In this document: positions 1-56,674 of the stretch, piece after piece | Layout of the letters: every line of letters begins with the position of its first letter | How positions within the stretch are numbered: the first letter of the stretch is position 1 | Source: a virus | Lineage: Duplodnaviria > Caudoviricetes | Reading direction: 5' to 3' (one strand) | Virus record (IMG/VR): IMGVR_UViG_3300020686_000001 | Coordinates: 1 to 56,674 of that record | Length of the DNA stretch: 56,674 nucleotides | The notes under the pieces: model-generated | Database searches by the model: none | Told to the model about the DNA's origin: nothing | Seen by the model: only the letters and a program-made list of their open reading frames with translations | Position numbers and translations under genes: made by a program

Positions 1-99
1 TGGCTTCCCATTCCTATAATGAACACCACCAATATTGACAGTTCCCAAAGATTCAATTTTGTCGGCTTCTTGTGCCTTTCTTAGTATTGCTCTAGCAAA
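1..99. repeat. Terminal direct repeat (copy 1); circular assembly overlap
   Basis: 1-99 is identical to 56576-56674. Confidence 0.95.
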
Positions 100-276
100 T
101 AAAACCAATCTTTCAGGATTTTCACTATGGTAGCTATGGCAAAAATACTTAGCTTCAGATTTTATTTCCTCATCTGTTAGTGTCTTTAACTGTGGTGAGC
201 AAGTATGAATAGAATCGCCTGTAACTCTTTGCCCACAGTCTAAACACGCAGTCCACGCTACTGGTTCATTGTTCAT
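1..276 (-). CDS. Small cassette-array protein spanning the circular junction (ends at TGA 56567-56569)
   Basis: Hand translation from ATG 276: MNNEPVAWTACLDCGQ...LKTLTDEEI...FARAILRKAQEADK...GKPEK*; ATGA overlaps with both neighbours. Confidence 0.8.
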   Translation of the reverse strand, partial: MNNEPVAWTACLDCGQRVTGDSIHTCSPQLKTLTDEEIKSEAKYFCHSYHSENPERLVLFARAILRKAQEADKIESLGTVNIGGVHYRNGKP

Positions 277-500
277 TTGAGCAACCTAAAAGTGATTTTG
301 TCATGGGCTTCCTTGCGTTGCTCAGGAACTTTGACACTTTCATCCACGATTCCCCAACAAATCATAGAAGCCTGTTTCCAAGCCTCATCCCATATAGCTT
401 TCGGATCGCCAAGCATTTCCTCTTCAGCGTTAGCCCTTTGGAGCAGCTTGATCCAATCCTCATAAGCCTTTTCCCACTGTTCTTTTTGAAATAGGATCAT
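273..500 (-). CDS. Hypothetical protein
   Basis: 75-aa ORF with ATGA coupling at both ends. Confidence 0.7.
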   Translation of the reverse strand: MILFQKEQWEKAYEDWIKLLQRANAEEEMLGDPKAIWDEAWKQASMICWGIVDESVKVPEQRKEAHDKITFRLLK

Positions 501-703
501 TTAATTTTCATCCATAGAATGGTGAGGACAAACGCAACCGCAAAAAGGTACAGCTTCCAAAGAAATCTTTTGAGCGCTGCATATTTGTTTCCACCTAAAA
601 GACAAGATTGCAAGTGAAGCATATCCGAGTCGTACTCCACATACTGTGGGGGCTGATAGTTACAGCCAATCTTGATTTTACCATTGTTGTAAGGCACATT
701 CAT
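497..703 (-). CDS. Hypothetical protein with C-terminal transmembrane helix
   Basis: Start MNVPYNNGK after a GGAG RBS; hydrophobic C-terminus. Confidence 0.65.
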   Translation of the reverse strand: MNVPYNNGKIKIGCNYQPPQYVEYDSDMLHLQSCLLGGNKYAALKRFLWKLYLFAVAFVLTILWMKIK

Positions 704-723
704 ACTTTTTCTCCAAAGTAATA

Positions 724-737
724 GCCCCCGAAGGGGC
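724..737 (-). terminator. GC hairpin after gene 743-1147
   Basis: GCCCC-CGAA-GGGGC stem-loop; near-identical to 8580-8592. Confidence 0.55.
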
Positions 738-742
738 ATAAA

Positions 743-1147
743 TTAAAAGCTGTAATCGTAGTATTCGTCACGAACACCAATCTTTAAACCTGAGCCATGC
801 TTTTGCTGAACATAGCGACCTGTTTCGGTATTAAATACGCAAAACTTCCAAAAACCTGTTTTAGGGTGCTTTTTGAACACACGAATAGAGCCATCGGGAT
901 CAGGCAAGTAATCGTAATCTTGTGATTCAGACATGCCATTTTTGTCTTTACGAACAGCATTGTCATCACGAGTTGTGACATACACCACATTGCGAATAGT
1001 TTCAACCGCAATAATAGTTGCTGCGGATCTGTCAGTCCAATGCAAAACTGTTGCACCCATGCCAACATATGGCTCAGGCTCTCCACGAACAGCACGACTG
1101 TCAAAGTGATTAAACACACTACCTGTACCGCTTCCAAGTCTTAACAT
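743..1147 (-). CDS. Conserved phage hypothetical protein
   Basis: Start MLRLGSG follows AAGGAG RBS; PYVGMGAT...TDR motif; has its own promoter. Confidence 0.75.
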   Translation of the reverse strand: MLRLGSGTGSVFNHFDSRAVRGEPEPYVGMGATVLHWTDRSAATIIAVETIRNVVYVTTRDDNAVRKDKNGMSESQDYDYLPDPDGSIRVFKKHPKTGFWKFCVFNTETGRYVQQKHGSGLKIGVRDEYYDYSF

Positions 1148-1151
1148 CTCA

Positions 1152-1240
1152 TTCTCCTTAATTAACTGCCCCATGCAGTAATGACATTGGAACATGGATT
1201 ATCCACTTACGCAAGAAATATTTATAGGTGCTTTCCCTAA
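1152..1240 (-). promoter_or_regulatory. Promoter/leader cassette (inverted paralogue of 8161-8250)
   Basis: Reverse complement reads TTAGGGAAAG..CCTA..TTGCGTAAGTGGATAAT..TTACTG-loop-CAGTTAATTAAGGAGAA. Confidence 0.75.
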
Positions 1241-1533
1241 TGCGGATGATCCTGAACCTCAAGCCATCCATCCTCAAATAGTTTGCCTATAGTTTTTCTG
1301 TGAGCATCATCCCAAATATGCTTCTTTTCATCCTTGGATAAATCTCTTCCTTGGTCTATTTGGGCATGGCAATGCATACAAAGAGCTGCTATGCGGTAAT
1401 CATGTGCTTTGATGCCCATACCCTTGCCATCAATCAATTGGTTGCTGTGGGAGGCTTGGGTAGAGCCATGCAACCCACAGCGCATACAAGGCATTTGGGC
1501 TACAGCTTTTAATAGTTTGCTATTTCGGTACAT
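1237..1533 (-). CDS. DUF1364/YbcO-like HNH-related zinc-binding protein
   Basis: CxxC...SHSN...GKGMGIK..D...CxxCH..ID motifs. Confidence 0.7.
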   Translation of the reverse strand: MYRNSKLLKAVAQMPCMRCGLHGSTQASHSNQLIDGKGMGIKAHDYRIAALCMHCHAQIDQGRDLSKDEKKHIWDDAHRKTIGKLFEDGWLEVQDHPH

Positions 1534-1684
1534 ATTTTTCCAAAATCTTGTTTAAAATCAATGCAGAAGACTTTATTTTAAGAATTTCAGACTTAGCCTC
1601 ATACCATTGTTTTTTGTTAGCAAAGTCTTCAAATCTATTAACCGCTTTGCGGATGTCAATAATGCTTTGAGCATAGTCAATCAT
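1520..1684 (-). CDS. Small hypothetical protein (54 aa, below track cut-off)
   Basis: MIDYAQSIIDIRK...KYVPK*; fills the gap with an ATGA overlap. Confidence 0.55.
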   Translation of the reverse strand: MIDYAQSIIDIRKAVNRFEDFANKKQWYEAKSEILKIKSSALILNKILEKYVPK

Positions 1685-2037
1685 TGGGTTAACCTCATTT
1701 CATTTCTAGCGGATGCTTCTAGGGAGCGCCACGCCTCAAGCTTGGCTTCTGCTGCTGCAATTAACAAGCGCAAGGTCTCATATTCTGAGATTGCCTCACC
1801 TGTGTCGTAAACATGCTTTTCAAGGTGCGGATGGGCGTAGGCAAAGGTTTCCTTGGCAGCTTCAGATTTAGCATCTATAGCCTGCATCATAAGCTTTGCT
1901 TTGACTGTTTTACGCATCTCGGTCATGACATATACACGACCCTTAAGTGCTCCTGCCTTTTCAGCATTGTCTCTAAGGAAGTCCATAGCCTCGTATGGAT
2001 TGATGTTTTCAGGGGTTGTTGCTGGGTATTTCTTCAT
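1681..2037 (-). CDS. Conserved phage helical protein
   Basis: 118-aa coiled-coil ORF ending WRSLEASAR; lies in the recombination operon. Confidence 0.7.
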   Translation of the reverse strand: MKKYPATTPENINPYEAMDFLRDNAEKAGALKGRVYVMTEMRKTVKAKLMMQAIDAKSEAAKETFAYAHPHLEKHVYDTGEAISEYETLRLLIAAAEAKLEAWRSLEASARNEMRLTQ

Positions 2038-2386
2038 TCAAATCACCTTTATCTGTAATTTTTACTACCAACATGCCTTTAATTCCTACGCCCCAACGAA
2101 TACTGAGGTCATGGATCAATGAATCATCTTTCCAAGCCCCTGCATGGGTTAGGGCATCCAAAGGCGCTTTCAGTAGATTGTCCAAATCACGCAAGCGTTT
2201 ATCGGGTCTGTAAGCAATTATTTCCACTTTGATAGGTCTATCCCTCATTACCACCATTTTTTCAGCTACAAGCCCTGCTACAGCCTTCCTATAGTCCTTT
2301 CCCTTCTGACTAATGAATGTAACAGTGCGAGTGTGAACCCAGTAATGGTTTACCGATGGTGGAAAGGGGATAGTGATTTCTATCAT
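2009..2386 (-). CDS. rusA: RusA-like Holliday junction resolvase
   Basis: PFPPSVNHYW and PDKRLRDLDNLLKAPLDAL..AG..KDDS motifs. Confidence 0.92.
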   Translation of the reverse strand: MIEITIPFPPSVNHYWVHTRTVTFISQKGKDYRKAVAGLVAEKMVVMRDRPIKVEIIAYRPDKRLRDLDNLLKAPLDALTHAGAWKDDSLIHDLSIRWGVGIKGMLVVKITDKGDLNEEIPSNNP

Positions 2387-2667
2387 TGTTTTCTTTGGCT
2401 TGGAATGCGGTTACGAATAAGTTCCGCAATATCCCTTATTGCGGTTGACAATTCGCCTTCTTCTTCGGCATTTGCAGCCTCATCGACAATTTTGGCACAA
2501 GCCTCACGCTCAATCATGACAGCAGTTCTAGAAGCTTCAATAGCCATAGCCATAATTTCTGCTTTGGCAAGGTTTAAAGCTTCATCGAATTCCTTTTGGG
2601 TAAATAATGAACCGCCCTGCGTTCCAATCAAAAAGCTTTTTTGAAAGTCATTCATTTCAGCCATCAT
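2383..2667 (-). CDS. Hypothetical protein
   Basis: EREACAK...IAELIRNR motif common in phage small proteins. Confidence 0.7.
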   Translation of the reverse strand: MMAEMNDFQKSFLIGTQGGSLFTQKEFDEALNLAKAEIMAMAIEASRTAVMIEREACAKIVDEAANAEEEGELSTAIRDIAELIRNRIPSQRKQ

Positions 2668-3170
2668 TCATCCTTTTTGAATTTGTTGATAAAAGCATCT
2701 AGTTCTTGATGTAACAACTTCTGATTCATCTTGCCAACTGTAGAGGTTTTTTTACCATCAACAACTGCCAATGGATTGAATAGCCATTTATCAAAGTTTT
2801 TATTGGCAGCCACATAGAACTCGGAGTTGTTTAACTTTTCTCCCCACATAACATGAGGCTCATTCTGTGACATTGAGATACCAACTTGACGAGTTCCCTG
2901 CCTAACTTCATCGTCATAACATTTAAGATGCCATGCATTCAAAATTTGTAACAAATGTTTTCTGAAGTTTTCTTTTGTGACGAACTCACCCGGCTGATAC
3001 ATATTAATGAACAACTGCAGTGGATCAGTTACACCACGAGTCCTACCATCTGATTCAGGTAGGATGTCTGTATCACGATGCTCTGGCTTTTTATCTACGC
3101 CATAAATCATATCCGTTAGAGGTGCATCTTTACCTTCTAACAATTCATCTTCTTTAGTCTTCATAACCAT
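2664..3170 (-). CDS. Hypothetical protein
   Basis: 168-aa ORF coupled to neighbours. Confidence 0.65.
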   Translation of the reverse strand: MVMKTKEDELLEGKDAPLTDMIYGVDKKPEHRDTDILPESDGRTRGVTDPLQLFINMYQPGEFVTKENFRKHLLQILNAWHLKCYDDEVRQGTRQVGISMSQNEPHVMWGEKLNNSEFYVAANKNFDKWLFNPLAVVDGKKTSTVGKMNQKLLHQELDAFINKFKKDE

Positions 3171-3370
3171 ATTCCATTTTCTCCCGTATTACCTTTTTTC
3201 CATTGGTCTAGGATGTCAAATTCCAACCTATACCGCCTTTGCTCTAATGCCTTGTTACTAAGATGTTGCCTTAACCACTCTTTGCCACGCAATCGACGCT
3301 CTCTGAGTAGTTGCCTCACTTCGCATCGATGCCTATGCTCTTCACTGTAGGTATAGTTGGATTCTTCCAA
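3161..3370 (-). CDS. Conserved phage hypothetical protein
   Basis: EEHRHRCEVR...QWKKGNTG motif. Confidence 0.65.
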   Translation of the reverse strand: MEESNYTYSEEHRHRCEVRQLLRERRLRGKEWLRQHLSNKALEQRRYRLEFDILDQWKKGNTGENGIWL

Positions 3371-4253
3371 ATGACTCTCCTACATATTGCTGACTGTCAG
3401 GCTCAAACCATAATGGAATCTTGCCTTCCCATTCGCCATTGCGTTGCTTTTCACAAATCAAGAAAGCGTCTGCAATCGCTTCATCAGTTGCACCAGTTTC
3501 CCGTCGTTCCACTTCCTTAATTTTGTTACGAAAGACGATAAAAACATTATCAACTTGGTCGGTAATTGAGCCTGATCCCTTGAGGTCAAACTTACCGGGT
3601 AAATGCTTTTCGTCAGTTCCTTTTCGCATGTGATGCACCAAGTGGATATGTAAGCCCGTATCCTGAGCGATGCTACACAATGTGTTAACAAAATCTTTTT
3701 GACCATTGAAGTCATCTTCTCCTTTCACACACTTCATCAGTGAGTCAATAACAATGTGTTGAACCTTTAATTCCTGAGCTGCGTATCTGCAAACCGCAAG
3801 CATTTCTGTTGCTCCAATCATTCCATGATGATCTAGCAAATATAGATGATCCTTTTTCCATTGATGGAATTGATCCAATGCCAATGGAGATGGAATTTTC
3901 ATCCCTGTAGCTTGTCTTGCCATACGAGCCAAAGTAATTTCAGGTCGCATCTCGAAACTAGCAATAAGGCATTTCTGACCTTGCTCAATTAAAGACAAAA
4001 CGCATTGACCGAGCAAAAGGCTTTTCCCATGCCCATTAACACCAGCCCAGACAGAAACTTCGGAAGGGCGTAAACCAACAAATATGCCATGCTTATCCCA
4101 AGGAAGATATGAACCCCTGCTGATAAGGCTTCCTTCAAAATATTTTTTAATTTCTTCAGCATAGTAAGACTTCTCCTTAATTTTTCTGCTTGGGGCTGAT
4201 TCCTTCTCATAAAGCTCCCAATCAATGTCATCGAACTCAATCACGCTTTCCAT
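3342..4253 (-). CDS. DnaB/T7-gp4-like SF4 replicative helicase (ATPase domain)
   Basis: Walker A GVNGHGKS, SFEM, IVIDSL, HIHLVHH, DLKGSGSI, KQRNG. Confidence 0.9.
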   Translation of the reverse strand: MESVIEFDDIDWELYEKESAPSRKIKEKSYYAEEIKKYFEGSLISRGSYLPWDKHGIFVGLRPSEVSVWAGVNGHGKSLLLGQCVLSLIEQGQKCLIASFEMRPEITLARMARQATGMKIPSPLALDQFHQWKKDHLYLLDHHGMIGATEMLAVCRYAAQELKVQHIVIDSLMKCVKGEDDFNGQKDFVNTLCSIAQDTGLHIHLVHHMRKGTDEKHLPGKFDLKGSGSITDQVDNVFIVFRNKIKEVERRETGATDEAIADAFLICEKQRNGEWEGKIPLWFEPDSQQYVGESFGRIQLYLQ

Positions 4254-4567
4254 TCGTTCAACTCCCCATCCCAATCAATCCCCAACAACAAAGCAGGTTT
4301 CGCTTCTACGAACGCTACCCACCACTCTAAAAAATCCTCCCTAGTATCAGCAATAAGGTGAATTTTTAAACCTCTAGCCCATGTCAAATCAGCCTTTTTA
4401 GCAGAACTATCACCTGCATAAACATCAGGGTGCTCTCCACGAATAATGCCAAACTCAGGGTTCATCCAATCTTTTAAGACTTTAGGTTCAGGTCTAGCAA
4501 AAAAGAACACGCTCTTAGGCTTTTGACGATTCCTACGCAATTCAATGATTTGTTTATGACCGAGCAT
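4241..4567 (-). CDS. Hypothetical protein between initiator and helicase
   Basis: 108-aa ORF overlapping both neighbours. Confidence 0.65.
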   Translation of the reverse strand: MLGHKQIIELRRNRQKPKSVFFFARPEPKVLKDWMNPEFGIIRGEHPDVYAGDSSAKKADLTWARGLKIHLIADTREDFLEWWVAFVEAKPALLLGIDWDGELNEWKA

Positions 4568-5252
4568 AGTAGCTACTTCCTTTCATAAAATCAGGGGCTG
4601 TGGACTTTTTTGGTTGACCATCCTTAGTTCCACCTGAGTCTTGGCATCTTGTAAACCAGCTTGTAAGAAATCGGTTGTAATTCGATTTGGTTTGTTTTGG
4701 ATTAGCAACCATCCAAGCGCCTGCCTTGGCAATCTCAAGAGTTAGGTTTACAGCAGGAAAAGCTTTTTTCCAAATCTCCATTTGGTTTTCTTCAATCCCT
4801 TCAAAAGAACCTTTGTTGGCATCGAAACGAATATTCGTTGATGCCCCCTTACCCTTACCCTTCCCCTTCCCCAAGCCGTCATATGTCTGCACATTGCTGT
4901 CAACTGTTTGACAAATGTCTGACAATTGTTCTTCAGTTGGTTGCGGATATTTACCTTTTGACCGAACTCTTTGCTCCCATTTTAAAATTTGAACATAGGG
5001 CTGACCTTCGCAAGTGTATGAAATTAAAAGCTTTTGTTCCAATAACTCAGCAATCCATTTGCCAATATGTTCAGGGGTAACATTGTCCTTAAGTGGAAAG
5101 CATCGTGCTCTTAGAATAGATGTTCTAGCATCCATACAGCCAAAATCATCGGAAACGACCAGAAGTCTATAAAAAAACACTTCGGCTTGGGCTGATAGCG
5201 AATTTATTCTATCTGAGTCCACAATACCTTCTTTGAGAAGTCTATTTGGCAT
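4554..5252 (-). CDS. Phage replication initiator / replisome organizer
   Basis: MPNR..K....S..INSLS..AE.FFYRL....DDFG N-terminal domain, low-complexity linker, helical C-domain; upstream of helicase. Confidence 0.75.
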   Translation of the reverse strand: MPNRLLKEGIVDSDRINSLSAQAEVFFYRLLVVSDDFGCMDARTSILRARCFPLKDNVTPEHIGKWIAELLEQKLLISYTCEGQPYVQILKWEQRVRSKGKYPQPTEEQLSDICQTVDSNVQTYDGLGKGKGKGKGASTNIRFDANKGSFEGIEENQMEIWKKAFPAVNLTLEIAKAGAWMVANPKQTKSNYNRFLTSWFTRCQDSGGTKDGQPKKSTAPDFMKGSSYYARS

Positions 5253-5457
5253 TGTATTTTTCTTTCGCTAGGGCTTTGTTGGCTTCAGCACTTGCAATAA
5301 GCTCATTGGCATGTTTGATTACAGAACGGAATTGCCCAATTGATATGCAAACTGTCTGAGCATCCATTCCACTAGCCAATCCATCTGCTGAAAAACAAAT
5401 AAAACCGCTGTCGCTAGCATAAATCTCAATGCCATCTTGTGATGGAAATTCAAGCAT
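5242..5457 (-). CDS. Hypothetical protein
   Basis: 71-aa ORF with AAGGAG RBS. Confidence 0.65.
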   Translation of the reverse strand: MLEFPSQDGIEIYASDSGFICFSADGLASGMDAQTVCISIGQFRSVIKHANELIASAEANKALAKEKYNAK

Positions 5458-5509
5458 TTACTACTCCTTTATCCAAAGTTGATTAATCCAGCATCCGCTG
5501 GTACTTCTA

Positions 5510-5737
5510 TTACAAGTTAGTCCATACAAACTTATAAAGATTAGGGCAAAGCTGTTTTCTGGTTACTTTGCCGTTTGTTAACTCTTCAATCCGAGAGGCT
5601 AAAACAATAAGACGATACTCTGGTATCCCATGTTTAAGCCAGTTGGTTACAGTTGGCTGAGTTACACCACACATGTAAACAATCTCTTTTTGTCCGAGTA
5701 ATTTTACGATTTCTTTAAATTTCATAAATTGCATCAT
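5510..5737 (-). CDS. Cro/YdaS-like HTH regulator
   Basis: GVTQPTVTNW..HGIP HTH and TNGKVTRKQLCP tail; first gene of the divergent arm; start codon uncertain. Confidence 0.75.
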   Translation of the reverse strand: MMQFMKFKEIVKLLGQKEIVYMCGVTQPTVTNWLKHGIPEYRLIVLASRIEELTNGKVTRKQLCPNLYKFVWTNL

Positions 5738-5742
5738 AAACC

Positions 5743-5819
5743 TTTTAAAAATAATTTGCAAACATTTTAAAAATAACTTATAGTTTTACTTACGACATAG
5801 TGTCGTTAAGGAGAAAATT
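5743..5819. promoter_or_regulatory. Divergent control region: sigma70-like promoter, direct repeats, leader hairpin, RBS
   Basis: TTGCAA-17-TATAGT; TTTTAAAAATAA twice (5743, 5765); ACGACA-TAG-TGTCGT; TAAGGAGAA. Confidence 0.75.
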
Positions 5820-6026
5820 ATGACTGATGCAGAATTGTTTCACGCAGAACGAGAACGGGAGTTCCTTTTAGAACGGGCTTTGGAGCGTATGGAGTCTGGC
5901 ACATTAACCGCAGATGATATGGACATCATCAGATTTGAATGCGGTAAACCTAATCAACCATGCCACTCAAAGCAAGTCCTTTCGGATGTATTTGCTGACT
6001 TTGGCAACATTTTTAGAAAGGCTTAA
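5820..6026 (+). CDS. Hypothetical early protein
   Basis: Strong RBS, 68 aa. Confidence 0.7.
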   Translation: MTDAELFHAEREREFLLERALERMESGTLTADDMDIIRFECGKPNQPCHSKQVLSDVFADFGNIFRKA

Positions 6027-6027
6027 T

Positions 6028-6666
6028 ATGGCTATTATTGCGTCAACAAGTGGAGGGGGCGACTTTCAACTAGCCCCATCAGGTAACCATTTGGCTCGTT
6101 GCTATCGCATCGTAGATATGGGTAGCCATCAAAACTCTTATGGCAATACCCTCCGCAAGATTCTTGTATCTTGGGAATTGCATGGTGAAGATGATGATGG
6201 GAATCCTTTGACTACAGCCGATGGGAAGCCTTTAATCATTTCAGGCAACTATACCCTTAGCTTGTCTGAAAAAGCAACTCTGAGAGCCATTTTGGAGTCT
6301 TGGCGTGGCAAACCATTTACTTTGGAAGAGTTGTCAGGTTTTGACATTACTAATCTGTTGGACAAATGGTGCATGGTAACCATCAGCCACGATACCAATG
6401 ACAAGAACAAAAAGACTTATGCCAATGTCAAGGCGGTATCACCTGTTCCTGCAATTATCAAAAAGAATGGGTTACCTGATGGTGTTAACAAACATACAAG
6501 CTTGTCATTAGAGGCTGATACATTTGACCAAGGTTTGTTTGATTCTTTGTCCGATGGCATCAAGAAAAAGATTATGGAGTCACCTGAGTATAAAAAGCTC
6601 AGCAGCACCCCATTTGTAAAGCCAGTAGCGGATCTAGCTACTATGGATGATGATGTCCCATTTTGA
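6028..6666 (+). CDS. Phage single-stranded DNA-binding/replication protein
   Basis: P.G.HLARCYRIVDMG N-terminus; SLSEKATLR..LESWRGKPFT; acidic DDDVPF tail. Confidence 0.7.
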   Translation: MAIIASTSGGGDFQLAPSGNHLARCYRIVDMGSHQNSYGNTLRKILVSWELHGEDDDGNPLTTADGKPLIISGNYTLSLSEKATLRAILESWRGKPFTLEELSGFDITNLLDKWCMVTISHDTNDKNKKTYANVKAVSPVPAIIKKNGLPDGVNKHTSLSLEADTFDQGLFDSLSDGIKKKIMESPEYKKLSSTPFVKPVADLATMDDDVPF

Positions 6667-6693
6667 TAATTTGTTGATTATAAAGGATATTTT

Positions 6694-6849
6694 ATGAACT
6701 ACGGAATAATTTTAGGAATTCTTTGCGTCTGTGCATGGATCACGCACATTTTGTTTTGTTTTGGTCATGCAGCTTGGGGATTTTTAGTTGCAGGAGCAAT
6801 TTTCTTTCCAATCGGAATCCTTCATGGATTCTATCTTTGGTTTCAATAA
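6694..6849 (+). CDS. Small membrane protein (51 aa)
   Basis: MNYGIILGILCVCAWITHILFCF...WGFLVAGAIFFPIGILHGFYLWFQ. Confidence 0.7.
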   Translation: MNYGIILGILCVCAWITHILFCFGHAAWGFLVAGAIFFPIGILHGFYLWFQ

Positions 6850-6858
6850 GGAGAAGTT

Positions 6859-7119
6859 ATGTTTATTAGCTCAATGGATAAAGCAAGAATCTTGGACAAC
6901 ATTGCATTTTTAATTGATGAAGTTCAGGCGTTAAAAACAAAGGTTGCCAAACTTGAAGGATGGAAACCTGAAGAAAAGAAATTGTCATCAACAAAAAATA
7001 TTTACAAATGGGCGAAGGATCATTCTCTTGATGCTCCTAAGACCAAATCAGTTGTTACATTTCCTGTTCCTAAAAAGCGTGGCAGACCTGTAGGATCAAA
7101 GAATAAGGTGAAAAAATGA
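6859..7119 (+). CDS. Basic protein with AT-hook-like motif
   Basis: KKRGRPVGSKNK; AAGGAG RBS. Confidence 0.65.
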   Translation: MFISSMDKARILDNIAFLIDEVQALKTKVAKLEGWKPEEKKLSSTKNIYKWAKDHSLDAPKTKSVVTFPVPKKRGRPVGSKNKVKK

Positions 7120-7322
7120 AACAACCAAGAATAAAAATTAGCGAAGATAGTGGTGAAGCAGATATTCTCAATTGGGAAGAATTTGACGAAAAAAATTCTT
7201 TGTGGCGATATGATGTTTTGGGAGACTTAAAAAGCATTATTGATGATAGATACGAAATAGCAAAAAAAGATTGGAAAAAAGATTTACTTAATTTAAGAAA
7301 ATTATCAAAGGGCAAAAAATGA
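7116..7322 (+). CDS. Hypothetical protein
   Basis: ATGA-coupled 68-aa ORF. Confidence 0.6.
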   Translation: MKQPRIKISEDSGEADILNWEEFDEKNSLWRYDVLGDLKSIIDDRYEIAKKDWKKDLLNLRKLSKGKK

Positions 7323-8092
7323 TTGCTAAAGATAATAAGGTTGCAGAATCTGGTCATTGGTATACACGATCAGGTGAGCCGATGTATCAAGTTCCATCCA
7401 AAAAAGATGGCTCACTACGCAATACAACTCTTAGGGATGCTCGTACCCTTGATCTAGTTCCATCAGTCAGTGGAATTATTCGCATGGCAGCATCACCGGG
7501 TTTAGAGGTATGGAAGCTTAATGAAATGCTTATGGCTTCCTTAACTCTTCCAAAGCTTGATGGGGAGTCTTTAGAGGCATTTGCAGCTCGTGTACAGCAT
7601 GACTCAAAGGAAACTGGTCGCAAGGCTAGTGAGCGTGGAACTGCCATTCATGCAGGCATTCAGGCGTTCTATGAGGGGCATTTGCTTGAAGGATACCTAG
7701 AGCATGGCAAAGCTACAGAAAAAGCCTTGGATGACCATTTTGGGGCTAATCTATGGCTTCCTGAAGTATCCTTTGCCAAAGATGGTTATGGTGGTAAATG
7801 CGACCTAATGGTTAAAAGCAATCACCAATTCAATGGAATAGTGGTTGACATCAAAACCAAGGAGTTTACTGATCCCGATAAGATTGTGGCGTATGACGAG
7901 CATCTGATGCAGCTCGCAGCCTACAGGCATGGTCTTGGAATGCCAAAAGCTCGTTGCGCTAATGCTTTTGTATCTGTACAACTACCTGTACAAGTCAAGA
8001 TTATTGAATGGTCAGAGGCTGATTTAGAGCGTGGTTTAAGCATGTTTATGTGCTTATTATCGTTTTGGCAGTTAAAAAACAAGTATAAATAA
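7319..8092 (+). CDS. PD-(D/E)XK exonuclease
   Basis: PSVS.I, RGTAIH, E...YGGKCDL, VVDIKTK, QLAAY motifs. Confidence 0.88.
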   Translation: MIAKDNKVAESGHWYTRSGEPMYQVPSKKDGSLRNTTLRDARTLDLVPSVSGIIRMAASPGLEVWKLNEMLMASLTLPKLDGESLEAFAARVQHDSKETGRKASERGTAIHAGIQAFYEGHLLEGYLEHGKATEKALDDHFGANLWLPEVSFAKDGYGGKCDLMVKSNHQFNGIVVDIKTKEFTDPDKIVAYDEHLMQLAAYRHGLGMPKARCANAFVSVQLPVQVKIIEWSEADLERGLSMFMCLLSFWQLKNKYK

Positions 8093-8099
8093 GCTTTAC

Positions 8100-8156
8100 G
8101 GGGGTGGTTTCGGGGTTTTTACTTCATTTGAACCCCATCTGCCGGTTGCCACCCCC
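8100..8156 (+). other. GC-rich nested stem-loop (possible structured RNA)
   Basis: GGGGGTGG/CCACCCCC outer stem; GGGGTT/AACCCC inner stem; no U-tract. Confidence 0.45.
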
Positions 8157-8160
8157 ACCC

Positions 8161-8250
8161 TATTAGGGAAAGTCCTAATAAAAATATTTGCGTAAGTGGA
8201 TAATTTTTGATATAGTTCTTCTTACTGGATGTCCAGTTAATTAAGGAGAA
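8161..8250 (+). promoter_or_regulatory. Promoter/leader cassette
   Basis: TATTAGG-GAAAGT-CCTAATA palindrome; TTGCGT-17-TATAGT; ACTGGA-TG-TCCAGT; TAAGGAGAA. Confidence 0.8.
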
Positions 8251-8256
8251 ACAAAA

Positions 8257-8571
8257 ATGTTGATGCAAACCAAAACCGCTTCAGTTGATTTACTCGGTAC
8301 TTTACAAGCTCAAATCGCTGAATTAGAAGCACAAGCAGAAGCAATCAAAAACGCTCTTAAAGATGAGTGCTCTCTTCAAGATGTTGATGCCAAAGGCAAT
8401 CAGCGTTTAGATGTAGAAGGTTCTATGTTCAAGGCTGTATGCACATCTACACAGCGTTCCACAGTTGATACCAAATCTTTGTATGAAGCTTTCGGCATTA
8501 CCGAAGAAGTTTTGGCTAATTACAAAAAAGCTCCTGTTGCTGTTTATACAGTTAAAGTAACCTCACGCTAA
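8257..8571 (+). CDS. Conserved phage hypothetical protein (coiled-coil N-terminus)
   Basis: VDLLGTLQAQIAELE..AEAIK; own promoter and strong RBS. Confidence 0.8.
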   Translation: MLMQTKTASVDLLGTLQAQIAELEAQAEAIKNALKDECSLQDVDAKGNQRLDVEGSMFKAVCTSTQRSTVDTKSLYEAFGITEEVLANYKKAPVAVYTVKVTSR

Positions 8572-8579
8572 GAAAGGAT

Positions 8580-8592
8580 GCCCCTACGGGGC
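8580..8592 (+). terminator. GC hairpin after gene 8257-8571
   Basis: GCCCC-TAC-GGGGC. Confidence 0.5.
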
Positions 8593-8597
8593 TAATC

Positions 8598-8768
8598 ATG
8601 AAAATTACCCATGTAACGCCTAACGGCACAACCATAGATGATGCAGATGTATTTGCTATTCGCTTATTCATCTTCACTGAAACTAATGGCGAGTGCAGCT
8701 TGCCAATCAATAGCATTTTGAAATTAGTAGATATTTTTGAACAACTCAACGACAGGGAGACAGCATGA
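8598..8768 (+). CDS. Small hypothetical protein (56 aa)
   Basis: MKITHVTPNG...DRETA*; ATGA overlap with next gene. Confidence 0.55.
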   Translation: MKITHVTPNGTTIDDADVFAIRLFIFTETNGECSLPINSILKLVDIFEQLNDRETA

Positions 8769-8866
8769 AACTTCAATTTAACCGCAAAGCATATTTTCCA
8801 TATTTCTTTGTAGCAGACCTTATTTTGTACGCTACTTTGATTTGGTTAGCTACAAGATTCATATGA
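8765..8866 (+). CDS. Small membrane peptide (33 aa)
   Basis: MKLQFNRKAYFPYFFVADLILYATLIWLATRFI; ATGA overlaps on both sides. Confidence 0.5.
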   Translation: MKLQFNRKAYFPYFFVADLILYATLIWLATRFI

Positions 8867-9066
8867 AATTACATAAACACTTTAAACTCATCGTCTTATG
8901 GGCGGTGGGTTTTACCATTCAAGAAAAATATTCTTGGTACAAGGATTGGGTTGATATTGATGGTTGGACACCACCATTTGATGATCCAGATTGTTTATTA
9001 AGAATTAAAGATGAAAATCAATTTGAAGGAGTTGATATTGATGCTATCCATAGGAAACAATCATGA
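8863..9066 (+). CDS. Hypothetical protein
   Basis: HKH..LI..WA.G..IQ motif; start MKLHKH. Confidence 0.6.
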   Translation: MKLHKHFKLIVLWAVGFTIQEKYSWYKDWVDIDGWTPPFDDPDCLLRIKDENQFEGVDIDAIHRKQS

Positions 9067-9138
9067 ATGAAAAACAAAAAAAAGTAACAGACCAATATCG
9101 TTCTAATTGGGATGAGATTTTTAAAAAGAAAGGCAGCA

Positions 9139-9306
9139 ATGGATTTGCGGAAAGAAGTAGCGAAAGCAGAGAGAAAAGTTTTGGGAAGGAGGTTTTGTCA
9201 GAAGTGCCAAAAGATGAAAACTGATGGTGAAATGATTTCAGCAGGCAAAGTAAGACGCTGGGAATGTTTGGATTGTATTTCTTTTAAAAAGGTAAAGAGA
9301 ATATGA
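9139..9306 (+). CDS. Small zinc-ribbon protein
   Basis: CQKC...RRWECLDC. Confidence 0.6.
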   Translation: MDLRKEVAKAERKVLGRRFCQKCQKMKTDGEMISAGKVRRWECLDCISFKKVKRI

Positions 9307-9449
9307 AAAAAGCAGTTAGCGGTAAAGAGCAAATAAAGTTAATGCATAAATTTGAAAAAATTTATCAACCAAAGCCTCATCCAATGCAATCCCGTATTGA
9401 TGAGTTTAGAAGAGTTCCATCACTTGTAACGGGGGCTAAGTATGATTAA
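9303..9449 (+). CDS. Small hypothetical protein (48 aa)
   Basis: MKKAVSGK...FRRVPSLVTGAKYD; overlaps neighbours. Confidence 0.5.
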   Translation: MKKAVSGKEQIKLMHKFEKIYQPKPHPMQSRIDEFRRVPSLVTGAKYD

Positions 9450-9645
9450 GATTCAAAAAGATGTAGTTTTGCAACATTTAAGAAAGCATAAGTCCATCAC
9501 TTCATGGGAAGCTATCAGCCTATATCGTATCACTAGATTGGCTGATGTAATCTTTAAATTGCGTTCCCTGTATGAGATTGTCAGCATCCCTGAAACCAAG
9601 GCAGGCAAGAATTGGGTTCGCTATGTTTTGATTAAGAAGCTATGA
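9442..9645 (+). CDS. Winged-helix DNA-binding protein
   Basis: Q...VL.HL....SITSWEAI..Y.ITRLA.VIF.LR. Confidence 0.75.
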   Translation: MIKIQKDVVLQHLRKHKSITSWEAISLYRITRLADVIFKLRSLYEIVSIPETKAGKNWVRYVLIKKL

Positions 9646-9875
9646 GCGTAAGGCAAAAAGCAAGAGAACTCAAAATACCTGAAGCAACCTTACGATGGCG
9701 CATAAAGCATGGATGGGATGAAAAGGATTGGGGATATAGAAAGCCTACCATTCAAAAAGGATTAAAGCGTTGCACTGTTTGTAAGGTTGTTAAGGCTCAA
9801 TTCCTATTCTATAAAAGAAAAGGTCGTAATGGATTTATCAGTCGTTGTAAAGAATGTGCAAAAAAAGCCCCCTAA
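9642..9875 (+). CDS. HTH plus zinc-finger protein
   Basis: ARELKIPEATLRWRIKHGW; CTVC...CKEC. Confidence 0.6.
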   Translation: MSVRQKARELKIPEATLRWRIKHGWDEKDWGYRKPTIQKGLKRCTVCKVVKAQFLFYKRKGRNGFISRCKECAKKAP

Positions 9876-9888
9876 AGAGGGGGCAAAA
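9860..9888 (-). terminator. Intrinsic terminator between the convergent arms
   Basis: GCCCCCT-AAAG-AGGGGGC with a T-tract on the minus strand. Confidence 0.8.
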
Positions 9889-9907
9889 TTCCTCACGAAG
9901 GAATGGA

Positions 9908-11671
9908 TTATGGAGATTCATTAGACTGAGAAGACAATGCACTACCAACTTGTGATAGAGCGCCTGAAACTGCAGGCTGTGTTGCTTTAACAGCTTCAGG
10001 TCGCTCTCCTGTTGCAACAGTGTTTATCAGTTTTCTTGACAATGGGTTGTAAACAGCGCCTGTCATAAGAGCAGGAATAGCAAGCCCCGGCAAACCTCCT
10101 GCAGCGCCTGTAGTTCCATGAGCAGCTAAATCTGTCAAAGCTCCCATTACACCAACACGACCTGCAGTTCCGCTATCAGGAACAGCTTTCCCAAGAACAT
10201 CTTGAATGTCTTGAGCTTCTGACATCATTCTGCCTGAACTAGAACCTTTTTGAGCCGCTGTAGACATTCCACGAGCAGATGCCAATAGTTGAGCAGGATT
10301 AAATACATTTCTATTTGATACAGCTCCTGCGCTTCCTGAAGCTTTGTTAATACGCAAATAGTCTTTAAAGAAATCATGAATACCATGCAACTCTTTAGCA
10401 TGAGCAGGATTAATTTCAGCTAATTCTTTACGCAATCCTTGCTGAAAGTCTAAAAGAGCATATCCAACGCCACGCTCACTAGCAGAAGTGCTTGTGCTTA
10501 ATCTGTGAGCAATAGTACCAATTGTGCTTTCAATGTCTCTGAATTGATGACCACTTAGCTCATAATTTGAACCTTCTCCAATCAAAGGCTCAAAAAACTT
10601 ATCTTTAACAATGCTGTTGAAAGTTTCCCTTTCAGCAGGAGTTAAATTTTTAGTAGCTGCAAGAGAAACTTGAGTCAAGTTGGGAATGGTATTTTTTGTA
10701 GGAATGAAATGAATTTTGTCGGCAATATTGTCATAAGATTCATTAACTTTATTTTGAAGATGCTCCATCATGTCTGTACCAGCCTTAACATCTTTAGGAA
10801 GCTTTTCACCAATATGAGACAAAGCTTTGTTTGCCACTGATTTATTCATTTCTTGGTTGACATTTTCAAGCTCTTTATTAATCAACCATCCCGAAATAGG
10901 CAAACTTGTGAGCTTCTTTTCAAACTCAGGAAAACCTAATAATTGCCCCGGTGTAAGGTTCTTCATGCCAAAGTCTTTAAGCATTTGAACCTTTTCAGCA
11001 ACTCTAGGATTTAAAACTGCTTGACTGAGTTTTCCTAAACTACCACCGACAACAGCGCCTGTACCTGTGTTTAAAAGCTTTTCTCCCAGCATATCAGAAT
11101 AGCTTTGATTTTGGTTTTCAGGAGTTGTAACAGGAGCTAAAGCAGATTGTCCTGCACCCATAGATGCGTATTTGGCAAATGGAGAAGCTTTGGCAACCTT
11201 TTGAGCAAAATCAGCAATTTTTGGAAGATATTGAGCGTTTGAAAGATATTGAGCTACCTGTGGGACTTCTGAAATAGCTCTAGTTGTAGCGCCAATGGGC
11301 AATACTTGACCCGTTACATCTAAAGCCTTTGCAGCTCCTGAGCTTGGTCCTTCTTCAAAACGCTTAGAAAGACGATTTAAGACTTCTGCAGGAGCAGTGA
11401 TGCCACCATATTCCGCTAAACCTGCAAATGGCTTCATAGCCCCTATAGCAAGCTGTGCGGTTGGATGTGGGTGTTGAAATAGCTCAGCAGGTAAATTCTC
11501 AACAACTTTGTCTGCAAAATTAAGCTTTTGTGGAGCTTTTACATTTTTGATTTCAGGAACAGGCTCATTACTGTCCCATTCGCTACCAGATATGGGAGTA
11601 GCCCCCTTGGGCAAAGGTGGCAAATTACTATTAAGTGGAACAGCGCCTTCAGGGGGTGGAGGTAAACTCAT
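9908..11671 (-). CDS. Putative internal virion / DNA-ejection protein
   Basis: Last late gene; Ala/Gly-rich helical; LTPGQ and VPDSGTAGR motifs; start MSLPPP. Confidence 0.6.
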   Translation of the reverse strand: MSLPPPPEGAVPLNSNLPPLPKGATPISGSEWDSNEPVPEIKNVKAPQKLNFADKVVENLPAELFQHPHPTAQLAIGAMKPFAGLAEYGGITAPAEVLNRLSKRFEEGPSSGAAKALDVTGQVLPIGATTRAISEVPQVAQYLSNAQYLPKIADFAQKVAKASPFAKYASMGAGQSALAPVTTPENQNQSYSDMLGEKLLNTGTGAVVGGSLGKLSQAVLNPRVAEKVQMLKDFGMKNLTPGQLLGFPEFEKKLTSLPISGWLINKELENVNQEMNKSVANKALSHIGEKLPKDVKAGTDMMEHLQNKVNESYDNIADKIHFIPTKNTIPNLTQVSLAATKNLTPAERETFNSIVKDKFFEPLIGEGSNYELSGHQFRDIESTIGTIAHRLSTSTSASERGVGYALLDFQQGLRKELAEINPAHAKELHGIHDFFKDYLRINKASGSAGAVSNRNVFNPAQLLASARGMSTAAQKGSSSGRMMSEAQDIQDVLGKAVPDSGTAGRVGVMGALTDLAAHGTTGAAGGLPGLAIPALMTGAVYNPLSRKLINTVATGERPEAVKATQPAVSGALSQVGSALSSQSNESP

Positions 11672-12921
11672 TTGACAGCCTCGCCAGTATCTTGATAAAC
11701 CCAACCAGTATTGTTTGAATTAGGAATAATTACCCTGTTATTCAAAATATGTGCGCTTGGATGAGGAGCAGAATTTTGTGGGGCAGGATTGTTATTTCCA
11801 TAAGAAGATGCCAATTTAGTAGCTCTTATTTTGGCTTTCTCCAATGTCTCATTAATTAAGTTCAAGTTGTAATCAAACTCTTTCTTAGACATATTTGGAT
11901 TAATCTTAGCAATTGCGTCAGTAATTTTATTGCCTTCAGCATTTGATAGTGCGCCCAATCCACGCATAGATTGAACATTATTCAAGAATGTGCCTGATTT
12001 AAGTTGGTCTATCTGTTCTCTAAAATTGTATACATCAGTGCCGGGAATCATTTTTCTTGGATCAAGAGCCATACCAAGACCATTTTCTCTTCCCGGATGA
12101 TTTTTAATTTTTTCAATTGTTTGTTGTACAGATTCAGCAGAAGCAATAGCCTGATCCCGAACATTTTCAGCTTTTCCTTGTTGTTCACGCTGAGTTTGTT
12201 CATACATCATCTTTTTAAGGTCAAAACCTTGCTGAGCAAGCATGGCTGAAATCTGTTTGGTAGCCATCTTATCGTTGCTTGTTGTGTAAAGCTGAAGCAT
12301 TTGCTGACCTAATGCATTGGCTTTTTCTTCATCAATCTCGCCATTTTTATATTTGCTTTGCAAGACTTTTGCTTGACCTGAAATTACTGGATCATCTACA
12401 GCAGTCAAAACATCAAATGGGGTTGATTCAGCGTTAGCTGTACCATTAATCAAAGACCTGATTCTTGGTGCATTTTTAGCAATTTCAACAACATCTTTAA
12501 TTCCATTTGGAGATAAAGAAGCAATATTAGCAATTGCTTTCTTATCTGTAGGATTAGAAATAAAATCGTTAGTAGCTTGTTTTAATGCCGTTTTTTCTGC
12601 TAATTGAAGATTTTGGCTTGCAACTTGCGCTCTCATTTGAATAAGACTTGGCAATTGCGCTTCATTAGCTTGTTGTTGTTTTCCAAGCTCTTCAGCAAAA
12701 TTGCCAGCAGATTCACCAAAACTACCTGTGCGAGTAGGCTTCAATAAAGCACCAGTAGCTGCCCACCAATTTGTAGATGGGTTAATTCTTTGCATTAATG
12801 CATCAGAAGCGGCTTTGTTAGCAAGGCTGAATTCATTCCTAGCATCTCCAACAGAATCTAAATATGATGGAGATGATTGTTGATTATCTGAAGAATCATC
12901 TGTAATTGTAGGTAGTGCCAT
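11668..12921 (-). CDS. Putative internal virion / ejection protein
   Basis: Q/A-rich helical; GLGALSNAEG motif seen in DNA-transfer proteins. Confidence 0.6.
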   Translation of the reverse strand: MALPTITDDSSDNQQSSPSYLDSVGDARNEFSLANKAASDALMQRINPSTNWWAATGALLKPTRTGSFGESAGNFAEELGKQQQANEAQLPSLIQMRAQVASQNLQLAEKTALKQATNDFISNPTDKKAIANIASLSPNGIKDVVEIAKNAPRIRSLINGTANAESTPFDVLTAVDDPVISGQAKVLQSKYKNGEIDEEKANALGQQMLQLYTTSNDKMATKQISAMLAQQGFDLKKMMYEQTQREQQGKAENVRDQAIASAESVQQTIEKIKNHPGRENGLGMALDPRKMIPGTDVYNFREQIDQLKSGTFLNNVQSMRGLGALSNAEGNKITDAIAKINPNMSKKEFDYNLNLINETLEKAKIRATKLASSYGNNNPAPQNSAPHPSAHILNNRVIIPNSNNTGWVYQDTGEAVK

Positions 12922-12931
12922 AATTTATTCC

Positions 12932-14542
12932 TTAAGGTCCAACATAATCTGGGCTACTAAAGTCAATAGGATTGTTTACAACACTACCGCCACCTGTACC
13001 ATATGTTGGATCTGTATAAACATTTCCATCTTGTCCTAATATTTGACCTGCACCTGCACCGCCATTAGCACCAGTTCCTTGAACAGGTGCTCCCCAACTT
13101 GGATCTACAGGTAATGCTACAGTTGTTTTTCCTTGATTAGCAGCATCAATTGCAGCTTGGCATTTGCTATTTGATGAAATTGATACACCATTAATTAACT
13201 TTCCTAATCCTGTAGCAAGCGCTCCACCAAGTGTTCCGCAAGATGTTTTTGCATTCATAAGTGCTGCTGCTGTTGTTCCAAGGGCTGAAATTTGAGCCAA
13301 TGGCGATGTAGCATAAGCACCGGGGATTGGTCCAGTATAAGTAGATGAAGTAGCTGTAGGAATGGTGTAACCACGCAATAAAGCAGACTCGTTTGTAAGT
13401 TGTTGCATTGGGTAACATTGAGCGTTTTGAGCAATTGTTTGCTTTTGTTGACCCAATGTAGCCAAAGCATTTGTGCAAGCAATACCAAGACCTGAAGTAG
13501 TTTTAGCTTGGCAAGTAAGTTGAGCGCCTGCTTGAAGCTGTAATTGCTCTTGTGCTTTTGCAGCACATAGCGCTTGACTGTAACCTTTTTGCAGAGCACA
13601 AGCCTGTTGAGCAGTAATTCCAAGACCTGCATTAGCTAAAGTTTGCCCTAATGCTTGAGCACCACGAGCTGAGCCAAATTGACCTGCGCCTACAATACCT
13701 GCAGTGGCTTGTGGGGCAATATTTTGAGCAATATTAGCTTCGCCAAGGTTTCCAATAGCATTAACTACACATTTTGTGTAAGGACTCATATAGCTTTGAG
13801 CTAATTGAGAAATGCAAGAATTAGCCACGCCTTTAGCAGTATTAATACCTGCATTTAATGTAGGTTGATAATTTCCTGCATTGTTAGCAACTTGATTAAA
13901 AGCTTGATTTTGTAAATCAGTAGCTCCAACATATTGAGCACCTTGAGCAGCAGCAGTTCCTGATTTAGCAATATTATTAAGATAACATGTATAGAACTGT
14001 GGAGCAGCAGTTGTAGCACTTTGAGTAGTGGTAATGTTAGGTAAAGCACCACCTTGGGTTAAAGTGCCTTGTGTGCTAGATCCTGCTGTAACGCCTAAAT
14101 TAGGAGCTACTGCACCCTGAGCTGTTCCTGTAGGAGCATATGTTGATAATGGATTTGGTGTTAAATTAGGCGATGTATTAGCTAAATTAGGCGATAAAGA
14201 TCCTGCACCCATTGATCCTACTGATGTAGGGGCAGCATTTGTTGCATAAGGATTAGCTTGTGGTGTTGTATAGCAATCTCCAATAAAACCTGTGGGCAGG
14301 GCTGATTGTTGCATTCCAGCATTGCAAACTTGAGGTGATTGAATAGGTTGACCTACTTGGCTTAAATATTGTTGATAGCTATTCCCCATGACTTTAGATG
14401 CAGGACTATTAGCCCACTGCTCCTGCGTCATTGCAGGACCTTGATTAGAATAACAAGTCGAAGGGGCAACTGCATTTGGAATTGTAGCTACTGGAGATGT
14501 AGTATTTCCCATACAGGAAGCGGATAAATTTGGTAATGCCAT
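12932..14542 (-). CDS. Putative ejection (pilot-like) protein, Cys-studded
   Basis: Q/A/G-rich; YMSPY...AGQFGSARG motif; 14 isolated Cys. Confidence 0.6.
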   Translation of the reverse strand: MALPNLSASCMGNTTSPVATIPNAVAPSTCYSNQGPAMTQEQWANSPASKVMGNSYQQYLSQVGQPIQSPQVCNAGMQQSALPTGFIGDCYTTPQANPYATNAAPTSVGSMGAGSLSPNLANTSPNLTPNPLSTYAPTGTAQGAVAPNLGVTAGSSTQGTLTQGGALPNITTTQSATTAAPQFYTCYLNNIAKSGTAAAQGAQYVGATDLQNQAFNQVANNAGNYQPTLNAGINTAKGVANSCISQLAQSYMSPYTKCVVNAIGNLGEANIAQNIAPQATAGIVGAGQFGSARGAQALGQTLANAGLGITAQQACALQKGYSQALCAAKAQEQLQLQAGAQLTCQAKTTSGLGIACTNALATLGQQKQTIAQNAQCYPMQQLTNESALLRGYTIPTATSSTYTGPIPGAYATSPLAQISALGTTAAALMNAKTSCGTLGGALATGLGKLINGVSISSNSKCQAAIDAANQGKTTVALPVDPSWGAPVQGTGANGGAGAGQILGQDGNVYTDPTYGTGGGSVVNNPIDFSSPDYVGP

Positions 14543-14544
14543 AA

Positions 14545-17500
14545 TTAACCTTTCGAGTGCCGTTTTAAGGCTTCTTTCATATATTGTAAAGGAGAAGCCT
14601 TTGGAGGGATACTATGATTTGGGGCTGAACGCTTATGCTCCCGTAGCGCTTCTCTAAAATGGTCTAGGAGTTTAGCCCCAGCATCGCTTGAACCATTTCC
14701 CAAAGCAGCCACAGTATCAGCGTCAAAAACATACTCACCATCAGCCAGCATAGCAGGAATATCATCAGATTGACCATCCCCTTTTCCTTTTACATAATGT
14801 CCTGTAGCTCCTGTAATAAATTCAGGAATATGCTCAGTTTCCCCATGTCTTTCTAAAATAGCATCCCTGCTACCACCCTCTCTAGCTACAGGAATATTGG
14901 GGGTTGGATCGTTTTCATTCATAGCAGCTAAAGATGTCTGATACAGAGGAGAGTTTGGGTTTGTATTTGCAGATGCCTGTGGTTGAGCGCCAACTAGATT
15001 TGATGGTTCTTCAGATGCAGAAGTAGCCCCTAAATTGATTCCTAAAGCTTGAAGGATTCTAGGGTCTAATTGCTGTAATTTCTTTAAAATTTGAGAATTT
15101 GAGTTATACACAGGTGCTCCTGCTAAAGATTGGCTTGTTAATGGGGTTGGCAAAGCTCCTTTTGAGCTATTGCATACAACTTGTGGTGTTGATGTAGGTG
15201 TGCAAGTAGTCTTAGTTGTCGTTGTAGTTCCACCTGTAGTTCCACCTGTAGTTCCACCTGAACTTGGAGCAACAACAACTGTTCCACCTGATGTATCTGT
15301 GGGAGTTGTAACAGGTGTAGTTTCTGTACCATTTCCACCTGAACCACCTGCGCCTGAACCATCTCCTGAAACAATTCCATTGCCACCTGATCCATCACTA
15401 CCTGTTGATGGATTTACAACAGGCAAAGCCCCCGTTCCACCGCCAGAACCTTCAGTAGGGGATGGATTTACAACAGGTAAAGCACCTGTTCCACCACTTG
15501 TTCCACTGCTTGGAGTAGGATTGGTTGCAGGTGGTTGCTCAGAAGGAGTTGGTGTAGCTCCACCACCGCCACTTGTTCCACCGCTTGGATTTTCAGGTAA
15601 AGGTAAATCAGGAACTATAGTATTGTCAGGCGTTGAAACTGGTGGCACATAAGGAGTTCCATCTTCATTTACAGGCTGACCATCAGCATTTACATAACCC
15701 GTTGGGCTAGATGTTGAATCATAAACTTCTGATCCTGCAGGTGTTTGAATAGTCGTATTGTTATTTATATCTTCAGGAGCACCAGTTATTGATACATTTC
15801 CACTTGGAGAAACATATCCAATATTATTATTAGATGCACTTTGAGTGCCAGTTCCAACAGCATTTGAAGCATCATTTTGACCCTGTTGAATAGCATTTAG
15901 CTCTGCATTGGTAAATCCTGAATTATTTCCTGAAACACTTCCATTACCACCTGATCCATCACCACTTGTCGATGGGTTTACAACAGGTAAAGCTCCTGTA
16001 GTAGGATTGCAAACAACTTTAGACGCTTGATGGCTATCTAAATATGCTTGATAATTGGTATTATTATTTATGCCAAGAGCACTAGCATTATTAAAATCTT
16101 GTAGATTTGTAAATCCTTCATTTATTGCTGTGGAGTAAGTATTACCACAAGAAAAACCAGCAGCTTTTGCATCATTGTATGTTTTAGCATCAGGAAATCC
16201 AGAAGACATTGCAACTTTATAATCACAAGTATTTGAAAATCCTGATTTATTAGCAGCTATTTCATTTATGCTATTGATATAGGCATTACTTATCTTACAA
16301 TTACTTAATCCACCTGCAGTCAAGTCACCATTATTAATTTTGCTTAAATTTGCAAGGTCATTAGTAAGTTTGCTGTATGAGCACTGAAAAGCAGTTTCTG
16401 ATGAAGTATATTTGCTAAGTTGGCATTTTAATGCAGAATTATTTGATTGATAATCATTTTGTAATGATTTTATGTCAATAGAATTTGCTGATGATGCACT
16501 TTGTTGTGCTTTTTGCAATAGTGGTGTAATTTGATTGTTATATATACAAGTTAATTGGTTATTATCTTGATAAAATGTTGCAATATCAGAATTATATTTT
16601 GGTATAAGTTGATTTAATTGATTTGCATACATATTTGCATAATTCAAATAACAAGTATTCCAAGGGTTTTGATTATATGCATTAGAATATACATTGTATG
16701 CAGATAGAGTTTGGTTGTACGCATTATCATCCTGTTTGATGATACATTGGTAAGCACTAACTTGATTTCTTAAATTAGAAAAAGGACTACATAATCCTAC
16801 TGCATTGTTATAATTTTGATTATCTATTTTTGCTTGATTATATGTTGAAAGCGCATCATTTAGCGATGTTTGTGATTCAAGTGCTTTGTTGTATGTGCAA
16901 TTTAATGATTTAATTTCACAAGATAGACTATTGTATTCACTTAGAACATTGGGTTGTAATGATGAAATATCAGATGTAATTGAGCCAGTTTCTTGAGATA
17001 AAAGTTTTCCAATATCTGTATTTGCAAAATCAGCACCAGTTAAATTTCCAAGATCAATTTTATTATTGATGTTTTGAAAATTATTGTAATTTTTAGCTTG
17101 TTCAGCTAATGCTGATAATCCGTTTTTTGCTTGACAAGCAATTTGTCCCATAAGAGCACCACCGCCACCAATCAATGCTCCAGATGCTATACATCCACCC
17201 TTTACTGCAGCGCCTAAAGCACCACTTCCAGCTCCTGTAATTAGATTTGATGCGTTAGATCCTAATGCTGGAGAAATAATACATTTTGCAGCATTTGATA
17301 ATTGTCCTAATCCTGTACTAAAGGCAGTATTGGTCAAAATAGTCATTGGGTCAGCACCAGAAGCTGCTGCCTTAGATGCTGTTACTAAAGCTTGTGCCAT
17401 TGGTTGCGCTACTGATGCAGACACAATTCCATTAGAGGTTAAATACGATGAAATGCTACTTACAGATGCGCCTGTTAAACCTCCCATTACAGCGCCAGCC

Positions 17501-18057
17501 AAAATAGCTTTAAGTGGATCTTGACCTGTTATAGCTGCTTTTACGCCACCTAATGTACCGCCTGTTAATGCTCCATTTCCTGCTGCAGTTAACATAGCTT
17601 GCACAGCAGGACTTAATGTTGAAGAAGCTCCTGCACCAACGCCACCAAAGGTTAATCCTGTTCCTGCAGCACCACCTAATCCACTTACACCCGTACTAAG
17701 AGCACCTGTTCCTGTAGTAAGACCTATACTTGATCCAGTAGCAGCTCCTGTGGTTGATCCACCTGCTAATATTGCATCTGCAGTAGGTGTTATGGATGCA
17801 CTTCCTGTTCCAGCTAAAGCAGATCCTCCTTCTACACCCAATGCTTCTGGTTCTAAATCAACAGTCCCAAGTGAAGCAGCTGTAAGAGCAACAGCTCCCA
17901 CCATAGCCCAACCACCGGGAATAACTTGATTTACAAATTTATCTACACTAGCACCAACTTTACCGATTGCAGCACCGGGGTCAATAGAGGCAAGTGTTGC
18001 AGATCCTTGTTGAACAATGCTACTAATACTTTGCGTATTTTTCGATACCCAACCCAC
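14545..18057 (-). CDS. Large putative ejection protein, Cys-studded, with C-terminal SDDIPAMLADGEYV domain
   Basis: GTG start; G/A-rich hydrophobic N-terminus, N/Q/Y coiled coil, P/G/T/S linker; 17 isolated Cys. Confidence 0.65.
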   Translation of the reverse strand: MGWVSKNTQSISSIVQQGSATLASIDPGAAIGKVGASVDKFVNQVIPGGWAMVGAVALTAASLGTVDLEPEALGVEGGSALAGTGSASITPTADAILAGGSTTGAATGSSIGLTTGTGALSTGVSGLGGAAGTGLTFGGVGAGASSTLSPAVQAMLTAAGNGALTGGTLGGVKAAITGQDPLKAILAGAVMGGLTGASVSSISSYLTSNGIVSASVAQPMAQALVTASKAAASGADPMTILTNTAFSTGLGQLSNAAKCIISPALGSNASNLITGAGSGALGAAVKGGCIASGALIGGGGALMGQIACQAKNGLSALAEQAKNYNNFQNINNKIDLGNLTGADFANTDIGKLLSQETGSITSDISSLQPNVLSEYNSLSCEIKSLNCTYNKALESQTSLNDALSTYNQAKIDNQNYNNAVGLCSPFSNLRNQVSAYQCIIKQDDNAYNQTLSAYNVYSNAYNQNPWNTCYLNYANMYANQLNQLIPKYNSDIATFYQDNNQLTCIYNNQITPLLQKAQQSASSANSIDIKSLQNDYQSNNSALKCQLSKYTSSETAFQCSYSKLTNDLANLSKINNGDLTAGGLSNCKISNAYINSINEIAANKSGFSNTCDYKVAMSSGFPDAKTYNDAKAAGFSCGNTYSTAINEGFTNLQDFNNASALGINNNTNYQAYLDSHQASKVVCNPTTGALPVVNPSTSGDGSGGNGSVSGNNSGFTNAELNAIQQGQNDASNAVGTGTQSASNNNIGYVSPSGNVSITGAPEDINNNTTIQTPAGSEVYDSTSSPTGYVNADGQPVNEDGTPYVPPVSTPDNTIVPDLPLPENPSGGTSGGGGATPTPSEQPPATNPTPSSGTSGGTGALPVVNPSPTEGSGGGTGALPVVNPSTGSDGSGGNGIVSGDGSGAGGSGGNGTETTPVTTPTDTSGGTVVVAPSSGGTTGGTTGGTTTTTKTTCTPTSTPQVVCNSSKGALPTPLTSQSLAGAPVYNSNSQILKKLQQLDPRILQALGINLGATSASEEPSNLVGAQPQASANTNPNSPLYQTSLAAMNENDPTPNIPVAREGGSRDAILERHGETEHIPEFITGATGHYVKGKGDGQSDDIPAMLADGEYVFDADTVAALGNGSSDAGAKLLDHFREALREHKRSAPNHSIPPKASPLQYMKEALKRHSKG
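15362..16000 (-). repeat. Intragenic repeats encoding GALPVVNPS (x3) and DGSGGNG.VSG (x2)
   Basis: Repeated peptide and DNA (e.g. ggatttacaacagg, ccacctgatccatcac). Confidence 0.75.
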
Positions 18058-18510
18058 TTAGGCACTCCTTGTCAAATTAGTAACAAGCATCATAGCTCCT
18101 TGTTTAGGGTCATTAGATGGCTCAATAGCTTGATTTTGTAATTTATATTTTTGTAATAGTTTTTGAGTATAGCTATCTGAAAAATAAGTTATTGCTTGTG
18201 TATATCCTTGTTCGTGTAAAAACGAAAAAAATACAAGACAATTGTATAAAAATGTTTTTAATGGATCGCCATTAACTGAATGGTATTTAATTATTCCATT
18301 ACTATTTTCAAATATAATAAATAATGTATTGCCAACTCGTTTAAAAGTTGCACCATTGGTTTTAAAATTTGTTAATGCAGTGATACCTTGATCTAAAGTA
18401 ACACCCAATCGTTTTCCATTAACAGCAATATCTTTTTTAACAATGTCCTCTATAGACATTTGTTTTGTAGACTTAAACTTTTCACCAAAGTGTTTTGATG
18501 AGTATTTCAT
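18058..18510 (-). CDS. Hypothetical protein (position of T7 gp13/GNAT-like assembly factor)
   Basis: Lies between nozzle and ejection genes; AT-rich; fold not confirmed. Confidence 0.55.
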   Translation of the reverse strand: MKYSSKHFGEKFKSTKQMSIEDIVKKDIAVNGKRLGVTLDQGITALTNFKTNGATFKRVGNTLFIIFENSNGIIKYHSVNGDPLKTFLYNCLVFFSFLHEQGYTQAITYFSDSYTQKLLQKYKLQNQAIEPSNDPKQGAMMLVTNLTRSA

Positions 18511-19208
18511 GCCACCACCTGCAAATATTTAGTGTCATCAGTTTTGTTTGGGTGAAAGCTTGCAAAGTAAACGCCAAGCATCGGAATAAGCACATTTGAT
18601 GTTACAAAAATTAACCAAGAAAACATTTCAAACCATGTTTTTAGTTTGAAAAATTGTTTCTCTTCTTTTGTTTTTGAAATTGTGTATCCAATCAAAAACT
18701 TCATAACATATTTTTGATTTATAAAAGCAATCTTTTTAAGATTTGAGCGTGGATAACCTAAATGATCCCATAAATCAATAGCAAGACTCTTATGCCCTAA
18801 CTCTTCTTTAGCATGCCAACAAAATAATTTGTAATCTCTATCATCAACATGATTCCAGCGATTTAAAACTGATCTAGACATACATGATGCTAGATGTTCG
18901 ATAGATACCATAGTTCCAAGCCAAAATTTTAATCCCGGCTTTTTGTTGATAGCTTTAGTTTTTTTAAACTCAAGCATTTCTAAGTCAACTAAATTATGAC
19001 GCTTATTAAATGATTCATGAGCAGATGCATGAGCAAGCTCTTCCTTTTTAAATTGAATCATTCTATTTTTAAGCTCTATATCTGTTACTTTTGGCAAATA
19101 ATGATCTATTACAGTTGCAAAAGCCCTTTCCCATGCAGGGAAAAGAACACTTGAGGCATTTCCATAATGTGTCCAAATTGGAGAGTTATCACACCAGTAT
19201 TTAGTCAT
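18507..19208 (-). CDS. Ferritin-like 'predicted metal-dependent hydrolase' (PF10118-type)
   Basis: FP.WE..F, EELAH...H, SIEHL, WHAKEELGHK diiron-type motifs; start MTKYW with ATGA overlap. Confidence 0.8.
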   Translation of the reverse strand: MTKYWCDNSPIWTHYGNASSVLFPAWERAFATVIDHYLPKVTDIELKNRMIQFKKEELAHASAHESFNKRHNLVDLEMLEFKKTKAINKKPGLKFWLGTMVSIEHLASCMSRSVLNRWNHVDDRDYKLFCWHAKEELGHKSLAIDLWDHLGYPRSNLKKIAFINQKYVMKFLIGYTISKTKEEKQFFKLKTWFEMFSWLIFVTSNVLIPMLGVYFASFHPNKTDDTKYLQVVA

Positions 19209-19459
19209 GAAAATTGCCCTGTAATTGGAGTAATAGACATGATACCAACTAGAGCTGCAGCCCACTGTTGCCAACTTCCAAAGTTTCTACCATCGGGAAT
19301 ATCGGACTGACCAAAGTATCCAATGCCATTCATGCCTGCTGCCCATTCTTTCCATCTTTCTTCAGGCACAGTTCCTAACTGATTACCAGCAAATTGCTCA
19401 GCCATCAATGCACACCATTGATCCCAAGTCATGCCTCTAGGGTCGTATGTAGTTGCCAT
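19205..19459 (-). CDS. Conserved Trp-rich virion-associated protein
   Basis: YDPRGMTWDQWC...WKEWA...WQQWA. Confidence 0.7.
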   Translation of the reverse strand: MATTYDPRGMTWDQWCALMAEQFAGNQLGTVPEERWKEWAAGMNGIGYFGQSDIPDGRNFGSWQQWAAALVGIMSITPITGQFS

Positions 19460-21225
19460 TATGGGTTACCTGTAGAACGAACATCACCAACATCAGCACT
19501 TAATAAGACATTACCCATTTGATAATTTCCACCATAGGTATTACTCTCAAATCGTAAGCGCATCTCACGATACTGCTCTTTCATATCTATCTTAAGAGTT
19601 GATGGGCTAAATACATAAGGACTATATTGGCTTGTAGCATCTGTATCATCAGCATAGCCTTTACCTTTAACATATAAGTTCATATTGCCCGATTGAACAA
19701 AGTCAGGCTCAACACGCTCTAAACGGATATAGTTGTTAGGTCCTTCAGGTTTGACCATTCCTGGACCACCTCTTACCCATCCTAAGCTATTTGTTTCAAA
19801 ATAAGATTGAACAGCATTAGTATTGGTCAAATAAACTTGGTCAGTGCCAATTTCATGTTGCCAAAGAGTATAGGTATTCGAGCTATTTGCAACATTGTCA
19901 GCCCAAATAGGGTATTTGAAAACTTCTGAGAATACGCCTGCAGAACGATTAGCACCCTGTGCAAAGCCTGCGTCATACCATACTTGTTCACGCACATTAT
20001 AAATAATAGCGTTATTACATTCTGTAGCATTTCCTGAAGGGTAAAACCACCAAATTTCACCCCAACGAGGAATCTTCATTGCCCATACTTTTTGGCGTTG
20101 AGCAAAATTTAAGTTATCAAAAAAGAAATTTTGATTTACTGCATTAGGAACTTCTTGAACAACTCCGTTATACATTAAAAATCGGTCAACACCTATCCAA
20201 TAATAGATGCCATCATATTCAATCACGCAATTGGATGACATGATAGAAGTTTGCGTAGATATGATGTCATAACGCCAATAAATAGTAGCTGTTCCTACTG
20301 TCTGAGGTGAATAAGTAACACGGGTAAGTTGGTCAAGACTCCAAAATAATCCTGCAGGAGATGTTGTACCACCACGCAATGGAAGACCTTTTACAACTTT
20401 TGTAGATGAAACTGTGTTTATGTTTGAGTCAGGAGCTACCCAGTTATAAAAGTTTCCTGCTGAATTGTTTTGAATTAATCCATTGTTTCCATAAACAAAT
20501 AGATAAGGATAGAGCATGCAAGCTCCACCTGATACAGAAATATTGTTATCAAATGTCAGCGTCTGAGAGCCTGAAGTTCCGCTACTAGATAAAATGACTG
20601 TTGTAGTTGTTCCTGATACAGAGGATGAAACTACAGTTGTTCCTGCGCTTAATCCACCACCGCTTACAGACTGACCAATATTAATCAGATAGTTGGCTGA
20701 AGCAATAGTAAAAGTTGATCCAGAAATCGTACCAGTAGCTGTAAATACTCCAACCTTAGATAAAGCTCCACCGGGGAACTGACCATATAAAACAGGTGTA
20801 TTAACAGTGTTATCAATGTCTGCTAAATTTTGCCCCGGATGTGCAACAACATTAAGGTTTCCTGATCCATTCGGATCATAACCAATATCAAACTGCCAAA
20901 GATTATTAGCATTTACTGTAAAGTCAGATGGCAATGAAATGTTTGTAGGGCCAAATCCAACACCATTGGTATTATTGGTTTGCCACATCTGTAAATAGCT
21001 TTTGCTACCAGAGTAGAAGTAGTTAAGACCTAGTTGAGATTGCATGGTCATGCCACGACTAATCTCTGATGCATTTAAGAAGATACCATTGTATCCACCA
21101 ATTTTACGAGGGCGACCACGCTGAAACCTGACCCACATGCCATCTACATATTTGTCAGAGTCAAATTGAGTACCATCCCGTTGAATACCGGGCTTGATAT
21201 TCAGAGATATGACATTAGTGGTCAA
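19459..21225 (-). CDS. Tail nozzle / P22 gp10-like stabilisation protein
   Basis: KPGIQRDGT, WVRFQRGRPRKIGG, EIWWFYP; beta-propeller-like; position. Confidence 0.7.
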   Translation of the reverse strand: MTTNVISLNIKPGIQRDGTQFDSDKYVDGMWVRFQRGRPRKIGGYNGIFLNASEISRGMTMQSQLGLNYFYSGSKSYLQMWQTNNTNGVGFGPTNISLPSDFTVNANNLWQFDIGYDPNGSGNLNVVAHPGQNLADIDNTVNTPVLYGQFPGGALSKVGVFTATGTISGSTFTIASANYLINIGQSVSGGGLSAGTTVVSSSVSGTTTTVILSSSGTSGSQTLTFDNNISVSGGACMLYPYLFVYGNNGLIQNNSAGNFYNWVAPDSNINTVSSTKVVKGLPLRGGTTSPAGLFWSLDQLTRVTYSPQTVGTATIYWRYDIISTQTSIMSSNCVIEYDGIYYWIGVDRFLMYNGVVQEVPNAVNQNFFFDNLNFAQRQKVWAMKIPRWGEIWWFYPSGNATECNNAIIYNVREQVWYDAGFAQGANRSAGVFSEVFKYPIWADNVANSSNTYTLWQHEIGTDQVYLTNTNAVQSYFETNSLGWVRGGPGMVKPEGPNNYIRLERVEPDFVQSGNMNLYVKGKGYADDTDATSQYSPYVFSPSTLKIDMKEQYREMRLRFESNTYGGNYQMGNVLLSADVGDVRSTGNP

Positions 21226-22475
21226 AATGTTCCTCCACTAAGACCAACTGTAGAGGTAATTGAACCAATAACATAAAGACCAGCACTATAAAAATACCCT
21301 ACTTGTGTTCCTGAAGATGAAAAACCTACTTGACCAGTAGTTGGGTGATAAATACCTGTATTGGCATCACCAGTAAAGTTAATAGATGGTACTGAAGGTG
21401 ATCCTGTACCAATTGTTATAGTTGTATATGAATTAGATGATCCTGAAGCAGCGTTATACACATTCGTGCCATCGCATACCAAAATTAAAGAATTGCTTTG
21501 TGGAATAGTTACAGTAGCCCCACCAGTTACAGAAGTTTTAACAGTAAATGTATAAGATCCTGTTGTATTGTTTGTAAATGTATAAAGCTGAACTGTAGAA
21601 GGAACAACAATGGTTTGATTGCTTGTTAAAGTTCCTGTGTAAATTTGAATAGTATTTGATGCTTGAGTAGAGCTTAAAGTGGTAGTGCCACCTGTAACTA
21701 CTAATGCTAATTCTGTATATGAAAACTGATTTGATCTACCATAAGCATAAGAATACCAACCTGCTGTTGTTCCGCTTGAAACAAGAACAATAGATTCATT
21801 TAATTGAAGCTGTTGAATTGAATTTCCATCAATAGTATCAGTACCATTTGGTTGTAATGTCAAAATACCAGCACCATCATTTTTGAAAATAGTAAACCAG
21901 TTAGCTCCAACAGTTGATGCAGATGGCAAAGTAAATGTTCCTGCCCCACCTGTCCATACATTCATTTGCGCTCTTGCAGTAGAGCTTAATGTTGTATTTG
22001 AAGAATAAGTTGATACATAATATTGCTGATTTAAGGTATTTCCAATAGCTGTTAAACCATAACCTGCTAAAGAAGATGCATTTGCAGCAGATGTTCCTGC
22101 TCCAAAAGTTACAGTTGCCCATGTTCCATCAACAAATGCGGTAACAGTATTGTTTGTTAACCAAATGTAATAAGCAATTCCTGAAGTTGCTGAAACAATA
22201 GTATTTCCAAGATTATCGGTAATTGTAAAAGGATTTGATCCAATATTACGAACAATAATTGCTTGACCAACTGATACCTGAGCTGCTGTAGGCATCAACA
22301 ATAAAAGACCTGTTGTCGTTGCTGTTACATCAACAATATTTGTAGCTACAGTAGTGGAATTTGTGCCATTACTGGGCCAAGATAGGGTTGTGCTTGCAGA
22401 AATGGTTAAAGATTCATAACCAACCTGAGAGGGTGTGATTGTTTGACCTGTAAAGGGGCTGGTGTATGTCGTCAT
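21222..22475 (-). CDS. Tail structural/fibre-like protein
   Basis: T/S/G-rich; FTLP...GANWF..FKN.G.G..T..P.GTDTIDG module; PSINFTGDANTGIY. Confidence 0.65.
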   Translation of the reverse strand: MTTYTSPFTGQTITPSQVGYESLTISASTTLSWPSNGTNSTTVATNIVDVTATTTGLLLLMPTAAQVSVGQAIIVRNIGSNPFTITDNLGNTIVSATSGIAYYIWLTNNTVTAFVDGTWATVTFGAGTSAANASSLAGYGLTAIGNTLNQQYYVSTYSSNTTLSSTARAQMNVWTGGAGTFTLPSASTVGANWFTIFKNDGAGILTLQPNGTDTIDGNSIQQLQLNESIVLVSSGTTAGWYSYAYGRSNQFSYTELALVVTGGTTTLSSTQASNTIQIYTGTLTSNQTIVVPSTVQLYTFTNNTTGSYTFTVKTSVTGGATVTIPQSNSLILVCDGTNVYNAASGSSNSYTTITIGTGSPSVPSINFTGDANTGIYHPTTGQVGFSSSGTQVGYFYSAGLYVIGSITSTVGLSGGTF

Positions 22476-22477
22476 GA

Positions 22478-23128
22478 TTAACTATCCTGTGCAACAGATT
22501 GGCGGTCACCTGTACGCAATAAGTCTTCTTGTTTAAGAGCTGTCATTGCTTCAGTGTATTTTTGTTGAAAAATCTGCCGTTGGTCGTTTTTAAGGAACGG
22601 CATAGCTTGTAATAAAGTGCCATAAAGCATGGCATTTGGAGCATTTTGAGTAAGCCAATTAGTCTGATTTTGTTGTGATAAAGGAGCAATTCGCTCGTAA
22701 TACAAAACCTCGAATGAATAAGCTTGGTCAGGAGTTGGTGAAACTAGCCAATTATCGTAGTTGTAATCACCATAATATAAGGGTAAACCCTGAGCAGCAT
22801 TAGAATCATATGAGCGTAGATATTCGTATTTACGAACAAAAACAGGGGTAATTGTGCCACCGCTAGATACATTGAATGATACTGTTTTGCGCCAACGAAC
22901 AGGTTTAGGAATGATTGGATTGCCTGCGCTCATGGTAGATTCAACTACCTGAATTTGACCCAATGTCTTAATCTGCTGAGCAATTTCAAACTCAGCAAGC
23001 ATAATGAATTCAGGAATTTGATTAACGACAGCAGCATCGCTTCGTTCTAGATACTGTTCAATATCGCTAATCAAGCTATTCCATGTCATTGCTGACGCTT
23101 GAGTATTGGCAGGTAAGGTTGTCGTCAT
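22478..23128 (-). CDS. Head-tail adaptor / tail tubular protein A-like
   Basis: QIP.FI.LAE..I, PTPD..Y..E..YY, TNWL..NAP..LYG.L motifs. Confidence 0.7.
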   Translation of the reverse strand: MTTTLPANTQASAMTWNSLISDIEQYLERSDAAVVNQIPEFIMLAEFEIAQQIKTLGQIQVVESTMSAGNPIIPKPVRWRKTVSFNVSSGGTITPVFVRKYEYLRSYDSNAAQGLPLYYGDYNYDNWLVSPTPDQAYSFEVLYYERIAPLSQQNQTNWLTQNAPNAMLYGTLLQAMPFLKNDQRQIFQQKYTEAMTALKQEDLLRTGDRQSVAQDS

Positions 23129-23201
23129 ATGTTTTTGGATTCCAATAATCTAATGATGGCAACCATTTTTATCAAACAGTTATTTGCTCCGATTTTACAC
23201 C

Positions 23202-23798
23202 TTATTGGGATAAAATAGAACTAGCTTTCTGTATTTTGGCAATCCTGTCATCAAGACCTAAAGTGCCACCATTAATGCGTTTAGTCATAGTTGTGTAGTC
23301 GCCAGAATCAGCAAGAGCATTTAGACCCTTTTTGTTCCAAAACCAACCTGCAGATAGACAGGCATTCTCAGGCTCTAACAGAAGCTCAGGAGTGTCCGCA
23401 AAAGGTCTACCAAGGGCTTGACCACAGACTGTGTAATTAGCCCTTCCTGTAAGCTGTATAACGCCTCTGCCATGAAATTTCCAACCATCCCCATCTTCGG
23501 TATTACCTAGCTCAGCACGACCTCCATAGACCTTGTTTGCTATAGCTTCAGGGTTATTTGCATACTTTTCAGCAGTATTGGCATCGGGAAATCTAGAACT
23601 CCATACACGCATCAAAGCCCCTGCAGAATAATGAAGGTTTTCCTCTAGCGTCTTGAAGTTATTTGATTCATGCATGCACTGACCTAAGAAGGCAGATTGC
23701 CTCTTTACAGTGTCAATACCATACTTGGTAAAGGTATCTTGCAATGGAACAAGCCATTTAGAATCAATGCCAAGCTGAGATAATTGTTGTTCGTTCAT
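23202..23798 (-). CDS. Glycoside hydrolase family 19 endolysin
   Basis: FLGQC.HES, ENL.YS, GDGWKFHGRG.IQLTGR.NY, SAGWFW, TKRINGG. Confidence 0.93.
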   Translation of the reverse strand: MNEQQLSQLGIDSKWLVPLQDTFTKYGIDTVKRQSAFLGQCMHESNNFKTLEENLHYSAGALMRVWSSRFPDANTAEKYANNPEAIANKVYGGRAELGNTEDGDGWKFHGRGVIQLTGRANYTVCGQALGRPFADTPELLLEPENACLSAGWFWNKKGLNALADSGDYTTMTKRINGGTLGLDDRIAKIQKASSILSQ

Positions 23799-24151
23799 TT
23801 GGAGGTGGTAATAGTATCTGCACCCTTGGTGACTGTGACTTTATCGCCATCAACTGTTACTGACATTGGAGGCTCTTTTTCAGCAAGATGATCCAAGCGC
23901 TGAATAAGCTGTTGAATAACCTGAAATTCTGGCTTTTCTTCTTTTTCAGTAGTTCCTGCAACGCCATTCATCATATTGATAATAGCCATCAAAGCACCAC
24001 CAGCCATACCAATTACAGCAGCAATCTTAGTAGAGTCAAGGAATATGCTTGCTCCTACAGCAATCAAAATAATGGCTGTTATATAGGCAAGACCATGCTT
24101 TCCAATTGATTTGCCAGCAACTTCTTTTGCGGTTTCTAATTGTTCATTCAT
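23795..24151 (-). CDS. Two-TM membrane protein (lysis module)
   Basis: Two hydrophobic helices; adjacent to endolysin. Confidence 0.65.
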   Translation of the reverse strand: MNEQLETAKEVAGKSIGKHGLAYITAIILIAVGASIFLDSTKIAAVIGMAGGALMAIINMMNGVAGTTEKEEKPEFQVIQQLIQRLDHLAEKEPPMSVTVDGDKVTVTKGADTITTSK

Positions 24152-24297
24152 TGCTTCTTGTTCCACATATCAAACAAAGATTTAACTTTTTCTTCTAATA
24201 CGCCAATACGGACATCCATCTTAGCCAAAGCAATGACCAAGGTAATAAATCCAAGGAATACGGGCCAAGCTTTAGATAAGATGTCTACGAAATCCAT
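24148..24297 (-). CDS. Small single-TM protein (lysis module)
   Basis: MDFVDILSKAWPVFLGFITLVIALAKMDVRIGVLEEKVKSLF. Confidence 0.6.
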   Translation of the reverse strand: MDFVDILSKAWPVFLGFITLVIALAKMDVRIGVLEEKVKSLFDMWNKKQ

Positions 24298-24298
24298 A

Positions 24299-24799
24299 TT
24301 AATTCTCTTTTGGTGATGAGTTAAATAACATTTGGTCTTTTTTCTGACTTCCTGCAGAGCTACCAAAATAGAAAGCAATAATGCCTGTCCAAGCAGTTCC
24401 AAGGCTTCCTAGCATAATCATTAGGGGTGTATTCGCAGTATCCGTAGGAGTAACCATAAGATAGGAAAGTATGCCAAAAAACCCAAAAGTAACAAGAATA
24501 GAAAGGGTAGGAGGAATAAGGGAATGAGTAATTGCTTGCATATCACGAGCACTTTTTCTATCCTCCACAGCTAATTGTTCAAAGTTTAAGCCTAACTCTT
24601 GAGCTGATTTTTGAAGTTCAATTTCAGCTTGTTTGATAGAGGCTATCTGGTCAGAGTTTAATTTTCCACTATCTATAGTGTCTTGTACTTGAGATTCATC
24701 TATTCCAAGCGCTTTAGAAACTGCAGTAACAGCCAAACCAGCAAGAGGACCACCAAGGCAAGTAGCAATAGTAGGTGCAATTTGTTTAAGCCATTCCAT
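24299..24799 (-). CDS. Holin-like protein (3TM holin type)
   Basis: APTIAT.LGGPLAG, DRKSARDM, two TM helices, FYFGSS. Confidence 0.75.
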   Translation of the reverse strand: MEWLKQIAPTIATCLGGPLAGLAVTAVSKALGIDESQVQDTIDSGKLNSDQIASIKQAEIELQKSAQELGLNFEQLAVEDRKSARDMQAITHSLIPPTLSILVTFGFFGILSYLMVTPTDTANTPLMIMLGSLGTAWTGIIAFYFGSSAGSQKKDQMLFNSSPKEN

Positions 24800-24800
24800 A

Positions 24801-25013
24801 TCATTTTCCAATAAAGTGACTAATTAATGTTGCTGCAAAGTTTGGTCCAAGCAATACAGCTCCAATGACTCCATAAAGCAAGTATTCAATCTTTTGCATA
24901 CGACCAACGCCTTTTTTGAGGGCTTCTTGAATTCCCTCGTAGCGTTCAGCACATACAGCTTCGTGAATTGACAATCGCTTATCCGTTTCGGCTACGAGAG
25001 TTTCCATATCCAT
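24801..25013 (-). CDS. Coiled-coil plus TM protein (lysis accessory)
   Basis: HEAVCAERY followed by a hydrophobic C-terminus. Confidence 0.65.
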   Translation of the reverse strand: MDMETLVAETDKRLSIHEAVCAERYEGIQEALKKGVGRMQKIEYLLYGVIGAVLLGPNFAATLISHFIGK

Positions 25014-25015
25014 GA

Positions 25016-25339
25016 TTAACTTACATTAGATTCTTGGCTAACTGCAGGAGTGCAAGTTGTTGGTGTTACTGTAGCTTCAGGAGCTTCTTCAGCAGGAATA
25101 TCTACAACAACAGGAACTTCTACAACAGTTGGGGGAGCAATAACTACTGGAGTTGGATCAGCAACAACGGATGGGAATGTTGATTCTCCATTTGGGGCTA
25201 ATGGATTTGGAGGTAAAACAATAGCTGGACCAGGTTCTTTATACTTTATTTCCAAGTAATCAACAAATTTATGAAGCTCAGATTCAGCTTGAGTTTCAAA
25301 GGTTGCAATATGCAATCGTATTTCTTTTAACCAATTCAT
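25016..25339 (-). CDS. Pro/Val/Thr-rich hypothetical protein
   Basis: 107-aa low-complexity ORF. Confidence 0.6.
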   Translation of the reverse strand: MNWLKEIRLHIATFETQAESELHKFVDYLEIKYKEPGPAIVLPPNPLAPNGESTFPSVVADPTPVVIAPPTVVEVPVVVDIPAEEAPEATVTPTTCTPAVSQESNVS

Positions 25340-25557
25340 GATGGAGTTCCTTCTGTGGATTGAGGGGCTTCAACTGTAATTTCTGCAGGAATTTCAACAG
25401 GAACTTCAGGATTAGCATTAGCTTGTTTTGCAGCCTCAAGCTGTGAATTAATCTTTATAAACAAAGGAAAAGCTTGTGAGTTTGTTGGCATATTGCCTAA
25501 AACATTGACAATATCTTGTACTTCTGCGTCAAACAAGTTTAAAGTTACATTGAACAT
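25336..25557 (-). CDS. Hypothetical protein (tail-fibre assembly region)
   Basis: 73-aa ORF downstream of fibres. Confidence 0.6.
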   Translation of the reverse strand: MFNVTLNLFDAEVQDIVNVLGNMPTNSQAFPLFIKINSQLEAAKQANANPEVPVEIPAEITVEAPQSTEGTPS

Positions 25558-25582
25558 TCTTTAATTTCCTAAAAAATTCCTG

Positions 25583-25828
25583 CTAAACTGGGGTAGCAGA
25601 TTCCCCGATAATGATTGTAGATGTTTCTTTATCAATAGTCATTGAGCCAAAACAACATATGTTCCAATCGTCACTGTTTGATTCTCTTTCAGAGAACGAA
25701 GGCACATTAATTTTAACTTGTTTTGCCAAAAATTCTTGATTGTTTTCAAACACTCGCCATACATGGTCAACAGTTCCACGCCCTATTTGACCACGACTTT
25801 TATTGAATCGTATGCGGTACTTGTTCAT
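25583..25828 (-). CDS. Conserved hypothetical protein
   Basis: RIRFNKSRG..GRGT.DHVWRVFE. Confidence 0.7.
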   Translation of the reverse strand: MNKYRIRFNKSRGQIGRGTVDHVWRVFENNQEFLAKQVKINVPSFSERESNSDDWNICCFGSMTIDKETSTIIIGESATPV

Positions 25829-26454
25829 ATCACAATAGGCTTTGGTAGTTCAGGAGCAGCCATAATTCCAAGATTAAAATGAAGGAACTTAAATGGCTTA
25901 TCTGACCCATTTCTAGTAAAAGAATGAGGTAACCAAGAGTTAGAAAAAAGCAACATACCATTCTCAGGCTTAAAGCTCACCATATTGGTTGATTGAGTGA
26001 TTTTTGAAGTATCAGCCTCAGTCATACTAGCTTGAACCTTGCCTACCCTTGGATCATGAACAATGATTTGAGATGAGTTTTCAGGACAATCTATAAAGAA
26101 AAATCCTGATATTTGCGCTCCAAGGGCATGAATATGCTCATCCATACTAGAATATTTATAGTGCTCTTGACCCCAAATTTCATGAAAATAAGTGATTTTG
26201 CCATCCATTTTGTATCCTTGAGCGTTAAGGATATTCCATGCTGTAGATGCAATGTAAGACAAAAACTCATTCAATCTAGAATCTGTAGCCATATTACCAG
26301 TCATAATTGCAGGGTAAAGTTCACTCATTTTTGACTTATCTTGCATTGCAACATATTCTTCAAATATGGGGGCTACAACCTTTAAAAATTCAGGCTTTTT
26401 AATGGTATGGATCGTTGTAACAAAGTACGACGATGTAACTAAGTTATCTTGCAT
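25825..26454 (-). CDS. 2OG-Fe(II) oxygenase (TIGR02466-like)
   Basis: H.H...ISGFFF, DPR, P..G.LLF.NSWLPH motifs. Confidence 0.8.
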   Translation of the reverse strand: MQDNLVTSSYFVTTIHTIKKPEFLKVVAPIFEEYVAMQDKSKMSELYPAIMTGNMATDSRLNEFLSYIASTAWNILNAQGYKMDGKITYFHEIWGQEHYKYSSMDEHIHALGAQISGFFFIDCPENSSQIIVHDPRVGKVQASMTEADTSKITQSTNMVSFKPENGMLLFSNSWLPHSFTRNGSDKPFKFLHFNLGIMAAPELPKPIVI

Positions 26455-26473
26455 AACTCCTCTTTTGTTTGGT

Positions 26474-28333
26474 TTAGGCAGGAATTTTAGCTTGTAATGC
26501 GGTTACTTGAGCACTTAATTCTTGCACTGCATTCCACAATACAGCTACCATATCCATACCAGCCATTTTAAGATGTTCAGGGTCAGAGTTGTCAACAATT
26601 TGTTCTGATCCTTGGTTTTCCAATACATCTTGAGCTGACCAACCTAAATAAGTTCTGCTTGATGGAGTATCGTCTTCCCTTGAAACTTTGAATTGATAAG
26701 CAATAGCATTGATTCTGTTTACAAAATCCAATCCTAAAGTGATTAGTCTAATCCCTGTTTTATCACGAATATCAGAAGTAGTAATTGTTGATGTTTTGCA
26801 ATAAAAAGAAGCGGTGGAATTGTTTCCTAATACAACTGTATTCGATTGAGTTGTAATAGTTATAAGCGCATCATTTCCAGAGTTATTTCCCAAGCAAACA
26901 TTGTTTCCACCTGTGGTGATTGCATTACCTGCATAATAACCAAGACCCGAATTGAATGATCCACTACTACTTCCTGCACTACCTGCTAAAGCAAAATATC
27001 CAACACCAGTATTTCCATTTCCTGTGATGTATGAATTAGCTCCACAACCAACTCCAGTTTGAAATGCTGCAGCTCCTGTAGAATATAATGTTGAGTTGCC
27101 TATTGCTGTATTTCCATTTCCAGACCCAGCGTTATATGCTAAATATCCAAAAATTGTATTTGAATTACTATTGCTTCCACCAATTGTTATTGGATAAGTT
27201 GCTCCAATTGTTAAATTATTTGCAAGTGTTAAAGCTGTACCATTGAAGGTCATATTAGCTGATCCAGCTAATACCCCTGAATTATTATATTGAACTTGAG
27301 TATTTGAACCTCCTGCTGATGGAGTTGGAATTGGTTGCCAAGATGCTGTTGTTCCATTTGAAGTTAAAACATAAGCATTTGTACCAATAGCTAATCTTGT
27401 AGCGCTACTTGTACCATTTCCAATGATTAAATCGCCAGTTGTAGTAATTGGGCTTAAAGCATTAAATGCAGCAGAAGCCGTTGTTTGACCTGTTCCACCT
27501 GCGCCAATACTTAATGTTCCCCATGTTGGAGAGCCTGTGCCACCAGATAAAAGAGCTTGTCCTGTAGTTCCTGCTGTTGTGTATCCTTGTGCAGAAGTAG
27601 AAGCTCCATAAACTACAGATCCTGCTATAGGGGCTGTTGTAATACCTGTACCGCCATTACCTACAGGAAGAGTACCTGTCACGCCTGTCGTTAAAGGAAG
27701 ACCTGTAGCATTCGTCAATGTTCCTGAACTTGGAGTTCCTAAAACACCACCATTGACCACAATAGATCCTGCTGTTCCAACAGCAGTTCCAAGAGCAGTT
27801 GCAATCCCTGTTCCCAATCCACTAACACCTGTGCTAATTGGAAGACCAGTACAATTAGTTAATGTTCCTGAGTTTGGTGTTCCTAAAATAGGAGTAACCA
27901 AAGTAGGACTTGTACTTAATACATTTGATCCTGTTCCTGTAGATGTTGTAACTCCAGTACCACCAGCTAAAACAGGAAGAGTTCCTGCAGTTAAAGCAGA
28001 TGAAGAGGTTGAATAAATCGCATTATTCGCAGCTACAAAAGTAGTTAATCCTGTTCCACCATTAGTAGAAGCCAATGTTCCCGCAAGGGTTACAACGCCA
28101 TTAGTTGCAGTAGAAGGAGTAAAGCCTGTAGTTCCTGCGCTAAATGATGTTACGCTAGTTGCATAATTTGAATTAGCTAATACTGTAATGACATTAGATG
28201 CATTCTTGTAATACAGCTTTCCATCTGCATAATTTAATGCAAGCTCACCATAAGCCAAATTACCTACTGTAGGCTGATTAGAAGCTGTTCCACTGTTGTA
28301 GATAATGATTGGTGTATATCCTGATTGAGCCAT
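26474..28333 (-). CDS. Tail fibre with C-terminal intramolecular chaperone (peptidase S74-like)
   Basis: GELALNYADGKLYYK N-terminus, GGTG repeats, N.A.G repeats, TSDIRDK...LG..AQDV...LWNAVQEL. Confidence 0.85.
   Translation of the reverse strand: MAQSGYTPIIIYNSGTASNQPTVGNLAYGELALNYADGKLYYKNASNVITVLANSNYATSVTSFSAGTTGFTPSTATNGVVTLAGTLASTNGGTGLTTFVAANNAIYSTSSSALTAGTLPVLAGGTGVTTSTGTGSNVLSTSPTLVTPILGTPNSGTLTNCTGLPISTGVSGLGTGIATALGTAVGTAGSIVVNGGVLGTPSSGTLTNATGLPLTTGVTGTLPVGNGGTGITTAPIAGSVVYGASTSAQGYTTAGTTGQALLSGGTGSPTWGTLSIGAGGTGQTTASAAFNALSPITTTGDLIIGNGTSSATRLAIGTNAYVLTSNGTTASWQPIPTPSAGGSNTQVQYNNSGVLAGSANMTFNGTALTLANNLTIGATYPITIGGSNSNSNTIFGYLAYNAGSGNGNTAIGNSTLYSTGAAAFQTGVGCGANSYITGNGNTGVGYFALAGSAGSSSGSFNSGLGYYAGNAITTGGNNVCLGNNSGNDALITITTQSNTVVLGNNSTASFYCKTSTITTSDIRDKTGIRLITLGLDFVNRINAIAYQFKVSREDDTPSSRTYLGWSAQDVLENQGSEQIVDNSDPEHLKMAGMDMVAVLWNAVQELSAQVTALQAKIPA
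28115..28153. repeat. 39-bp repeat shared with 30929-30967
   Basis: One mismatch; encodes VTSFSAGTTGFTP in two fibre genes. Confidence 0.85.
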
Positions 28334-28342
28334 GATTGATCC

Positions 28343-30406
28343 TTAAAAAAGCAAAAGAAAGTTTCCTGAATTGTTTATTACAGTAGTAAATGTCCAGCCT
28401 GTATTATTGCTGACATTGGTACTATTTATAGCTGTCCAAGTAGAAGATGGAGTTGCTTTTGAATCTTTAATGCTTAAATAACTTGCAGAAACTGTACCTC
28501 CACCAGATTTGGTTAAAGTAGCTTGTGTTCCTGCTATTGAACTTTTTAAAGTTATTAAATTACCTGCTGTACCACTAGCAGTCCAATTTCCAACAGTTGT
28601 TGTTGTAGAGGATTGAAGATTTATTACAAATGGTATAGTTGCTGTACTAGATATTGTTCCAACAAAAGTATTTGAACCAGTAATACTATAAGTACCATTT
28701 GTTGTAGTCGGAGAAAATACAAGATTTCCGTAAGTAAAACCAGCGCCTTGAAAAGTATTGCTTGCTCCATTTATTATTATTGTAGAGTTTGAAGCATTCA
28801 TTGTTAAAGATGTAGCCGCAGCAAGCCAATTAATTCCAGTTAAAGTTGATGTTCCTAAATTGAATACACCAGTGCATCCAAAACTCATAGAAACAGTAAA
28901 ACCTTGTCCTGCCGATATATTATAGTTATTAGTATTTATCGTACCTCCGTTAAAAATAAAATTACTTGTGCAGGAAAGAGAACTGTTTAAATTCCATGTA
29001 TTACCAGTACCATAAAAACTTATTATGTTTAAATTTATTCCATTTGTATTTATAGTCTGAGTACCAGAGCCACCTATAAAATATAAATTGGCTGCTGTTG
29101 ATGCAGTAAAAGAACTGCTAGTTGGAAAAGATAAACTTCCACAAATGTAAACAGTAGAATTACTAATAGTTCCCAATATAATTGCCTGTGTTGCAGTTAC
29201 AGTTAGATTATTACAATTACCACTATTTACAGTAATTGATCCTGTTCCTGAACTTGTATCTATTATTACATTATCTCCTTGAGATGGTACGCCATATCCA
29301 CCTGAACCACCCGAACTAGAAGACCAGTTGGTAGGAGTAAAATTGTCCCAAATTCCTATTCCACCTACCCAATAGAATGTAAGCGGACTACCAAATGTAA
29401 TTCCTGTGTTATTGCTTACATTAGTGCTATTTGAAGCATTAAATGTTGCAGAAGAAGTTACTTTTATATCTTTAATGCTTGCATAAGTAATGCTAGATAG
29501 TACGCTTCCGCTAATAGCAATAGTAGCTTGAGTTCCTGCAGTAGAGCTTTGTAAAGTTAAAATATATGATGATGAACCAGAAGCGCCCCAAAAACCAATT
29601 GTTGTTGTTACAGAAGAAGGGAAAATAAGCGAAGTAGGTCTATTTCCTGTGCTTCCTTGTGAATAAAAACTACCAGTAAAAGTATTTGCTCCAGTAAATG
29701 TTATCGATGCTGTTCCAACAGGTGGAGTAGTATAGTAAAAATTACCATATGTTAAGCCACCACCATAAAATATTGCAGCACCCGGATTTTGATAGAAAAA
29801 GCTTGATGAAGCTCCACTAAATGTTAATCCTGTTGTATTGCTAAAGTTCCAACTGGTTGTAGCTATTAATGATGTTCCAAGCGTTAAACTAAATATTCCT
29901 GTAGCGCTATAAGTAATTTGTGAGAAAGTTAATTGAAATCCATTAGTATTTAATGATCCATTTGTTAGAGTTAAAGAACTCGAACTTATAGATAATTTAC
30001 TGAGTAATGTCCATCCACCACCAACTCCATTAAATGTTACTGCTCCATTATAATTAATATTACTAGGAATATTAATAGTTTTTCCAGTGGTATTTGCTGC
30101 AAAAGTAGTTGAAAGTAATGATGATACTGTAAATGAACCAGTGGCAGGAAAAACTAAATTACCATAAATAGAAATTGTAGAACTTGTTGTTCCCAAAGTC
30201 ATAAATTGCGTAGGATTTACAGTTAAATTATTACAAACTGCTCCTGTGCAAGTAATAGTTCCAGTACCAGAACTTATATCAAAGATTACATCATCAACAG
30301 ATGTTGGGAAACCAGCTCCACCCGTTCCACCTGAGCTAGAAGACCAATTAGTAGTAGTGGTTGCATCCCAAGTACCATTACCACCAACCCAATAATATGT
30401 TGCCAT
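28343..30406 (-). CDS. Beta-helix-like virion adhesin/fibre protein with duplicated module
   Basis: YWVGG.G.WD...TNWSSSSGG and STNVSNNTG.TF each occur twice. Confidence 0.7.
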   Translation of the reverse strand: MATYYWVGGNGTWDATTTTNWSSSSGGTGGAGFPTSVDDVIFDISSGTGTITCTGAVCNNLTVNPTQFMTLGTTSSTISIYGNLVFPATGSFTVSSLLSTTFAANTTGKTINIPSNINYNGAVTFNGVGGGWTLLSKLSISSSSLTLTNGSLNTNGFQLTFSQITYSATGIFSLTLGTSLIATTSWNFSNTTGLTFSGASSSFFYQNPGAAIFYGGGLTYGNFYYTTPPVGTASITFTGANTFTGSFYSQGSTGNRPTSLIFPSSVTTTIGFWGASGSSSYILTLQSSTAGTQATIAISGSVLSSITYASIKDIKVTSSATFNASNSTNVSNNTGITFGSPLTFYWVGGIGIWDNFTPTNWSSSSGGSGGYGVPSQGDNVIIDTSSGTGSITVNSGNCNNLTVTATQAIILGTISNSTVYICGSLSFPTSSSFTASTAANLYFIGGSGTQTINTNGINLNIISFYGTGNTWNLNSSLSCTSNFIFNGGTINTNNYNISAGQGFTVSMSFGCTGVFNLGTSTLTGINWLAAATSLTMNASNSTIIINGASNTFQGAGFTYGNLVFSPTTTNGTYSITGSNTFVGTISSTATIPFVINLQSSTTTTVGNWTASGTAGNLITLKSSIAGTQATLTKSGGGTVSASYLSIKDSKATPSSTWTAINSTNVSNNTGWTFTTVINNSGNFLLLF

Positions 30407-30415
30407 TATTAACCT

Positions 30416-31693
30416 TTAAGCTTGAGTTGTTACTGCAACAACATCCCAAAATGTGTCTTGAGCATTATATACACAGCCAACATAGGTAACTTTACCAGCT
30501 ACAGTTGTTGTTGGTAGGGTTGAACCAATAATTCTATATCCACCTGAAGTTGTTGTCCAAGCTAATGTTTGGGCTGTTCCATTGTCTTTAATGCGAATTG
30601 TTAGCTTTTGACCATCAGCACCTACAGAAGGAATTGCAAATGTTGTACCTACTGCTAATGCTGTCACATTGTATTGAGCAGTTGTAATGGTAGGAGTAAT
30701 CGTAGATGCAGATGCAATAGTTCCCGGTGTCTGTGTATTAGATATTGTGATAGAACCTGAAGCATTGGTTACTGTTATTCCAACACCTGAAGTCAATGTT
30801 GATAATGTGTAATTTGTACCATTACCAATTAGCAATTGACCATTAGTTGGGGTTGTTGTAATACCTGTACCTCCATTGGTAATAGTCAAAGTACCAGCCA
30901 AAGTTACAACACCTGTAGAAGATGTATTAGGAGTAAATCCTGTAGTTCCTGCGCTAAATGATGTTACTCCAGCAATTATTGCAGTGCTGATAGTTTGCCA
31001 AGAACTATTGATATATCCCTCTATAACATTGGTATCAGAGTTATATCGCATCATGCCATTAGCAGGACTTGAAGGGCGACTTGCAGTGCCTCCTGTAGGA
31101 ATGGTAATGCTTCCACCACCGGGGATTACAGGGTTATTTACAATTCCAATTACAGGGGATGAAGAGCCATTAGTTACTGCAATTTGATTTGCTGTTCCTG
31201 TAATGGTTATTGCAGATAAAGAACTACCACCAGCAACAGCCAATAAACCTGTGCCTGAAAGTGTGGATAAAATGGAATTTAAACCTGTCAAAGCAATGGT
31301 AGGGTTTCCGCTTACTCCATTACCATTGGTAACGGATATACCTGATCCTGAACTTTGAATAGTAATTGGAGCTACTGTATTACCTGATGTCTTAGCAATA
31401 ATTCCTGTAGAAGCGTTTTCTAGGCTTGCAGAGGTTGCATTTAAGGCAAATACAAAGTTGCCTTGAGCGCCACCATCAGTTACACCAATACCTAATCCAC
31501 CTGTAATCTTTCGGCTATTCGGAAGGCTTGTTTCAGTATTAATTGTGGCAAATGTCTGTGTCTGGACAGGGCTATTAACTAACTTAGTAACAGTTGTTTG
31601 AACAGTTTGACCATTTTGGACAATAGGAACAAGCTCTGAACCTGTAATAGCGGTTGGAGCTGTTGGGAGTTGCGATATTCTGATATTTGCCAT
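30416..31693 (-). CDS. Tail fibre-like protein
   Basis: MANIRISQLP start; RP.SP.NGMMRYN; GQLLIGNG; DGQKLTIRIKDNG. Confidence 0.75.
   Translation of the reverse strand: MANIRISQLPTAPTAITGSELVPIVQNGQTVQTTVTKLVNSPVQTQTFATINTETSLPNSRKITGGLGIGVTDGGAQGNFVFALNATSASLENASTGIIAKTSGNTVAPITIQSSGSGISVTNGNGVSGNPTIALTGLNSILSTLSGTGLLAVAGGSSLSAITITGTANQIAVTNGSSSPVIGIVNNPVIPGGGSITIPTGGTASRPSSPANGMMRYNSDTNVIEGYINSSWQTISTAIIAGVTSFSAGTTGFTPNTSSTGVVTLAGTLTITNGGTGITTTPTNGQLLIGNGTNYTLSTLTSGVGITVTNASGSITISNTQTPGTIASASTITPTITTAQYNVTALAVGTTFAIPSVGADGQKLTIRIKDNGTAQTLAWTTTSGGYRIIGSTLPTTTVAGKVTYVGCVYNAQDTFWDVVAVTTQA
30929..30967. repeat. 39-bp repeat shared with 28115-28153
   Basis: One mismatch. Confidence 0.85.
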
Positions 31694-32502
31694 TATGGTG
31701 TTCCTGTTGCAATTAAAATACCTTCTACACCAATACCTACTTGTGATGTTCCAGAAGATGGTCCTCCAGTAGCTTGCCACTGAATATCAGTTTTTGCAGC
31801 ATATGCACGAGGGGCTACTCGAAGTGTTTGATAGCTATTGGTAAAAGGCGCTTGTAAAAGAATTTGAATCAACCCAGCAGATGATTGTGTCCAAACTCTA
31901 TATCCGCAAAAATTGTTAATTGTGTTTCCGCTTTGATTGGAATATGCATTAGATCGAGTCAAATAGAATGTATAACCATTCGGAACTGTATAAATCATTG
32001 CTTGGCTTTTACCATTTCCTGCTGTAATTTCAGCATATTGAATGGTTTTTCCTGCATTTCCTAGGTTCAAAATACCTACTGCATTGACAGTGCCAACTAC
32101 TTGTATCCCATTGATTCTTAAGTAACTATTGACAGTAGTAACGCCTGTCGTTCCATTGGTAAGGGTCAATGTTTCAGAAAGCAAGTTGTAGCTAGAATCT
32201 AATCCATTAATTAATACTTGAACTGCTGTATCAGAAGCTGAAGAACTCCACAACAACATGGTTGTAGCAGATGCAGGATAAGTATAAGCGGTAGTATTTT
32301 CCCAAACAGGATAGTAAGTTACAGCACTAGAGTTTGGCAATGCACTCTGATAACCATAAATATTAACTACTGAAGCGCCTGTAACAAGCCCACGAGATAC
32401 TTGTAAGTAAGGAGGTAAAGCAAGCGGAGATTCATTATCAGTAATCGCAGTAATTGGATTACTAGAAGATGAACCTTGAGGTGGAAAATAATTGATTGTC
32501 AT
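31693..32502 (-). CDS. Virion structural protein
   Basis: LQVSRG.V.G, SSSASDT..V.INGLD, IYTVPNG.TFYL. Confidence 0.65.
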   Translation of the reverse strand: MTINYFPPQGSSSSNPITAITDNESPLALPPYLQVSRGLVTGASVVNIYGYQSALPNSSAVTYYPVWENTTAYTYPASATTMLLWSSSASDTAVQVLINGLDSSYNLLSETLTLTNGTTGVTTVNSYLRINGIQVVGTVNAVGILNLGNAGKTIQYAEITAGNGKSQAMIYTVPNGYTFYLTRSNAYSNQSGNTINNFCGYRVWTQSSAGLIQILLQAPFTNSYQTLRVAPRAYAAKTDIQWQATGGPSSGTSQVGIGVEGILIATGTP

Positions 32503-32849
32503 GTTGACTGCAATCCACCAATAGTTATCGTTATTGTTGTTCCTGAACCTTTAATCTGAATTGTATCGCCTGCAAAAAGAGGCTGATTACTTGTCCATTG
32601 TACTGTTTGATTAGCAGTCAAAGGGCATTGATAAAAGATAGCATTAGATGTTCCTGCAGTTCCATTTGCAGGCACTAAATACACATCAAATGTTGCTGAT
32701 GCACCTGTATTGCAAGCGGTAATGTCAGTTACATAGGTACGAACATTAGAAGGAACTGTATATAGAGTAGCAACGGATGTAGCTGTAACACCCTGACCCA
32801 ATTTAACAGGAACTTGAACTTGAAATATTGGTAAGTAAGGAGCTGTCAT
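32499..32849 (-). CDS. Small beta-rich virion protein
   Basis: TLYTVP...AGDTIQ. Confidence 0.65.
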   Translation of the reverse strand: MTAPYLPIFQVQVPVKLGQGVTATSVATLYTVPSNVRTYVTDITACNTGASATFDVYLVPANGTAGTSNAIFYQCPLTANQTVQWTSNQPLFAGDTIQIKGSGTTITITIGGLQST

Positions 32850-33223
32850 GGGCTTAAGTTATCCAAATCACCATTGTTAGGATTCTCAATAGGTACTTCA
32901 GGGGCAATTCCCCATGTTCCTGCAGTTGCAGGGGTAGCAGGATCTTGTGATGGGTTGTTAACAATATTTGGATCTGTTGTCAACGCATCATCATTTTCTG
33001 CAATATCTGCATCAGGTCTAGGAAAGCGAATTGAAATCTTTTCAGGTTGTCTAGCAGGTAATCTATAAGGATCTCGTTCATCATTACATCCTTCATTGCA
33101 AACCCGAAGACCGGGTATATTTCTATCTTGACCAATATCCGAGTAAGCTCGTTTCATCTTGCATCTGTCGCAGATAGCAATTGATAAAACAGAGTTTCCA
33201 CGAGTATCTAACCATTTAGGCAT
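32846..33223 (-). CDS. Conserved protein with CxxC motif
   Basis: AICDRC...GLRVC..C.D..DPYRLP....PRPD. Confidence 0.7.
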   Translation of the reverse strand: MPKWLDTRGNSVLSIAICDRCKMKRAYSDIGQDRNIPGLRVCNEGCNDERDPYRLPARQPEKISIRFPRPDADIAENDDALTTDPNIVNNPSQDPATPATAGTWGIAPEVPIENPNNGDLDNLSP

Positions 33224-33225
33224 GA

Positions 33226-34284
33226 TTATCTCGTGTAAACGGATATATTAGGGGCAAAGTAGATTGGAGACTTATCTCGCTCTTCTTGTTCAGCCATGTT
33301 GAAGTATTTTTCAGCTTGAGCTTCACAATAAGCAATACGATTTGGGTCTACATCAGGCAATTCCATAGCCATTTGATGGGCAAGCATATTCTGAATAGCC
33401 AAATACCAACGCTGAGGTATCTCAATCGACCCAGAAAGCGCTCCAACATCCTGAATATACCTAGAGCACCATGCCACAATCTGTGGAGAATAGATTGCAG
33501 GGCTGGGCCAAAGCGTCATAGTCGGTTGCGGAATGGTTCGATTGAACCAATACTGCAACGGATAGTTATTTGTGAAGTTTTTGTTCGGAAGATTGGTGTA
33601 ATCATCACGATTCATACGAGCTAATGGGATTTCAGTAGCATTTGAACCAAAAACTACCTGATAAACACCCATATTTACGCCTGAAGTCTGTTTAATTCTC
33701 CAATATGGAGCTGTTACAGAGGGATCTAAGTCATAATAAAGCCAAGTTCCTGCCACCCAAGTAGTGGAAGATGGATCATAAAGCGTTATCCAGTTGGTAT
33801 TATCTTGGGAATATTGAATCTGAATGTCTACAGCGCCATTAACAGCAGGCAAAATACCTACTGTTCCAATGTAAACACCTTGACCTGTACCTAAATTAAT
33901 TCCAATTGTGCTTGTATTGTTAGTGCATTGGCAAATATTGGTGTATTGACCATCAAAAGCATAAGATCCATTACCAGTTGAAGAGTAACCACCTGTTGTA
34001 TTGGCTGTTACAGTTCGATAATTGGAGTTTAGGACATCGTTTATGCCTACAGGTAGCTGATATTCATACTGGTCAGGAATAAGCCCGTATACGACCTTTT
34101 GGATAGCCCAATACTGAATACCTCTATTAGCTAGATTCGATAAAACATAGTAAAGGCTCTGTTTTGAGGCAGCTACTTGCTCAGATGTAAGAGTTTCTGC
34201 AAGCTTTCCTGCACGACGAGCACCGCTATCTATTAAATTTTGGACAGTTATTACTGTTTGACCAACTGTTCCGCTTGTGCTCAT
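33226..34284 (-). CDS. Head-tail adaptor with inserted discoidin-like domain
   Basis: TSGT...ANRGI.YW, R.DY.NLPNK, LWP.P, IPQRWY.A; central YAFDG..QYSQD.TNW..YWRI insert. Confidence 0.65.
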   Translation of the reverse strand: MSTSGTVGQTVITVQNLIDSGARRAGKLAETLTSEQVAASKQSLYYVLSNLANRGIQYWAIQKVVYGLIPDQYEYQLPVGINDVLNSNYRTVTANTTGGYSSTGNGSYAFDGQYTNICQCTNNTSTIGINLGTGQGVYIGTVGILPAVNGAVDIQIQYSQDNTNWITLYDPSSTTWVAGTWLYYDLDPSVTAPYWRIKQTSGVNMGVYQVVFGSNATEIPLARMNRDDYTNLPNKNFTNNYPLQYWFNRTIPQPTMTLWPSPAIYSPQIVAWCSRYIQDVGALSGSIEIPQRWYLAIQNMLAHQMAMELPDVDPNRIAYCEAQAEKYFNMAEQEERDKSPIYFAPNISVYTR

Positions 34285-34287
34285 GGT

Positions 34288-34845
34288 TTACCACCCTTTT
34301 ATATCATACTTTTTAGCTTTTCCACCATCTTTGCATTTCCATCTTCTTAAAGAAGCTTTTGCACGAGGCGCATCACCTTTGGCATGCTCAACTACCCCTT
34401 CCATTCTTGCACAGAACGACTTTTTCCTAGAGCCACCTTGTGGTTGGGGAGCTTTTAAATGACTCCCTGTCTCTCTATTATACTTTGCTCTACCCTTGTC
34501 GGTAAGCCCTGCACCCTCTTTTACAGACAATTTTTCACCACGACCAACAGATAATGAAACACCACCTTTTTTCATTTTTGCTGTCTTTGCGGATTCCTTA
34601 AATGCCTCTGCAGTAGGAGCGCCTTTACTTCCAACCTTACGCATATGTTCACCTGAACCATGAGCTATACGCTCTTGCTTTTTGTGAATATTTTCGTAAA
34701 GACCGCCTTTGGCAAATTTTTTACCTTTATCGGCACTTGCAAACTCTTTACCAACTTTAGATGGAATTCCAACTTTCTTAGCGAAAGCAGGGTTATGAGC
34801 CACTGCTTCCATTAAGTTATGTTGTTTTAAAGATTTGCTTGGCAT
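34288..34845 (-). CDS. Basic phage protein (DUF6321-like) with KKGG motifs
   Basis: GL..KGRAKYN..TGS.LKAP..RKKSFCARM...SLRRWKC; start MPSKS. Confidence 0.7.
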   Translation of the reverse strand: MPSKSLKQHNLMEAVAHNPAFAKKVGIPSKVGKEFASADKGKKFAKGGLYENIHKKQERIAHGSGEHMRKVGSKGAPTAEAFKESAKTAKMKKGGVSLSVGRGEKLSVKEGAGLTDKGRAKYNRETGSHLKAPQPQGGSRKKSFCARMEGVVEHAKGDAPRAKASLRRWKCKDGGKAKKYDIKGW

Positions 34846-34846
34846 A

Positions 34847-37489
34847 TTAAGCCTGTGATTCTTGCCAAGATAAACGAGCAATGATGGTTGAAGCAGTTGC
34901 TGCGGTATTGAAAGCAACCACATACAAAGTGTCTGGACCATCAGGATATTGACCTGCAAAGCTATTTGACACTGTATTTGTCAATCCACCACCCAAGATA
35001 GCATTACCAATACCTGCTACAGATGTCAAATCTAGCGTTGTTTGACCAGAACTATTGGTAAACGCAGCAGCGATTGACTCACCACCTGTAAATGTTGCTG
35101 TAGTAGCAGTTTGTGATGCAACCTGAACAATAGAACTAGTTACAGTATTGTTTTGGGTAGGAGATTGGAATGCAGTCCAAGTAGCTGTACCTGTTGTGTA
35201 TCCATTCAATACAAGCTGAATCAAGAAAGTTCCTGAAGTTACCACGCCCAATTCACGCAATTGCAATTGAAGGCGGTTAATAACTTCTTTATTTCCTAAT
35301 GTACCAACTTGACCATTGTCAACAGATGGAGCTAAGCGAATTGCCAAAATAGGAACTGCGGTAGTTGCTGGAACTGAAACAGTTGCAGTTGTTCCATAGT
35401 TGTAAATTAATGACACATCGTTTGTAAATCCACCATCCATAATAACGGATGAACCCCAGTGTGAAATAACCGCAACTGAGTCAGGTGGAGCATATTCGAC
35501 TGAAACAGGTGGAATGGCATTGGTTGATGGGAATGCTGCTGTAAATGCAGAAGCTGATCCACCACCTGTAGCGCCACGAGTTACACCTGTAAATTGGTCA
35601 TATGCAAGACCTGAACTACTTGCAAAGTTAATGCCTGTGTAGGTCATGTATTCAATTGCACCATTAGAAGCGCCAGCAGTAACTTTAATAGTTCCACCAT
35701 TTGGATTAAAGCCAGCAGCACTAATAACAGGAATTGTTGTTTGTGAATTTGTAACAGATGAATACAAGCTTGTTACAGCTCCTTGACCATTTGATTCATA
35801 GCGTGATGGCAAGTTTCCTGAGCGCATGTATGCAGCGTATTGAATGTTGTTGTTTTGGAAAGAGTAAACATAAGTAATTGCTCCTCCCTGACCACGAAAA
35901 CCGAATCGTGCCACACCTGCGCCATACCAAGAATAATCGATATACCACATCTGAATCTTGGTTAAATCAAGGTTATATCCTGAAGGACCTGTTCCATCGC
36001 ATGGGTCATACCATGCAGATTGTGGAACTTTGTTATCAATTGTTTTAGAAACCAAAGCATTGGCAATGGTTGCACCACGATATTCGGGGCTAATAAACAT
36101 GCTTGTATCGCTTGCAATACCCATTACACGATAAGATTGACCACGAATAACAATGTAATCACCGGGAGCAATCTGAGTAGTAAATAAAGTACCTGTTCCT
36201 GTAACAGTTCCTGATCCTTGGGTTACGGATACAGTTCCGCTTAACTGATTGGTTGAGTTACGCCATACAGCATATACAGTTTGACCATCAAATTGGAAAA
36301 ATAATCCATTTTGTGCATCAAATAAACCCAATCGATTGCTTGAGCCATACCAGCTATAAGGGCTAACCTTAACAGGCAAACCATTGATAGTTAATGCAGG
36401 GCTTGCTGACGGGGTGACATTGTTATATGTTGTGTAAGTTAATGTTGTAGGGCTAGGAACTGAAGCAATTTTAAATATGCCGTTGTAAGCCGATACAACT
36501 GCGTTTTGAACTTGAATATACGCATTGGTAGTCATGTTATGCGCCCAACGAGTTGTAACAGTCACTGTAGTTCCTGAAGATGTTACAGAGCTGACAAATA
36601 GTTGTGGCTTCATAATTGAGCCAGTGGAGAACTGAATACCTTTACCAGACTGATAACGGAAATAACGACGAGTTTGGCGCATCATCTGTTGATTTGGAAC
36701 AGCAGAGCCAGCAGTAAAGTTTACTGATCCATCATATGCACGAGTTTCTACATATCCTGATGGTCTAGCATAAATAGTAGTTTGGTTAGCAGAGTTAACA
36801 ATTGTTCCTGTTGGAGCGTTTACTACAACAAAAGTAAATGTATTTGCTGTTGGAACAGTTGCTACTACCCAAGAGCCATTAGGTGGATTAGTAGAGGCGG
36901 TAGTGCCAATTACAAAAATTAATGAGCCAGCAGACATGCCATGAGGTGATGTTGTAGTTACTGTACAAGTTGTACCTGTATTAGTAATAGCATTTGCACC
37001 TACTGCAAAACCGCAGTTAGTGTAAAAATTACCTGAATAAACATAAGTAGCTGTTGCGTTATATTGATTTCCTGATGCCACAGCATTTGTGGTTAAAACA
37101 GTAAATGATGTACCGCCTGTAGAAGCAGTTACATACCACCAACCATTGGCGTTTGGATCTAATGCATCCTCAATAAATACAGGAGTTCCAACCGCTACTG
37201 TAGCTGTTGTTGAAACTACAACTGTAGTCGTGCCGTTACCTGTAATTGCAGTAATAGCAAGTGGTGAATTTTGGTTATACCAGCAAGATTGACGATTATT
37301 TTCTAAATCAAGCTGTTCCCATTTAGAAGGCTGTTGACCATATTCAAAGTCAGTATCAATCAATGATTGCGGAGTAGAAACACGCAATTTATCAACTGGA
37401 TCATAGCCTGTTGATAGTTGTGATTTTTGAGTCCGTAACTGGTCTTCAGTTTTGGATGTTGTATTTGTGTAGACGACTAATTGTGACAT
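34847..37489 (-). CDS. Large beta-rich virion structural protein
   Basis: KLRVSTPQSLIDTDFEYG, RQTRRYFRYQSGKG, IDYSWYGAG; repeated T-rich beta modules. Confidence 0.7.
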   Translation of the reverse strand: MSQLVVYTNTTSKTEDQLRTQKSQLSTGYDPVDKLRVSTPQSLIDTDFEYGQQPSKWEQLDLENNRQSCWYNQNSPLAITAITGNGTTTVVVSTTATVAVGTPVFIEDALDPNANGWWYVTASTGGTSFTVLTTNAVASGNQYNATATYVYSGNFYTNCGFAVGANAITNTGTTCTVTTTSPHGMSAGSLIFVIGTTASTNPPNGSWVVATVPTANTFTFVVVNAPTGTIVNSANQTTIYARPSGYVETRAYDGSVNFTAGSAVPNQQMMRQTRRYFRYQSGKGIQFSTGSIMKPQLFVSSVTSSGTTVTVTTRWAHNMTTNAYIQVQNAVVSAYNGIFKIASVPSPTTLTYTTYNNVTPSASPALTINGLPVKVSPYSWYGSSNRLGLFDAQNGLFFQFDGQTVYAVWRNSTNQLSGTVSVTQGSGTVTGTGTLFTTQIAPGDYIVIRGQSYRVMGIASDTSMFISPEYRGATIANALVSKTIDNKVPQSAWYDPCDGTGPSGYNLDLTKIQMWYIDYSWYGAGVARFGFRGQGGAITYVYSFQNNNIQYAAYMRSGNLPSRYESNGQGAVTSLYSSVTNSQTTIPVISAAGFNPNGGTIKVTAGASNGAIEYMTYTGINFASSSGLAYDQFTGVTRGATGGGSASAFTAAFPSTNAIPPVSVEYAPPDSVAVISHWGSSVIMDGGFTNDVSLIYNYGTTATVSVPATTAVPILAIRLAPSVDNGQVGTLGNKEVINRLQLQLRELGVVTSGTFLIQLVLNGYTTGTATWTAFQSPTQNNTVTSSIVQVASQTATTATFTGGESIAAAFTNSSGQTTLDLTSVAGIGNAILGGGLTNTVSNSFAGQYPDGPDTLYVVAFNTAATASTIIARLSWQESQA

Positions 37490-37538
37490 AGCGTTATCCT
37501 AGAAAAAATAGAAATATAAAAGTGAAGCTAGGAACTGC

Positions 37539-37569
37539 AAAAGGTGGGGGATTTCTCCCCCTGCCTTTT
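37539..37569 (-). terminator. Intrinsic terminator-like hairpin
   Basis: GGGGGA-TTTC-TCCCCC flanked by AAAAGG/CCTTTT. Confidence 0.65.
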
Positions 37570-38683
37570 AATAATTACATTTACCGCCTTTTTTCATATG
37601 ATGCTTAGCGTGACCGCCTTTTTTCATAGGATGAGCTTCAATCTTCTCATGACCATGATGATGCTTAGCTACATGCTCATGCATATGGGTAAAACCATGA
37701 TCCCCATGTCCATGAGTCGTGTGATGAGACACATGACCGCCATGAGCATGATGCTTAACATGACCACCTTTTTTGTAACCAGCAGGCTCTTGCTTAATGC
37801 CTTTAATGCCTTTTGGTCGCTGTTTAGGGCTATGAACACCATCGTTCATATCGCTTACAAAACGCTTAGCAACATTGTCAGAAACAGTGCCACCTTTAGC
37901 ATACTTATGAGCATGACCGCCACGCTTGTAACCAACACCTTCAAGGCTACCAGATTTAGTGCTGAAACCTTTAACTTGCTTAGCTCCAACTACTTTATCT
38001 TTCACATTGATTTTTGGTTTCAAAGTCGTTTTTGTTTCAAAAGAATCAATCGCAGCTCCACCATCTTTTAAATGTTTAGCATGCGCTTTGTGGTGCTCGT
38101 GCATCTTTTTGTGATGCGCTGAACCACCTTCTTTATGTTTAGCAGCATGGTGTTTAGCCATATGCTTGTGATGCTCATGCGAACCTTCAGGATGACCAGA
38201 AATATGGTGAACCTTGTGTGCATGACCGCCTTTTTTGTAGCCAGCCAATTCAATATCACCAGTTGTTTTTTTGCGGTCAGGGCGAGTTGCACTGATACCA
38301 CCTAAAAGACCACCGGGAGTATTGTCTTTAGCCATAGCAGCTCTGCCACCACGCTTTAAACCATGATGAGCTTTACCAGCTTTTTCATGCTCATGATGCT
38401 TGAGTTCTTTTTCAAGCATATGAATCTGATGCTCTTCATGACGCTCTTCTTTAGCACTTTCAGCCTTGCCACCACGCTTACGCAAGATTGCAGGAACACC
38501 TGTTGGAGCTACACGCCCACGCATGGCACGACCCATAGGAGCAGCCATAGCCATTGGGTTTCCACCCATAGCCATATGCTTCTTATGAGCGTGACCACCA
38601 CGCTTCATGCCATCGCCTACTTCATCTGCTGATGGTTCGGTTGTGTATTCTTTTGGCTCACGCAAAAACTTTTTAGTTGCCAT
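37568..38683 (-). CDS. His/Lys-rich protein with 13 xxxGG motifs
   Basis: Extreme H/K content; repeated GYK[K/R]GGH.H/K. Confidence 0.75.
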   Translation of the reverse strand: MATKKFLREPKEYTTEPSADEVGDGMKRGGHAHKKHMAMGGNPMAMAAPMGRAMRGRVAPTGVPAILRKRGGKAESAKEERHEEHQIHMLEKELKHHEHEKAGKAHHGLKRGGRAAMAKDNTPGGLLGGISATRPDRKKTTGDIELAGYKKGGHAHKVHHISGHPEGSHEHHKHMAKHHAAKHKEGGSAHHKKMHEHHKAHAKHLKDGGAAIDSFETKTTLKPKINVKDKVVGAKQVKGFSTKSGSLEGVGYKRGGHAHKYAKGGTVSDNVAKRFVSDMNDGVHSPKQRPKGIKGIKQEPAGYKKGGHVKHHAHGGHVSHHTTHGHGDHGFTHMHEHVAKHHHGHEKIEAHPMKKGGHAKHHMKKGGKCNY

Positions 38684-38697
38684 GATTTATTCCCCTA

Positions 38698-39732
38698 TTA
38701 GGATTGAGTTGTGCCGATTGCGCCAGCCAAAGTAGCATTTGGACCAACTGCAATTGCTGGCAACAAAATACCCATTACTAGGCGATAAGTTCCGTTTGCA
38801 TTGCTTGATGGAGCATATGTACCACGAACATCACCTGTAGTAGATGATGAGTTACCTTGAACTGCTGCTACAAAAGTACCTGCGTCTTGAGCCAATGTTT
38901 GCGCCCATTTAACTGAACCAATATAAGCAACATCAGTTACACGAACAGGCAATCCGTAGATATTTGAAATACCGAATGAAACAGTATTTGTATTGCTTAC
39001 GCTAGGTGTAATTGAAACGATTTGCTTAAATGCTTTTTTACCATTGGTGGTAGTAGAAGCAGTTGTTGGAACGCTAACAGCCTCAGTCATTGATTGACCA
39101 TAAATGTCAAAACCTGAGATGGTCATCACAGTTGCTGTAATTGCAGAGCCACTGGTTGTGAAAGATACTGTACGAGGTGTATCCAACTGATAAACAGTTG
39201 TGCCTGCGATGTTAGTAGTCTTAATTACACCAGTACCTGAACCAACAGATAATGTTACTGCTGTACTTGCTGTAGTTGCTTGTGCAGCGCCTAGAGCTGT
39301 TGTAGATGGAGCAGCAGGGGCAACATCAAATACATAAATACGACCCAAAGGACCAACGCCTTGACCCATTGGGCTTGGCATTGCTTGGATTGCAGTGTTA
39401 TAAGTTAAAGATACAGTTGGAAGCGTACCGCCACCACTTGCACTTGTTAAAACTGCAGTGTTTAAAGTTCCCAAAGGAGGGGAAGTGTATAAACCTGCGT
39501 TAGTAATAGATAAACCAGTTACAGCACCGCTAGATACTGTGGTTACAGTTAAAACTACAGGAGTGCCTGTACCGCCTAGAACCTGAAGTGTATCGCCTAC
39601 AGCAAAACCTGTAGAACTAGCACCAGAAACAAGGGTAACAGCATTTGCTGAAGTACCATAGGAAGCAAGCGAACCTGTTCCCATATTTGCTTGGGCTGCG
39701 CCCAAATATAAGTCATCACCGAATTGTGGCAT
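38698..39732 (-). CDS. Capsid-associated structural protein
   Basis: Directly after MCP; GVGPLGR.Y, G.D.YGQ.MTE, GKKAFK, TTGDVRGTY. Confidence 0.7.
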   Translation of the reverse strand: MPQFGDDLYLGAAQANMGTGSLASYGTSANAVTLVSGASSTGFAVGDTLQVLGGTGTPVVLTVTTVSSGAVTGLSITNAGLYTSPPLGTLNTAVLTSASGGGTLPTVSLTYNTAIQAMPSPMGQGVGPLGRIYVFDVAPAAPSTTALGAAQATTASTAVTLSVGSGTGVIKTTNIAGTTVYQLDTPRTVSFTTSGSAITATVMTISGFDIYGQSMTEAVSVPTTASTTTNGKKAFKQIVSITPSVSNTNTVSFGISNIYGLPVRVTDVAYIGSVKWAQTLAQDAGTFVAAVQGNSSSTTGDVRGTYAPSSNANGTYRLVMGILLPAIAVGPNATLAGAIGTTQS

Positions 39733-39765
39733 TTTGTCTTCTCCATGAAAAGTCTGACAAATGAA

Positions 39766-39788
39766 GTGGGGAGTTAAGGTCTCCCCAC
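39766..39788 (-). terminator. Hairpin downstream of the major capsid gene
   Basis: GTGGGGAG-7nt-CTCCCCAC. Confidence 0.65.
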
Positions 39789-39803
39789 ATAACCTTTATT
39801 ACA

Positions 39804-40718
39804 TTAAGCTCCCGGTGTGCCGTACATGGCACGAGGATCAGTCCAACCCACCTGATAACGCTCAGTGGCTTTGTAGCGCATAGAGTCAGTCTCGAAGTCG
39901 CCTTCCATAGTCTTCTCTAATGCACGACGCATTAACAACTTCATACCTTCTGGGGCATCAGTTTGAATCCACCAGTTAGTGGCAGAAGTCAAACGAGAAA
40001 TTACAGATGCGCCTTCAGGCAACAAACCAATGGATTTCACTGGGTTGATGTCGTTGTTGGCTGTACCAGTACGCAATACGCTCTTTAGCAATACTTCAGC
40101 TTGGAACACATTGCCCGGTGCTACTACCAATTTCAATGGTTGCAGACGGATTTTCTTACCATTGTTGTCAACTGCTTGACGAACTTGGATAAGCATCTGT
40201 TCCAAAGAAGTTTGGCTCAATGCTGCTGCTGTTGCCAATTGGTTACTAAAAGTGCCGTTAGCAATTGGGTGAGCTGTGTTGATTAAAGAAACGCCATCAC
40301 CACCAACATAAGAACTGTTAAATGCACGATTCAGCACATTGGCACATAGCAATTCTTTGGTTTCCACCAAGGATTGAGCTAAGTGCTTCGCATATACCTG
40401 ACCCAAGCGGATATGGTCACCATCTTCAACCAATACTTTGGTCAAAGCGAATGCCAATCCAAATACTTGGTAGACATAGCGTTGCAAGAACAGCACACCA
40501 CCCTGTTGATAAGTTACAGGAGAGCCATCAGGTAACTGAGGGGCTGCACCGAAACCATACAATACAGGTTCTTCGTGGTAGTTGCGTGGGATACCAGCAG
40601 ATTCATGGAACACTGTGCTCCATTCGTCAGCTCGTTGGTCATAAACTCCGTCAAATGATTCGTTGAGAATAGGCTCAACAATTGAACGGAAGTCCGTACT
40701 TCTCATTGGGGCTGCCAT
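39804..40718 (-). CDS. Major capsid protein (BPP-1/Mu gpT-like, HK97 fold)
   Basis: GFG.AP..P.G..V.Y, TKE...ANVLN.AF, GDG.SL....HP, DFET...RYKA.ERY..GW.DPR. Confidence 0.88.
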   Translation of the reverse strand: MAAPMRSTDFRSIVEPILNESFDGVYDQRADEWSTVFHESAGIPRNYHEEPVLYGFGAAPQLPDGSPVTYQQGGVLFLQRYVYQVFGLAFALTKVLVEDGDHIRLGQVYAKHLAQSLVETKELLCANVLNRAFNSSYVGGDGVSLINTAHPIANGTFSNQLATAAALSQTSLEQMLIQVRQAVDNNGKKIRLQPLKLVVAPGNVFQAEVLLKSVLRTGTANNDINPVKSIGLLPEGASVISRLTSATNWWIQTDAPEGMKLLMRRALEKTMEGDFETDSMRYKATERYQVGWTDPRAMYGTPGA

Positions 40719-40735
40719 ATTATATTGCTCCTATA

Positions 40736-41368
40736 TTAAACGATTGCTGGGAATTGACCATAGAACTGTGTACCACTCAACTGTACTCGTACAATTGTGT
40801 AAGCATCACCCCATGCGTTGTCCACATTCTGACATAAGTCAACGACACGCATTTGTCCTTGGTTACCATTGGATACCGCAGTGGCTGAACCCAAAGTGGC
40901 AGCAGACAAGCCAGTTGTGGTTGAACCTGCTGTGATGTTAGTGAACAGATATTCACCACCAACCGAGGTTGCAGGCATAGAACCATCAGCTTGGATTTCA
41001 TAAACGATGTTTAGGTCGTTGTAGAAGTAAGCATTGGTTGTAGAGCCTGATAAAGTAGTAGTAGAAGCGGGCCAATAGTTCGACACACGACGACGACCAG
41101 TAGTATCGGTAAATTCAACGCCTTGGAAAGAACCAGTAACTGTGTACTGACCTGTCAAAGTTGTTGCAGCGTTACTAGCTGGTGCTTGTGATGGAACGAT
41201 AGTGCCGTTTGTACCACTGTTTGCAGATTGTCCATAAGAGACAGGTTGTCCCTTAAGGATGTTTGAGCCGTATCCCGAAGGGATTCCGTTAGCCAAAACC
41301 TGCGCTCTTTCCAAGCCAGTTGGGAAGAAGGCAGGGCGTAGACCAAACGGAGCTGATGTTGAAGACAT
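40736..41368 (-). CDS. Capsid decoration/minor head protein
   Basis: APFGLRP start; G.F.GVE.TD..G; YEIQADG; precedes MCP. Confidence 0.65.
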   Translation of the reverse strand: MSSTSAPFGLRPAFFPTGLERAQVLANGIPSGYGSNILKGQPVSYGQSANSGTNGTIVPSQAPASNAATTLTGQYTVTGSFQGVEFTDTTGRRRVSNYWPASTTTLSGSTTNAYFYNDLNIVYEIQADGSMPATSVGGEYLFTNITAGSTTTGLSAATLGSATAVSNGNQGQMRVVDLCQNVDNAWGDAYTIVRVQLSGTQFYGQFPAIV

Positions 41369-41395
41369 AGTAACTCCTTATATTATGGAAAACCC

Positions 41396-41932
41396 TTAGT
41401 TAAAGGTTGGGGCTTCCCGTGTTAGGTCAAAATTCATGCCGTCACCTTCAATTCCACCCAATGCTCTTCCATTACTATCTCGTGCATTTAAGAGTTGTTC
41501 TTGCTGTACTTTGATCTTTTCTTGCTCATCCATAGGGGCATAATGGTGAACTTCAGCCATATAGTCCTGATAGATTTCAATAGGGAGCTTGTAGAGCACC
41601 ATCTCATTAACTGCAACTAAGCCTTCCATTTCACCAGCTTTTACTCTGTAGTTCTCAAAGCCGGGTACTTCCTCAGCTTTCACAGGTATATAGCCAATGC
41701 GTAGGCGTTTGTGAATGGGGTCATATTGGTTGGTTGTTGATAACCAGCACAAGTGGTAGCCCGGAATATCCGGAGCTGTCGGAAGTGATTCTTGGAGAAA
41801 TTCCGAACGGAACATCCTACGACGCTCCTGTGATGAAACCATATGTTCTTCAGGCGCTTTGCGTTGTGCGTCATCTTCTGCACGACTTTCACGACCTGCG
41901 TTAGTATTCTTTTTTAATCTGCTATCGTTCAT
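41396..41932 (-). CDS. Conserved head-module protein
   Basis: LP..P.IPGYHLCWLST, RL.IGY.PV, MVLYKLP. Confidence 0.7.
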   Translation of the reverse strand: MNDSRLKKNTNAGRESRAEDDAQRKAPEEHMVSSQERRRMFRSEFLQESLPTAPDIPGYHLCWLSTTNQYDPIHKRLRIGYIPVKAEEVPGFENYRVKAGEMEGLVAVNEMVLYKLPIEIYQDYMAEVHHYAPMDEQEKIKVQQEQLLNARDSNGRALGGIEGDGMNFDLTREAPTFN

Positions 41933-41934
41933 AA

Positions 41935-42930
41935 TCAATTCCTTCCTTTGTTTTCTCTGTCCCACGCACGAAAATTGTTAATCATCTTCATTTTTCGCAC
42001 TGGATCATCCCAAGCTCCTGCCTCTTTAATGGCAGCAACTCTATCAGGGCTTAATACATAAGCACCTGTTTTAGCTGTTGCAGTAGATTCTCTACCTGAA
42101 CTTGTCACTACAGACCTCGGTCTTTGATTACGAACACTAGGCTCATTATATCCACGATTTGCTTTTTGTGGTATATATTTTTCGAGTCGGTCATCGAGTT
42201 CATCCCAATAATCTTGAGTTGATGGATCGTAACCTTCCTCGGTTAATTTCTTGTCAATTTTCTGAGCAATTTCAGAATCTAGGTCTTTCCCATGTGGGTC
42301 ATACCATTTATTCTGCTCCATCCAATCAGCAGCAAGTTTCTGAACCATAGGATCAGGAACATCGATGTTTTGTTTAGGAGGCTGGGAAGCTTGTTTAGTG
42401 GCTTGAACTTTAAGGTTTTGCAATGCTTCTTGCTTACGCTTGGCTTCGTACCACATCTCTTGGGCTTTAGTTAAGCTCATGCCATCGTTTGATTCTACAG
42501 CTTCCTGCATCTTCATCTTGGCATACTCAACTTGAACGCCTGCATCTTCAATGGCTTTATTGACTTGAGCCAGCTCAGATCCTGATGTTTTCTTCTCAAT
42601 AACAGCAAGACGCTCAGCAAGAGCTTCATTCTGTTTGCGAAGAGCGGTAATCAGGTGGTTTGATTCACGAGCCTTTTCACGATGGAGTTGCTTTTTAAGC
42701 TTTCTCTCTTCACGACGAGCTTCACGAATCTTTTCACGCTCAGGATCTACTTCTTCTCCTTTTGCAGGTTCATCATCAAAATCATCGTTTCCACGAAAAT
42801 CTGATTCGGGTTTACCCTTATTTTCTTCAGGAGCATCATCAATGATGATTTCCCCTTCAGGCAATTCAACAACAGCAGAACCATCTTGCTCTTCGTTGAC
42901 TTGCATTTCCATCTTATCACTTGGTGTCAT
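41935..42930 (-). CDS. Capsid scaffolding protein (putative)
   Basis: Acidic N-terminus, long coiled coil, W...N.WY, GYDP...YW.ELD.RL; position. Confidence 0.65.
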   Translation of the reverse strand: MTPSDKMEMQVNEEQDGSAVVELPEGEIIIDDAPEENKGKPESDFRGNDDFDDEPAKGEEVDPEREKIREARREERKLKKQLHREKARESNHLITALRKQNEALAERLAVIEKKTSGSELAQVNKAIEDAGVQVEYAKMKMQEAVESNDGMSLTKAQEMWYEAKRKQEALQNLKVQATKQASQPPKQNIDVPDPMVQKLAADWMEQNKWYDPHGKDLDSEIAQKIDKKLTEEGYDPSTQDYWDELDDRLEKYIPQKANRGYNEPSVRNQRPRSVVTSSGRESTATAKTGAYVLSPDRVAAIKEAGAWDDPVRKMKMINNFRAWDRENKGRN

Positions 42931-42949
42931 ACAGTTTTCCTTTCAAAAC

Positions 42950-43438
42950 TTATAAAAATGCTTTAATTTCACGAGGGTCACCCGTGACTTTGCCAATAAG
43001 TTCATGGTCATTAAAGAAGGTAAAGAGCGACTTGCCTTTTGCCCCGTTATCATCTTTAAAGTCAATCTCCCATCGGTCACCGCCCCATTTAGGAACACGA
43101 ACAAAATCTCCTACTTGCGCCCATGCACCTTCGGGCCAAGCTTCCATCGTGTCACGCTTTCTAAATGCCAATGGTCCAATGGCAATCACTTTGCCAATCA
43201 TGGTGTTCCATTTCTCGGTTTCTTTTACTTCTTCAGGAATGTAAATCCCTGCTGTTGTAACCTTCTCTTTGACAGCTCTCAATTGAACAAGAACTCTCGC
43301 TCCATACGGAGACATTAGAGGGTCAACATTTGGAAAAGCTTCTTCCAAAGTCTGTTCGACATCAAAAATCTTTGGGTCTACAGGCTCTGATGCATCTTTA
43401 AAAATCTGAGCAACAATGTCATTTCTCGACATTTTCAT
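42950..43438 (-). CDS. groES: GroES/Cpn10-like co-chaperonin
   Basis: P.G.RVLV....KEK.T.AGI.IP...E.....GKVIAIGP...VGD.V...K.GG......HELIG. Confidence 0.8.
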   Translation of the reverse strand: MKMSRNDIVAQIFKDASEPVDPKIFDVEQTLEEAFPNVDPLMSPYGARVLVQLRAVKEKVTTAGIYIPEEVKETEKWNTMIGKVIAIGPLAFRKRDTMEAWPEGAWAQVGDFVRVPKWGGDRWEIDFKDDNGAKGKSLFTFFNDHELIGKVTGDPREIKAFL

Positions 43439-43607
43439 CCTCTTCTAACAGGTTATTAATAATGTTTAAAGCTTCTTGCAAGCCTTGGTGCTGTCCAACA
43501 TATCTTTGGTAACTTTCAAAATTTGCAAATCTTCCGTTAACCATTGAATCAACAATTTCTTGTTGTTTTAGTTTGACAGCGTGAATCAAGCCGTTAACTA
43601 GATCCAT
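43419..43607 (-). CDS. Conserved small head-module protein
   Basis: G...NFESYQ.YVG..QGL..A. Confidence 0.7.
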   Translation of the reverse strand: MDLVNGLIHAVKLKQQEIVDSMVNGRFANFESYQRYVGQHQGLQEALNIINNLLEEDENVEK

Positions 43608-43966
43608 TAACGACCTCTGGCTGAAGGCTTCTTCCCTACTGCTATTGCAATCATCAAACCTTGTTTCTTAGCTCCACCACCTTTTTTCATTGTGGCAATG
43701 CTATGAGGAACAGGTTTAGTGATTTTTGGTGTTACACCCTTAGCAGGAAGCTTTGCAATTCCCTTCTCAGGATGAGCGCCAATCTTGTTGACATTCTTTT
43801 GATGAGTAATTTCATCAGGCTGACCTGAATCGCTACCATCAATAGAGTCATTCTTTACACCGCCACCTTTGGCGTACTTCTTAATCTTTCCACCTTTTTT
43901 AAAGTGGTTTGCTTCGCCTTCGCCATACATGGCAATGCGCTTTTGCATTCTGATTGCTTCGGACAT
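43607..43966 (-). CDS. Basic protein with three xxKGG motifs
   Basis: FKKGG, YAKGG, MKKGG; AAGGAG RBS. Confidence 0.7.
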   Translation of the reverse strand: MSEAIRMQKRIAMYGEGEANHFKKGGKIKKYAKGGGVKNDSIDGSDSGQPDEITHQKNVNKIGAHPEKGIAKLPAKGVTPKITKPVPHSIATMKKGGGAKKQGLMIAIAVGKKPSARGR

Positions 43967-43977
43967 GAGGTTCTCCT

Positions 43978-44256
43978 TTAGAATCCGTGTTTGTGTTTAC
44001 CAGTTTTACCGCCTTTGAAGCCATGCCAATCTTTTTCAATCTTGCCACCCTTCTTCCTACCAACTACACTGCGAATGCCACGCTCAATATCTGACTGCAT
44101 ACCTTCACCCTTGGCAATCTTGTCTAAGTTTTTACGGGCTTGCTCATTCTGAGCCTCTGTACCCATAACCTTATCTTTTAAATCTTTGGCTTGGCTAGAA
44201 ATAAAGTTTCCAGCTCTGCCTAACATGCTTTCTTGGTTTTCTACTTCATTAGGCAT
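43978..44256 (-). CDS. Small basic protein with KKGG motif
   Basis: Start MPNEVENQ after AAGGAG; RKKGG. Confidence 0.65.
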   Translation of the reverse strand: MPNEVENQESMLGRAGNFISSQAKDLKDKVMGTEAQNEQARKNLDKIAKGEGMQSDIERGIRSVVGRKKGGKIEKDWHGFKGGKTGKHKHGF

Positions 44257-46855
44257 TTGGTTCTCCTTGTGGTGGTTGTGCCTGTTGAGCTTGAGCTTGT
44301 TGCAAGATGCCTTGCTGTTGAGCTTGAGCTGATTGTTGTTGCATTTGTTGTAAATGCTCCATATTGCTTTGTTGCATAGCTTGCTCTTGCTGTGCTTGGG
44401 CTTGCTTGGCTTCGAATTGTTTCTCAATCGTCATGGTGTTGATGTCATGAGTTAATTTAGCGCCCTCAATCTGTTGCTGGCTCACTATTTGAGCTTCTTT
44501 ATCCTGAGAGTCTTGCTGTTGCTTCTGAGCTTTTAGGTTTAAATCAGCCTTGTCGTAAGCAGCCTTACGCTGAGTCTCAGCCATAGCTGTTTGCTGTAAA
44601 GCTTGAACTTGAGCTTGAACATTTGGATCAAGCGGTTGAGTTGACTTCATCTTTTGCATCATTTCAGTCATTTGCTGAATTACAGGCATAACTTGTTTCA
44701 TGATTTCTTGAGAATCCACATGAACATGTTGTCCTGCAATAGCCAAAAGCTTTTGAGCTTCAGGAATAGTCTTCTTAACTGCCATAACATCATATGGTTT
44801 GCCAAGATGTTGGGTTGCATACTTGCCAACGCTTTCAAGATAGAACAAGCTTAGGTGTTGCTTAATGTGTTCTAAGGCGTTAGGGATAAATGCAGGAGCA
44901 ATAATTGGATTAGCGCCATAAAGTGGATCTTTAGCAAACTCTGTATGGCTTAACAGGTGAGATAAATGGTCTTGACCGGGGAACGCACCTACAGGCTTTG
45001 CTAATGTCAATGAAATGTTCTCCAAAGCAGGGTTCATATCTTTAACATCATCTTTATCAGGCAGAACATCGTTGATGTCAGGCAATTTAATCTGTTTTAA
45101 GATGCGTTTTTCAACTGCAAGGCGGTCATAAAGGTCAGGATTTGCTTGAGCACGAGCTGCTAATGTCTGAATTTGAGCATAACGCTGTGATTCAGCAAAG
45201 ATATGAGGGTCAGATACAGGAACAATGTCTGCATTTGTCTCAAAGTCTTCTTTAGTAATCTTGAGGTCGGCAACAACTTCGCCCCTCATCTGCTCTTCAA
45301 GATACCAACGATTTAATCGAGCCAAAATCTTAAATACACGCTTCTGAGAATCATGCAAACGAGCGTGAATCGAACTAAATACAGCAGCACCTTGCTCAAT
45401 AAGGGCTTGTGTTGTGCCAACAGGCGCTTGAGAGTTGACATCTGCAATCTTTTCCTCTGAAGTTGTGACTACACCTTTGGCTGCCTCTGTTAACCAGCCT
45501 AATAATTGGAATAAAACAGGGCTTGGTGGGTTAAATGGCACAGGCATAGCGATTTTACGAACATCATCTACTCCCGGTGCGCCTTCAATCTCGCTTACTT
45601 GGGTGACATCGATAACAGTTGACTGACCTGAAATCTTAGCGCCCTTAAGCTTGAGCATAGTAGGTGCGTTATTGATGTGAGCGCTGTCCATAAGTGCTCG
45701 TAAAGCGCCAGTAAGAGCAGCGCTAAGACCGCCAATAAGGTGAGGCAAGCCAATAGCGTAAGCACCACGCCAAGGAATAAACTTGAATTCAATAAGCCAG
45801 TCGAGTTTCGTAAAGGTTTCATCGCCATCTTCCCAGTTTCTATACAAGCCAACAGGCTCACTCTCATTTTCATCAATCATAAGAATGTATGGCGCTCTTT
45901 CACCCTTGGAAAACTTGTCGTCTTCCAGCTCTAGCCATGTATAAATGTGGAAAACACGACGAATGCCATCAATATTGGATGACTCACTGCGCTTACCTTC
46001 AATCTTATTGTTAGCTTTTTCAGCTTTTGTCTCATCAGGCTCTTCAGGAATGCGATAAACATCGGTATCACGATACAAACCGCTTGCAACACGCAGGTCA
46101 TACTCTTCCTGAGTAATGTCTTGAACCTCTGTAACACGCATTGCAGTGTAGAAATTACCTGCTGCAAAGGGTAAATAAATATTATCGATAGGAACGAACT
46201 CAGCGCATGGGCGCTTTTTCTGCTCGTCGTACCACATCTTGAAGTATTGTGAGCCACCTAAAGGCAATTGGGTGAACATTTGCTCCTGCTCATCTCGATA
46301 TTCTTCGATTTGCTCAGTCAACTGCCAATTCATGTAATCACGCTTGCGGTCAGCCTTCTCACGCTTCTCTTCGGTTACATCTCCGATGATTTTGCTTCGT
46401 ACTGGTCCGTCAGGTGGAAATAGTTCCTTGATTGCTCTAGCAGCAAAATCAACGCAGGACTCTGCCATAACTGGGTGGACAACTTTGCTTGCACCCATGA
46501 ACTGTGCGCCTCCGGGTGCGTCATCGCCAAGCCCTGTGCGTCTAATGCCTTCTTCATACTTTTTATCTCTATCTTCCCTAGCTTCCTTGTCCTTTTCAAT
46601 CAGGTCAAGGTATTTCATTGTTATTTTGTTTAAATCATAAGAATCAATAGTGTCAGCCAAGTTTTCATAGAAATCAGGCGACTCTTCAGGTCCTTTTAAG
46701 TCTTCCAAATGCACGATAGCTGAGCCATCAGGCATCTCTTCAACATCTGTACCTTCTACATCATCAAAGTATTCAACCAAAGATTCATCATCATCACCTT
46801 CAATAGGATCAATGTGTCGGTTGTAGTCTTGTGGGATGGGCATTTCTATAGCCAT
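44249..46855 (-). CDS. Portal protein
   Basis: GAS.VVHP.MAE.CVDF.AR, LPL.GS.YFK, APVGTT.AL.EQG...SSIHARLH; Q-rich C-terminal barrel. Confidence 0.88.
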   Translation of the reverse strand: MAIEMPIPQDYNRHIDPIEGDDDESLVEYFDDVEGTDVEEMPDGSAIVHLEDLKGPEESPDFYENLADTIDSYDLNKITMKYLDLIEKDKEAREDRDKKYEEGIRRTGLGDDAPGGAQFMGASKVVHPVMAESCVDFAARAIKELFPPDGPVRSKIIGDVTEEKREKADRKRDYMNWQLTEQIEEYRDEQEQMFTQLPLGGSQYFKMWYDEQKKRPCAEFVPIDNIYLPFAAGNFYTAMRVTEVQDITQEEYDLRVASGLYRDTDVYRIPEEPDETKAEKANNKIEGKRSESSNIDGIRRVFHIYTWLELEDDKFSKGERAPYILMIDENESEPVGLYRNWEDGDETFTKLDWLIEFKFIPWRGAYAIGLPHLIGGLSAALTGALRALMDSAHINNAPTMLKLKGAKISGQSTVIDVTQVSEIEGAPGVDDVRKIAMPVPFNPPSPVLFQLLGWLTEAAKGVVTTSEEKIADVNSQAPVGTTQALIEQGAAVFSSIHARLHDSQKRVFKILARLNRWYLEEQMRGEVVADLKITKEDFETNADIVPVSDPHIFAESQRYAQIQTLAARAQANPDLYDRLAVEKRILKQIKLPDINDVLPDKDDVKDMNPALENISLTLAKPVGAFPGQDHLSHLLSHTEFAKDPLYGANPIIAPAFIPNALEHIKQHLSLFYLESVGKYATQHLGKPYDVMAVKKTIPEAQKLLAIAGQHVHVDSQEIMKQVMPVIQQMTEMMQKMKSTQPLDPNVQAQVQALQQTAMAETQRKAAYDKADLNLKAQKQQQDSQDKEAQIVSQQQIEGAKLTHDINTMTIEKQFEAKQAQAQQEQAMQQSNMEHLQQMQQQSAQAQQQGILQQAQAQQAQPPQGEPNA

Positions 46856-49800
46856 TATTTCTTCCTTGTTAATGCTAAGCGCATTTCATCGATACTAACA
46901 TTGCCACCTTTTTTACGATTGAGTGGGCTATCAGGGTTAAATGGGTTCATTATTCCCGGTGTAAATCCTGCACCACCTCCTGATGGGCGTGAAGTTGGAA
47001 CAGGTTTATCGCTTCCCTTGTAAGGGTCATACTTATTGCGGTTGACTATCTCTTCTTGACCTTGACGAATGCGCTCAGCGTTATCAATCTTGAACTGTTC
47101 GTATGGAGTTAATTTTGGTTGACCGCCTTCATTCATGCGTCTTTTGCGAATAGCTCCACCACGCTTATGTCCTCGTGGATCTTCACCCATTCCTGCTTCA
47201 GGTGGGCGATAGTTAGGGAATCGTAAAGCATTCCAATTTCTGATAATGTTAAACGCTTCTTCTTTTTGAGGCTCAGTAAAGTCTGAAAATGCATTACGAC
47301 CTCTAACTCCATTTATTACTGCCACTAATGCTTCACCATCAGTAGCAGGATTGTATGTTTGACTTGTTAAAGAATGAATAATTCTACGATGAGCTAACTC
47401 AGGTAGCGTGTTATTGCCAATTAAAACTTCACCAATTCGTACATCTCTTGGGTCTCCAAACTGTCTAAATGCACCTCTATCACCTTCTAAATAGTTAACT
47501 GTTGCCAATCTTACAAGTGATTGGTCCACAGCATTTAAAGGTCCTTGTTGTACATTTTGATTAGAAGTTGGTGCAATACCTTCATTGCGAATTCTAGTTA
47601 AAACAGCTTCTACCGCTTGAGGAGAGCTTCCTGCTAATCCATATCGGTCTAAGTCATCTCCAATTACTGTAGTCAAATTAGACCTAGTTAATGGATTATT
47701 TTGAATGTCTTCAAGCATATATCCATGTCGCTGACGAATCTCACCGCTAACTGCTTCATAAGCTCTTTGTCTAATAGCTTCAACTTGCTGACGATTCTCA
47801 GGTAGATTATCTATACGATTTTCAATGTGTTGACGGATATAAGACAGAACACGATTGGCATCGTCTTCAGTAGCAAGATTGTTAGTAACAATCGTTGGAA
47901 GATTATCATAATCTTGATAACGCTCTAAAGACCTATTTAAGCCCTCTTCATTATCAGGAAGACTTCTAATTACAGAATTGATACCTTCAGTCAATGATTG
48001 AACTTGTGCTTGTCTTTGAGTTAAACTTTGATGCGCTCCAACAGGACTAACTTCCATAGCCACATCTCTAGGAGTGGGCATAGCTTCTGTAGGAGTAGGC
48101 AATGCAGGAGCATTCTGTCCATTTACATGGTTTGCATTGGCTTCAGTAATAGCATCTCTTACCTGCCTTAAACTGTTGCGAACCTCTACAGGAAGATTGT
48201 TGTCATTTGATGCAATGCCTATTTGTTGAGCAAAACGCAATGGTCTTTCATTTACAGCAATATTAGGGTTATCCCTAGAAAATTGCGCTATGGCATCAGC
48301 AACAACAGTTCCAACCTGTTGTCTTGTATCTGCTCCATAGTTTTGTTCTACTCGGTCAATCGTGCCATGCAATGCATCAGAAAATGCTTGTATTGGTAAA
48401 CCAATTTGATTGGTTGCTTGGGCAGGCTGAGCAGGCGCAGGATGGCGTATCATCTGACGCAATGCTCTTTCATGAATCTGCAAAAGATGTCTGTATTCTT
48501 CAACATCTGCTCTATCCATGCGTGGATGGTCATCCATAATGGTTTGAGGAACAGCATGATTTCTTCTATCGCTAAGACGAGTAATCAAGTGTTGTGGGTC
48601 ATTAAATATTTCACTATTCAAATTACCCAAGTCTTCCTGATAGGCTTGCCAAGATGCAGTATGGGTTTGATGAGATGCCAATGGAGTACGAGTACCATTT
48701 CTTTGTAATACATCAGCATAATGAGCCAATTGACCAATTGCATCAGCATGACGCTGAACAGCATTTGCAAGTTCATCAGCTTCGGAACGAGAAGCTAAAC
48801 CATAGTCTCCAATATGACCATTATTTATTTGCTCAACAATATCGCTTAAATTGCGATGTAACTGATAATCACTTATTGGGTTATTGTGGTTTCCCAATTG
48901 CTCTTGATTATTCAATATGCTTCTGTAAGCACTGTAAGGTCTTGGATCTAAAGAACCAATCGAATATGCCAATGGATTAAACCTACTACCATCCTCAACA
49001 ATCTCTCCAGCATCTAACTGACGCTGTGGAGTAAGGTTCATAGAACTTAAGTTCTGCATCACAATATTGCGCTCTGTAGCTTCACGCCCAGATGGTGGGG
49101 ATGAACGAACTGCTGGAACTGGAGGATTATCCTGTTTGTATTGTGCTACAGCTTGTTTACCTTGATCTAGGGTAATGAATCGGTCACCATCAAGAGTATC
49201 AGTAATGTATTTGCGGATTTCAGGATATTTACCACGCTCTACATTCAGGTCATTTAACATGGTATGCAAAGAATTGCCTTCACTAGCATCATAAACACCA
49301 TGCTTGTGAATGTTTGATGTGAAATCAACTTTGTCTTTAATACTGTTCAGGAAGTCAGCAAGCTCAGGAGCATATTCTTTGTTGCCCCCGTTTTGGTATC
49401 CACTGACATAACCCATTTGATAGCCACCATCGCTAGTTCTATCTAATTCAACAGTTATCTGTGGTAATCCTGTTTTTGCATCACGAATGTCTGCAATATC
49501 CAAATCACCATCTGCGACACGCTCAACATATGAGCTATCTTCGCCAGCATTCTTGGTAGGTCGCTTTGTTACAGGATCATTCATTGCAATGTATTGACGC
49601 TCTTTACCTGTAAACAGATTCTTTGTTCCTGCTCCACGACCACCTTGACCGATACAATGGTCAAGAACAAAAGTAATATCAGACAGATTTTGTTTAATCT
49701 GTTCAGGCGTCATATTTTCATCGGTAATCCAAAGAACTTTCCCTTTTTCTCCTACAGGCTCAGTTGGAAAATCGTTAAGAACATTTTTAAAATAATTGTC

Positions 49801-51864
49801 TACATCTGTTCTATAAGTAAGCTGGGCTTTACGCTCTTTGGCTTCTGTTTCTAATCGTGGCTTGACCTTCTTCTCTAGCCATTTTCTCCATGCTTGAGGG
49901 CTTGAGAAGTCTTTGACTTTATCTACAGGAATTACGCCATGCATGATGTCATTAACTAAATCATTAACCATTTTTTCTAAACCAATATATCTGGTTTGTT
50001 CAGGTCGAATATCTACCAATTTCGCTTGATTTGGTACTGTATATTCCCCTGTATCTATCGGTACATTAGAAAAAGGAATCAATTCTTTCTTGGTTGCCAT
50101 TAACTCAGGATGGAATTGATATTCGGCTGGGTCAAGGTTATATCTGACTCGCTCAGCATTCAGGTTAGGTCGAACTACTAAGTCATTGATGTTTTCATAG
50201 GCTGAGCCAACCTTAAGCTTGCGTAGTTGCTCTTCAGCTTCGTTAAGCATTTTTTGCTTAGCTTTGATCTGATTAGAGAATTTAGCGTACTCAGGATTGA
50301 CCACTTGGCGAACTTGCCCTGTTTCAGGATCAATTGCTCCTGTAGGATCAGGCATACCCATCCCTTGAGTTCTCACAACTTCAGATGATTGATTCTGCAA
50401 TTCTTGAATGTCATCGTTAAGCTTTTGTATCTTGCTTTCAACTGGTGGGATTTCTTTGTTAGCAACTTCACCCATTGGTTCAAAGCCAGCTTCTCTTCTA
50501 GTCTCTTGAACATCCCTCATAGGGTTTTCAAAACGCTCAAACTCGGATGCAGGCTTATAGGTAATACCTTCTTTAGCAGATGCCACGAATGGATCTTGTG
50601 GCGTACCCATGTACTTTTGCATCAAGTTTGGCAAATGCTTTTGAGTTATCTGTTTGACCGCTTCATTTCTTTCAATGAACTCATTCATTGTAGGAATATC
50701 GAAACCATCTTGTTTTGCTTTTTTAGCAAACTCTTCCAACCATTCGAGCATGATGTTGCCACGATTTTTTGCATCATATCCTATGCTAAATGCTCTAGCC
50801 GTATCACTACGATTCATATTAGGATAAAGCTCATCACGCTTTTTGGCTTGAAATACTCTCCATTCATCACGCAAAGCAGTGCTTTGAGGGGTATTTCTAT
50901 CAAAAACAGTTTCCTCAAATGCATTGACTACATGAAGAGGGTCTTCATTTTTGATTGGCTCAGCTTGTCTAAGCATGACATCTAAATTGCCATAATTCGT
51001 ATTATCGTTTCTGCCACCTGTAGGTGTTTCACGATTACGGATAAACATGCCTTCATTGGTGTTTCTGACAGCAAATGTTCTTGGATCAAACACTTCCACA
51101 GTACCCTTTGGAACACCGGGAATTGGACTCTCGCCCCTTGCTGTGCGCCTTGCCATGACATCGCCAACATCTTCAGCCACACCTTGGAGCTTAGCGCCAT
51201 AAGTAGGCTGACCTTTGTAATTCTGACGAACCACGCCTGATTGTGCGTTTTGAAAGTCTTGGGGGATATTCTTAATTTCACGCCCTGTTTCAATAGCTTG
51301 CTTACCAAGAACCCTAATATCATCAGGATTTATGCCACGCCCAAGATTTGCCAATTCAGGTAATGGTGGAGTCATTGAAGACCCAAGCAATGCTTCAGGG
51401 GCTTGACCGATAGCTTGAGAAATATCCTGCCCTGCTTTAGTTGGTGGCGTGTATTGCGTTGCCTGCATAGCTTGACCAGCTTGCTGTTGAGCATAATCTG
51501 TATTTTGCCCATACTGACCATTCAAGATTGATTTGCCTACACCATATAGGTTTGATCCTGCGATTTGAGGTGTTGCAAGAATGTATGGTGCTAAAGCTTG
51601 AGCCAATGATGAGCCGGGCATATGCTCAATAGCAAACTTACCTAACGCATTAAAGTTTCCAAGAGTTGATGGAGTTGTAGTTTGTGTTGGCTCTGCTTGA
51701 GGTACTTGCCTTTTAACAGGCTGTGGAGGTATGGCGTTTACAGGATAAGGAACATCTGATCCATTTGGCTGAAGGGGCATATTGCCTTTGTTAGCCAACT
51801 CGTAACGCATTTGGTCGAGCGTAGGCAAAGGTGTGCTGTTATCATCCCATTCGTTAATTGCCAT
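46855..51864 (-). CDS. Large polyvalent-type protein with central PcfJ-like motif
   Basis: 1669 aa; LDHCIG...IRD...G.P.ITVE; C-terminal xxxGG motifs. Confidence 0.6.
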   Translation of the reverse strand: MAINEWDDNSTPLPTLDQMRYELANKGNMPLQPNGSDVPYPVNAIPPQPVKRQVPQAEPTQTTTPSTLGNFNALGKFAIEHMPGSSLAQALAPYILATPQIAGSNLYGVGKSILNGQYGQNTDYAQQQAGQAMQATQYTPPTKAGQDISQAIGQAPEALLGSSMTPPLPELANLGRGINPDDIRVLGKQAIETGREIKNIPQDFQNAQSGVVRQNYKGQPTYGAKLQGVAEDVGDVMARRTARGESPIPGVPKGTVEVFDPRTFAVRNTNEGMFIRNRETPTGGRNDNTNYGNLDVMLRQAEPIKNEDPLHVVNAFEETVFDRNTPQSTALRDEWRVFQAKKRDELYPNMNRSDTARAFSIGYDAKNRGNIMLEWLEEFAKKAKQDGFDIPTMNEFIERNEAVKQITQKHLPNLMQKYMGTPQDPFVASAKEGITYKPASEFERFENPMRDVQETRREAGFEPMGEVANKEIPPVESKIQKLNDDIQELQNQSSEVVRTQGMGMPDPTGAIDPETGQVRQVVNPEYAKFSNQIKAKQKMLNEAEEQLRKLKVGSAYENINDLVVRPNLNAERVRYNLDPAEYQFHPELMATKKELIPFSNVPIDTGEYTVPNQAKLVDIRPEQTRYIGLEKMVNDLVNDIMHGVIPVDKVKDFSSPQAWRKWLEKKVKPRLETEAKERKAQLTYRTDVDNYFKNVLNDFPTEPVGEKGKVLWITDENMTPEQIKQNLSDITFVLDHCIGQGGRGAGTKNLFTGKERQYIAMNDPVTKRPTKNAGEDSSYVERVADGDLDIADIRDAKTGLPQITVELDRTSDGGYQMGYVSGYQNGGNKEYAPELADFLNSIKDKVDFTSNIHKHGVYDASEGNSLHTMLNDLNVERGKYPEIRKYITDTLDGDRFITLDQGKQAVAQYKQDNPPVPAVRSSPPSGREATERNIVMQNLSSMNLTPQRQLDAGEIVEDGSRFNPLAYSIGSLDPRPYSAYRSILNNQEQLGNHNNPISDYQLHRNLSDIVEQINNGHIGDYGLASRSEADELANAVQRHADAIGQLAHYADVLQRNGTRTPLASHQTHTASWQAYQEDLGNLNSEIFNDPQHLITRLSDRRNHAVPQTIMDDHPRMDRADVEEYRHLLQIHERALRQMIRHPAPAQPAQATNQIGLPIQAFSDALHGTIDRVEQNYGADTRQQVGTVVADAIAQFSRDNPNIAVNERPLRFAQQIGIASNDNNLPVEVRNSLRQVRDAITEANANHVNGQNAPALPTPTEAMPTPRDVAMEVSPVGAHQSLTQRQAQVQSLTEGINSVIRSLPDNEEGLNRSLERYQDYDNLPTIVTNNLATEDDANRVLSYIRQHIENRIDNLPENRQQVEAIRQRAYEAVSGEIRQRHGYMLEDIQNNPLTRSNLTTVIGDDLDRYGLAGSSPQAVEAVLTRIRNEGIAPTSNQNVQQGPLNAVDQSLVRLATVNYLEGDRGAFRQFGDPRDVRIGEVLIGNNTLPELAHRRIIHSLTSQTYNPATDGEALVAVINGVRGRNAFSDFTEPQKEEAFNIIRNWNALRFPNYRPPEAGMGEDPRGHKRGGAIRKRRMNEGGQPKLTPYEQFKIDNAERIRQGQEEIVNRNKYDPYKGSDKPVPTSRPSGGGAGFTPGIMNPFNPDSPLNRKKGGNVSIDEMRLALTRKK

Positions 51865-51901
51865 ATTCGCACCTGACAGTTGTTTGGATGATTATAACCA
51901 C

Positions 51902-53314
51902 TTAAATTGCGTATGGGTTAATATTTCGAGGCTTAGTCTCATCGATATAGTCTTCTGAATTGTCATAGAGATAATCGACAGTAAGAAAGCCCATGTCTCG
52001 CAGTAAGCGCAATCCTTGAGTCAATGCATCCACATAGTCATCATGCCTGCCTTCAGGGAATGAACATACCTGATTGAGAAATGGCTCAACCCAGCTTCTA
52101 ACCATGTTTTCCCTTTGGTCGGATTCAGGCAAATACATCAAGCCCTTGGCGATGATGGGTGACACAAGGTTCAATCGTGCCGTCTTATCAGCTCTACCGG
52201 GGTTATAAGCACGAACATTTAAGCCAGCTCTTTGCAGGTCTTGTATAAGACTTATCCCTGCTGACTTATCCTCAATCAGGATCATGTCAGGTTTCTTGCC
52301 ATGCCCGAACTCATCAGGATCACCATAGACTGTGGTTGCCTCTTCAATGACTCTTGGGCGCAGGTCAGGGTATTGCATGTGCTCTGACCAGCAATCTACC
52401 AACATGACGGACATTGGTCGGTCAGGTGACGGGCGAAAGACACCCAATACTACGCAAGCTGTCGGATCATTGACTGTCTTATCGGATGTAGCGCAGTCAT
52501 AGCTCTGAATGACATAGGTGAACTGTGGCAATGGCTTATCAGCATCCCATAGCCTGAACATGCCACGCTTAACAATGCCTGACTCTTCAGGATCTAGGAT
52601 CTCAGCGTATATCTCCTGCCGACCTATGTTTGTTCCCTCGTACTGCAGGATCTGCTTTTTAAAGGTTGGAGCAAGGTTTTCCATGTTTTCAAGGGTTGAT
52701 GCCTTCGTGACATAGACATCCTCTCCATCCCTGTTAGCCAGATCCATAATCAATGGCTTAGGCTTTGGAGTAGTAGTGCATATCAGGATAGGTCTATCAC
52801 CCAATCGCATGCCGAACTGAATCATATCCCATGCTTCATCTAAGTATTCCCAAGCTGCAAGCTCGTCTAGCCAGCCACCATGAAACTGTGGACCTCGAAA
52901 GCGTTCAGGCTCTGAGGCAGGAATTCCCTTGATAATCGAGCCATTCTTGAGCAGGATTTCATTGTCTGACTCCCTGTATTTCTCAATGATAAGCTTAGGC
53001 ATGCAGGCTATCAGCCCTGATTCACCCATAAAGCATACGCCCTGCACATCAGCATAGGTGGGCGCTGAGACTAACCATCGTGTATTGGGGTTATCCCAAG
53101 CCATCTGCCATAGATTCTCGGCTGCAGTCCTAGTCTTACCTGCACCACGCCCTGCTAGGAACAGCCAGATGTTCCACCAATCGTCTTCAGGGAGCTTTTG
53201 ATACTCATGCCTTGTAGTAGCCCATTTGAGCTTCTTCATGGCTATTTCAGCCCCCATAGGGTCTAGCTTGATCTTATCAGGGCTAAAGCCGTTAGCAATG
53301 TCCTGCAGAATCAT
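51902..53314 (-). CDS. terL: Terminase large subunit
   Basis: AGRGAGKT, RGPQFHGGWLDE, TTTP, GRQEIYAE, IEDKSAG, FP.GRHDDYVDA. Confidence 0.95.
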   Translation of the reverse strand: MILQDIANGFSPDKIKLDPMGAEIAMKKLKWATTRHEYQKLPEDDWWNIWLFLAGRGAGKTRTAAENLWQMAWDNPNTRWLVSAPTYADVQGVCFMGESGLIACMPKLIIEKYRESDNEILLKNGSIIKGIPASEPERFRGPQFHGGWLDELAAWEYLDEAWDMIQFGMRLGDRPILICTTTPKPKPLIMDLANRDGEDVYVTKASTLENMENLAPTFKKQILQYEGTNIGRQEIYAEILDPEESGIVKRGMFRLWDADKPLPQFTYVIQSYDCATSDKTVNDPTACVVLGVFRPSPDRPMSVMLVDCWSEHMQYPDLRPRVIEEATTVYGDPDEFGHGKKPDMILIEDKSAGISLIQDLQRAGLNVRAYNPGRADKTARLNLVSPIIAKGLMYLPESDQRENMVRSWVEPFLNQVCSFPEGRHDDYVDALTQGLRLLRDMGFLTVDYLYDNSEDYIDETKPRNINPYAI

Positions 53315-53546
53315 GAGTGGAGTTGATTAGGTCTAATGTGTGTTTTAGGCGTATGTTGATGTTATCAAGGACAGTTTCAGCATTTTGAATGAAGTTCTCA
53401 GCTTCCTGCTTTTCCTTGTATTCGACTTCAGCCATAGCGCAGTTGTAGCCTGCCTCATATGCATTATCGATATCTTCATCAGTGTATTTACTGAGCCAGC
53501 TTCTTTTCAACTGTTTTGATAAGGTCTTCAAATACAGTATTAACAT
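53292..53546 (-). CDS. Hypothetical protein between TerS and TerL
   Basis: ORF overlapping both genes; start uncertain. Confidence 0.45.
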   Translation of the reverse strand: MLILYLKTLSKQLKRSWLSKYTDEDIDNAYEAGYNCAMAEVEYKEKQEAENFIQNAETVLDNINIRLKHTLDLINSTHDSAGHC

Positions 53547-53931
53547 GGTCTATCTCCATTTGTATCTTGTCGCCATCCTTACCTGATAACTCTACTTTAG
53601 AGCGCTCAGAATACTTTTTAGGAAACCTAGCAGCCATACTGCGAGACCACATAGACGCATTGATTGAATCGCCCTGATGGGTGTTTATTAGGTATTCTTG
53701 AGCCTTATCTTCCCACCAAGCCTGTTCTGCAGCTTGTGCATCCTCCAAGGCATGACAAAATTCTATATGTTCATCACGCCATCTACAAAGTGTGCGGTAG
53801 CTAACATCTAGCTTAGCAGCCATTTGCTCGAATGATTTCCCTATCTTTCCTAGCTTGATAACCTCTTCACAGTATGAAGGATCATAGGATGTGGGTCTTC
53901 CAACAGGATTTTTTTGCTTCTTTTCGCTCAT
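53488..53931 (-). CDS. terS: Terminase small subunit
   Basis: GRPTSYDP.YC, HTH, TL..WR.EH.EF, VELSGKDG; upstream of TerL. Confidence 0.8.
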   Translation of the reverse strand: MSEKKQKNPVGRPTSYDPSYCEEVIKLGKIGKSFEQMAAKLDVSYRTLCRWRDEHIEFCHALEDAQAAEQAWWEDKAQEYLINTHQGDSINASMWSRSMAARFPKKYSERSKVELSGKDGDKIQMEIDHVNTVFEDLIKTVEKKLAQ

Positions 53932-54404
53932 GGCAATTGAATCTCCATCCACCATTTAGGAACTATGCTTGGATTTGATTTTGCAACAGCCAATAATCTA
54001 GATCCAACATATCTTTCAAGTCGCTTGTTATTGGCTTTTTTTGCATCGGAGTACATTTTCCCCAACTTACGCTTAATAACCTGAATCCTTTTTTGGTTTT
54101 TGCCCGAAAGACCACCAAGACCACCATCTGACATATTTGTTAGATTTGCTCCTAGATTTCTGTATTCTTCAATGTAATAACATTCGGCTTTTTGCCAATC
54201 GTTAATAGAAATTACTTCTATAACCTCTAATATTGGTTTTTTACCTTTTAAAATTAAAGACTTAATCCAACAAGTCTTGATGCTTCGAGATTTTAAATTA
54301 GACAAATGTTGCTTGTAGCGTATGTTTGGTTTATCAGACTTACCAACATACCTAGGCTCTTTGGTATCAGGGTCAAGCAGTATGTAAATACTTGTGGTTT
54401 CCAT
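53928..54404 (-). CDS. GIY-YIG family endonuclease (free-standing, homing-like)
   Basis: IYILLDP...RYVGKS...RYKQH...E..YI...LTN..DGG. Confidence 0.8.
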   Translation of the reverse strand: METTSIYILLDPDTKEPRYVGKSDKPNIRYKQHLSNLKSRSIKTCWIKSLILKGKKPILEVIEVISINDWQKAECYYIEEYRNLGANLTNMSDGGLGGLSGKNQKRIQVIKRKLGKMYSDAKKANNKRLERYVGSRLLAVAKSNPSIVPKWWMEIQLP

Positions 54405-54458
54405 AACTTTCTTTCAAAGCTGTATATTTTTGAAGTATAAGGGAAAACTAGGAGAGTG

Positions 54459-54665
54459 TCACTTCTCTTGCACTTTTCTTACTTGTGGGAAGTGTTTAGC
54501 CAAAAGCTCATCTTCTGTCTGATTGTTTATAGGGTAATCTTTTTTAAGTCCTGAGCACATTGAACAAGTTGCAGCAGGCTCATCTAGAAAGAAATTGCAC
54601 CAAATATGATGCTCACCCAAAAAAGCTTTTCTAGCCTTGACCCATTCATTCCAATTGTCGTTCAT
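54459..54665 (-). CDS. Hypothetical cassette protein
   Basis: HHIWCN..C..C; ends in the junction motif (RKVQEK). Confidence 0.65.
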   Translation of the reverse strand: MNDNWNEWVKARKAFLGEHHIWCNFFLDEPAATCSMCSGLKKDYPINNQTEDELLAKHFPQVRKVQEK

Positions 54666-54674
54666 TTATTTTCC

Positions 54675-54938
54675 CTAATAGCTCATAACAGGAGCTAGTG
54701 GCAATGGGGCAAGCATTGGCAATTGCGGTAATTGTGGTACAGGCGGTAAAGAAGGCACTATGGGCGTTGGAGATGTAACCTGAGCATATCCTATAGGCTG
54801 ACCATATTGATTGCTGTAGACAGTGGTTTGACCCTGTGTCTGAGCTGTTACGACAGGTTGACCATACTGATTGGAATAAACCACTGTTTGGGATTGGCAG
54901 ATGCCAATAGATGCTAGTAAAACGATAAAGTATTTCAT
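54675..54938 (-). CDS. Putative exported protein with internal repeat
   Basis: Signal-like MKYFIVLLAS; VYSNQYGQP twice; Pro-rich tail. Confidence 0.6.
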   Translation of the reverse strand: MKYFIVLLASIGICQSQTVVYSNQYGQPVVTAQTQGQTTVYSNQYGQPIGYAQVTSPTPIVPSLPPVPQLPQLPMLAPLPLAPVMSY

Positions 54939-55087
54939 GAATTCCACCATTTTTGCGCTTTTAGGCGCTTAAATTTTAAAAAATGAACCCTAACCTTGAA
55001 AACATTCAAGCGGTTGAAAGATTCAATGGATTTGGCGTGGGATCGCCTTTGGGTAGCCATCCTAGTTCTGGAGCGTCTAGGAATCAT
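54935..55087 (-). CDS. Small basic protein
   Basis: Start MIPRRSR within the junction motif. Confidence 0.5.
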   Translation of the reverse strand: MIPRRSRTRMATQRRSHAKSIESFNRLNVFKVRVHFLKFKRLKAQKWWNS

Positions 55088-55103
55088 TTCTCTTGTGCCT
55101 TTC

Positions 55104-55319
55104 TTAAATTTCATCGGGGTCAAACCCCTTAGATTTCAACCAGTTATCAAGCAATTCATGTGCTTCTTCCTCTAGTTCAACTGGCACTCTGCGTTCTACA
55201 TAGGTAGTGTCGGGGTTTTGAAATTCAGGCTTAACTGGAAATGTGACATTCATATCTGCTATATCAAACTTAACAGATTGCCCTTCACCTTTTGGTATTG
55301 CTTTTCCAAAATCACTCAT
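55104..55319 (-). CDS. Hypothetical cassette protein
   Basis: 71 aa, bounded by junction motifs. Confidence 0.65.
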   Translation of the reverse strand: MSDFGKAIPKGEGQSVKFDIADMNVTFPVKPEFQNPDTTYVERRVPVELEEEAHELLDNWLKSKGFDPDEI

Positions 55320-55504
55320 TTCTCTTGTGCCTTTTCAACTTTTGCTTTTGGTACACATATTCCGTTATATCTTAGGTTAGCACCGCCACGATAAGCGTCT
55401 ACTTGTGCTTTAGCTTCCATGCAAGTTTCTTTATTAAAAAACTCAGCCGTAGCTAATGCTCCATCGTTAGAGCCTAAAAGAATTAAAATCCATATCTGTA
55501 TCAT
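55316..55504 (-). CDS. Hypothetical cassette protein
   Basis: WILIL...F...ETC..A...CVP; ends KAQEK. Confidence 0.65.
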   Translation of the reverse strand: MIQIWILILLGSNDGALATAEFFNKETCMEAKAQVDAYRGGANLRYNGICVPKAKVEKAQEK

Positions 55505-55608
55505 TTCTCTTGTGCCTTTCTTAGTATTGCCATTGAATACAACAATCCAGCCAAAAATCCCGCCACAACAAAAAATGTAATATGCAATCCAATTAGTAGA
55601 TATATCAT
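55501..55608 (-). CDS. 35-aa membrane peptide cassette
   Basis: MIYLLIGLHITFFVVAGFLAGLLYSMAILRKAQEK. Confidence 0.6.
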   Translation of the reverse strand: MIYLLIGLHITFFVVAGFLAGLLYSMAILRKAQEK

Positions 55609-56105
55609 TTCTCTTGCGCCCTTCTTAGTATTGCTCTAGCTATTTCAATAAACCAATTATCTGCATCGTTATCATCAAACTCTTTCCAAAGTTGCAATAT
55701 TTCCTCATCTGTTAGTGTCTTTGCTGGATGGGTGTAGAGTGGAATATCGTAATCAGTTTGAATAAAACCTACCATTTTTGGTTTTCCTGTATTTTTATCT
55801 ATCCACGCTATTGGTTTAGGACTTGGTAAATCAATTTCAATAGTTTCTAACTTATCTGGGTCTATTTCATAACTTGGTTCAGGGGTGTTGGTAATAGGGT
55901 GTGCCATTGAATTTAAAGATATTCCATCTTGTTGCTCTAGCTTGGTTGCTATCAAATATCGCAAGTCGGTATTTTCTTTCTCCAACTCTTCAATTTGCTC
56001 TTGTTGCTGGCGGAGCATGGCTTCAGCATTAGCTCCCCATTCACGCAAAGATAAAAAGTCATCTTTCCATTCTTGGTATTCATCAGCTAGTTCATTTGCG
56101 TTCAT
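55605..56105 (-). CDS. Modular cassette protein
   Basis: MNANELAD...MLRQQ...PIAW...IPLYTHPAKTLTDEEI...IARAILRRAQEK. Confidence 0.75.
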   Translation of the reverse strand: MNANELADEYQEWKDDFLSLREWGANAEAMLRQQQEQIEELEKENTDLRYLIATKLEQQDGISLNSMAHPITNTPEPSYEIDPDKLETIEIDLPSPKPIAWIDKNTGKPKMVGFIQTDYDIPLYTHPAKTLTDEEILQLWKEFDDNDADNWFIEIARAILRRAQEK

Positions 56106-56121
56106 TTCTCTTCTGCCTTTC

Positions 56122-56286
56122 TTAATTTGTTGTATACACGGCTTCTTTGCCAATAAAACTAGGCATTTCGCTTTTAATCGCCATTTCAACCATATCGTCT
56201 GCAATCTCTAAAGCAATACCGTAACCTTCTGTTGTCATGGTAATTTTGTCAGCATCATCAACCTCAATAACAATTGTGGCTTTCAT
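56122..56286 (-). CDS. Hypothetical cassette protein
   Basis: Start MKATIVIEV inside the junction motif. Confidence 0.6.
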   Translation of the reverse strand: MKATIVIEVDDADKITMTTEGYGIALEIADDMVEMAIKSEMPSFIGKEAVYTTN

Positions 56287-56570
56287 TTCTTTTGTGCTTT
56301 TTTTAATGCTTCTTTCCAGCGAATTAACTGTTCTTTTTTCCACTCATCACGCAACTCAAGGTCAAACCTCAACACACCTTCGTCAGTTTCGCAATAAAAG
56401 TCAAACGCTTTATTCCATTCCTCATCTGTTAGGTTTCTCGGAGAGCTGTAAAGCAAAGTACCTTCTTTTAATTCGGTAAATCTTTCTATTGGAAAATTGT
56501 TTATTCCGCTTATAGTTATTTTTTTAACTATCGCTACTGGTTCATATGCTTTCCATGCTATTGTTTTCAT
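56283..56570 (-). CDS. Modular cassette protein
   Basis: EPVA...LLYSSPRNLTDEE...ALKKAQKK. Confidence 0.7.
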   Translation of the reverse strand: MKTIAWKAYEPVAIVKKITISGINNFPIERFTELKEGTLLYSSPRNLTDEEWNKAFDFYCETDEGVLRFDLELRDEWKKEQLIRWKEALKKAQKK

Positions 56571-56575
56571 TTCTC

Positions 56576-56674
56576 TGGCTTCCCATTCCTATAATGAACA
56601 CCACCAATATTGACAGTTCCCAAAGATTCAATTTTGTCGGCTTCTTGTGCCTTTCTTAGTATTGCTCTAGCAAA
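56576..56674. repeat. Terminal direct repeat (copy 2)
   Basis: Identical to 1-99. Confidence 0.95.

Follow-up and report, generated by a model that had tools for sequence, protein, structure and literature searches.

The locus analyzed here raises the question of why two adjacent proteins of a podophage ejection operon should be studded with cysteines. Suppression of cysteine is described in passages of a study of Schitoviridae (PMC11445570) as a conserved feature of ejection proteins, and is ascribed there to their transit of the disulfide-forming periplasm. Measured against those passages, E1 (17 cysteines) and E2 (14 cysteines) break the rule, whereas E3, E4 and 251 of 317 E2-family members keep it. 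A search of article main texts found no paper on Cys-rich ejection proteins, and a 2022 review (PMC8954989) contains 0 occurrences of 'cysteine', 'disulfide' or 'acylat'.

The window, that is, the whole analyzed stretch of 56,674 nucleotides, is a complete 56.7-kb podophage genome of the P22/T7 style. No nucleotide similarity to isolated phages was found, and we know of no cultured member of this phage group. Host leads come down to three MAG contigs labeled beta proteobacterium, Burkholderiales and Hyphomicrobium, all of which resemble binned phage contigs. As judged from sequence, positions 9908-19459 of the minus strand are a predicted ejection-protein operon containing g84, a PF10118 protein, g150 and E1 to E4 (Table 1). 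Stop and start codons overlap as ATGA at both the g84/PF10118 and PF10118/g150 junctions, and g150 abuts E1 (TAAGTG). The order g216, tail-fiber-like gene, phrog_3287 gene, g84, variable slot, E1-E4 places the ejection genes directly after tail/stabilization genes; it is identical in the great majority of 85 viral loci, with each marker found in 68-84 of them. The slot may hold PF10118, an ACP-like protein with a ketosynthase, or cupins with a GNAT; such a variable enzyme slot in front of ejection genes appears not to have been described before.

Table 1. Features of the predicted ejection operon and of the 2OG oxygenase locus in the window
Feature	Positions	Strand	Remarks
E1, first ejection-type protein	14545..18057	-	1170 aa, 17 Cys
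E2, second ejection-type protein	12932..14542	-	536 aa, 14 Cys, 12 D+E
E3	11668..12921	-	417 aa, 0 Cys; phrog_2534 match
E4	9908..11671	-	587 aa from ATG overlapping the E3 stop, 0 Cys
g150	18058..18510	-	conserved family of ~120-165 aa; in the slot upstream of E1 in relatives
PF10118 protein	18507..19208	-	233 aa from ATG at 19208; variable cassette, uncoupled from Cys-rich alleles
g84, conserved small protein	19205..19459	-	marks the upstream edge of the variable slot
2OG-Fe(II) oxygenase (PF13759)	25825..26454	-	presence tracks Cys-rich alleles best of all genes
81-aa protein	25583..25828	-	travels with the 2OG oxygenase
Intrinsic-terminator-like hairpin and T run	9867..9884	-	just after E4, likely operon end; only strong terminator on the operon strand (9884-9867)

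The prediction that E1 to E4 are ejection proteins comes from operon position and from E3, a member of phrog_2534 (E = 1.2e-26), whose annotation reads 'released from the phage upon host infection'. For the gene at the E4 position in MW202545, the depositors' annotation is transglycosylase SLT domain protein. Residues 1078-1134 of E1 form a short tape-measure-like stretch (phrog_6090); apart from this, no Pfam or PHROG family was found for E1 or E2. A profile of E2 had no match in the PDB, and no solved ejection protein was matched by sequence. The C-terminal ~200 residues of E1 are conserved, the C-terminal domain being 55-93% identical in relatives.

The cysteine counts given by a sequence-only reading of this DNA proved exact, and its observation holds. 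All 31 cysteines are isolated, with neither CxxC nor CC in E1 or E2, and Y, I or Q directly follows in 14 of the 31 cases. The acidic residues of E2, put there at about 12, number exactly that. The neighboring ejection-type proteins are indeed Cys-free, E4 when read from the ATG at 11671, whose overlap with the E3 stop has the form ATGA (it gains one cysteine only if the TTG at 11704 is taken as the start), and the 1669-aa ORF has a single one. Against the rest of the genome (94 cysteines in 14,777 residues), the probability of at least 14 in 536 residues is 1.3e-5 and that of at least 17 in 1170 residues is 1.7e-3; the excess is much larger against the baseline of the E2 family itself, where 251 of 317 members have none. 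In E1, 15 of the 17 cysteines lie within residues 259-683, a stretch rich in N, Q, S and Y.

The E2 family is bimodal: besides the Cys-free majority, 62 of its 317 unique members have at least 5 cysteines (up to 43) and only 4 have one to four. After clustering at 50% identity, 125 of 150 representatives have none and 20 have at least 10. E3 homologs lack cysteine in 70 of 70 loci, and a Cys-rich E1 is combined with a Cys-free E2 in 0 of 83. The Cys-rich class amounts to about 20% of the E1/E2 family and spans 10-120 cysteines, whereas E3, E4 and about 80% of E1/E2 homologs retain suppression. E1 and E2 of the window belong to a minority thiol-bearing allele class of families whose default excludes cysteine entirely, and they represent its mild form (1.5-2.6% Cys, isolated). 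In relatives, E1/E2 proteins carry TGPVC, CCEPPVCC and CKPKD repeats and CCS strings, reaching 9-14% Cys (at the highest, an E1 with 120 cysteines in 839 aa), and terminal runs such as CSCCCSCCC or CCSSCCSGCC, metallothionein-like in composition; the Cys-Pro repeats and Cys strings of the most extreme are built from tandem DNA repeats. Such Cys-rich repeat composition is known from disulfide-cross-linked or metal-thiolate proteins. On a tree computed with cysteines masked, the Cys-rich state needs seven changes, of which the starred branches force at least three. Cysteine counts have no even-number bias (33 even, 29 odd), and no exclusive pairs of Cys columns were found, column correlations following lineage; ordinary intramolecular structural disulfides are therefore unlikely, and we rejected structural pairs on these grounds.

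Which residues do these cysteines replace? Eight of the 14 in E2 fall in the conserved core, at columns that hold D, N or Q (one L) in Cys-free homologs. Over all Cys cells of the core, Cys-free homologs have D at 18.1% against a background of 1.8% (tenfold), N at 17.7% against 7.8% (2.3-fold) and Q at 20.6% against 14.0% (1.5-fold). The column of window C356 is Asp in 92 of 92 Cys-free homologs. Three lineages with differing Cys patterns have cysteine at this column and also overlap at N216 and N234; the invariant Asp at position 356 became Cys in at least three lineages. The systematic Asp/Asn-to-Cys replacement that had been guessed from internal repeats is thereby borne out in homologs. 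The repeats themselves were located: TGQDPLK, SGADPMT and KGGCIAS at 177, 233 and 286, and GFPDAKTY, GFSCGNTY and GFTNLQDF at 620, 634 and 648, with a period of 14. For E1, Cys columns were tabulated within these internal repeats only, because a search of 7,999 candidates (643-2,048 aa) at E up to 1e-5 gave no homolog of the middle of the protein (residues 230-720). The N-termini of E1 proteins can be aligned over no more than their first ~20 columns, where D is twofold enriched at Cys and E is not; this is weak evidence, and a mapping of acidic residues to Cys was not upheld there.

The cysteines also have basic company. K/R reach 8-13% at positions -4, -1, +3 and +4 relative to Cys, against a background of 3.5%, and 59% of all K/R stand within four residues of a cysteine, against 28% expected. 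In the window, shuffling gives the same picture for E1 (11 of 15 K/R within four residues of Cys, 5.3 expected, p = 0.003) and for E2 (p = 0.04). The mean net charge of the E2 core is -1.8 in Cys-free proteins and +5.6 in Cys-rich ones, and becomes -3.0 when each cysteine is counted as -1.

We tentatively favor the hypothesis that the thiols of E1 and E2 undergo oxidative (disulfide) cross-linking outside the cytoplasm, without participation of the PF10118 protein. Selection would have put cysteines at conserved Asp, Asn or Gln positions, mostly with a Lys at a distance of one helical turn, a placement that favors low-pKa, reactive thiolates. These thiols would be kept reduced during cytoplasmic assembly and would enter oxidation-driven covalent chemistry once outside, most plausibly as intermolecular disulfides between the two proteins that exit the capsid first, either in the oxidizing periplasm or in the released virion. 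Cross-linking may then lock the outer section of the ejection conduit or act on it as a ratchet, while E3 and E4, which would travel further, remain Cys-free; this compartment logic is inferred from synteny with T7 and P22. Several points speak against cross-linking: among the subset of window ORFs scanned, no gene for a sulfhydryl oxidase or a thioredoxin-fold protein was detected; the general rule implies that disulfides harm ejection proteins; Cys counts and column pairs bear no mark of pairing; and the choice of Asp/Asn columns, together with the charge flip from negative to positive, is better explained by sulfinate or metal.

The cysteines might also have no dedicated function, the ban on them having been lifted where hosts or habitats spare thiols (no DsbA, anoxic water), with neutral or repeat-driven gain. 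Consistent with this, Cys-rich alleles cluster on the tree, the extreme cases are driven by tandem repeats, and the E1 cysteines of the window lie in a fast-evolving region without homologs. However, drift predicts about 0.6-0.8% Cys over all columns, against the 2.5-14% seen, and would not account for the near absence of intermediates (4 of 317), for the fact that separate lineages have Cys at identical invariant Asp/Asn columns, for the co-placed Lys, or for exactly 0 Cys in E3 and E4 of the same phages. We consider neutral gain rather improbable.

Equally doubtful in our view is a programmed S-oxygenation, in which O2-dependent phage enzymes would turn thiols into sulfinate, a mimic of Asp, so that Asp-like negative charges are gained after translation or assembly. 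Cysteines at Asp/Asn columns, Lys at i+3/i+4 in salt-bridge geometry and a core charge restored to -3.0 are what one would expect. In the window, the enzyme would be the PF13759 2OG oxygenase together with the 81-aa protein that accompanies it; in sister lineages, cupins that resemble thiol dioxygenases would take this part. The oxygenase (E = 2.1e-11; 44.5 bits, cut-off 27) scores 53.5 bits against TIGR02466, below the cut-off of 62.5, and its PDB relatives 2rg4 and 3bvc are uncharacterized proteins. All complete Cys-rich genomes have it (5 of 5), versus 2 of 9 complete Cys-free ones, and in L114-L118 and L124 the gene for it and that for the 81-aa protein lie within the slot, immediately behind g84. 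The co-occurrence with 2OG-oxygenase genes that the sequence-only reading proposed to examine holds by record (13 of 19 Cys-rich, 2 of 31 Cys-free), but these counts reduce to two phylogenetically independent contrasts, and the association therefore cannot reach significance. We also know of no 2OG oxygenase that oxygenates thiols.

In sister lineages, two cupins of ~160 aa and a GNAT stand directly upstream of a Cys-rich E1; wherever a slot cupin pair is seen with E1, that E1 is Cys-rich (10-31 Cys; 16 of 16 contigs), and 15 of these contigs also have the GNAT-like gene. A first PDB profile search with the cupins returned only thiol dioxygenases (PCO5, PCO4, CDO) and a second returned them in 8 of 9 cases (ADO, CDO, PCO5); PCO_ADO (PF07847) is at or near the top in Pfam, and in the Atlas the named clusters closest to them are PCO_ADO and CDO_I (0.91-0.95). 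H60, H62 and H115 are conserved without exception (33 of 33 sequences), with CDO-like spacing. Yet all matches are weak (E 0.16-1.6 in the PDB; 14.6 and 16.2 bits in Pfam against a cut-off of 27), NCBIfam gave none, and position 66, where thiol dioxygenases lack the cupin Glu, varies among E, D and N, with E or D in most. Cupins are lacking in the window and in three further complete Cys-rich genomes. A hidden copy in the window was rejected, as no match appeared at E up to 10 with a profile that found both copies in G037 as a positive control. The cupin pair is also found at more than 30 loci in phages of other types, where it does not neighbor ejection genes, and the complete genome G051 combines it with Cys-free ejection proteins. 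Moreover, the known protein substrates of ADO and PCO are restricted to N-terminal Cys, and the known substrate of CDO is free cysteine.

That cysteine serves as a programmable aspartate, with neutral thiols packaged at positions that are Asp/Asn in relatives and then sulfinated by the enzymes named above to form an oxygen-gated charge switch on the genome-ejection machine, we consider unlikely; if true, a structural protein would for the first time be seen to have several of its cysteines converted to sulfinate by enzymes.

Metal-thiolate binding, in which Cys layers in an oligomer or terminal Cys strings would bind Zn, Cu, Fe or Cd and stabilize or trigger the ejection proteins, seems improbable as well. 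The terminal Cys runs of relatives would suit it, as would the exchange of hard-ligand residues (Asp/Asn) for a soft ligand, and thiolate-metal sites are negatively charged, which fits the charge deficit. On the other hand, the 31 cysteines of the window are isolated, the adjacent Lys is atypical of metal sites, and no gene for a metal chaperone or a metal transporter was seen in the scanned ORFs.

We think it very unlikely that E1/E2 thiols are S-acylated and partition, once lipidated, into host membranes. Candidate enzymes would be the slot-encoded GNAT-like protein (match to phrog_1249, acetyltransferase, E = 1.9e-7; unrelated to the g150 family), the ACP-like protein with its ketosynthase (Pfam E = 4e-15; NCBIfam beta-ketoacyl-ACP synthase, E = 7e-29) or a desaturase-like PF10118 protein. 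Acyl-related genes do recur in the slot, Cys-rich E1 N-termini are hydrophobic Cys arrays, and basic residues near Cys favor S-acylation. However, alleles are Cys-free in 4 of 5 loci with ACP and ketosynthase and in 8 of 9 with PF10118, and to our knowledge no such S-acylation of proteins has been established for bacteria or phages. An N-terminal Gly as a lipidation signal was discarded: only 16 of 59 unique complete E1 proteins begin with MG, and start calls are uncertain.

There remains the PF10118 protein, which the sequence-only reading had proposed as the enzyme acting on the cysteines. The match covers ORF 18507-19274 (E = 3.6e-37; 128.8 bits, cut-off 33.2; profile positions 13-247 of 247). 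E27, E57xxH60, E104/H105 and E136xxH139 do not vary among the phage members aligned (8 of 8), and this pattern (E, ExxH, E, ExxH) is more indicative of a diiron-carboxylate protein than of a hydrolase. Language-model Atlas leads (0.81-0.85, below the 0.9 guideline) go to ferritin-like, FA_desaturase_2, AurF and rubrerythrin clusters; those to acyl-ACP desaturase-type diiron proteins would, as leads only, suit S-acylation. No member with a solved structure was detectable by sequence. In print we found PF10118 only as a candidate protease group, in passages of a correlation study (PMC8960859). Despite its diiron-type motif, adjacency and translational coupling in the window, we give hardly any credence to a modification of E1/E2 cysteines by this protein, since the PF10118-g150 pair precedes a Cys-free first ejection protein in every other viral locus whose downstream genes can be seen (8 of 8), including L046/L087 of the same phage family (0 Cys in both E1 and E2), and other Cys-rich phages lack PF10118. 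A coupling of PF10118 to the Cys-rich alleles was rejected on this co-occurrence, and the protein is probably a separate cassette paired with g150, without action on Cys. The g150-like family, of which 14 members were aligned, was rejected as a degenerate form of GNAT (hhalign probability 0.2%).

No part of podophage infection is less well understood than the ejection proteins. A recurrent and sharply separated class with 10-120 cysteines shows that the Cys-exclusion rule can be inverted under selection. Cysteines at conserved Asp/Asn positions with a partner Lys, and with oxygenase, cupin and acetyltransferase genes nearby, offer a testable handle on holding, release and locking, and the class may reveal a new protein modification in phages.

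How does this system compare with known ones? P22 gp7/gp20/gp16, T7 gp14/gp15/gp16 and N4/DEV gp71-73, which we take to be the podophage ejection (pilot, internal virion) proteins, likewise form sets of three or four large genes after tail genes, and the present operon shares with them a PHROG annotated as released on infection and, in a relative's last gene, an SLT domain (by depositor annotation). Unlike them, E1 and E2 have many cysteines and no sequence match to solved members. The window PF10118 protein is a full-length, above-threshold match to a family called 'predicted metal-dependent hydrolase', while its motif points to diiron-carboxylate proteins. The sister-lineage cupins resemble thiol dioxygenases (CDO, PF05995; ADO/PCO, PF07847) in PDB and Atlas leads and in His spacing, but differ in their sub-threshold scores and in E/D at the missing-Glu position; they are absent from the window and also present in phages with Cys-free ejection proteins. 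With high-sulfur keratin-associated proteins and metallothioneins, the E1/E2 proteins of relatives share composition only, and no homology is claimed. The oxidative cross-linking that we favor would follow the logic of oxidative folding traps and virus-encoded disulfide systems (the DsbA periplasm, Mia40 import, the sulfhydryl oxidases of poxviruses and giant viruses), whereby thiols that stay reduced in the cytoplasm turn into covalent bonds on reaching an oxidizing compartment. Unlike in those systems, no oxidase gene was found among the scanned window ORFs, and the disulfides proposed here are hypothetical. The Erv1/Alr and poxvirus oxidase families are listed in PMC10598087.

The window, an entire virus record of 56,674 bp, bears direct terminal repeats and has an estimated completeness of 100%; its genes include tail-fibre and tail-spike genes, an endolysin and a 2OG oxygenase. 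From g84, a small upstream protein, to E4, the last of four successive ejection-type proteins (E1 to E4), neighboring genes overlap at stop and start codons or are separated by at most 13 bases, with ATGA at three junctions. With junctions this tight and the sole strong minus-strand terminator (9884-9867) directly 3' of E4, the run is predicted, and likely, to be co-transcribed. E3 falls in a family annotated as 'released from the phage upon host infection' (E = 1.2e-26), and the gene at the E4 position of MW202545, the nearest deposited genome, is an SLT transglycosylase according to its depositors. We read E1 to E4 as an ejection-protein set, a reading that for E1 and E2 rests on synteny and composition rather than on homology to a characterised protein.

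Features of the window discussed in the text
Feature	Coordinates	Strand	Remark
Large terminase	51902-53314		
1669-aa ORF	46855-51864	-	between large terminase and portal-like gene
Portal-like protein			868 aa
2OG oxygenase	25825-26454		PF13759
2OG/partner pair	25583-26454		about 6 kb upstream of the slot
107-aa protein	25016-25339		by the 2OG block
Tail-fibre-like gene	21222-22475	-	first of listed gene order
Structural protein	19459-21225	-	phrog_3287
g84	19205-19459	-	
PF10118 protein	18507-19208	-	
g150	18058-18510	-	
E1	14545-18057	-	1170 aa
E2	12932-14542	-	536 aa
E3	11668-12921	-	phrog_2534
E4	9908-11671	-	

The compositional claims of the sequence-only reading hold on recounting. E2 carries 14 Cys and 12 acidic residues (D+E), and E1 17 Cys; E3 has none, and E4 has none from its likely ATG start (one only in a longer TTG reading). 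CxxC is absent from E1 and E2, so that their Cys are isolated; Y, I or Q follows 14 of the 31, the internal-repeat motifs occur where they had been placed, and the PF10118 match is full-length. Cys makes up 125 of 16,483 residues in the 49 ORFs of the window (0.76%), and the excess relative to the other 47 ORFs has a binomial tail of 1.3e-5 for E2 and 1.7e-3 for E1. The 1669-aa ORF, which has a single Cys (0.06%) as had been claimed and no Pfam or PHROG match, is Cys-poor like ejection proteins and may encode another ejected or internal protein.

A paper on phage DEV (PMC11445570) presents Cys suppression as a conserved feature of ejection operons, with Cys frequencies of 0.00075-0.0055% in ejection proteins vs 0.865% in the proteome, and cites an earlier suggestion that it reflects passage through the disulfide-forming periplasm. 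The terms cysteine and disulfide have 0 occurrences in the text of a 2022 review of ejection proteins (PMC8954989), and a literature search for Cys-rich ejection proteins returned no description of them.

Relatives of E2 number 680 proteins at E up to 1e-5 among 8,000 candidates, and 1,652 clusters (50% identity) at E up to 1e-3. Their Cys content is bimodal. In an alignment of 121 sequences (the window, 119 hits and MW202545), 92 have no Cys, 27 have 10-43 and 2 have 1-2. Among the best 150 representatives, 125 have none, 1 has 1-2, 1 has 3-4, 3 have 5-9 and 20 have at least 10; the pooled family of 317 unique proteins comprises 251 without Cys, 62 with at least 5 and 4 with 1-4. At the 83 loci where both genes are visible, E1 and E2 are both Cys-free in 54 and both Cys-rich in 12, 17 are rich in E2 and free in E1, and none shows the reverse; E3 has no Cys in 70 of 70 loci. 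One E1-rich/E2-free case came from a later locus set, outside the 83: locus L124 (9410-11076), the sole such locus seen, encodes a 276-aa E1 rich in Cys (12 residues) and, after it, an E2 homologue of 278 aa that has none.

At the extreme, locus L003 (5569-9508) encodes an 839-aa E1 with 120 Cys (14.3%) and a 472-aa E2 with 43; both genes together show TGPVC, CCEPPVCC and CKPKD repeats and a CCSSCCSGCC tail, and the Cys arrays correspond to tandem DNA repeats with units of 12-78 nt. MW202545 has 36 and 33 Cys in E1 and E2, with a CSCCCSCCC string. Given these relatives, the published rule and the lack of a prior description, the window E1 and E2 stand at the mild end of a so far undescribed departure from the Cys rule. 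Matches to E2 in cellular genomes comprise only three MAG contigs, labeled beta proteobacterium, Hyphomicrobium and Burkholderiales; since two of them are phage-sized (about 55-57 kb), these probably represent phage genomes that were binned, not prophages. Burkholderiales and Caulobacter-type bacteria are weak candidates for the host.

The sequence-only reading had proposed that Cys replaces Asp or Asn in E1 and E2. Over the 272 well-occupied columns of the E2 core, Cys-rich members hold 232 Cys cells, at which Cys-free members have D in 18.1%, N in 17.7% and Q in 20.6%, vs background frequencies of 1.8%, 7.8% and 14.0%. By column (window E2 numbering), the Cys-free homologues have D in 92/92 at C356; D 83 and N 9 of 92 at C186; N 53, S 19 and D 14 at C258; N 60 at C344; N 21 and D 9 at C243 (gap in 46/92); Q 58 and A 20 at C315; Q 26 and T 13 at C326 (gap in 43/92); and L 66 and N 19 at C376. 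This enrichment and column mapping bear out the proposed D/N bias for E2. A search with E1 residues 230-720, where 15 of the 17 E1 Cys lie, detected no homologue; the internal repeats of E1 agree with replacement, D, N and C sharing one repeat position.

Three lineages use different sets of E2 Cys columns, yet are convergent: 243, 258, 315, 326, 344 and 356 in the window, L003, L069 and L008-L019; 186, 216, 234 and 356 in the L038 group, which is nested in a Cys-free clade; and 216, 234, 356 and 403 in MW202545. A 136-row tree with all Cys masked gives 7 state changes, of which well-supported branches force at least 3, and a 65-row tree with Cys unmasked gives 2.

Charge differs as well between the two classes. 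Cys-free E2 cores average 8.1 D+E and 6.3 K+R (net charge -1.8 ± 1.8), Cys-rich cores 3.8 and 9.4 (+5.6 ± 3.8); counting each Cys as -1 brings the latter to -3.0 ± 3.2. K/R occupies positions -4, -1, +3 and +4 of Cys at 11%, 8%, 13% and 12%, vs a 3.5% background, and for 59% of all K/R a Cys stands no more than 4 residues away, with 28% expected. Such a K/R neighbor accompanies 11 of the 15 Cys in residues 241-700 of the window E1 (5.3 expected, p 0.003) and 6 of the 14 in the window E2 (2.7 expected, p 0.04). In i, i+3/4 Cys-Lys pairs of this kind, the Lys would stabilise the Cys as a thiolate or in an acidic, oxidised form. We consider it established that the Cys-rich E1/E2 allele class is real, selected and recurrent, and that its Cys are placed at Asp, Asn or Gln columns with a partner Lys.

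Two enzymes had been put forward as candidate modifiers, the adjacent PF10118 protein and the 2OG oxygenase. A search seeded with the PF10118 protein itself recovered 13 viral loci. A g150-like gene lies downstream in 10 of the 10 with downstream sequence, and the ejection proteins have 0 Cys in all 8 with visible ejection genes; PF10118 is therefore tied to g150 and the operon head, not to cysteine, and its proposed coupling to Cys-rich alleles fails. Its invariant residues (E27, E57xxH60, E104/H105 and E136xxH139) are compatible with a diiron-carboxylate site; a search for solved relatives found none.

The slot between g84 and E1 contains a g150-family protein in nearly every related locus, sometimes with an enzyme cassette. 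The proteins of this family, of which fourteen diverse members were aligned, are 120-165 aa long, share 12-42% identity and are encoded directly upstream of E1 or of a cupin/GNAT cassette; no family match was found, and they are unrelated to the GNAT-like protein. PF10118 occupies the slot in the Cys-rich window and in Cys-free L046. Two cupins with a GNAT-like protein occur at 9 Cys-rich loci, E1 and E2 both being rich, and the GNAT-like protein alone at 6 E2-rich loci; neither occurs at a Cys-free locus. A 95-aa ACP-like protein (weak acyl-carrier matches) with a 373-aa beta-ketoacyl synthase precedes E1 in five phages (L034 5045-6444, L045, L078, L084 and L002 8211-9589), one Cys-rich and four with Cys-free ejection proteins.

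The 2OG oxygenase fares better. Of 50 related records, 15 carry it: 13 of 19 Cys-rich vs 2 of 31 Cys-free ones, all six Cys-rich misses being 28-38% complete. When the set is limited to records of at least 90% completeness, with MW202545 and the window added, the counts are 5/5 Cys-rich and 2/9 Cys-free. In a gene-content contrast of 5 Cys-rich and 8 Cys-free complete genomes, the block most specific to the Cys-rich ones was window positions 24801-26454 (the 2OG, 81-aa, 73-aa, 107-aa and 70-aa genes). However, since the phylogeny provides just 2 independent contrasts, the link of this enzyme to Cys-rich alleles is no more than suggestive. The link of the class to O2-dependent enzymes is likewise suggestive. 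In L114-L118 and L124, the slot order is g84, 2OG, partner, g120, cupin A, cupin B, GNAT, Cys-rich E1. Together with a partner of 80-92 aa that has a conserved WN[IL]CCFG motif, the oxygenase makes up a mobile pair, located in the slot in these loci (for example, L114 6715-7649 and L124 6747-7639). The 107-aa protein has a C-terminal Pro/Thr-rich stretch with TTCTP, also found around Cys952 of E1 (residues 950-954), which may be coincidence.

The cupins of sister loci resemble thiol dioxygenases, all scores being weak: six of six matches of the profile in the whole PDB (PCO5, PCO4, CDO; E 0.16-1.3), 8 of 9 with a deeper alignment (ADO, CDO, PCO5; E 0.26-1.6), a sub-threshold Pfam PCO_ADO match for both cupins, and nearest named Atlas clusters bearing PCO_ADO (0.95) and CDO_I (0.91). 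On contigs with slot cupins and a visible E1, E1 has 10-31 Cys in 16/16. Several results count against a dedicated role. Besides the weak scores, thiol dioxygenases lack a Glu that the cupins mostly have; searches of the window, L013, L069 and MW202545 found no cupin; other phages carry the same pair at more than 30 loci, at a distance from ejection genes; and the complete genome G051 combines it (32717-33671) with ejection-type proteins of 0 Cys. In other phage types (L119-L122, L125-L137, L139-L155), the pair adjoins a protein of about 770 aa in L119, L120, L139, L144 and L146, far from ejection genes. In G051 (L158-L160; 49 kb), each end of the record has a copy of the ejection and tail block (573-6356 and 42495-48644); the copies have diverged, with different protein lengths, and may reflect either an assembly artefact or a real duplication.

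As to the thiols, we tentatively favor oxidative intermolecular cross-linking after exit from the cytoplasm, because the extreme relatives resemble cross-linked matrix proteins and the Cys are confined to the first two proteins to exit; exposed thiolates on E1 and E2 would react once in the oxidising periplasm. Oxygenation to an Asp-like sulfinate, a 'programmable aspartate', would best account for the use of Asp columns, for the charge arithmetic and for the presence of oxygenase genes, but requires unprecedented enzymology, and its best candidate enzyme is missing from the window; we consider it unlikely. Equally unlikely is a relaxed constraint, with Cys devoid of function, which fits bimodality and convergence poorly. 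Metal binding by the thiols seems improbable, and their S-acylation very improbable.

Compared with known podophage ejection proteins, the window E1 and E2 are alike in position and family, but the defining compositional rule, Cys suppression, is inverted in them, an inversion that recurs with its own accessory genes.

Follow-up and report, generated by a model that had tools for sequence, protein, structure and literature searches.

A short peptide motif recurs in otherwise unrelated proteins of an uncultured, podovirus-like freshwater phage and of hundreds of its relatives, and the evidence supports its being a shared signal that is selected at the protein level. The window analysed is the whole of record IMGVR_UViG_3300020686_000001, a complete podovirus-like genome of 56.7 kb (56,674 nucleotides), and all carriers of the motif are encoded within its head gene block. 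The pattern x-[K/A]-x-G-G has the fuller consensus Phi-[K/A]-x-G-G-x-[A/V]. Judging from sequence patterns, we tentatively propose that it is best described as a lineage-specific short linear motif in disordered stretches, and that it may mark internal head proteins with a common label for docking or packaging. Only for very few systems, chief among them T4, is it understood in detail how tailed phages select the proteins carried inside the head; in this phage one simple, seemingly portable label is found on a whole group of candidate internal proteins. If it is an address label, it would provide a handle for finding the injected proteins of uncultured phages, for testing a new packaging rule and for loading foreign proteins into capsids.

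Carrier proteins and motif counts

The carrier of highest valency is a His/Lys/Gly-rich protein of 371 aa (37568..38683, minus strand; pI 10.1) with 13 copies. Copies 1-5 lie at 38594-38608, 38561-38575, 38468-38482, 38345-38359 and 38225-38239, copies 6-9 at 38123-38137, 38057-38071, 37916-37930 and 37889-37903, and copies 10-13 at 37763-37777, 37736-37750, 37613-37627 and 37583-37597, all on the minus strand. The protein ends in ..MKKGGKCNY, and its family comprises 418 clusters, none of them named and none with a Pfam domain. A second carrier, of 185 aa (34288..34845, minus strand), consists of three small basic modules, A1, B and DUF6321, each of which matches a separate PHROG or Pfam family, and its motifs FAKGG (34702-34716), MKKGG (34561-34575) and CKDGG (34321-34335) join and end these modules. 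Its start is most likely the ATG at 34845, which gives 185 aa, and not the TTG at 34959. Residues 112-169 belong to DUF6321 (PF19846; 59.8 bits against a cut-off of 28.5), a match that names the third module and not the motif; the Atlas clusters of DUF6321 are all viral, and a literature search under that name found nothing. In the AF2 model of this protein, the motif falls in low-confidence linkers (pLDDT < 50 at residues 41-54, 81-115 and 174-185).

Directly downstream of the portal gene lies a basic protein of 119 aa (43607..43966, minus strand) with FKKGG (43889-43903), YAKGG (43862-43876) and MKKGG (43676-43690), which makes three copies, or five with overlapping GGG registers. A basic protein of 92 aa (43978..44256, minus strand; start most likely at 44256) has one copy, RKKGG (44044-44058), and also FKGG, one residue shorter, near its C-terminus; no homologue of it is found in 80 IMG/VR loci at 1e-5. 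The fifth carrier is the 1669-aa pre-portal protein, p1669 (whole gene 46855-51864, minus strand), whose basic C-terminal end (46855..47169) contains the pair HKRGG (47155-47169) and MNEGG (47122-47136), then RKKGG (46903-46917), after which comes a C-terminal helix, NVSIDEMRLALTRKK. The last 110 residues have a pI of 10.2, against 5.6 for the whole protein, and hold two copies of x-[K/A]-x-G-G, HKRGG and RKKGG. MNEGG, counted as a third copy in the sequence-only reading, has N at position 2 and falls outside the written pattern; it stands 11 residues after HKRGG, the usual place of a second half-site. For p1669, the best PDB sequence match has an E value of 0.13, the Atlas gives no usable match, and Pfam and PHROGs give nothing. 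The 371-, 119- and 92-aa proteins match no Pfam family at E<=10, and hence do not match PF10685, which we take to be the bacterial KGG stress repeat. The carriers have a pI of 9.7-10.3, are Gly-rich and are predicted to be disordered. Between them lie three acidic or motif-free neighbours, all on the minus strand: the portal protein (44249..46855; phrog_1216; pI 4.8), with motif carriers on both flanks; the major capsid protein (39804..40718; PF25209, Mu gpT-like), which is motif-free and a candidate docking surface; and an acidic, scaffold-like coiled-coil protein of 331 aa (41935..42930; pI 5.1), a candidate partner that is conserved in Caulobacter phage RW and in MW202545.

In its hydrophobic-first version, [FYML]-[KA]-x-G-G, the motif occurs 15 times in the five head-block carriers (2436 aa) and never in the other 69 ORFs (15873 aa), a contrast whose P value is inflated because the carriers were picked after the motif had been seen. 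The observation made in the sequence-only reading, for which proteome-wide enrichment was named as a check, is confirmed. Of the looser pattern x-[K/A]-x-G-G, 10 further copies are scattered over the 69 remaining ORFs. One of them is DAPGG in the portal, and the motif's reported absence from the portal therefore holds for the hydrophobic-first version and fails for the loose one. Six unrelated carriers had been claimed. Five stand, with 13, 3, 3, 1 and 2 copies, and the sixth, the protein of ORF 14545, lies outside the set, its AREGG having R at position 2.

Within-protein shuffles that keep composition (pattern [FYMLHRC][KA]xGG, 5000 shuffles per protein) give an expectation of 0.55 copies for the 371-aa protein against 13 observed, a count reached in 0 of 5000. 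The 119-aa protein has 3 against 0.11 expected (1/5000) and the 185-aa protein 3 against 0.20 (2/5000), while the single copy in the 92-aa protein, against 0.08 expected (400/5000), is not significant alone. The families of these proteins add to this. That of the 119-aa protein has 78 motifs in total against 3.1 expected, and in a 13-sequence alignment its invariant columns are the three motifs, the N-terminal helix and the final Arg. Among 120 homologues of the 371-aa protein, identity is 0.68 in motif columns against 0.50 in other columns, and motif columns are more conserved than other Gly columns (0.83 against 0.58). Together with the count of 15 against 0 and with the relatives, which serve as independent replication, the shuffles make the repetition across late proteins stronger than first noted. 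They also weigh against the possibility that the motif serves no recognition and is either a passive flexible linker or a by-product of composition in low-complexity sequence rich in Lys and Gly. That GG is flexible and that the carriers are rich in K and G would fit such a by-product, which the shuffles and the motif-column conservation make very unlikely. The codons of the 23 motif sites differ, and the variation in the Gly codons therefore places selection at the protein level. A DNA-level repeat or an internal Shine-Dalgarno site is ruled out by the same codon differences, no GGAGG being formed.

Module junctions, C-termini and possible maturation cleavage

The motif is placed at module junctions and at C-termini. 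When 16 relatives of the 185-aa protein are aligned, GG is invariant at both junctions, although K replaces the hydrophobic residue at junction 2 in five of the 16. Only five residues separate the conserved module ends, and the motif lies exactly there. The same modules are separate genes in DSL-LC05, S-RIP2, phiKZ-like phages and some IMG/VR relatives, and relatives freely fuse and split them at the motif junctions; where they are split into separate ORFs, five of six upstream ORFs keep the motif and a short tail. The second G at junction 1 doubles as part of the conserved beginning of module B (..G-LYxNIH), and stand-alone ORFs without the remainder of the motif still have it, a point in favour of the passive-linker reading. 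The stand-alone modules of DSL-LC05 have no motif, and therefore the modules can work without it. A1, B and DUF6321 are widespread in cyanophages, pelagiphages and jumbo phages. Motif-rich proteins terminate in ..KKGG followed by 3-5 residues, and the short tails beyond the last site are conserved, often finishing in Cys or Cys-x-aromatic. A strict pattern picks out an ending of GG followed by an amphipathic helix in 11 of 39 pre-portal proteins, and about nine more show variants when inspected by eye.

This placement also suits maturation cleavage, a rather unlikely reading in which an unrecognised protease, either a novel phage enzyme or a host enzyme, would process the carriers as polyproteins, at GG or beside it. 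Small basic modules and His/Lys-rich peptides of 10-45 residues would thereby be released inside the head, as in adenovirus. The motif sits exactly at the boundaries of modules that are separate genes elsewhere, and fusing or splitting at the junction looks selectively neutral. It is also absent from the capsid family (0 motifs in 73 unique relatives against 7.2 expected) and from the p210, p189 and terminase families (0 against 6.8, 2.9 and 1.3), counts in which the sequences are not independent.

African swine fever virus (ASFV) and poxviruses mature at GG/AG sites, and the GG sites of adenovirus and ASFV have the consensus (M/I/L)-X-G-G-X, cut after the second G, with the hydrophobic residue at P4. 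The combination of a hydrophobic residue with GG in the present motif resembles such sites, but the residue stands three positions before the first G, which the logo described below makes P5 if the cut follows GG, one position further away. Excerpts of PMC4246237 report that the adenovirus protease cuts Met-Arg-Gly-Gly substrates, that some substrates of this enzyme have two sites 8 residues apart, and that in its cofactor pVIc, a C-terminal peptide, Cys10' and Phe11' are conserved. Measured against those excerpts, the likeness to adenovirus core maturation (pVII, pX/Mu, pVI/pVIc) lies in basic, DNA-associated proteins with hydrophobic-x-G-G sites, in tandem sites a few residues apart and in a short basic C-terminal peptide that ends in Cys and an aromatic residue, as the tails beyond the last GG often do (PMC4246237). 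The setting differs, this being a tailed phage with an HK97-type capsid. Should cleavage occur at the motif, an unrecognised protease would be implied, and with it a phage whose core matures in an adenovirus-like way.

The search for such a protease speaks against cleavage. No prohead or GG-specific protease is found by Pfam or PHROGs, even at E<=1, nor any clan CE or other cysteine protease in the 74 ORFs. The only peptidase family matched is the tail-spike Peptidase_S74 chaperone (74 ORFs at E<=0.001, 28 unknown ORFs at E<=1), in a profile search that could miss a very divergent enzyme. The product p189 (41396-41932) was considered as a hidden protease and rejected: its profile matches nothing in the PDB; its AF2 model (pLDDT 67) has no Foldseek match in the PDB at E<=0.001 and matches no protease-like fold; BFVD gives only uncharacterised phage proteins; and the best hit of a wide structural search (Z 4.9) is a single helix. 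The p210 profile has no PDB match either. No accessory gene was found that is common to motif-bearing genomes and absent from motif-free ones. With neither a protease gene nor a motif-tracking accessory gene found, any phage-encoded partner must therefore be a core component. The conserved tails and the constraint on the second residue after GG also count against cleavage.

Two other candidates were set aside. The motif as a substrate of the 2OG-Fe(II) oxygenase (25825-26454), a lysyl-hydroxylase idea, was rejected because most complete motif-bearing genomes lack PF13759, which is present in only three of 20 related virus records and in two of the 15 that are at least 90% complete. Mimicry of the GroES mobile loop, which requires a hydrophobic triplet, was dropped by inspection, there being no such triplet after GG.

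Consensus, paired sites and possible stickers

A logo anchored only on GG dipeptides, 1011 of them, has its information peaks at position -3 (Y/M/L/F), at -2 (K/A) and two residues beyond GG (A/V). Position -3 holds 233 of 411 Tyr (57%) against 9 of 1081 Val, and both Ile and Val are excluded from the hydrophobic position. Motifs are often paired: gaps of 7-13 aa number 201, where 98 are expected, and in 135 of the 201 a K-type copy precedes an A-type one. Many pre-portal copies are acidic (MAEGG, MADGG, FAEGG) and lie within acidic surroundings. Position-specific preferences, directional pairs and the presence of the motif in acidic giant proteins all argue further against a passive linker.

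These features bear equally on whether the motif is a self-sufficient sticker without a dedicated receptor, its aromatic residues or Met, next to Lys and Gly, binding DNA and each other. The genome would then be condensed, or an internal protein-DNA body formed, with high-valency arrays as scaffold and low-valency proteins as clients. The basic, Gly-rich and disordered character of the carriers fits such a sticker, as do the concentration of Tyr in the motif with exclusion of Ile and Val, the split in valency between arrays (3-16 copies) and other carriers (1-3), the quick change of copy number and spacers, and the fact that no gene tracks the motif. RGG-box and sticker-spacer regions, and the KGG repeat, likewise combine a basic residue with Gly-Gly and nearby aromatics, repeated in disordered sequence; here, in contrast to the RGG box, the basic residue is Lys and not Arg, the hydrophobic residue is in a fixed register and the pairs are directional. 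The sticker reading is nevertheless unlikely. It sits poorly with the acidic copies, generic stickers would not be expected to show a fixed K-then-A order and narrow pair spacing, and the constrained residue two positions beyond GG suggests a shaped binding site. Still more doubtful is a receptor-free assembly code, in which multivalent Tyr/Met-Lys-Gly-Gly stickers on a hub of 3-16 copies would co-condense with DNA and recruit the proteins of 1-3 copies. If true, this very abundant freshwater lineage would load its cargo and condense its genome through scaffold-client phase behaviour, with no need of a dedicated receptor or protease, and adenovirus core chromatin would have an equivalent in a phage.

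The proposed docking label, relatives and known systems

As a docking or packaging label, the motif would link and end a 'beads-on-a-string' series of small basic modules whose genes lie between those for the terminase and the tail adaptor. It would also be borne, mostly close to the C-terminus, by large variable proteins whose genes directly precede that of the portal. The carriers would be internal head (cargo or ejection) proteins, and the motif would be their common recognition element for uptake into the procapsid, docking to the capsid protein, the scaffold or the portal, core components of the head found in all these phages. Proteins of the 371-aa type, with 3-16 copies, may be multivalent hubs, and those with 1-3 copies passengers; cleavage might follow docking, as in T4. 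Counted for the label are the sharing of a motif without detectable homology, its terminal placement, recognition on both sides of GG, directional pairs, motif columns invariant amid divergence, varied codons, low-confidence AF2 linkers, the failure to find a protease gene or a motif-tracking accessory gene, head-block location and the T4 precedent. Counted against it are the 13-16 address labels on one protein, which are unusual, the motif-free phages RW and L171/L172, the motif-free modules of DSL-LC05 and the K at junction 2; exact junction placement and free fusing and splitting fit cleavage at least as well.

The sequence-only reading had proposed either a phage-wide tag that routes cargo into the procapsid or a set of processing sites. 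What survives is a signal under selection at the protein level, located where modules meet and at C-termini, as would be expected of either. Its processing half is weakened by the protease search, the lack of a tracking accessory gene and the conserved tails, and its simple-tag half by up to 16 copies in one protein and by RW, a close relative with the same capsid and no motif.

The motif turns up in matching gene slots of MW202545, of DSL-LC04 and of about 100 IMG/VR relatives, with sequence between copies that diverges fast. In the pre-portal slot, p1669, an 890-aa protein of MW202545 and a PcfJ-like 825-aa protein of DSL-LC04 all carry it, and BLASTP detects no homology between their bodies; one or more copies are present in 34 of 38 IMG/VR pre-portal proteins. 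Identity across relatives is 86-96% for the capsid protein against 24-64% for the motif-rich protein. RW (77% identical in capsid) and L171/L172 (69-70%) lack the motif despite a similar capsid, and among capsid lineages 39-70% identical it is found in 15 of 43 loci, all 15 at 40-47%. Motif distribution does not track capsid phylogeny. In tblastn searches of 50,697 GenBank phages, the 371-aa protein finds nothing and its MW202545 homologue only itself. The literature listed for 'KKGG' with 'phage' includes, to judge from the listing, nothing on phage proteins.

The known system closest in logic is that of T4, whose capsid-targeting sequence (in IPI-III and Alt) is a single N-terminal peptide of about ten residues; it attaches to the scaffolding core, and the gp21 prohead protease cuts it off at L/I-x-E. 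The motif here is instead internal or C-terminal, repeated up to 16 times, often bipartite and of another sequence. Excerpts of PMC3012670 describe the T4 internal proteins as diverse, with a capsid targeting sequence as their only common feature. The likeness is that of a short peptide as sole common feature of diverse, mostly small basic head-internal proteins (PMC3012670, as excerpted), the carriers here being known from their genes. As in T4, one short peptide is common to unrelated proteins (the five carriers, and the pre-portal proteins of three phages), while the N-terminal position is not shared and no prohead protease family is detected.

Encapsulin cargo-loading peptides, which are short, mostly C-terminal and usually present once per cargo, dock unrelated cargo to the inner face of an HK97-fold shell. 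The motif may work alike, with a consensus that differs from their Gly/Ser/Leu-rich GSLxIGSL type. The capsid protein of the present phage falls into at least 7856 clusters at 90% identity, and the phage lineage is extremely common in lakes.

The motif and its setting in the genome

Five proteins encoded in the head gene block of this phage have in common what is very probably a selected short linear motif in disordered sequence, read on both sides of a GG dipeptide and often bipartite. Small basic modules are joined by it or end in it, and large, variable proteins have it attached.

At 56,674 bp the window spans a complete virus record, which has a direct terminal repeat of 99 bp and lacks tRNA genes. 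The late genes lie on the minus strand and begin with the two terminase genes, small (53488-53955) and large (51902-53314). The pre-portal slot between the large terminase and the portal (44249-46855) is occupied by a 1669-aa protein (p1669, 46855-51864), and the portal is followed by three small proteins (92, 119 and 62 aa) ahead of a GroES-like gene (42950-43438). These are followed by a scaffold-like 331-aa acidic coiled-coil protein (41935-42930), by p189 (41396-41932) and p210, by the major capsid protein (39804-40718), by p344, and by a 371-aa protein rich in His, Lys and Gly (37568-38683). An 880-aa virion structural protein comes next, and a 185-aa protein (34288-34845) stands directly before the SU10-type adaptor (33226-34284), after which come tail and ejection genes.

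Several neighboring features deserve mention. The small terminase gene is directly preceded by a GIY-YIG endonuclease ORF (53928-54404). The GroES-like gene has an N-terminal extension and adjoins the genes for small basic proteins close to the portal; this setting recurs in this lineage, in Caulobacter phage RW, HTVC023P, CRP-901 and DSL-LC04, and in an unrelated lake phage, DSL-LC05. A predicted metal-dependent hydrolase (18507-19274; PF10118, E 3.6e-37) is encoded amid the tail and ejection genes and has no counterpart in MW202545, RW or the fetched genomes G011, G012, G015 and G016. An 1170-aa protein (14545-18057) consists largely of low-complexity sequence rich in Gly, Ala, Ser, Thr and Asn. 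Its final ~90 residues are conserved, have a weak match to a tape-measure PHROG and are common to MW202545, RW, G011, G012 and G016; the protein is probably an ejection protein.

In GenBank the closest records are those of uncultured phage MW202545 and of Caulobacter phages RW, KcrB, RLK and GB2A, and farther relatives include pelagiphages HTVC023P/HTVC027P, roseophages CRP-901/CRP-902 and lake phage DSL-LC04. The lineage is very common: at least 7856 clusters of capsid proteins at 90% identity match at E<=1e-10. The capsid protein is conserved far above neighboring genes. Identities to MW202545 and RW are 87/77% for the capsid, 60/47% for the portal, 61/42% for the large terminase and 39/29% for the scaffold-like protein. 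Capsid identity is 86–96% across 80 IMG/VR loci retrieved through this protein.

The motif, with the fuller consensus Phi-[K/A]-x-G-G-x-[A/V], is counted here in the form x-[K/A]-x-G-G: 13 copies lie in the 371-aa protein, three each in the 185-aa and 119-aa proteins, one in the 92-aa protein and two within the C-terminal 110 residues of p1669. In these five carriers the copies lie where a sequence-only reading had placed them. That reading also listed AREGG in the ORF at 14545, but the R at its second position puts this site outside the reading's own pattern. MNEGG, with N at position 2, does not match the strict pattern but stands as a variant 11 residues beyond HKRGG. The motif had further been reported as unseen in the portal; the loose form x[KA]xGG has 10 copies outside the carriers, DAPGG in the portal among them, whereas the core pattern [FYML]-[KA]-x-G-G is found 15 times in the 2436 aa of the five carriers and never in the 15,873 aa of the 69 other ORFs. 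Because the carriers were chosen post hoc, shuffling and replication are the real test. The proposed enrichment was borne out by within-protein shuffles, scored with [FYMLHRC][KA]xGG, for the 371-aa protein (13 copies vs 0.55 expected; 13 reached in 0/5000), the 119-aa protein (1/5000) and the 185-aa protein (2/5000), while the 92-aa protein by itself is not significantly enriched.

The 23 sites in the window are written with different codons, which means that the signal is under selection as protein sequence. At all 23, the first Gly of the GG is encoded by GGT or GGC; in five late genes, GGA and GGG account for 87 of 302 Gly codons. This may be an avoidance of Shine-Dalgarno-like AAGGAGG after Lys codons.

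A logo anchored on isolated GG dipeptides alone (n=1011, from 70 motif-rich proteins) has Y (22%), M (15%), L (12%) and F (9%) three residues before the GG, with Tyr at only 1.7% of the overall composition; K (46%) and A (28%) two residues before it; and A and V (24% each), plus M and I, at the second residue after it. Within motif-rich proteins, the -3 position takes up 233/411 Tyr, 100/342 Phe and 123/620 Leu residues, and rarely Ile (7/489) or Val (9/1081). A passive linker is contradicted by such position-specific preferences and is highly improbable.

Copies are also paired. Among 653 gaps between adjacent copies in 107 proteins, 201 span 7–13 residues against 98 expected under random placement, and 43 span 14–25 residues against 128. 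Classed by the residue two before the GG (484 K-type and 271 A-type copies), 135 of the close pairs run K-type then A-type, 25 are KK, 24 AA and 17 AK. Examples in the window are YKRGGHAHKYAKGG, FKKGGKIKKYAKGG and HKRGG..MNEGG.

Recurrence among relatives

In MW202545 (capsid 87% identical), the 371-aa slot holds a 449-aa protein with ~12 copies that is not His-rich; a 171-aa protein has the C-terminus FKKGGKVNW, and an 890-aa pre-portal protein has several copies. The 80 IMG/VR loci contain 71 ORFs (70 unique) of <600 aa with at least five copies of the broad pattern, the maximum being 16. Compared with shuffles, motifs number 449 vs 27.4 expected in the p371 family, 82 vs 12.6 in the p185 family, 78 vs 3.1 in the p119 family and 14 vs 2.1 in the p1669 family. 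Structural-protein families appear depleted (capsid 0 vs 7.2, p210 0 vs 6.8, p189 0 vs 2.9, portal 2 vs 5.0, large terminase 0 vs 1.3), which is only suggestive because the sequences of a family are related to one another.

Across 120 homologues of the 371-aa protein, identity to the window is 0.68 in motif columns vs 0.50 elsewhere, and motif Gly is identical in 0.83 vs 0.58 for other Gly; conserved blocks are also found beyond the motif. The invariant columns of the 119-aa family are its three motifs, the N-terminal helix and the final Arg. Identity of motif-rich proteins drops to 24–64% where the capsids of the phages stay 86–96% identical.

RW has the whole head block in common with the window (capsid 77%, portal 47%) and has no motif-rich protein, no large protein in the terminase-portal slot and no ORF with two core copies. 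The fetched stretches of HTVC023P and CRP-901 have no motif enrichment. In DSL-LC04 (capsid 41% identical) the motif is found in the corresponding gene slots, namely in a PcfJ-like pre-portal protein, two small post-portal proteins and one small pre-adaptor protein. Capsid lineages 39–70% identical to the window were reached through a distant representative. Of their loci, 43 reach 3 kb or more downstream of the capsid, and 15 of these contain an ORF with three or more core copies. All 15 have capsid identities of 40–47%, and the closest loci (69–70% and 50%) have no such ORF; the motif is therefore widespread yet patchy relative to capsid phylogeny. Several small basic proteins of distant capsid lineages (loci L186, L211, L224, L225, L249) have a second recurrent ending beyond the last motif pair, ..S-x-RADGIA-x-[KR]G-[KR]T-[KR]G..C.

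None of the 418 clusters of the 371-aa family contains a named member, and among 50,697 GenBank phage records the family has no homologue except in MW202545. Full-text searches found no literature on DUF6321 or on such a GG motif in phages. The Dishui Lake study, in the portions covered here, presents DSL-LC04 and DSL-LC05 as metagenome-assembled genomes and does not mention virion proteomics (PMC10611076).

Protein ends and module junctions

Pre-portal products measure 1669 aa in the window, 890 aa in MW202545 (L001 21151-23823) and 825 aa in DSL-LC04 (PcfJ-like; L091 3704-6181), and no homology was detected among these three except at the C-terminal end. Within the IMG/VR clade they are mosaics with regions in common. 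A frequent ending is Phi-KKGG-x-V..SIDEMRLALTRKK, which a strict pattern detects in 11/39 pre-portal proteins, with variants in ~9 more by eye. At least one copy is present in 34/38 IMG/VR pre-portal proteins, and many copies are acidic (MAEGG, MADGG). A stretch of p1669, ..DHCIGQGG.., recalls ..RHCVGGY.. of the PcfJ-like protein, with no Pfam match.

Motif-rich proteins end in ..KKRGGSxKC or ..KKGGKCNY, and in the 119-aa family the C-terminus is a hydrophobic stretch followed by GRGR. Carriers very often end in Cys, or have Cys 1–2 residues ahead of a final aromatic residue (..KC, ..KCNY, ..CPCW, ..LCY, ..RFC; e.g., window 37568-37582 and many IMG/VR loci). DUF6321 proteins of the window's clade end in ..RWKC-PGW, and a 42-aa post-portal protein of RW also ends in ..GKC.

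The 185-aa protein consists of three small basic modules, A1, B and DUF6321, with separate matches to phrog_16759, phrog_16028 and DUF6321, which occur elsewhere as stand-alone genes. A1 is a 52–58-aa ORF in phiKZ-like jumbo phage KTN4 (L085 3501-3677) and Klebsiella phage Eowyn (L086 3001-3159, annotated "structural protein"), with the pattern MPSKSxKQHNxM..KVGK[DE]F..ADK. B is a 53-aa ORF in DSL-LC05, and DUF6321 proteins of DSL-LC05, S-RIP2 and DSL-LC04 are 87–100 aa with the C-terminus ..RWKC. Modules B and DUF6321 are present in 584 phage records, chiefly cyanophages and pelagiphages, and other viral clusters have DUF6321 fused to DUF5872, cytidylyltransferase-like or DUF192 domains.

In the window protein, FAKGG and MKKGG are the sole residues separating the conserved ends of adjacent modules, and CKDGG begins where DUF6321 naturally ends. 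The pre-adaptor proteins of 71 IMG/VR relatives are mosaics built from six or more module types, variably fused or split, with junctions almost always of the form ..K-Phi-[KA]-x-GG. Where a junction is split, 5/6 upstream ORFs keep the motif and a 6–10-residue tail with W or Y last. In an alignment of 16 relatives GG is invariant at both junctions; at junction 1 the second G doubles as part of module B's conserved start, and at junction 2 the hydrophobic position is K in 5/16. The AF2 model of the 185-aa protein is poor (mean pLDDT 51.5) and places helices in the modules; pLDDT is <50 at residues 41–54, 81–115 and 174–185, which are the three motif sites.

A cleavage site would account for this junction placement, and for the free fusing and splitting of modules, at least as well as a label would, and it has a parallel in adenovirus core maturation as outlined in one account (PMC4246237). 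No enzyme was found for it, however: Pfam and PHROGs searches, even when relaxed to E<=1, gave no protease besides the tail-spike S74 chaperone. Cleavage is rather unlikely.

Possible readers of the motif

We tentatively favor, as a possibility, a docking or packaging label, by which a core head component would recognize the motif on its carriers and so dock or package them. This is favored because unrelated carriers have the motif in common, split ORFs keep it at the C-terminus and the tails beyond it are conserved; in addition, pairs have a direction and a span of ~15 residues, and neither a protease nor an accessory gene tracks it. Phage T4 offers the closest precedent: its diverse internal proteins are described, in the part of the source used, as having only a capsid targeting sequence in common (PMC3012670). 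The motif would belong with such shared signals on phage internal proteins, known as a kind, with a putative function.

The 74 proteins of the window were profiled phyletically across motif-bearing MW202545, G011 and G012 and motif-free or motif-weak RW, G015 and G016. None of them occurs in every genome of the former group while missing from every genome of the latter, and the motif-bearing group has only core head and tail genes in common. A 2OG-Fe(II) oxygenase first looked linked to the motif, yet it is found in just 3/20 related records. The absence of any gene tracking the motif also fits a receptor-free sticker that condenses DNA, as do the basic, Tyr-focused, multivalent arrays. The acidic copies and the K-then-A order are left unexplained by a sticker, which is improbable.

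Among window proteins examined as possible trans-acting factors, p1669 has no database match and p210 none in the PDB. The p189 protein, which is conserved throughout the capsid family, including RW, has invariant His60, Cys62, Asp71 and His129/His130, but no PDB sequence match and no recognizable fold or family.

Follow-up and report, generated by a model that had tools for sequence, protein, structure and literature searches.

The array and its joints

The window, meaning the whole 56,674-nt stretch of DNA that was analyzed, is the complete 56.7-kb genome of a lambdoid-like phage and carries a 99-nt terminal repeat (1-99 = 56576-56674, identical bases). An array of small genes on the minus strand starts near position 276 and spans both ends of the record, between the RusA/HNH genes and the small terminase subunit (TerS). 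As context, the gene for a RusA Holliday-junction resolvase (2009..2386, minus strand) lies upstream of the array in a nin-like layout, and an HNH/DUF968-like gene (1240-1533) flanks it. A GIY-YIG endonuclease-like gene (53928..54404, minus strand) is located directly downstream, again as context, and TerS is encoded at 53488..53955 on the same strand. None of the 72 window proteins scanned belongs to an integrase or recombinase family, in agreement with a sequence-only reading of the array that had supposed no dedicated integrase. An annealing-type recombinase was not identified in the window either, where only a weak PD-(D/E)XK nuclease-like match and RusA were found, and the window contains no tRNA genes.

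The genes of the array are separated by a 23-nt joint. The 23-mer TAAGAAAGGCACAAGAGAAATGA was searched on the minus strand with up to 3 mismatches, using 100 dinucleotide-preserving shuffles as the control. Six matches were found in the window against a shuffle mean of 0.00, and 0 of 100 shuffles reached six. The window total is eight joints, of which two are exact, four have 1-3 mismatches, one has 4 and one is split. The earlier estimate of about nine copies was thus a fair one, with eight counted on the minus strand.

All ten genes of the array (g1 to g10) are on the minus strand, and none of their proteins has a match in Pfam or PHROGs. The first gene, g1, is a member of the protein family described below; its first 92 codons occupy 1..276 and it continues across the record ends to 56567. 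It has a zinc-ribbon-like N segment, a 5' block ATGAACAATGAACCAGTAGCGTGG at 253-276 and a central block at 163-187. The 3' end of g1 (56567..56674) holds the split joint, whose first 16 nt (56643-56658) and last 7 nt (GAAATGA, 56567-56573) are separated by a 69-nt in-frame insert; FARAI and the first 16 nt together span 56643-56674. The final ATGA both stops g1 and starts g2 (56283..56570, 95 aa), a divergent family member with a central-block remnant at 56418-56432 and the tail LKKAQKK before its stop. The joint that ends g2 (J1, 56283..56305) has three mismatches and is in frame, and its ATGA is stop and start. This is followed by g3 (56122..56286, 54 aa), which is outside the family, stops at the TAA of the next joint and has an orthologue in locus L097 that is 93% identical and alike in arrangement. 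That next joint (J2, 56102..56124, one mismatch) is out of frame and therefore non-coding except for its TAA and ATG. A second recurrent 5' block (MNANELAD, down to 56079) comes directly after it. The 166-aa product of g4 (55605..56105) is made up of a coiled-coil N module followed by the family domain, with PIAW at 55803-55814, a central block CCACTCTACACCCATCCAGCAAAGACACTAACAGATGAGGAAATA at 55698-55742 and the tail IARAILRRAQEK before the stop.

Three in-frame joints follow, each with an ATGA that is both stop and start. J3 (55605..55627) has two mismatches and leads into g5 (55501..55608, 35 aa), a hydrophobic mini-gene which has only the family tail (AILRKAQEK-stop). J4 (55501..55523) is exact, and its identity with other copies continues 7 nt upstream (GCAATAC). 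The next gene, g6 (55316..55504, 62 aa), has an N-terminal hydrophobic stretch and the tail VEKAQEK, and ends in J5 (55316..55338), which has three mismatches, all within the first 4 nt. The product of g7 (55104..55319, 71 aa) is outside the family; the gene stops at the TAA of J6, and contigs about 97% identical to it are present in other freshwater runs. J6 (55084..55106) is exact, out of frame and non-coding, and its ATG starts g8 (54935..55087, 50 aa), a very basic ORF. As no homologue of g8 occurs in the 129 motif loci, its coding status is doubtful. The start of g9 (54675..54941, 88 aa) overlaps the g8 stop as ATGA in a place where the motif is absent, and its product has a signal-peptide-like N-terminus and a Q/P-rich body. 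The array ends with g10 (54459..54665, 68 aa) and the degenerate J7 (54459..54481, four mismatches), which reads RKVQEK-stop, then GTGA, and has no coupled ORF. The double use of ATGA that had been described from the sequence holds at 56283, 55605, 55501 and 55316, and also at the end of the split copy at 56567. The two joints said to be out of frame, 55084-55106 and 56102-56124, do have an upstream ORF that ends at the first TAA of the motif and a motif ATG that starts the next ORF.

No promoter-like or terminator-like site was found on the motif. A consensus scan of 53800-56674 returned 7 promoter-like hits (8.2 expected) and 4 terminator-like hits (2.3 expected), none of them on the motif. 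The array is without an Rfam match, as the search gave two sub-threshold chance matches only.

A mosaic protein family

The joint is the last part of a conserved 3' block of about 39 nt, which consists of FARAILRKAQEK, the stop and the ATG of the next gene. Most copies are the 3' end of one mosaic gene family and only one of at least three blocks, so the joint is not the free-standing universal element that it had been taken for. The family is unnamed and comprises at least 3,537 clusters at 90% identity, its proteins being small (~70-100 aa). A member begins with a 5' block (MNNEPVAW) and ends with the 3' block; a central block (IPLYTHPAKTLTDEEI) lies between them, with one variable segment on either side of it. 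The variable segments are discrete cassettes that are mutually unalignable, rather than point-mutated copies of each other. A diversity-generating retroelement was rejected as their source, given these unalignable segments and the lack of a reverse transcriptase among the scanned window proteins. The largest cluster around the joints is this one family, and the joints are also flanked by 122 non-family protein clusters.

Searches for relatives of the family gave little. With hmmscan at E values up to 1, 36 family members produced scattered weak matches only. The nearest named protein-atlas cluster is Pfam PF26207 (Phage_phiTE_015), which at a score of only 0.75 was a lead only, and PF26207 is absent from the listed 25 of the 27 families that matched the 36 members in that hmmscan run. 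A sequence profile search of the PDB found nothing below an E of 0.05, and in a BFVD fold search the g4 model matched nothing but uncharacterised proteins from uncultured phages, with a best E of 1.7e-3. Among the 15 publications listed by a literature search, none contained the peptides LTDEEI, PLYTHP or RKAQEK, and the matches were unrelated words. The family members are small early or accessory proteins of freshwater phages, and the family is probably under diversifying pressure.

Conservation at the level of DNA

It could be thought that the motif is simply the conserved C-terminal helix of tandem paralogues and is kept by selection on amino acids only. Such a reading would fit the dominance of one protein family around the joints, the 150 of 169 exact copies that read as RKAQEK-stop, the AlphaFold model of g4, which predicts three strands and two helices and has the tail in a terminal helix, and the third-codon-position periodicity of variant copies (positions 11, 14, 17 and 20). 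Synonymous diversity is nearly absent, however. In the IMG/VR sample, 141 of 166 distinct x-RKAQEK-stop sites carry the same 23 nt, a spelling expected at 0.6% from the codon usage of the window and one that includes rare codons (8% for CTA among Leu codons, 16% for ATA among Ile codons). The stop overlaps the ATG and is invariably TGA, as in all 196 tails that match in at least 4 of 6 residues. Unrelated proteins bear only the last 6-9 residues of the tail. Furthermore, 18-21 copies are out of frame; 18 of the 169 exact copies lie behind the TAA of unrelated, often small hydrophobic genes with no conservation upstream, and these retain all 22 nt even though they are non-coding. Across the loci, 161 of 201 copies have the TGA in frame. 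The out-of-frame copies and the codon data already largely refute selection on amino acids only, and we hold this reading to be extremely improbable. The suggestion that conservation acts on the nucleotide sequence is borne out. The codon periodicity and the stability of the AAAGG core nevertheless imply that the joint is also constrained by its amino acids and possibly by ribosome binding.

Alternatively, the identity of the joint may be kept mainly because it is a translation-initiation cassette (AAAGG, optimal spacing, ATGA), with shuffling as a side effect. In 176 of 182 complete cases the motif ATG opens an ORF of 30 codons or more, compared with 0 of 201 and 12 of 201 for the other two frames. 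The 22 nt kept by non-coding copies fit as well, and variant copies differ least in AAAGG, whose two third codon positions show 3 and 5 changes against 8-17 at the other third positions. Larger non-family genes are also preceded by the motif, for example a YqaJ-like exonuclease in five loci. A role for the joint in ribosome binding and translational coupling is plausible. As the main reason for identity it is unlikely. Twenty-two invariant bases are more than a ribosome site needs, other genes of the window phage carry stronger GGAG-type sites (read directly from the sequence), and identity extends 17 nt further upstream (FARAIL) in approximately 65-75% of copies. At least three blocks have the same DNA identity, including internal ones that hold neither start nor stop. 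Identical DNA spellings account for 39 of 41 EPVAW, 43 of 60 LTDEEI, 17 of 25 PLYTHPAKTLT, 52 of 54 FARAIL and 84 of 86 RKAQEK blocks, and exact copies of an internal 25-nt block, as widespread as the joint, are found in at least 123 IMG/VR stretches. Internal blocks of equal identity mean that a ribosome-binding role is not needed to explain the conservation.

The age of the gene pool should also be considered. In the same 19 pairs, shared variable segments are 6.8% diverged and blocks 2.4%. Part of the block identity could reflect a young, fast-spreading gene pool.

Breakpoints and reassortment

The evidence for recombination comes from comparison of assembled contigs. Conservation falls to background right after ATGA. 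Among 5,552 high-scoring pairs, 1,737 have their right end on the last base of the motif and 2,694 within +21 to +24. The median length of perfect-identity tracts over the motif is 26 nt; 93% of them reach 23 nt or more and 30% reach 31 nt or more, and their rightward extension is about 0 nt. Cassette swaps occur at the joint, as had been suggested: loci L029 and L082 have two genes in common and diverge from the joint onward, and in L083 and L086 the differing segment ends at the start of the motif. Reassortment also takes place within genes. Of 29 protein pairs that share a variable segment, 27 share one only (8 the N segment and 19 the C segment). Indels between near-identical arrays were limited to three events among the loci, a number that does not allow statistics. 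In assembled contigs, the 15 joints between motif copies that were listed as candidate deletions or circles had sides of 20-32 nt and were indistinguishable from repeat cross-matching.

A dedicated site-specific system could in principle move cassettes at the motif, whether integron-like or based on a homing endonuclease of the GIY-YIG or HNH type. The copies are unusually exact, and the window array is flanked by HNH/DUF968-like and GIY-YIG genes. But relatives of these GIY-YIG and HNH proteins are present in only one locus each of 129, and the scan of the 72 window proteins yielded no integrase. With 19 purines among its 23 bases, the motif is unable to fold into an attC-like hairpin. The three different blocks show the same behaviour, and this fits homology-driven exchange better than a single recognition site. 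We consider a site-specific system to be very unlikely, and the integron-like shuffling that had been proposed does not fit, as there is no attC-type hairpin and no site-specific recombinase among the 72 scanned proteins, and the pattern fits homologous recombination at short boundary sequences.

Spread among phages

The exact 22-mer is present in at least 129 IMG/VR stretches and in 11 contigs of metagenome-assembled genomes (MAGs). The phages that carry it are largely unrelated. In 15 motif-bearing records, 12 have no similarity to the large terminase subunit (TerL) of the window and three match it at only 30-38% identity; in motif-bearing records that are at least 90% complete, 3 of 10 match the window TerL. 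Conversely, only 6 of the 80 best TerS-related loci contain the motif. The window TerL is itself most similar to an uncultured record (61%) and to Caulobacter phages (42%). The motif is absent from cultured phages, the sole match being one metagenomic record from Manatee Spring (30 nt exact). All 11 matches in genome collections are MAG contigs, from bins of mixed phyla. Four of the 11 bins hint weakly at Polynucleobacter and other betaproteobacteria as possible hosts. One of these, a contig of 138 kb, is archaeal-looking (PcrB, TruD, GC 56%) and holds an array only in its last ~3 kb. An archaeal host was rejected on reading the array-bearing end of this contig as chimeric or mis-joined. In four freshwater runs, summed contig depth was 10 to >1,000x higher on the blocks than in nearby bins, and contigs of freshwater runs continue from block edges into many unlike sequences. 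In practical terms, the blocks fragment metagenome assemblies and may cause mis-binning.

These same features raise the question of whether the shuffling is an artefact of short-read assemblers, which may join chimeric neighbours at exact repeats. A copy lies <300 nt from the end of the contig in 21 of the 80 loci listed, Logan contigs are broken at the edges of blocks, and the archaeal-looking 138-kb MAG contig ends in an array. Against this, identity tracts are mostly 23-40 nt, below the final k-mer length that most assemblers use. The window was assembled through eight copies, and one run has a 9,978-nt contig that is identical to the window over 54300-55529. The motif, the frames in which it is read and the foreign genes next to it are also features of single reads' worth of sequence and do not depend on joins. 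There is accordingly very little chance, in our view, that the shuffling is of this origin.

A proposed explanation

The explanation that we favor, and consider fairly likely on the sequence comparisons, is that the joint is a conserved boundary sequence used by general or phage homologous recombination, and that the stop/start overlap lies within it as well. For minimal pairing, PMC3945230 gives lengths of 23-27 bp for Red-beta-type recombinases and 31-34 bp for RecA. The perfect identity of the joint, typically 23-40 nt, is in the range of such lengths. The blocks would act as short homologous crossover points among phages that have no other detectable similarity. A crossover in the central block would reassort half-gene cassettes, and one in the 3' block would replace, add or remove whole genes. 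Such exchanges would leave the joint behind unrelated genes, at times out of frame. The 3' block also offers stops in two frames (TAA and TGA), has the next ATG in the third, and contains AAAGG, which resembles a weak Shine-Dalgarno site. With this arrangement any gene that is joined would end properly, and the next would stay coupled. Recombination alone does not explain identity across lineages, and therefore selection or very frequent exchange must be assumed.

It is possible, on a more speculative reading that we put forward tentatively, that thousands of cassettes for small early proteins, some half a gene and some a whole gene, are continually reassorted among unrelated freshwater phages throughout the population, with crossover at the joint and its sister blocks. 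The blocks would then stay letter-identical, at roughly the length that minimal pairing needs, and retain their rare codons because lineages with mutated blocks drop out of the exchange. If true, this would amount to natural DNA shuffling in a protein family that is hypervariable, with an arms race against host defences as its plausible driver.

Comparison with known systems

The array resembles integron arrays in that small, mostly unknown and promoterless genes each end in a recurrent sequence at which content varies. Integrons depend on IntI, attI and attC, whereas the array has no attI, no attC hairpin and no integrase among the 72 scanned proteins. The 23-mer shows no self-complementarity when read from the sequence. 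The repeat is instead coding and purine-rich, and its exchange pattern fits homology. In the nin region of phage lambda, small genes are chained by ATGA overlaps between the replication/RusA genes and the packaging genes. The array shares both this position, between RusA-side and packaging genes, and the ATGA-chained small genes. Unlike in the nin region, the overlaps sit in a 22-40-nt sequence that is common to genes and to unrelated phages.

T4-type phages provide a further parallel in their PeSL (promoter-early stem-loops), which are reportedly also the subject of a study by Comeau et al. from 2014 (PMC4122927). Arbiol et al. 2010 (PMC2839356) describe PeSL as repeated motifs between small non-essential ORFan genes in hyperplastic regions, and report that recombination between copies leads to gene insertion, deletion and replacement, with mini-circles demonstrated. 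Both systems have conserved motifs repeated between small genes, with gene replacement at the copies. PeSL are intergenic and consist of a sigma-70-like promoter and a stem-loop terminator, whereas the joint has no promoter or terminator match, is mostly coding and contains the stop/start overlap. Within single proteins, a parallel is offered by the gp38 adhesins of T-even phages, in which Trojet et al. 2011 (PMC3157838) describe glycine-rich conserved motifs that split hypervariable segments, with exchanges within or near the motifs giving chimeric proteins. The family likewise alternates conserved motifs with hypervariable segments within one protein. It has no sequence relation to gp38, however, and its members are small proteins, early or accessory, that are encoded in tandem arrays, whereas gp38 is a tail-fibre adhesin. 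Its terminal block also joins whole genes, which sets it further apart from gp38.

Whether mosaic joints in phages arise through homology at boundary sequences or through illegitimate recombination followed by selection has long been disputed. The modular-evolution model of phages is said to go back to Botstein and Susskind, and boundary sequences at mosaic joints have reportedly been seen in phage HK620. The array and its relatives offer an abundant natural case of identifiable boundary sequences, 22-40 nt in length and found in more than 100 contigs with unrelated packaging genes. They are a concrete system in which exchange at boundary sequences could be measured, bear on how ORFan accessory genes are captured and continue to be expressed, and draw attention to a very large protein family that is uncharacterised. 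Pope et al. 2011 (PMC3029335) discuss the modular-evolution model with boundary sequences and describe adjacent mycobacteriophage genes that share about 50 bp and the same C-terminal 18 residues. As with such boundary linkers, the joint is a short sequence at gene boundaries in otherwise unrelated phages, homology ends on it, and only general or phage homologous recombination would be required. In contrast to the linkers, the joint is exact in at least 129 viral contigs and is part of coding sequence, where it forms the tail of a gene family. It belongs to a set of several blocks, which shuffle segments within genes as well.

Repeated joints between small genes

The window record is complete (56,674 nt, GC 40%) and carries a 99-nt terminal repeat, bases 1-99 being identical to 56576-56674. 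On the minus strand, the gene order is a Cro/CI-like regulator, an O-like replication initiator, a DnaB-like helicase, RusA, an HNH/DUF968-like gene, the array of small genes, GIY-YIG, TerS, TerL, and the portal and structural genes. Judged by these assignments the layout is lambdoid-like, with the array at the nin-region position. No Pfam or PHROGs match exists for any of the 10 array proteins, nor for a 1,669-aa ORF (46855-51864, minus) located between the large terminase and portal genes. Internal direct repeats of 30-118 nt (60-90% identity) are numerous at 27400-32200 and 15200-16260, inside large structural or tail-fibre-like genes (families D2, D4, D6-D9, D11, D12, D14, and D17). A 371-aa gene at 37568-38683 contains a plus-strand repeated unit ending GACCGCC(T/A)...TTTTTT (families D10 and D13), which suggests a repeat-domain structural protein.

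The small genes are separated by a 23-mer, TAAGAAAGGCACAAGAGAAATGA, with 6 minus-strand matches in the window at up to 3 mismatches versus 0 in 100 dinucleotide-preserving shuffles; the repeated joint is real and far above chance. In copies J1 (56283-56305, 3 mismatches), J3 (55605-55627, 2 mismatches), J4 (55501-55523, 0 mismatches), and J5 (55316-55338, 3 mismatches), all on the minus strand, the motif is in frame and its ATGA serves as both stop and start. J2 (56102-56124, minus, 1 mismatch) and J6 (55084-55106, minus, 0 mismatches) are out of frame, the upstream ORF being closed by the TAA of the motif and the other 20 nt remaining non-coding until the next ATG. The last copy, J7 (54459-54481, minus, 4 mismatches), reads RKVQEK-stop with GTGA and has no coupled ORF. 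A further minus-strand copy is split within the first array gene, g1 (56567-56674 plus 1-276, minus), which spans the record ends: nucleotides 1-16 of the motif are at 56643-56658 and the remaining 7 at 56567-56573, on either side of a 69-nt in-frame insert, and the gene reads ...ARAILRKAQE, 23 extra residues, then K-stop. The array therefore crosses the record ends, beginning near 276, resuming at 56674, and finishing at 54459. A tail of the (L)RKAQEK-stop type is present in 5 upstream ORFs, and the motif scan and ORF reading agree with the sequence-only reading in its description of the array and its out-of-frame copies. Directly after the degenerate last copy, upstream of the GIY-YIG gene, is the strongest promoter-like site of the region (54434-54462, minus; GTGACA, 17-nt spacer, TATACT; 10/12 matches). 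The motif itself is neither promoter-like nor terminator-like, and it has no Rfam family match.

Conservation of the DNA letters

A scan of IMG/VR with a degenerate pattern, open to any synonymous codons for x-RKAQEK and to TAA or TGA as the stop, gave 166 distinct sites. The 23 nt are identical at 141 of these, 24 are off by 1-3 bases (22 of those by 1 or 2), and 1 is unrelated. With codon frequencies taken from 20 long window genes, the observed spelling of RKAQEK has a probability of 0.6% and that of FARAILRKAQEK of 3e-6; CTA makes up 8% of Leu codons and ATA 16% of Ile codons in these genes. Of the tails with at least 4/6 matching residues, 196/196 close on a TGA that overlaps an ATG. Exact copies are read as RKAQEK-stop in 150/169 cases, while 18 follow unrelated, often small and hydrophobic genes that terminate at TAA, 5' of which there is no conservation, and 1 is in the third frame. 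Among 73 variant copies, changes gather within the opening four bases and at the third base of codons (positions 11, 14, 17, and 20), meaning that amino-acid selection acts on the joint too. A pure protein tail under such selection fails as an explanation, contradicted by both the codon data and the out-of-frame copies. The least variable stretch in these variants is AAAGG, its own third positions included, which fits a ribosome-site constraint, on low counts.

Such a constraint is part of a second explanation, in which a pure translation cassette keeps the joint identical. The 3' block, of which the motif is the end, would also act as a self-contained expression joint: its TAA shuts one frame, its TGA a second, and its ATG opens an ORF in the third. 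The ORF from the motif ATG reaches at least 30 codons in 176/182 complete cases, compared with 0/201 and 12/201 for the other frames, and AAAGG sits at an aligned spacing that would suit a weak Shine-Dalgarno site. Overlapping constraints of coding, ribosome site, and stop/start would slow divergence of the joint, but they cannot account for the equal identity of blocks inside the genes, on which the translation explanation fails. Identical DNA spelling is found in 39/41 cases for the EPVAW block, 43/60 for LTDEEI, 17/25 for PLYTHPAKTLT, and 52/54 for FARAIL, and at least 123 IMG/VR stretches carry, letter for letter, an internal 25-nt block without a gene boundary, AAAGACACTAACAGATGAGGAAATA. 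DNA-level identity is common to the junction and the other family blocks and is not junction-specific. The "universal RBS" role proposed for the joint by the sequence-only reading is plausible, though it is not the leading explanation.

A mosaic gene family

Across 162 distinct exact copies, conservation reaches about 17-22 nt upstream of the motif, with the consensus TTTGCTAGAGCAATACT (FARAIL), and is at background level directly after ATGA. Clustering of the proteins flanking 201 motif copies gave one large family of 157 (107 upstream, 50 downstream) and 122 further clusters, mostly singletons. In the family alignment the consensus opens with MNNEPVAW; IPLYTHPAKTLTDEEI comes after about 24 variable residues, and FARAILRKAQEK after a further 20 or so. 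The window members are g1, g2, and g4. With one typical 80-aa member as query, 3,537 clusters (90% identity level) were matched at E ≤ 0.001, drawn from 5,019 candidates of 44-140 aa. No Pfam domain or informative name occurs among the 120 family clusters listed, and nothing was found by a Pfam search of 36 members, a PDB sequence profile search, or a BFVD search for a known fold; none of the papers listed by a literature search on the peptide blocks treats the family. In the AlphaFold model of g4 (mean pLDDT 79.8), a long helix at the N-terminus leads into three strands and two helices, and the conserved tail forms the final helix.

A second recurrent gene start, MNANELAD... (window 56079-56101), is followed by a coiled coil with MLRQQQAEIEALK and often lies 3' of the joint. 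It is also present in loci such as L015, L051, L091, L094, L097, and L106, and acts like a further conserved 5' block, contig depth spiking in bin 56060-56139. In 5 motif-bearing loci (L026, L071, and three more), the gene opening at the joint's ATG encodes a larger protein, 214-216 aa where complete, which from its sequence is a putative YqaJ/lambda-Exo-type recombination exonuclease.

Breakpoints and reassortment

Loci were compared by all-against-all blastn, keeping alignments of at least 60 nt. Right ends fall on the last base of the motif in 1,737 of 5,552 alignments and within 4 bases of it in 2,694, and 639 of 5,600 left ends lie inside or just before the motif. When distinct copies were compared in 11,935 pairs, perfect identity through the motif ran for a median of 26 nt. 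A length of 23 nt or more was reached by 93% of tracts, 27 or more by 43%, 31 or more by 30%, and 60 or more by 0.2%, and past ATGA the tracts continue for essentially 0 nt. A variable segment is common (at least 60% identity) to 29 of 1,953 family protein pairs. One segment only is shared in 27 of these, the N segment in 8 and the C segment in 19, and both in 2, so that the two gene halves reassort across the central block. In 19 pairs with a C segment in common, divergence is 6.8% of bases over that segment and 2.4% over the blocks, which are thus better conserved than adjoining homologous DNA.

Individual loci display the same borders. L029 and L082 match through a family gene and its downstream neighbour (89-96% DNA identity) and have unlike genes past the joint, and L083 and L086 have the N-terminus and downstream gene in common, the differing segment stopping at the first base of the motif. 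Near position 1732 of L066 (motif orientation), the 5' block (start codon, NNEPVA) runs directly into the final 19 nt of the 3' block; the 7-codon mini-ORF that is left is the remnant of a deletion that took out a whole gene body.

The array region is present in 24 listed freshwater runs from 20 studies, 9 of which hold at least half of the sampled words. Four runs were mapped to the window, all as assembled contigs, and summed contig depth is about 4-40 on unique parts versus hundreds or thousands on blocks. Depth in run X7 is 3,456 in bin 55500-55579, 4,802 in 55660-55739, 1,297 in 56060-56139, and 6,767 in 56620-56674. Contigs depart from the window at block edges 55084, 55316, 55698, 55745, 56078, 56124, and 56643, past which they run into many unlike sequences, with consensus agreement of 0.5-0.9 in most; a 249-nt contig matches g7 at 97% identity and has different letters past J6. 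Apparent joins between motif copies in run contigs have sides of only 20-32 nt and may be cross-matches of the repeat. A motif copy lies less than 300 nt from the contig end in 21 of 80 listed loci, which fits assembly graphs branching at blocks and also warns of possible chimeras. Assembly artefact could inflate apparent long-range rearrangements, but it cannot make the motif, the frames, or foreign neighbours within read-length distances.

Spread among phages

The exact 22-mer occurs in at least 129 IMG/VR stretches and in 11 MAG contigs, whose bins are of mixed phyla; motif-bearing phage contigs are scattered through MAG bins of many phyla. The exact motif is absent from the cultured phages searched, the sole match being 30 nt exact in one Manatee Spring metagenomic record. 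When the window TerL was compared with 15 carrier records of 34-67 kb, 3 gave a match (30-38% identity across some 205 residues) and 12 had none; 3 of the 10 records at least 90% complete matched. Among the best 80 TerS-related loci (TerS 53-66% identical to that of the window), only 6 have the motif within the fetched flank. With TerL unmatched in most carriers and the motif rare beside related TerS, the motif moves with an accessory module and does not track a phage lineage. Whole-record searches of five carriers gave 1-3 copies in each, which puts the eight-copy array of the window at the rich end. A 138.7-kb MAG contig (L353; G016:C5:118667-138666) with archaeal-type genes (PcrB, TruD, NFACT, S-layer) and GC of 56% carries 6 joint copies in its final ~3 kb, GC dropping to 49% in the last 20 kb; this array end is probably a chimeric end or mis-join.

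Mechanism and comparison with known systems

The best-supported reading of these sequences is that homologous recombination at short conserved blocks would be the mechanism. De Paepe et al. (PMC3945230) put the shortest segment that pairs efficiently at 31-34 bp with RecA and 23-27 bp with Red-beta, the range in which the motif identity tracts fall, and show Rad52-like phage recombinases to drive mosaic formation over short homology. Action of a dedicated nuclease or integrase on the motif finds no support: GIY-YIG and HNH relatives adjoin joints in 1 locus each of 129, no integrase is among 72 window proteins scanned, and with 19 of the 23 motif bases being purines an attC-type hairpin cannot form. 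The earlier proposal of a recombination joint finds support in substance, with breakpoints at the motif and identity at the DNA level, but its integron analogy falls, the hairpin being excluded and no integrase seen among the scanned proteins. The whole cassette pool looks young or well mixed, and identity could persist because exchange is frequent, because selection favours recombinability, or because the spread is recent.

The concept closest to the joint comes from the modular theory of phage evolution, namely the short conserved sequence at module boundaries. Pope et al., in their account of a single mycobacteriophage case, describe about 50 bp encoding a shared C-terminal 18 residues. The PeSL cassettes of T4-type phages, as presented in PMC2839356, work like the window joints, but are promoter-terminator units. 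In the gp38 adhesins, as described in PMC3157838, conserved motifs alternate with hypervariable segments and exchanges occur at the motifs, as they would here. The present case unites sub-gene and whole-gene shuffling in one family, within coding sequence and at very large scale, and the joint is a striking large-scale form of the already known phage mosaic joint.
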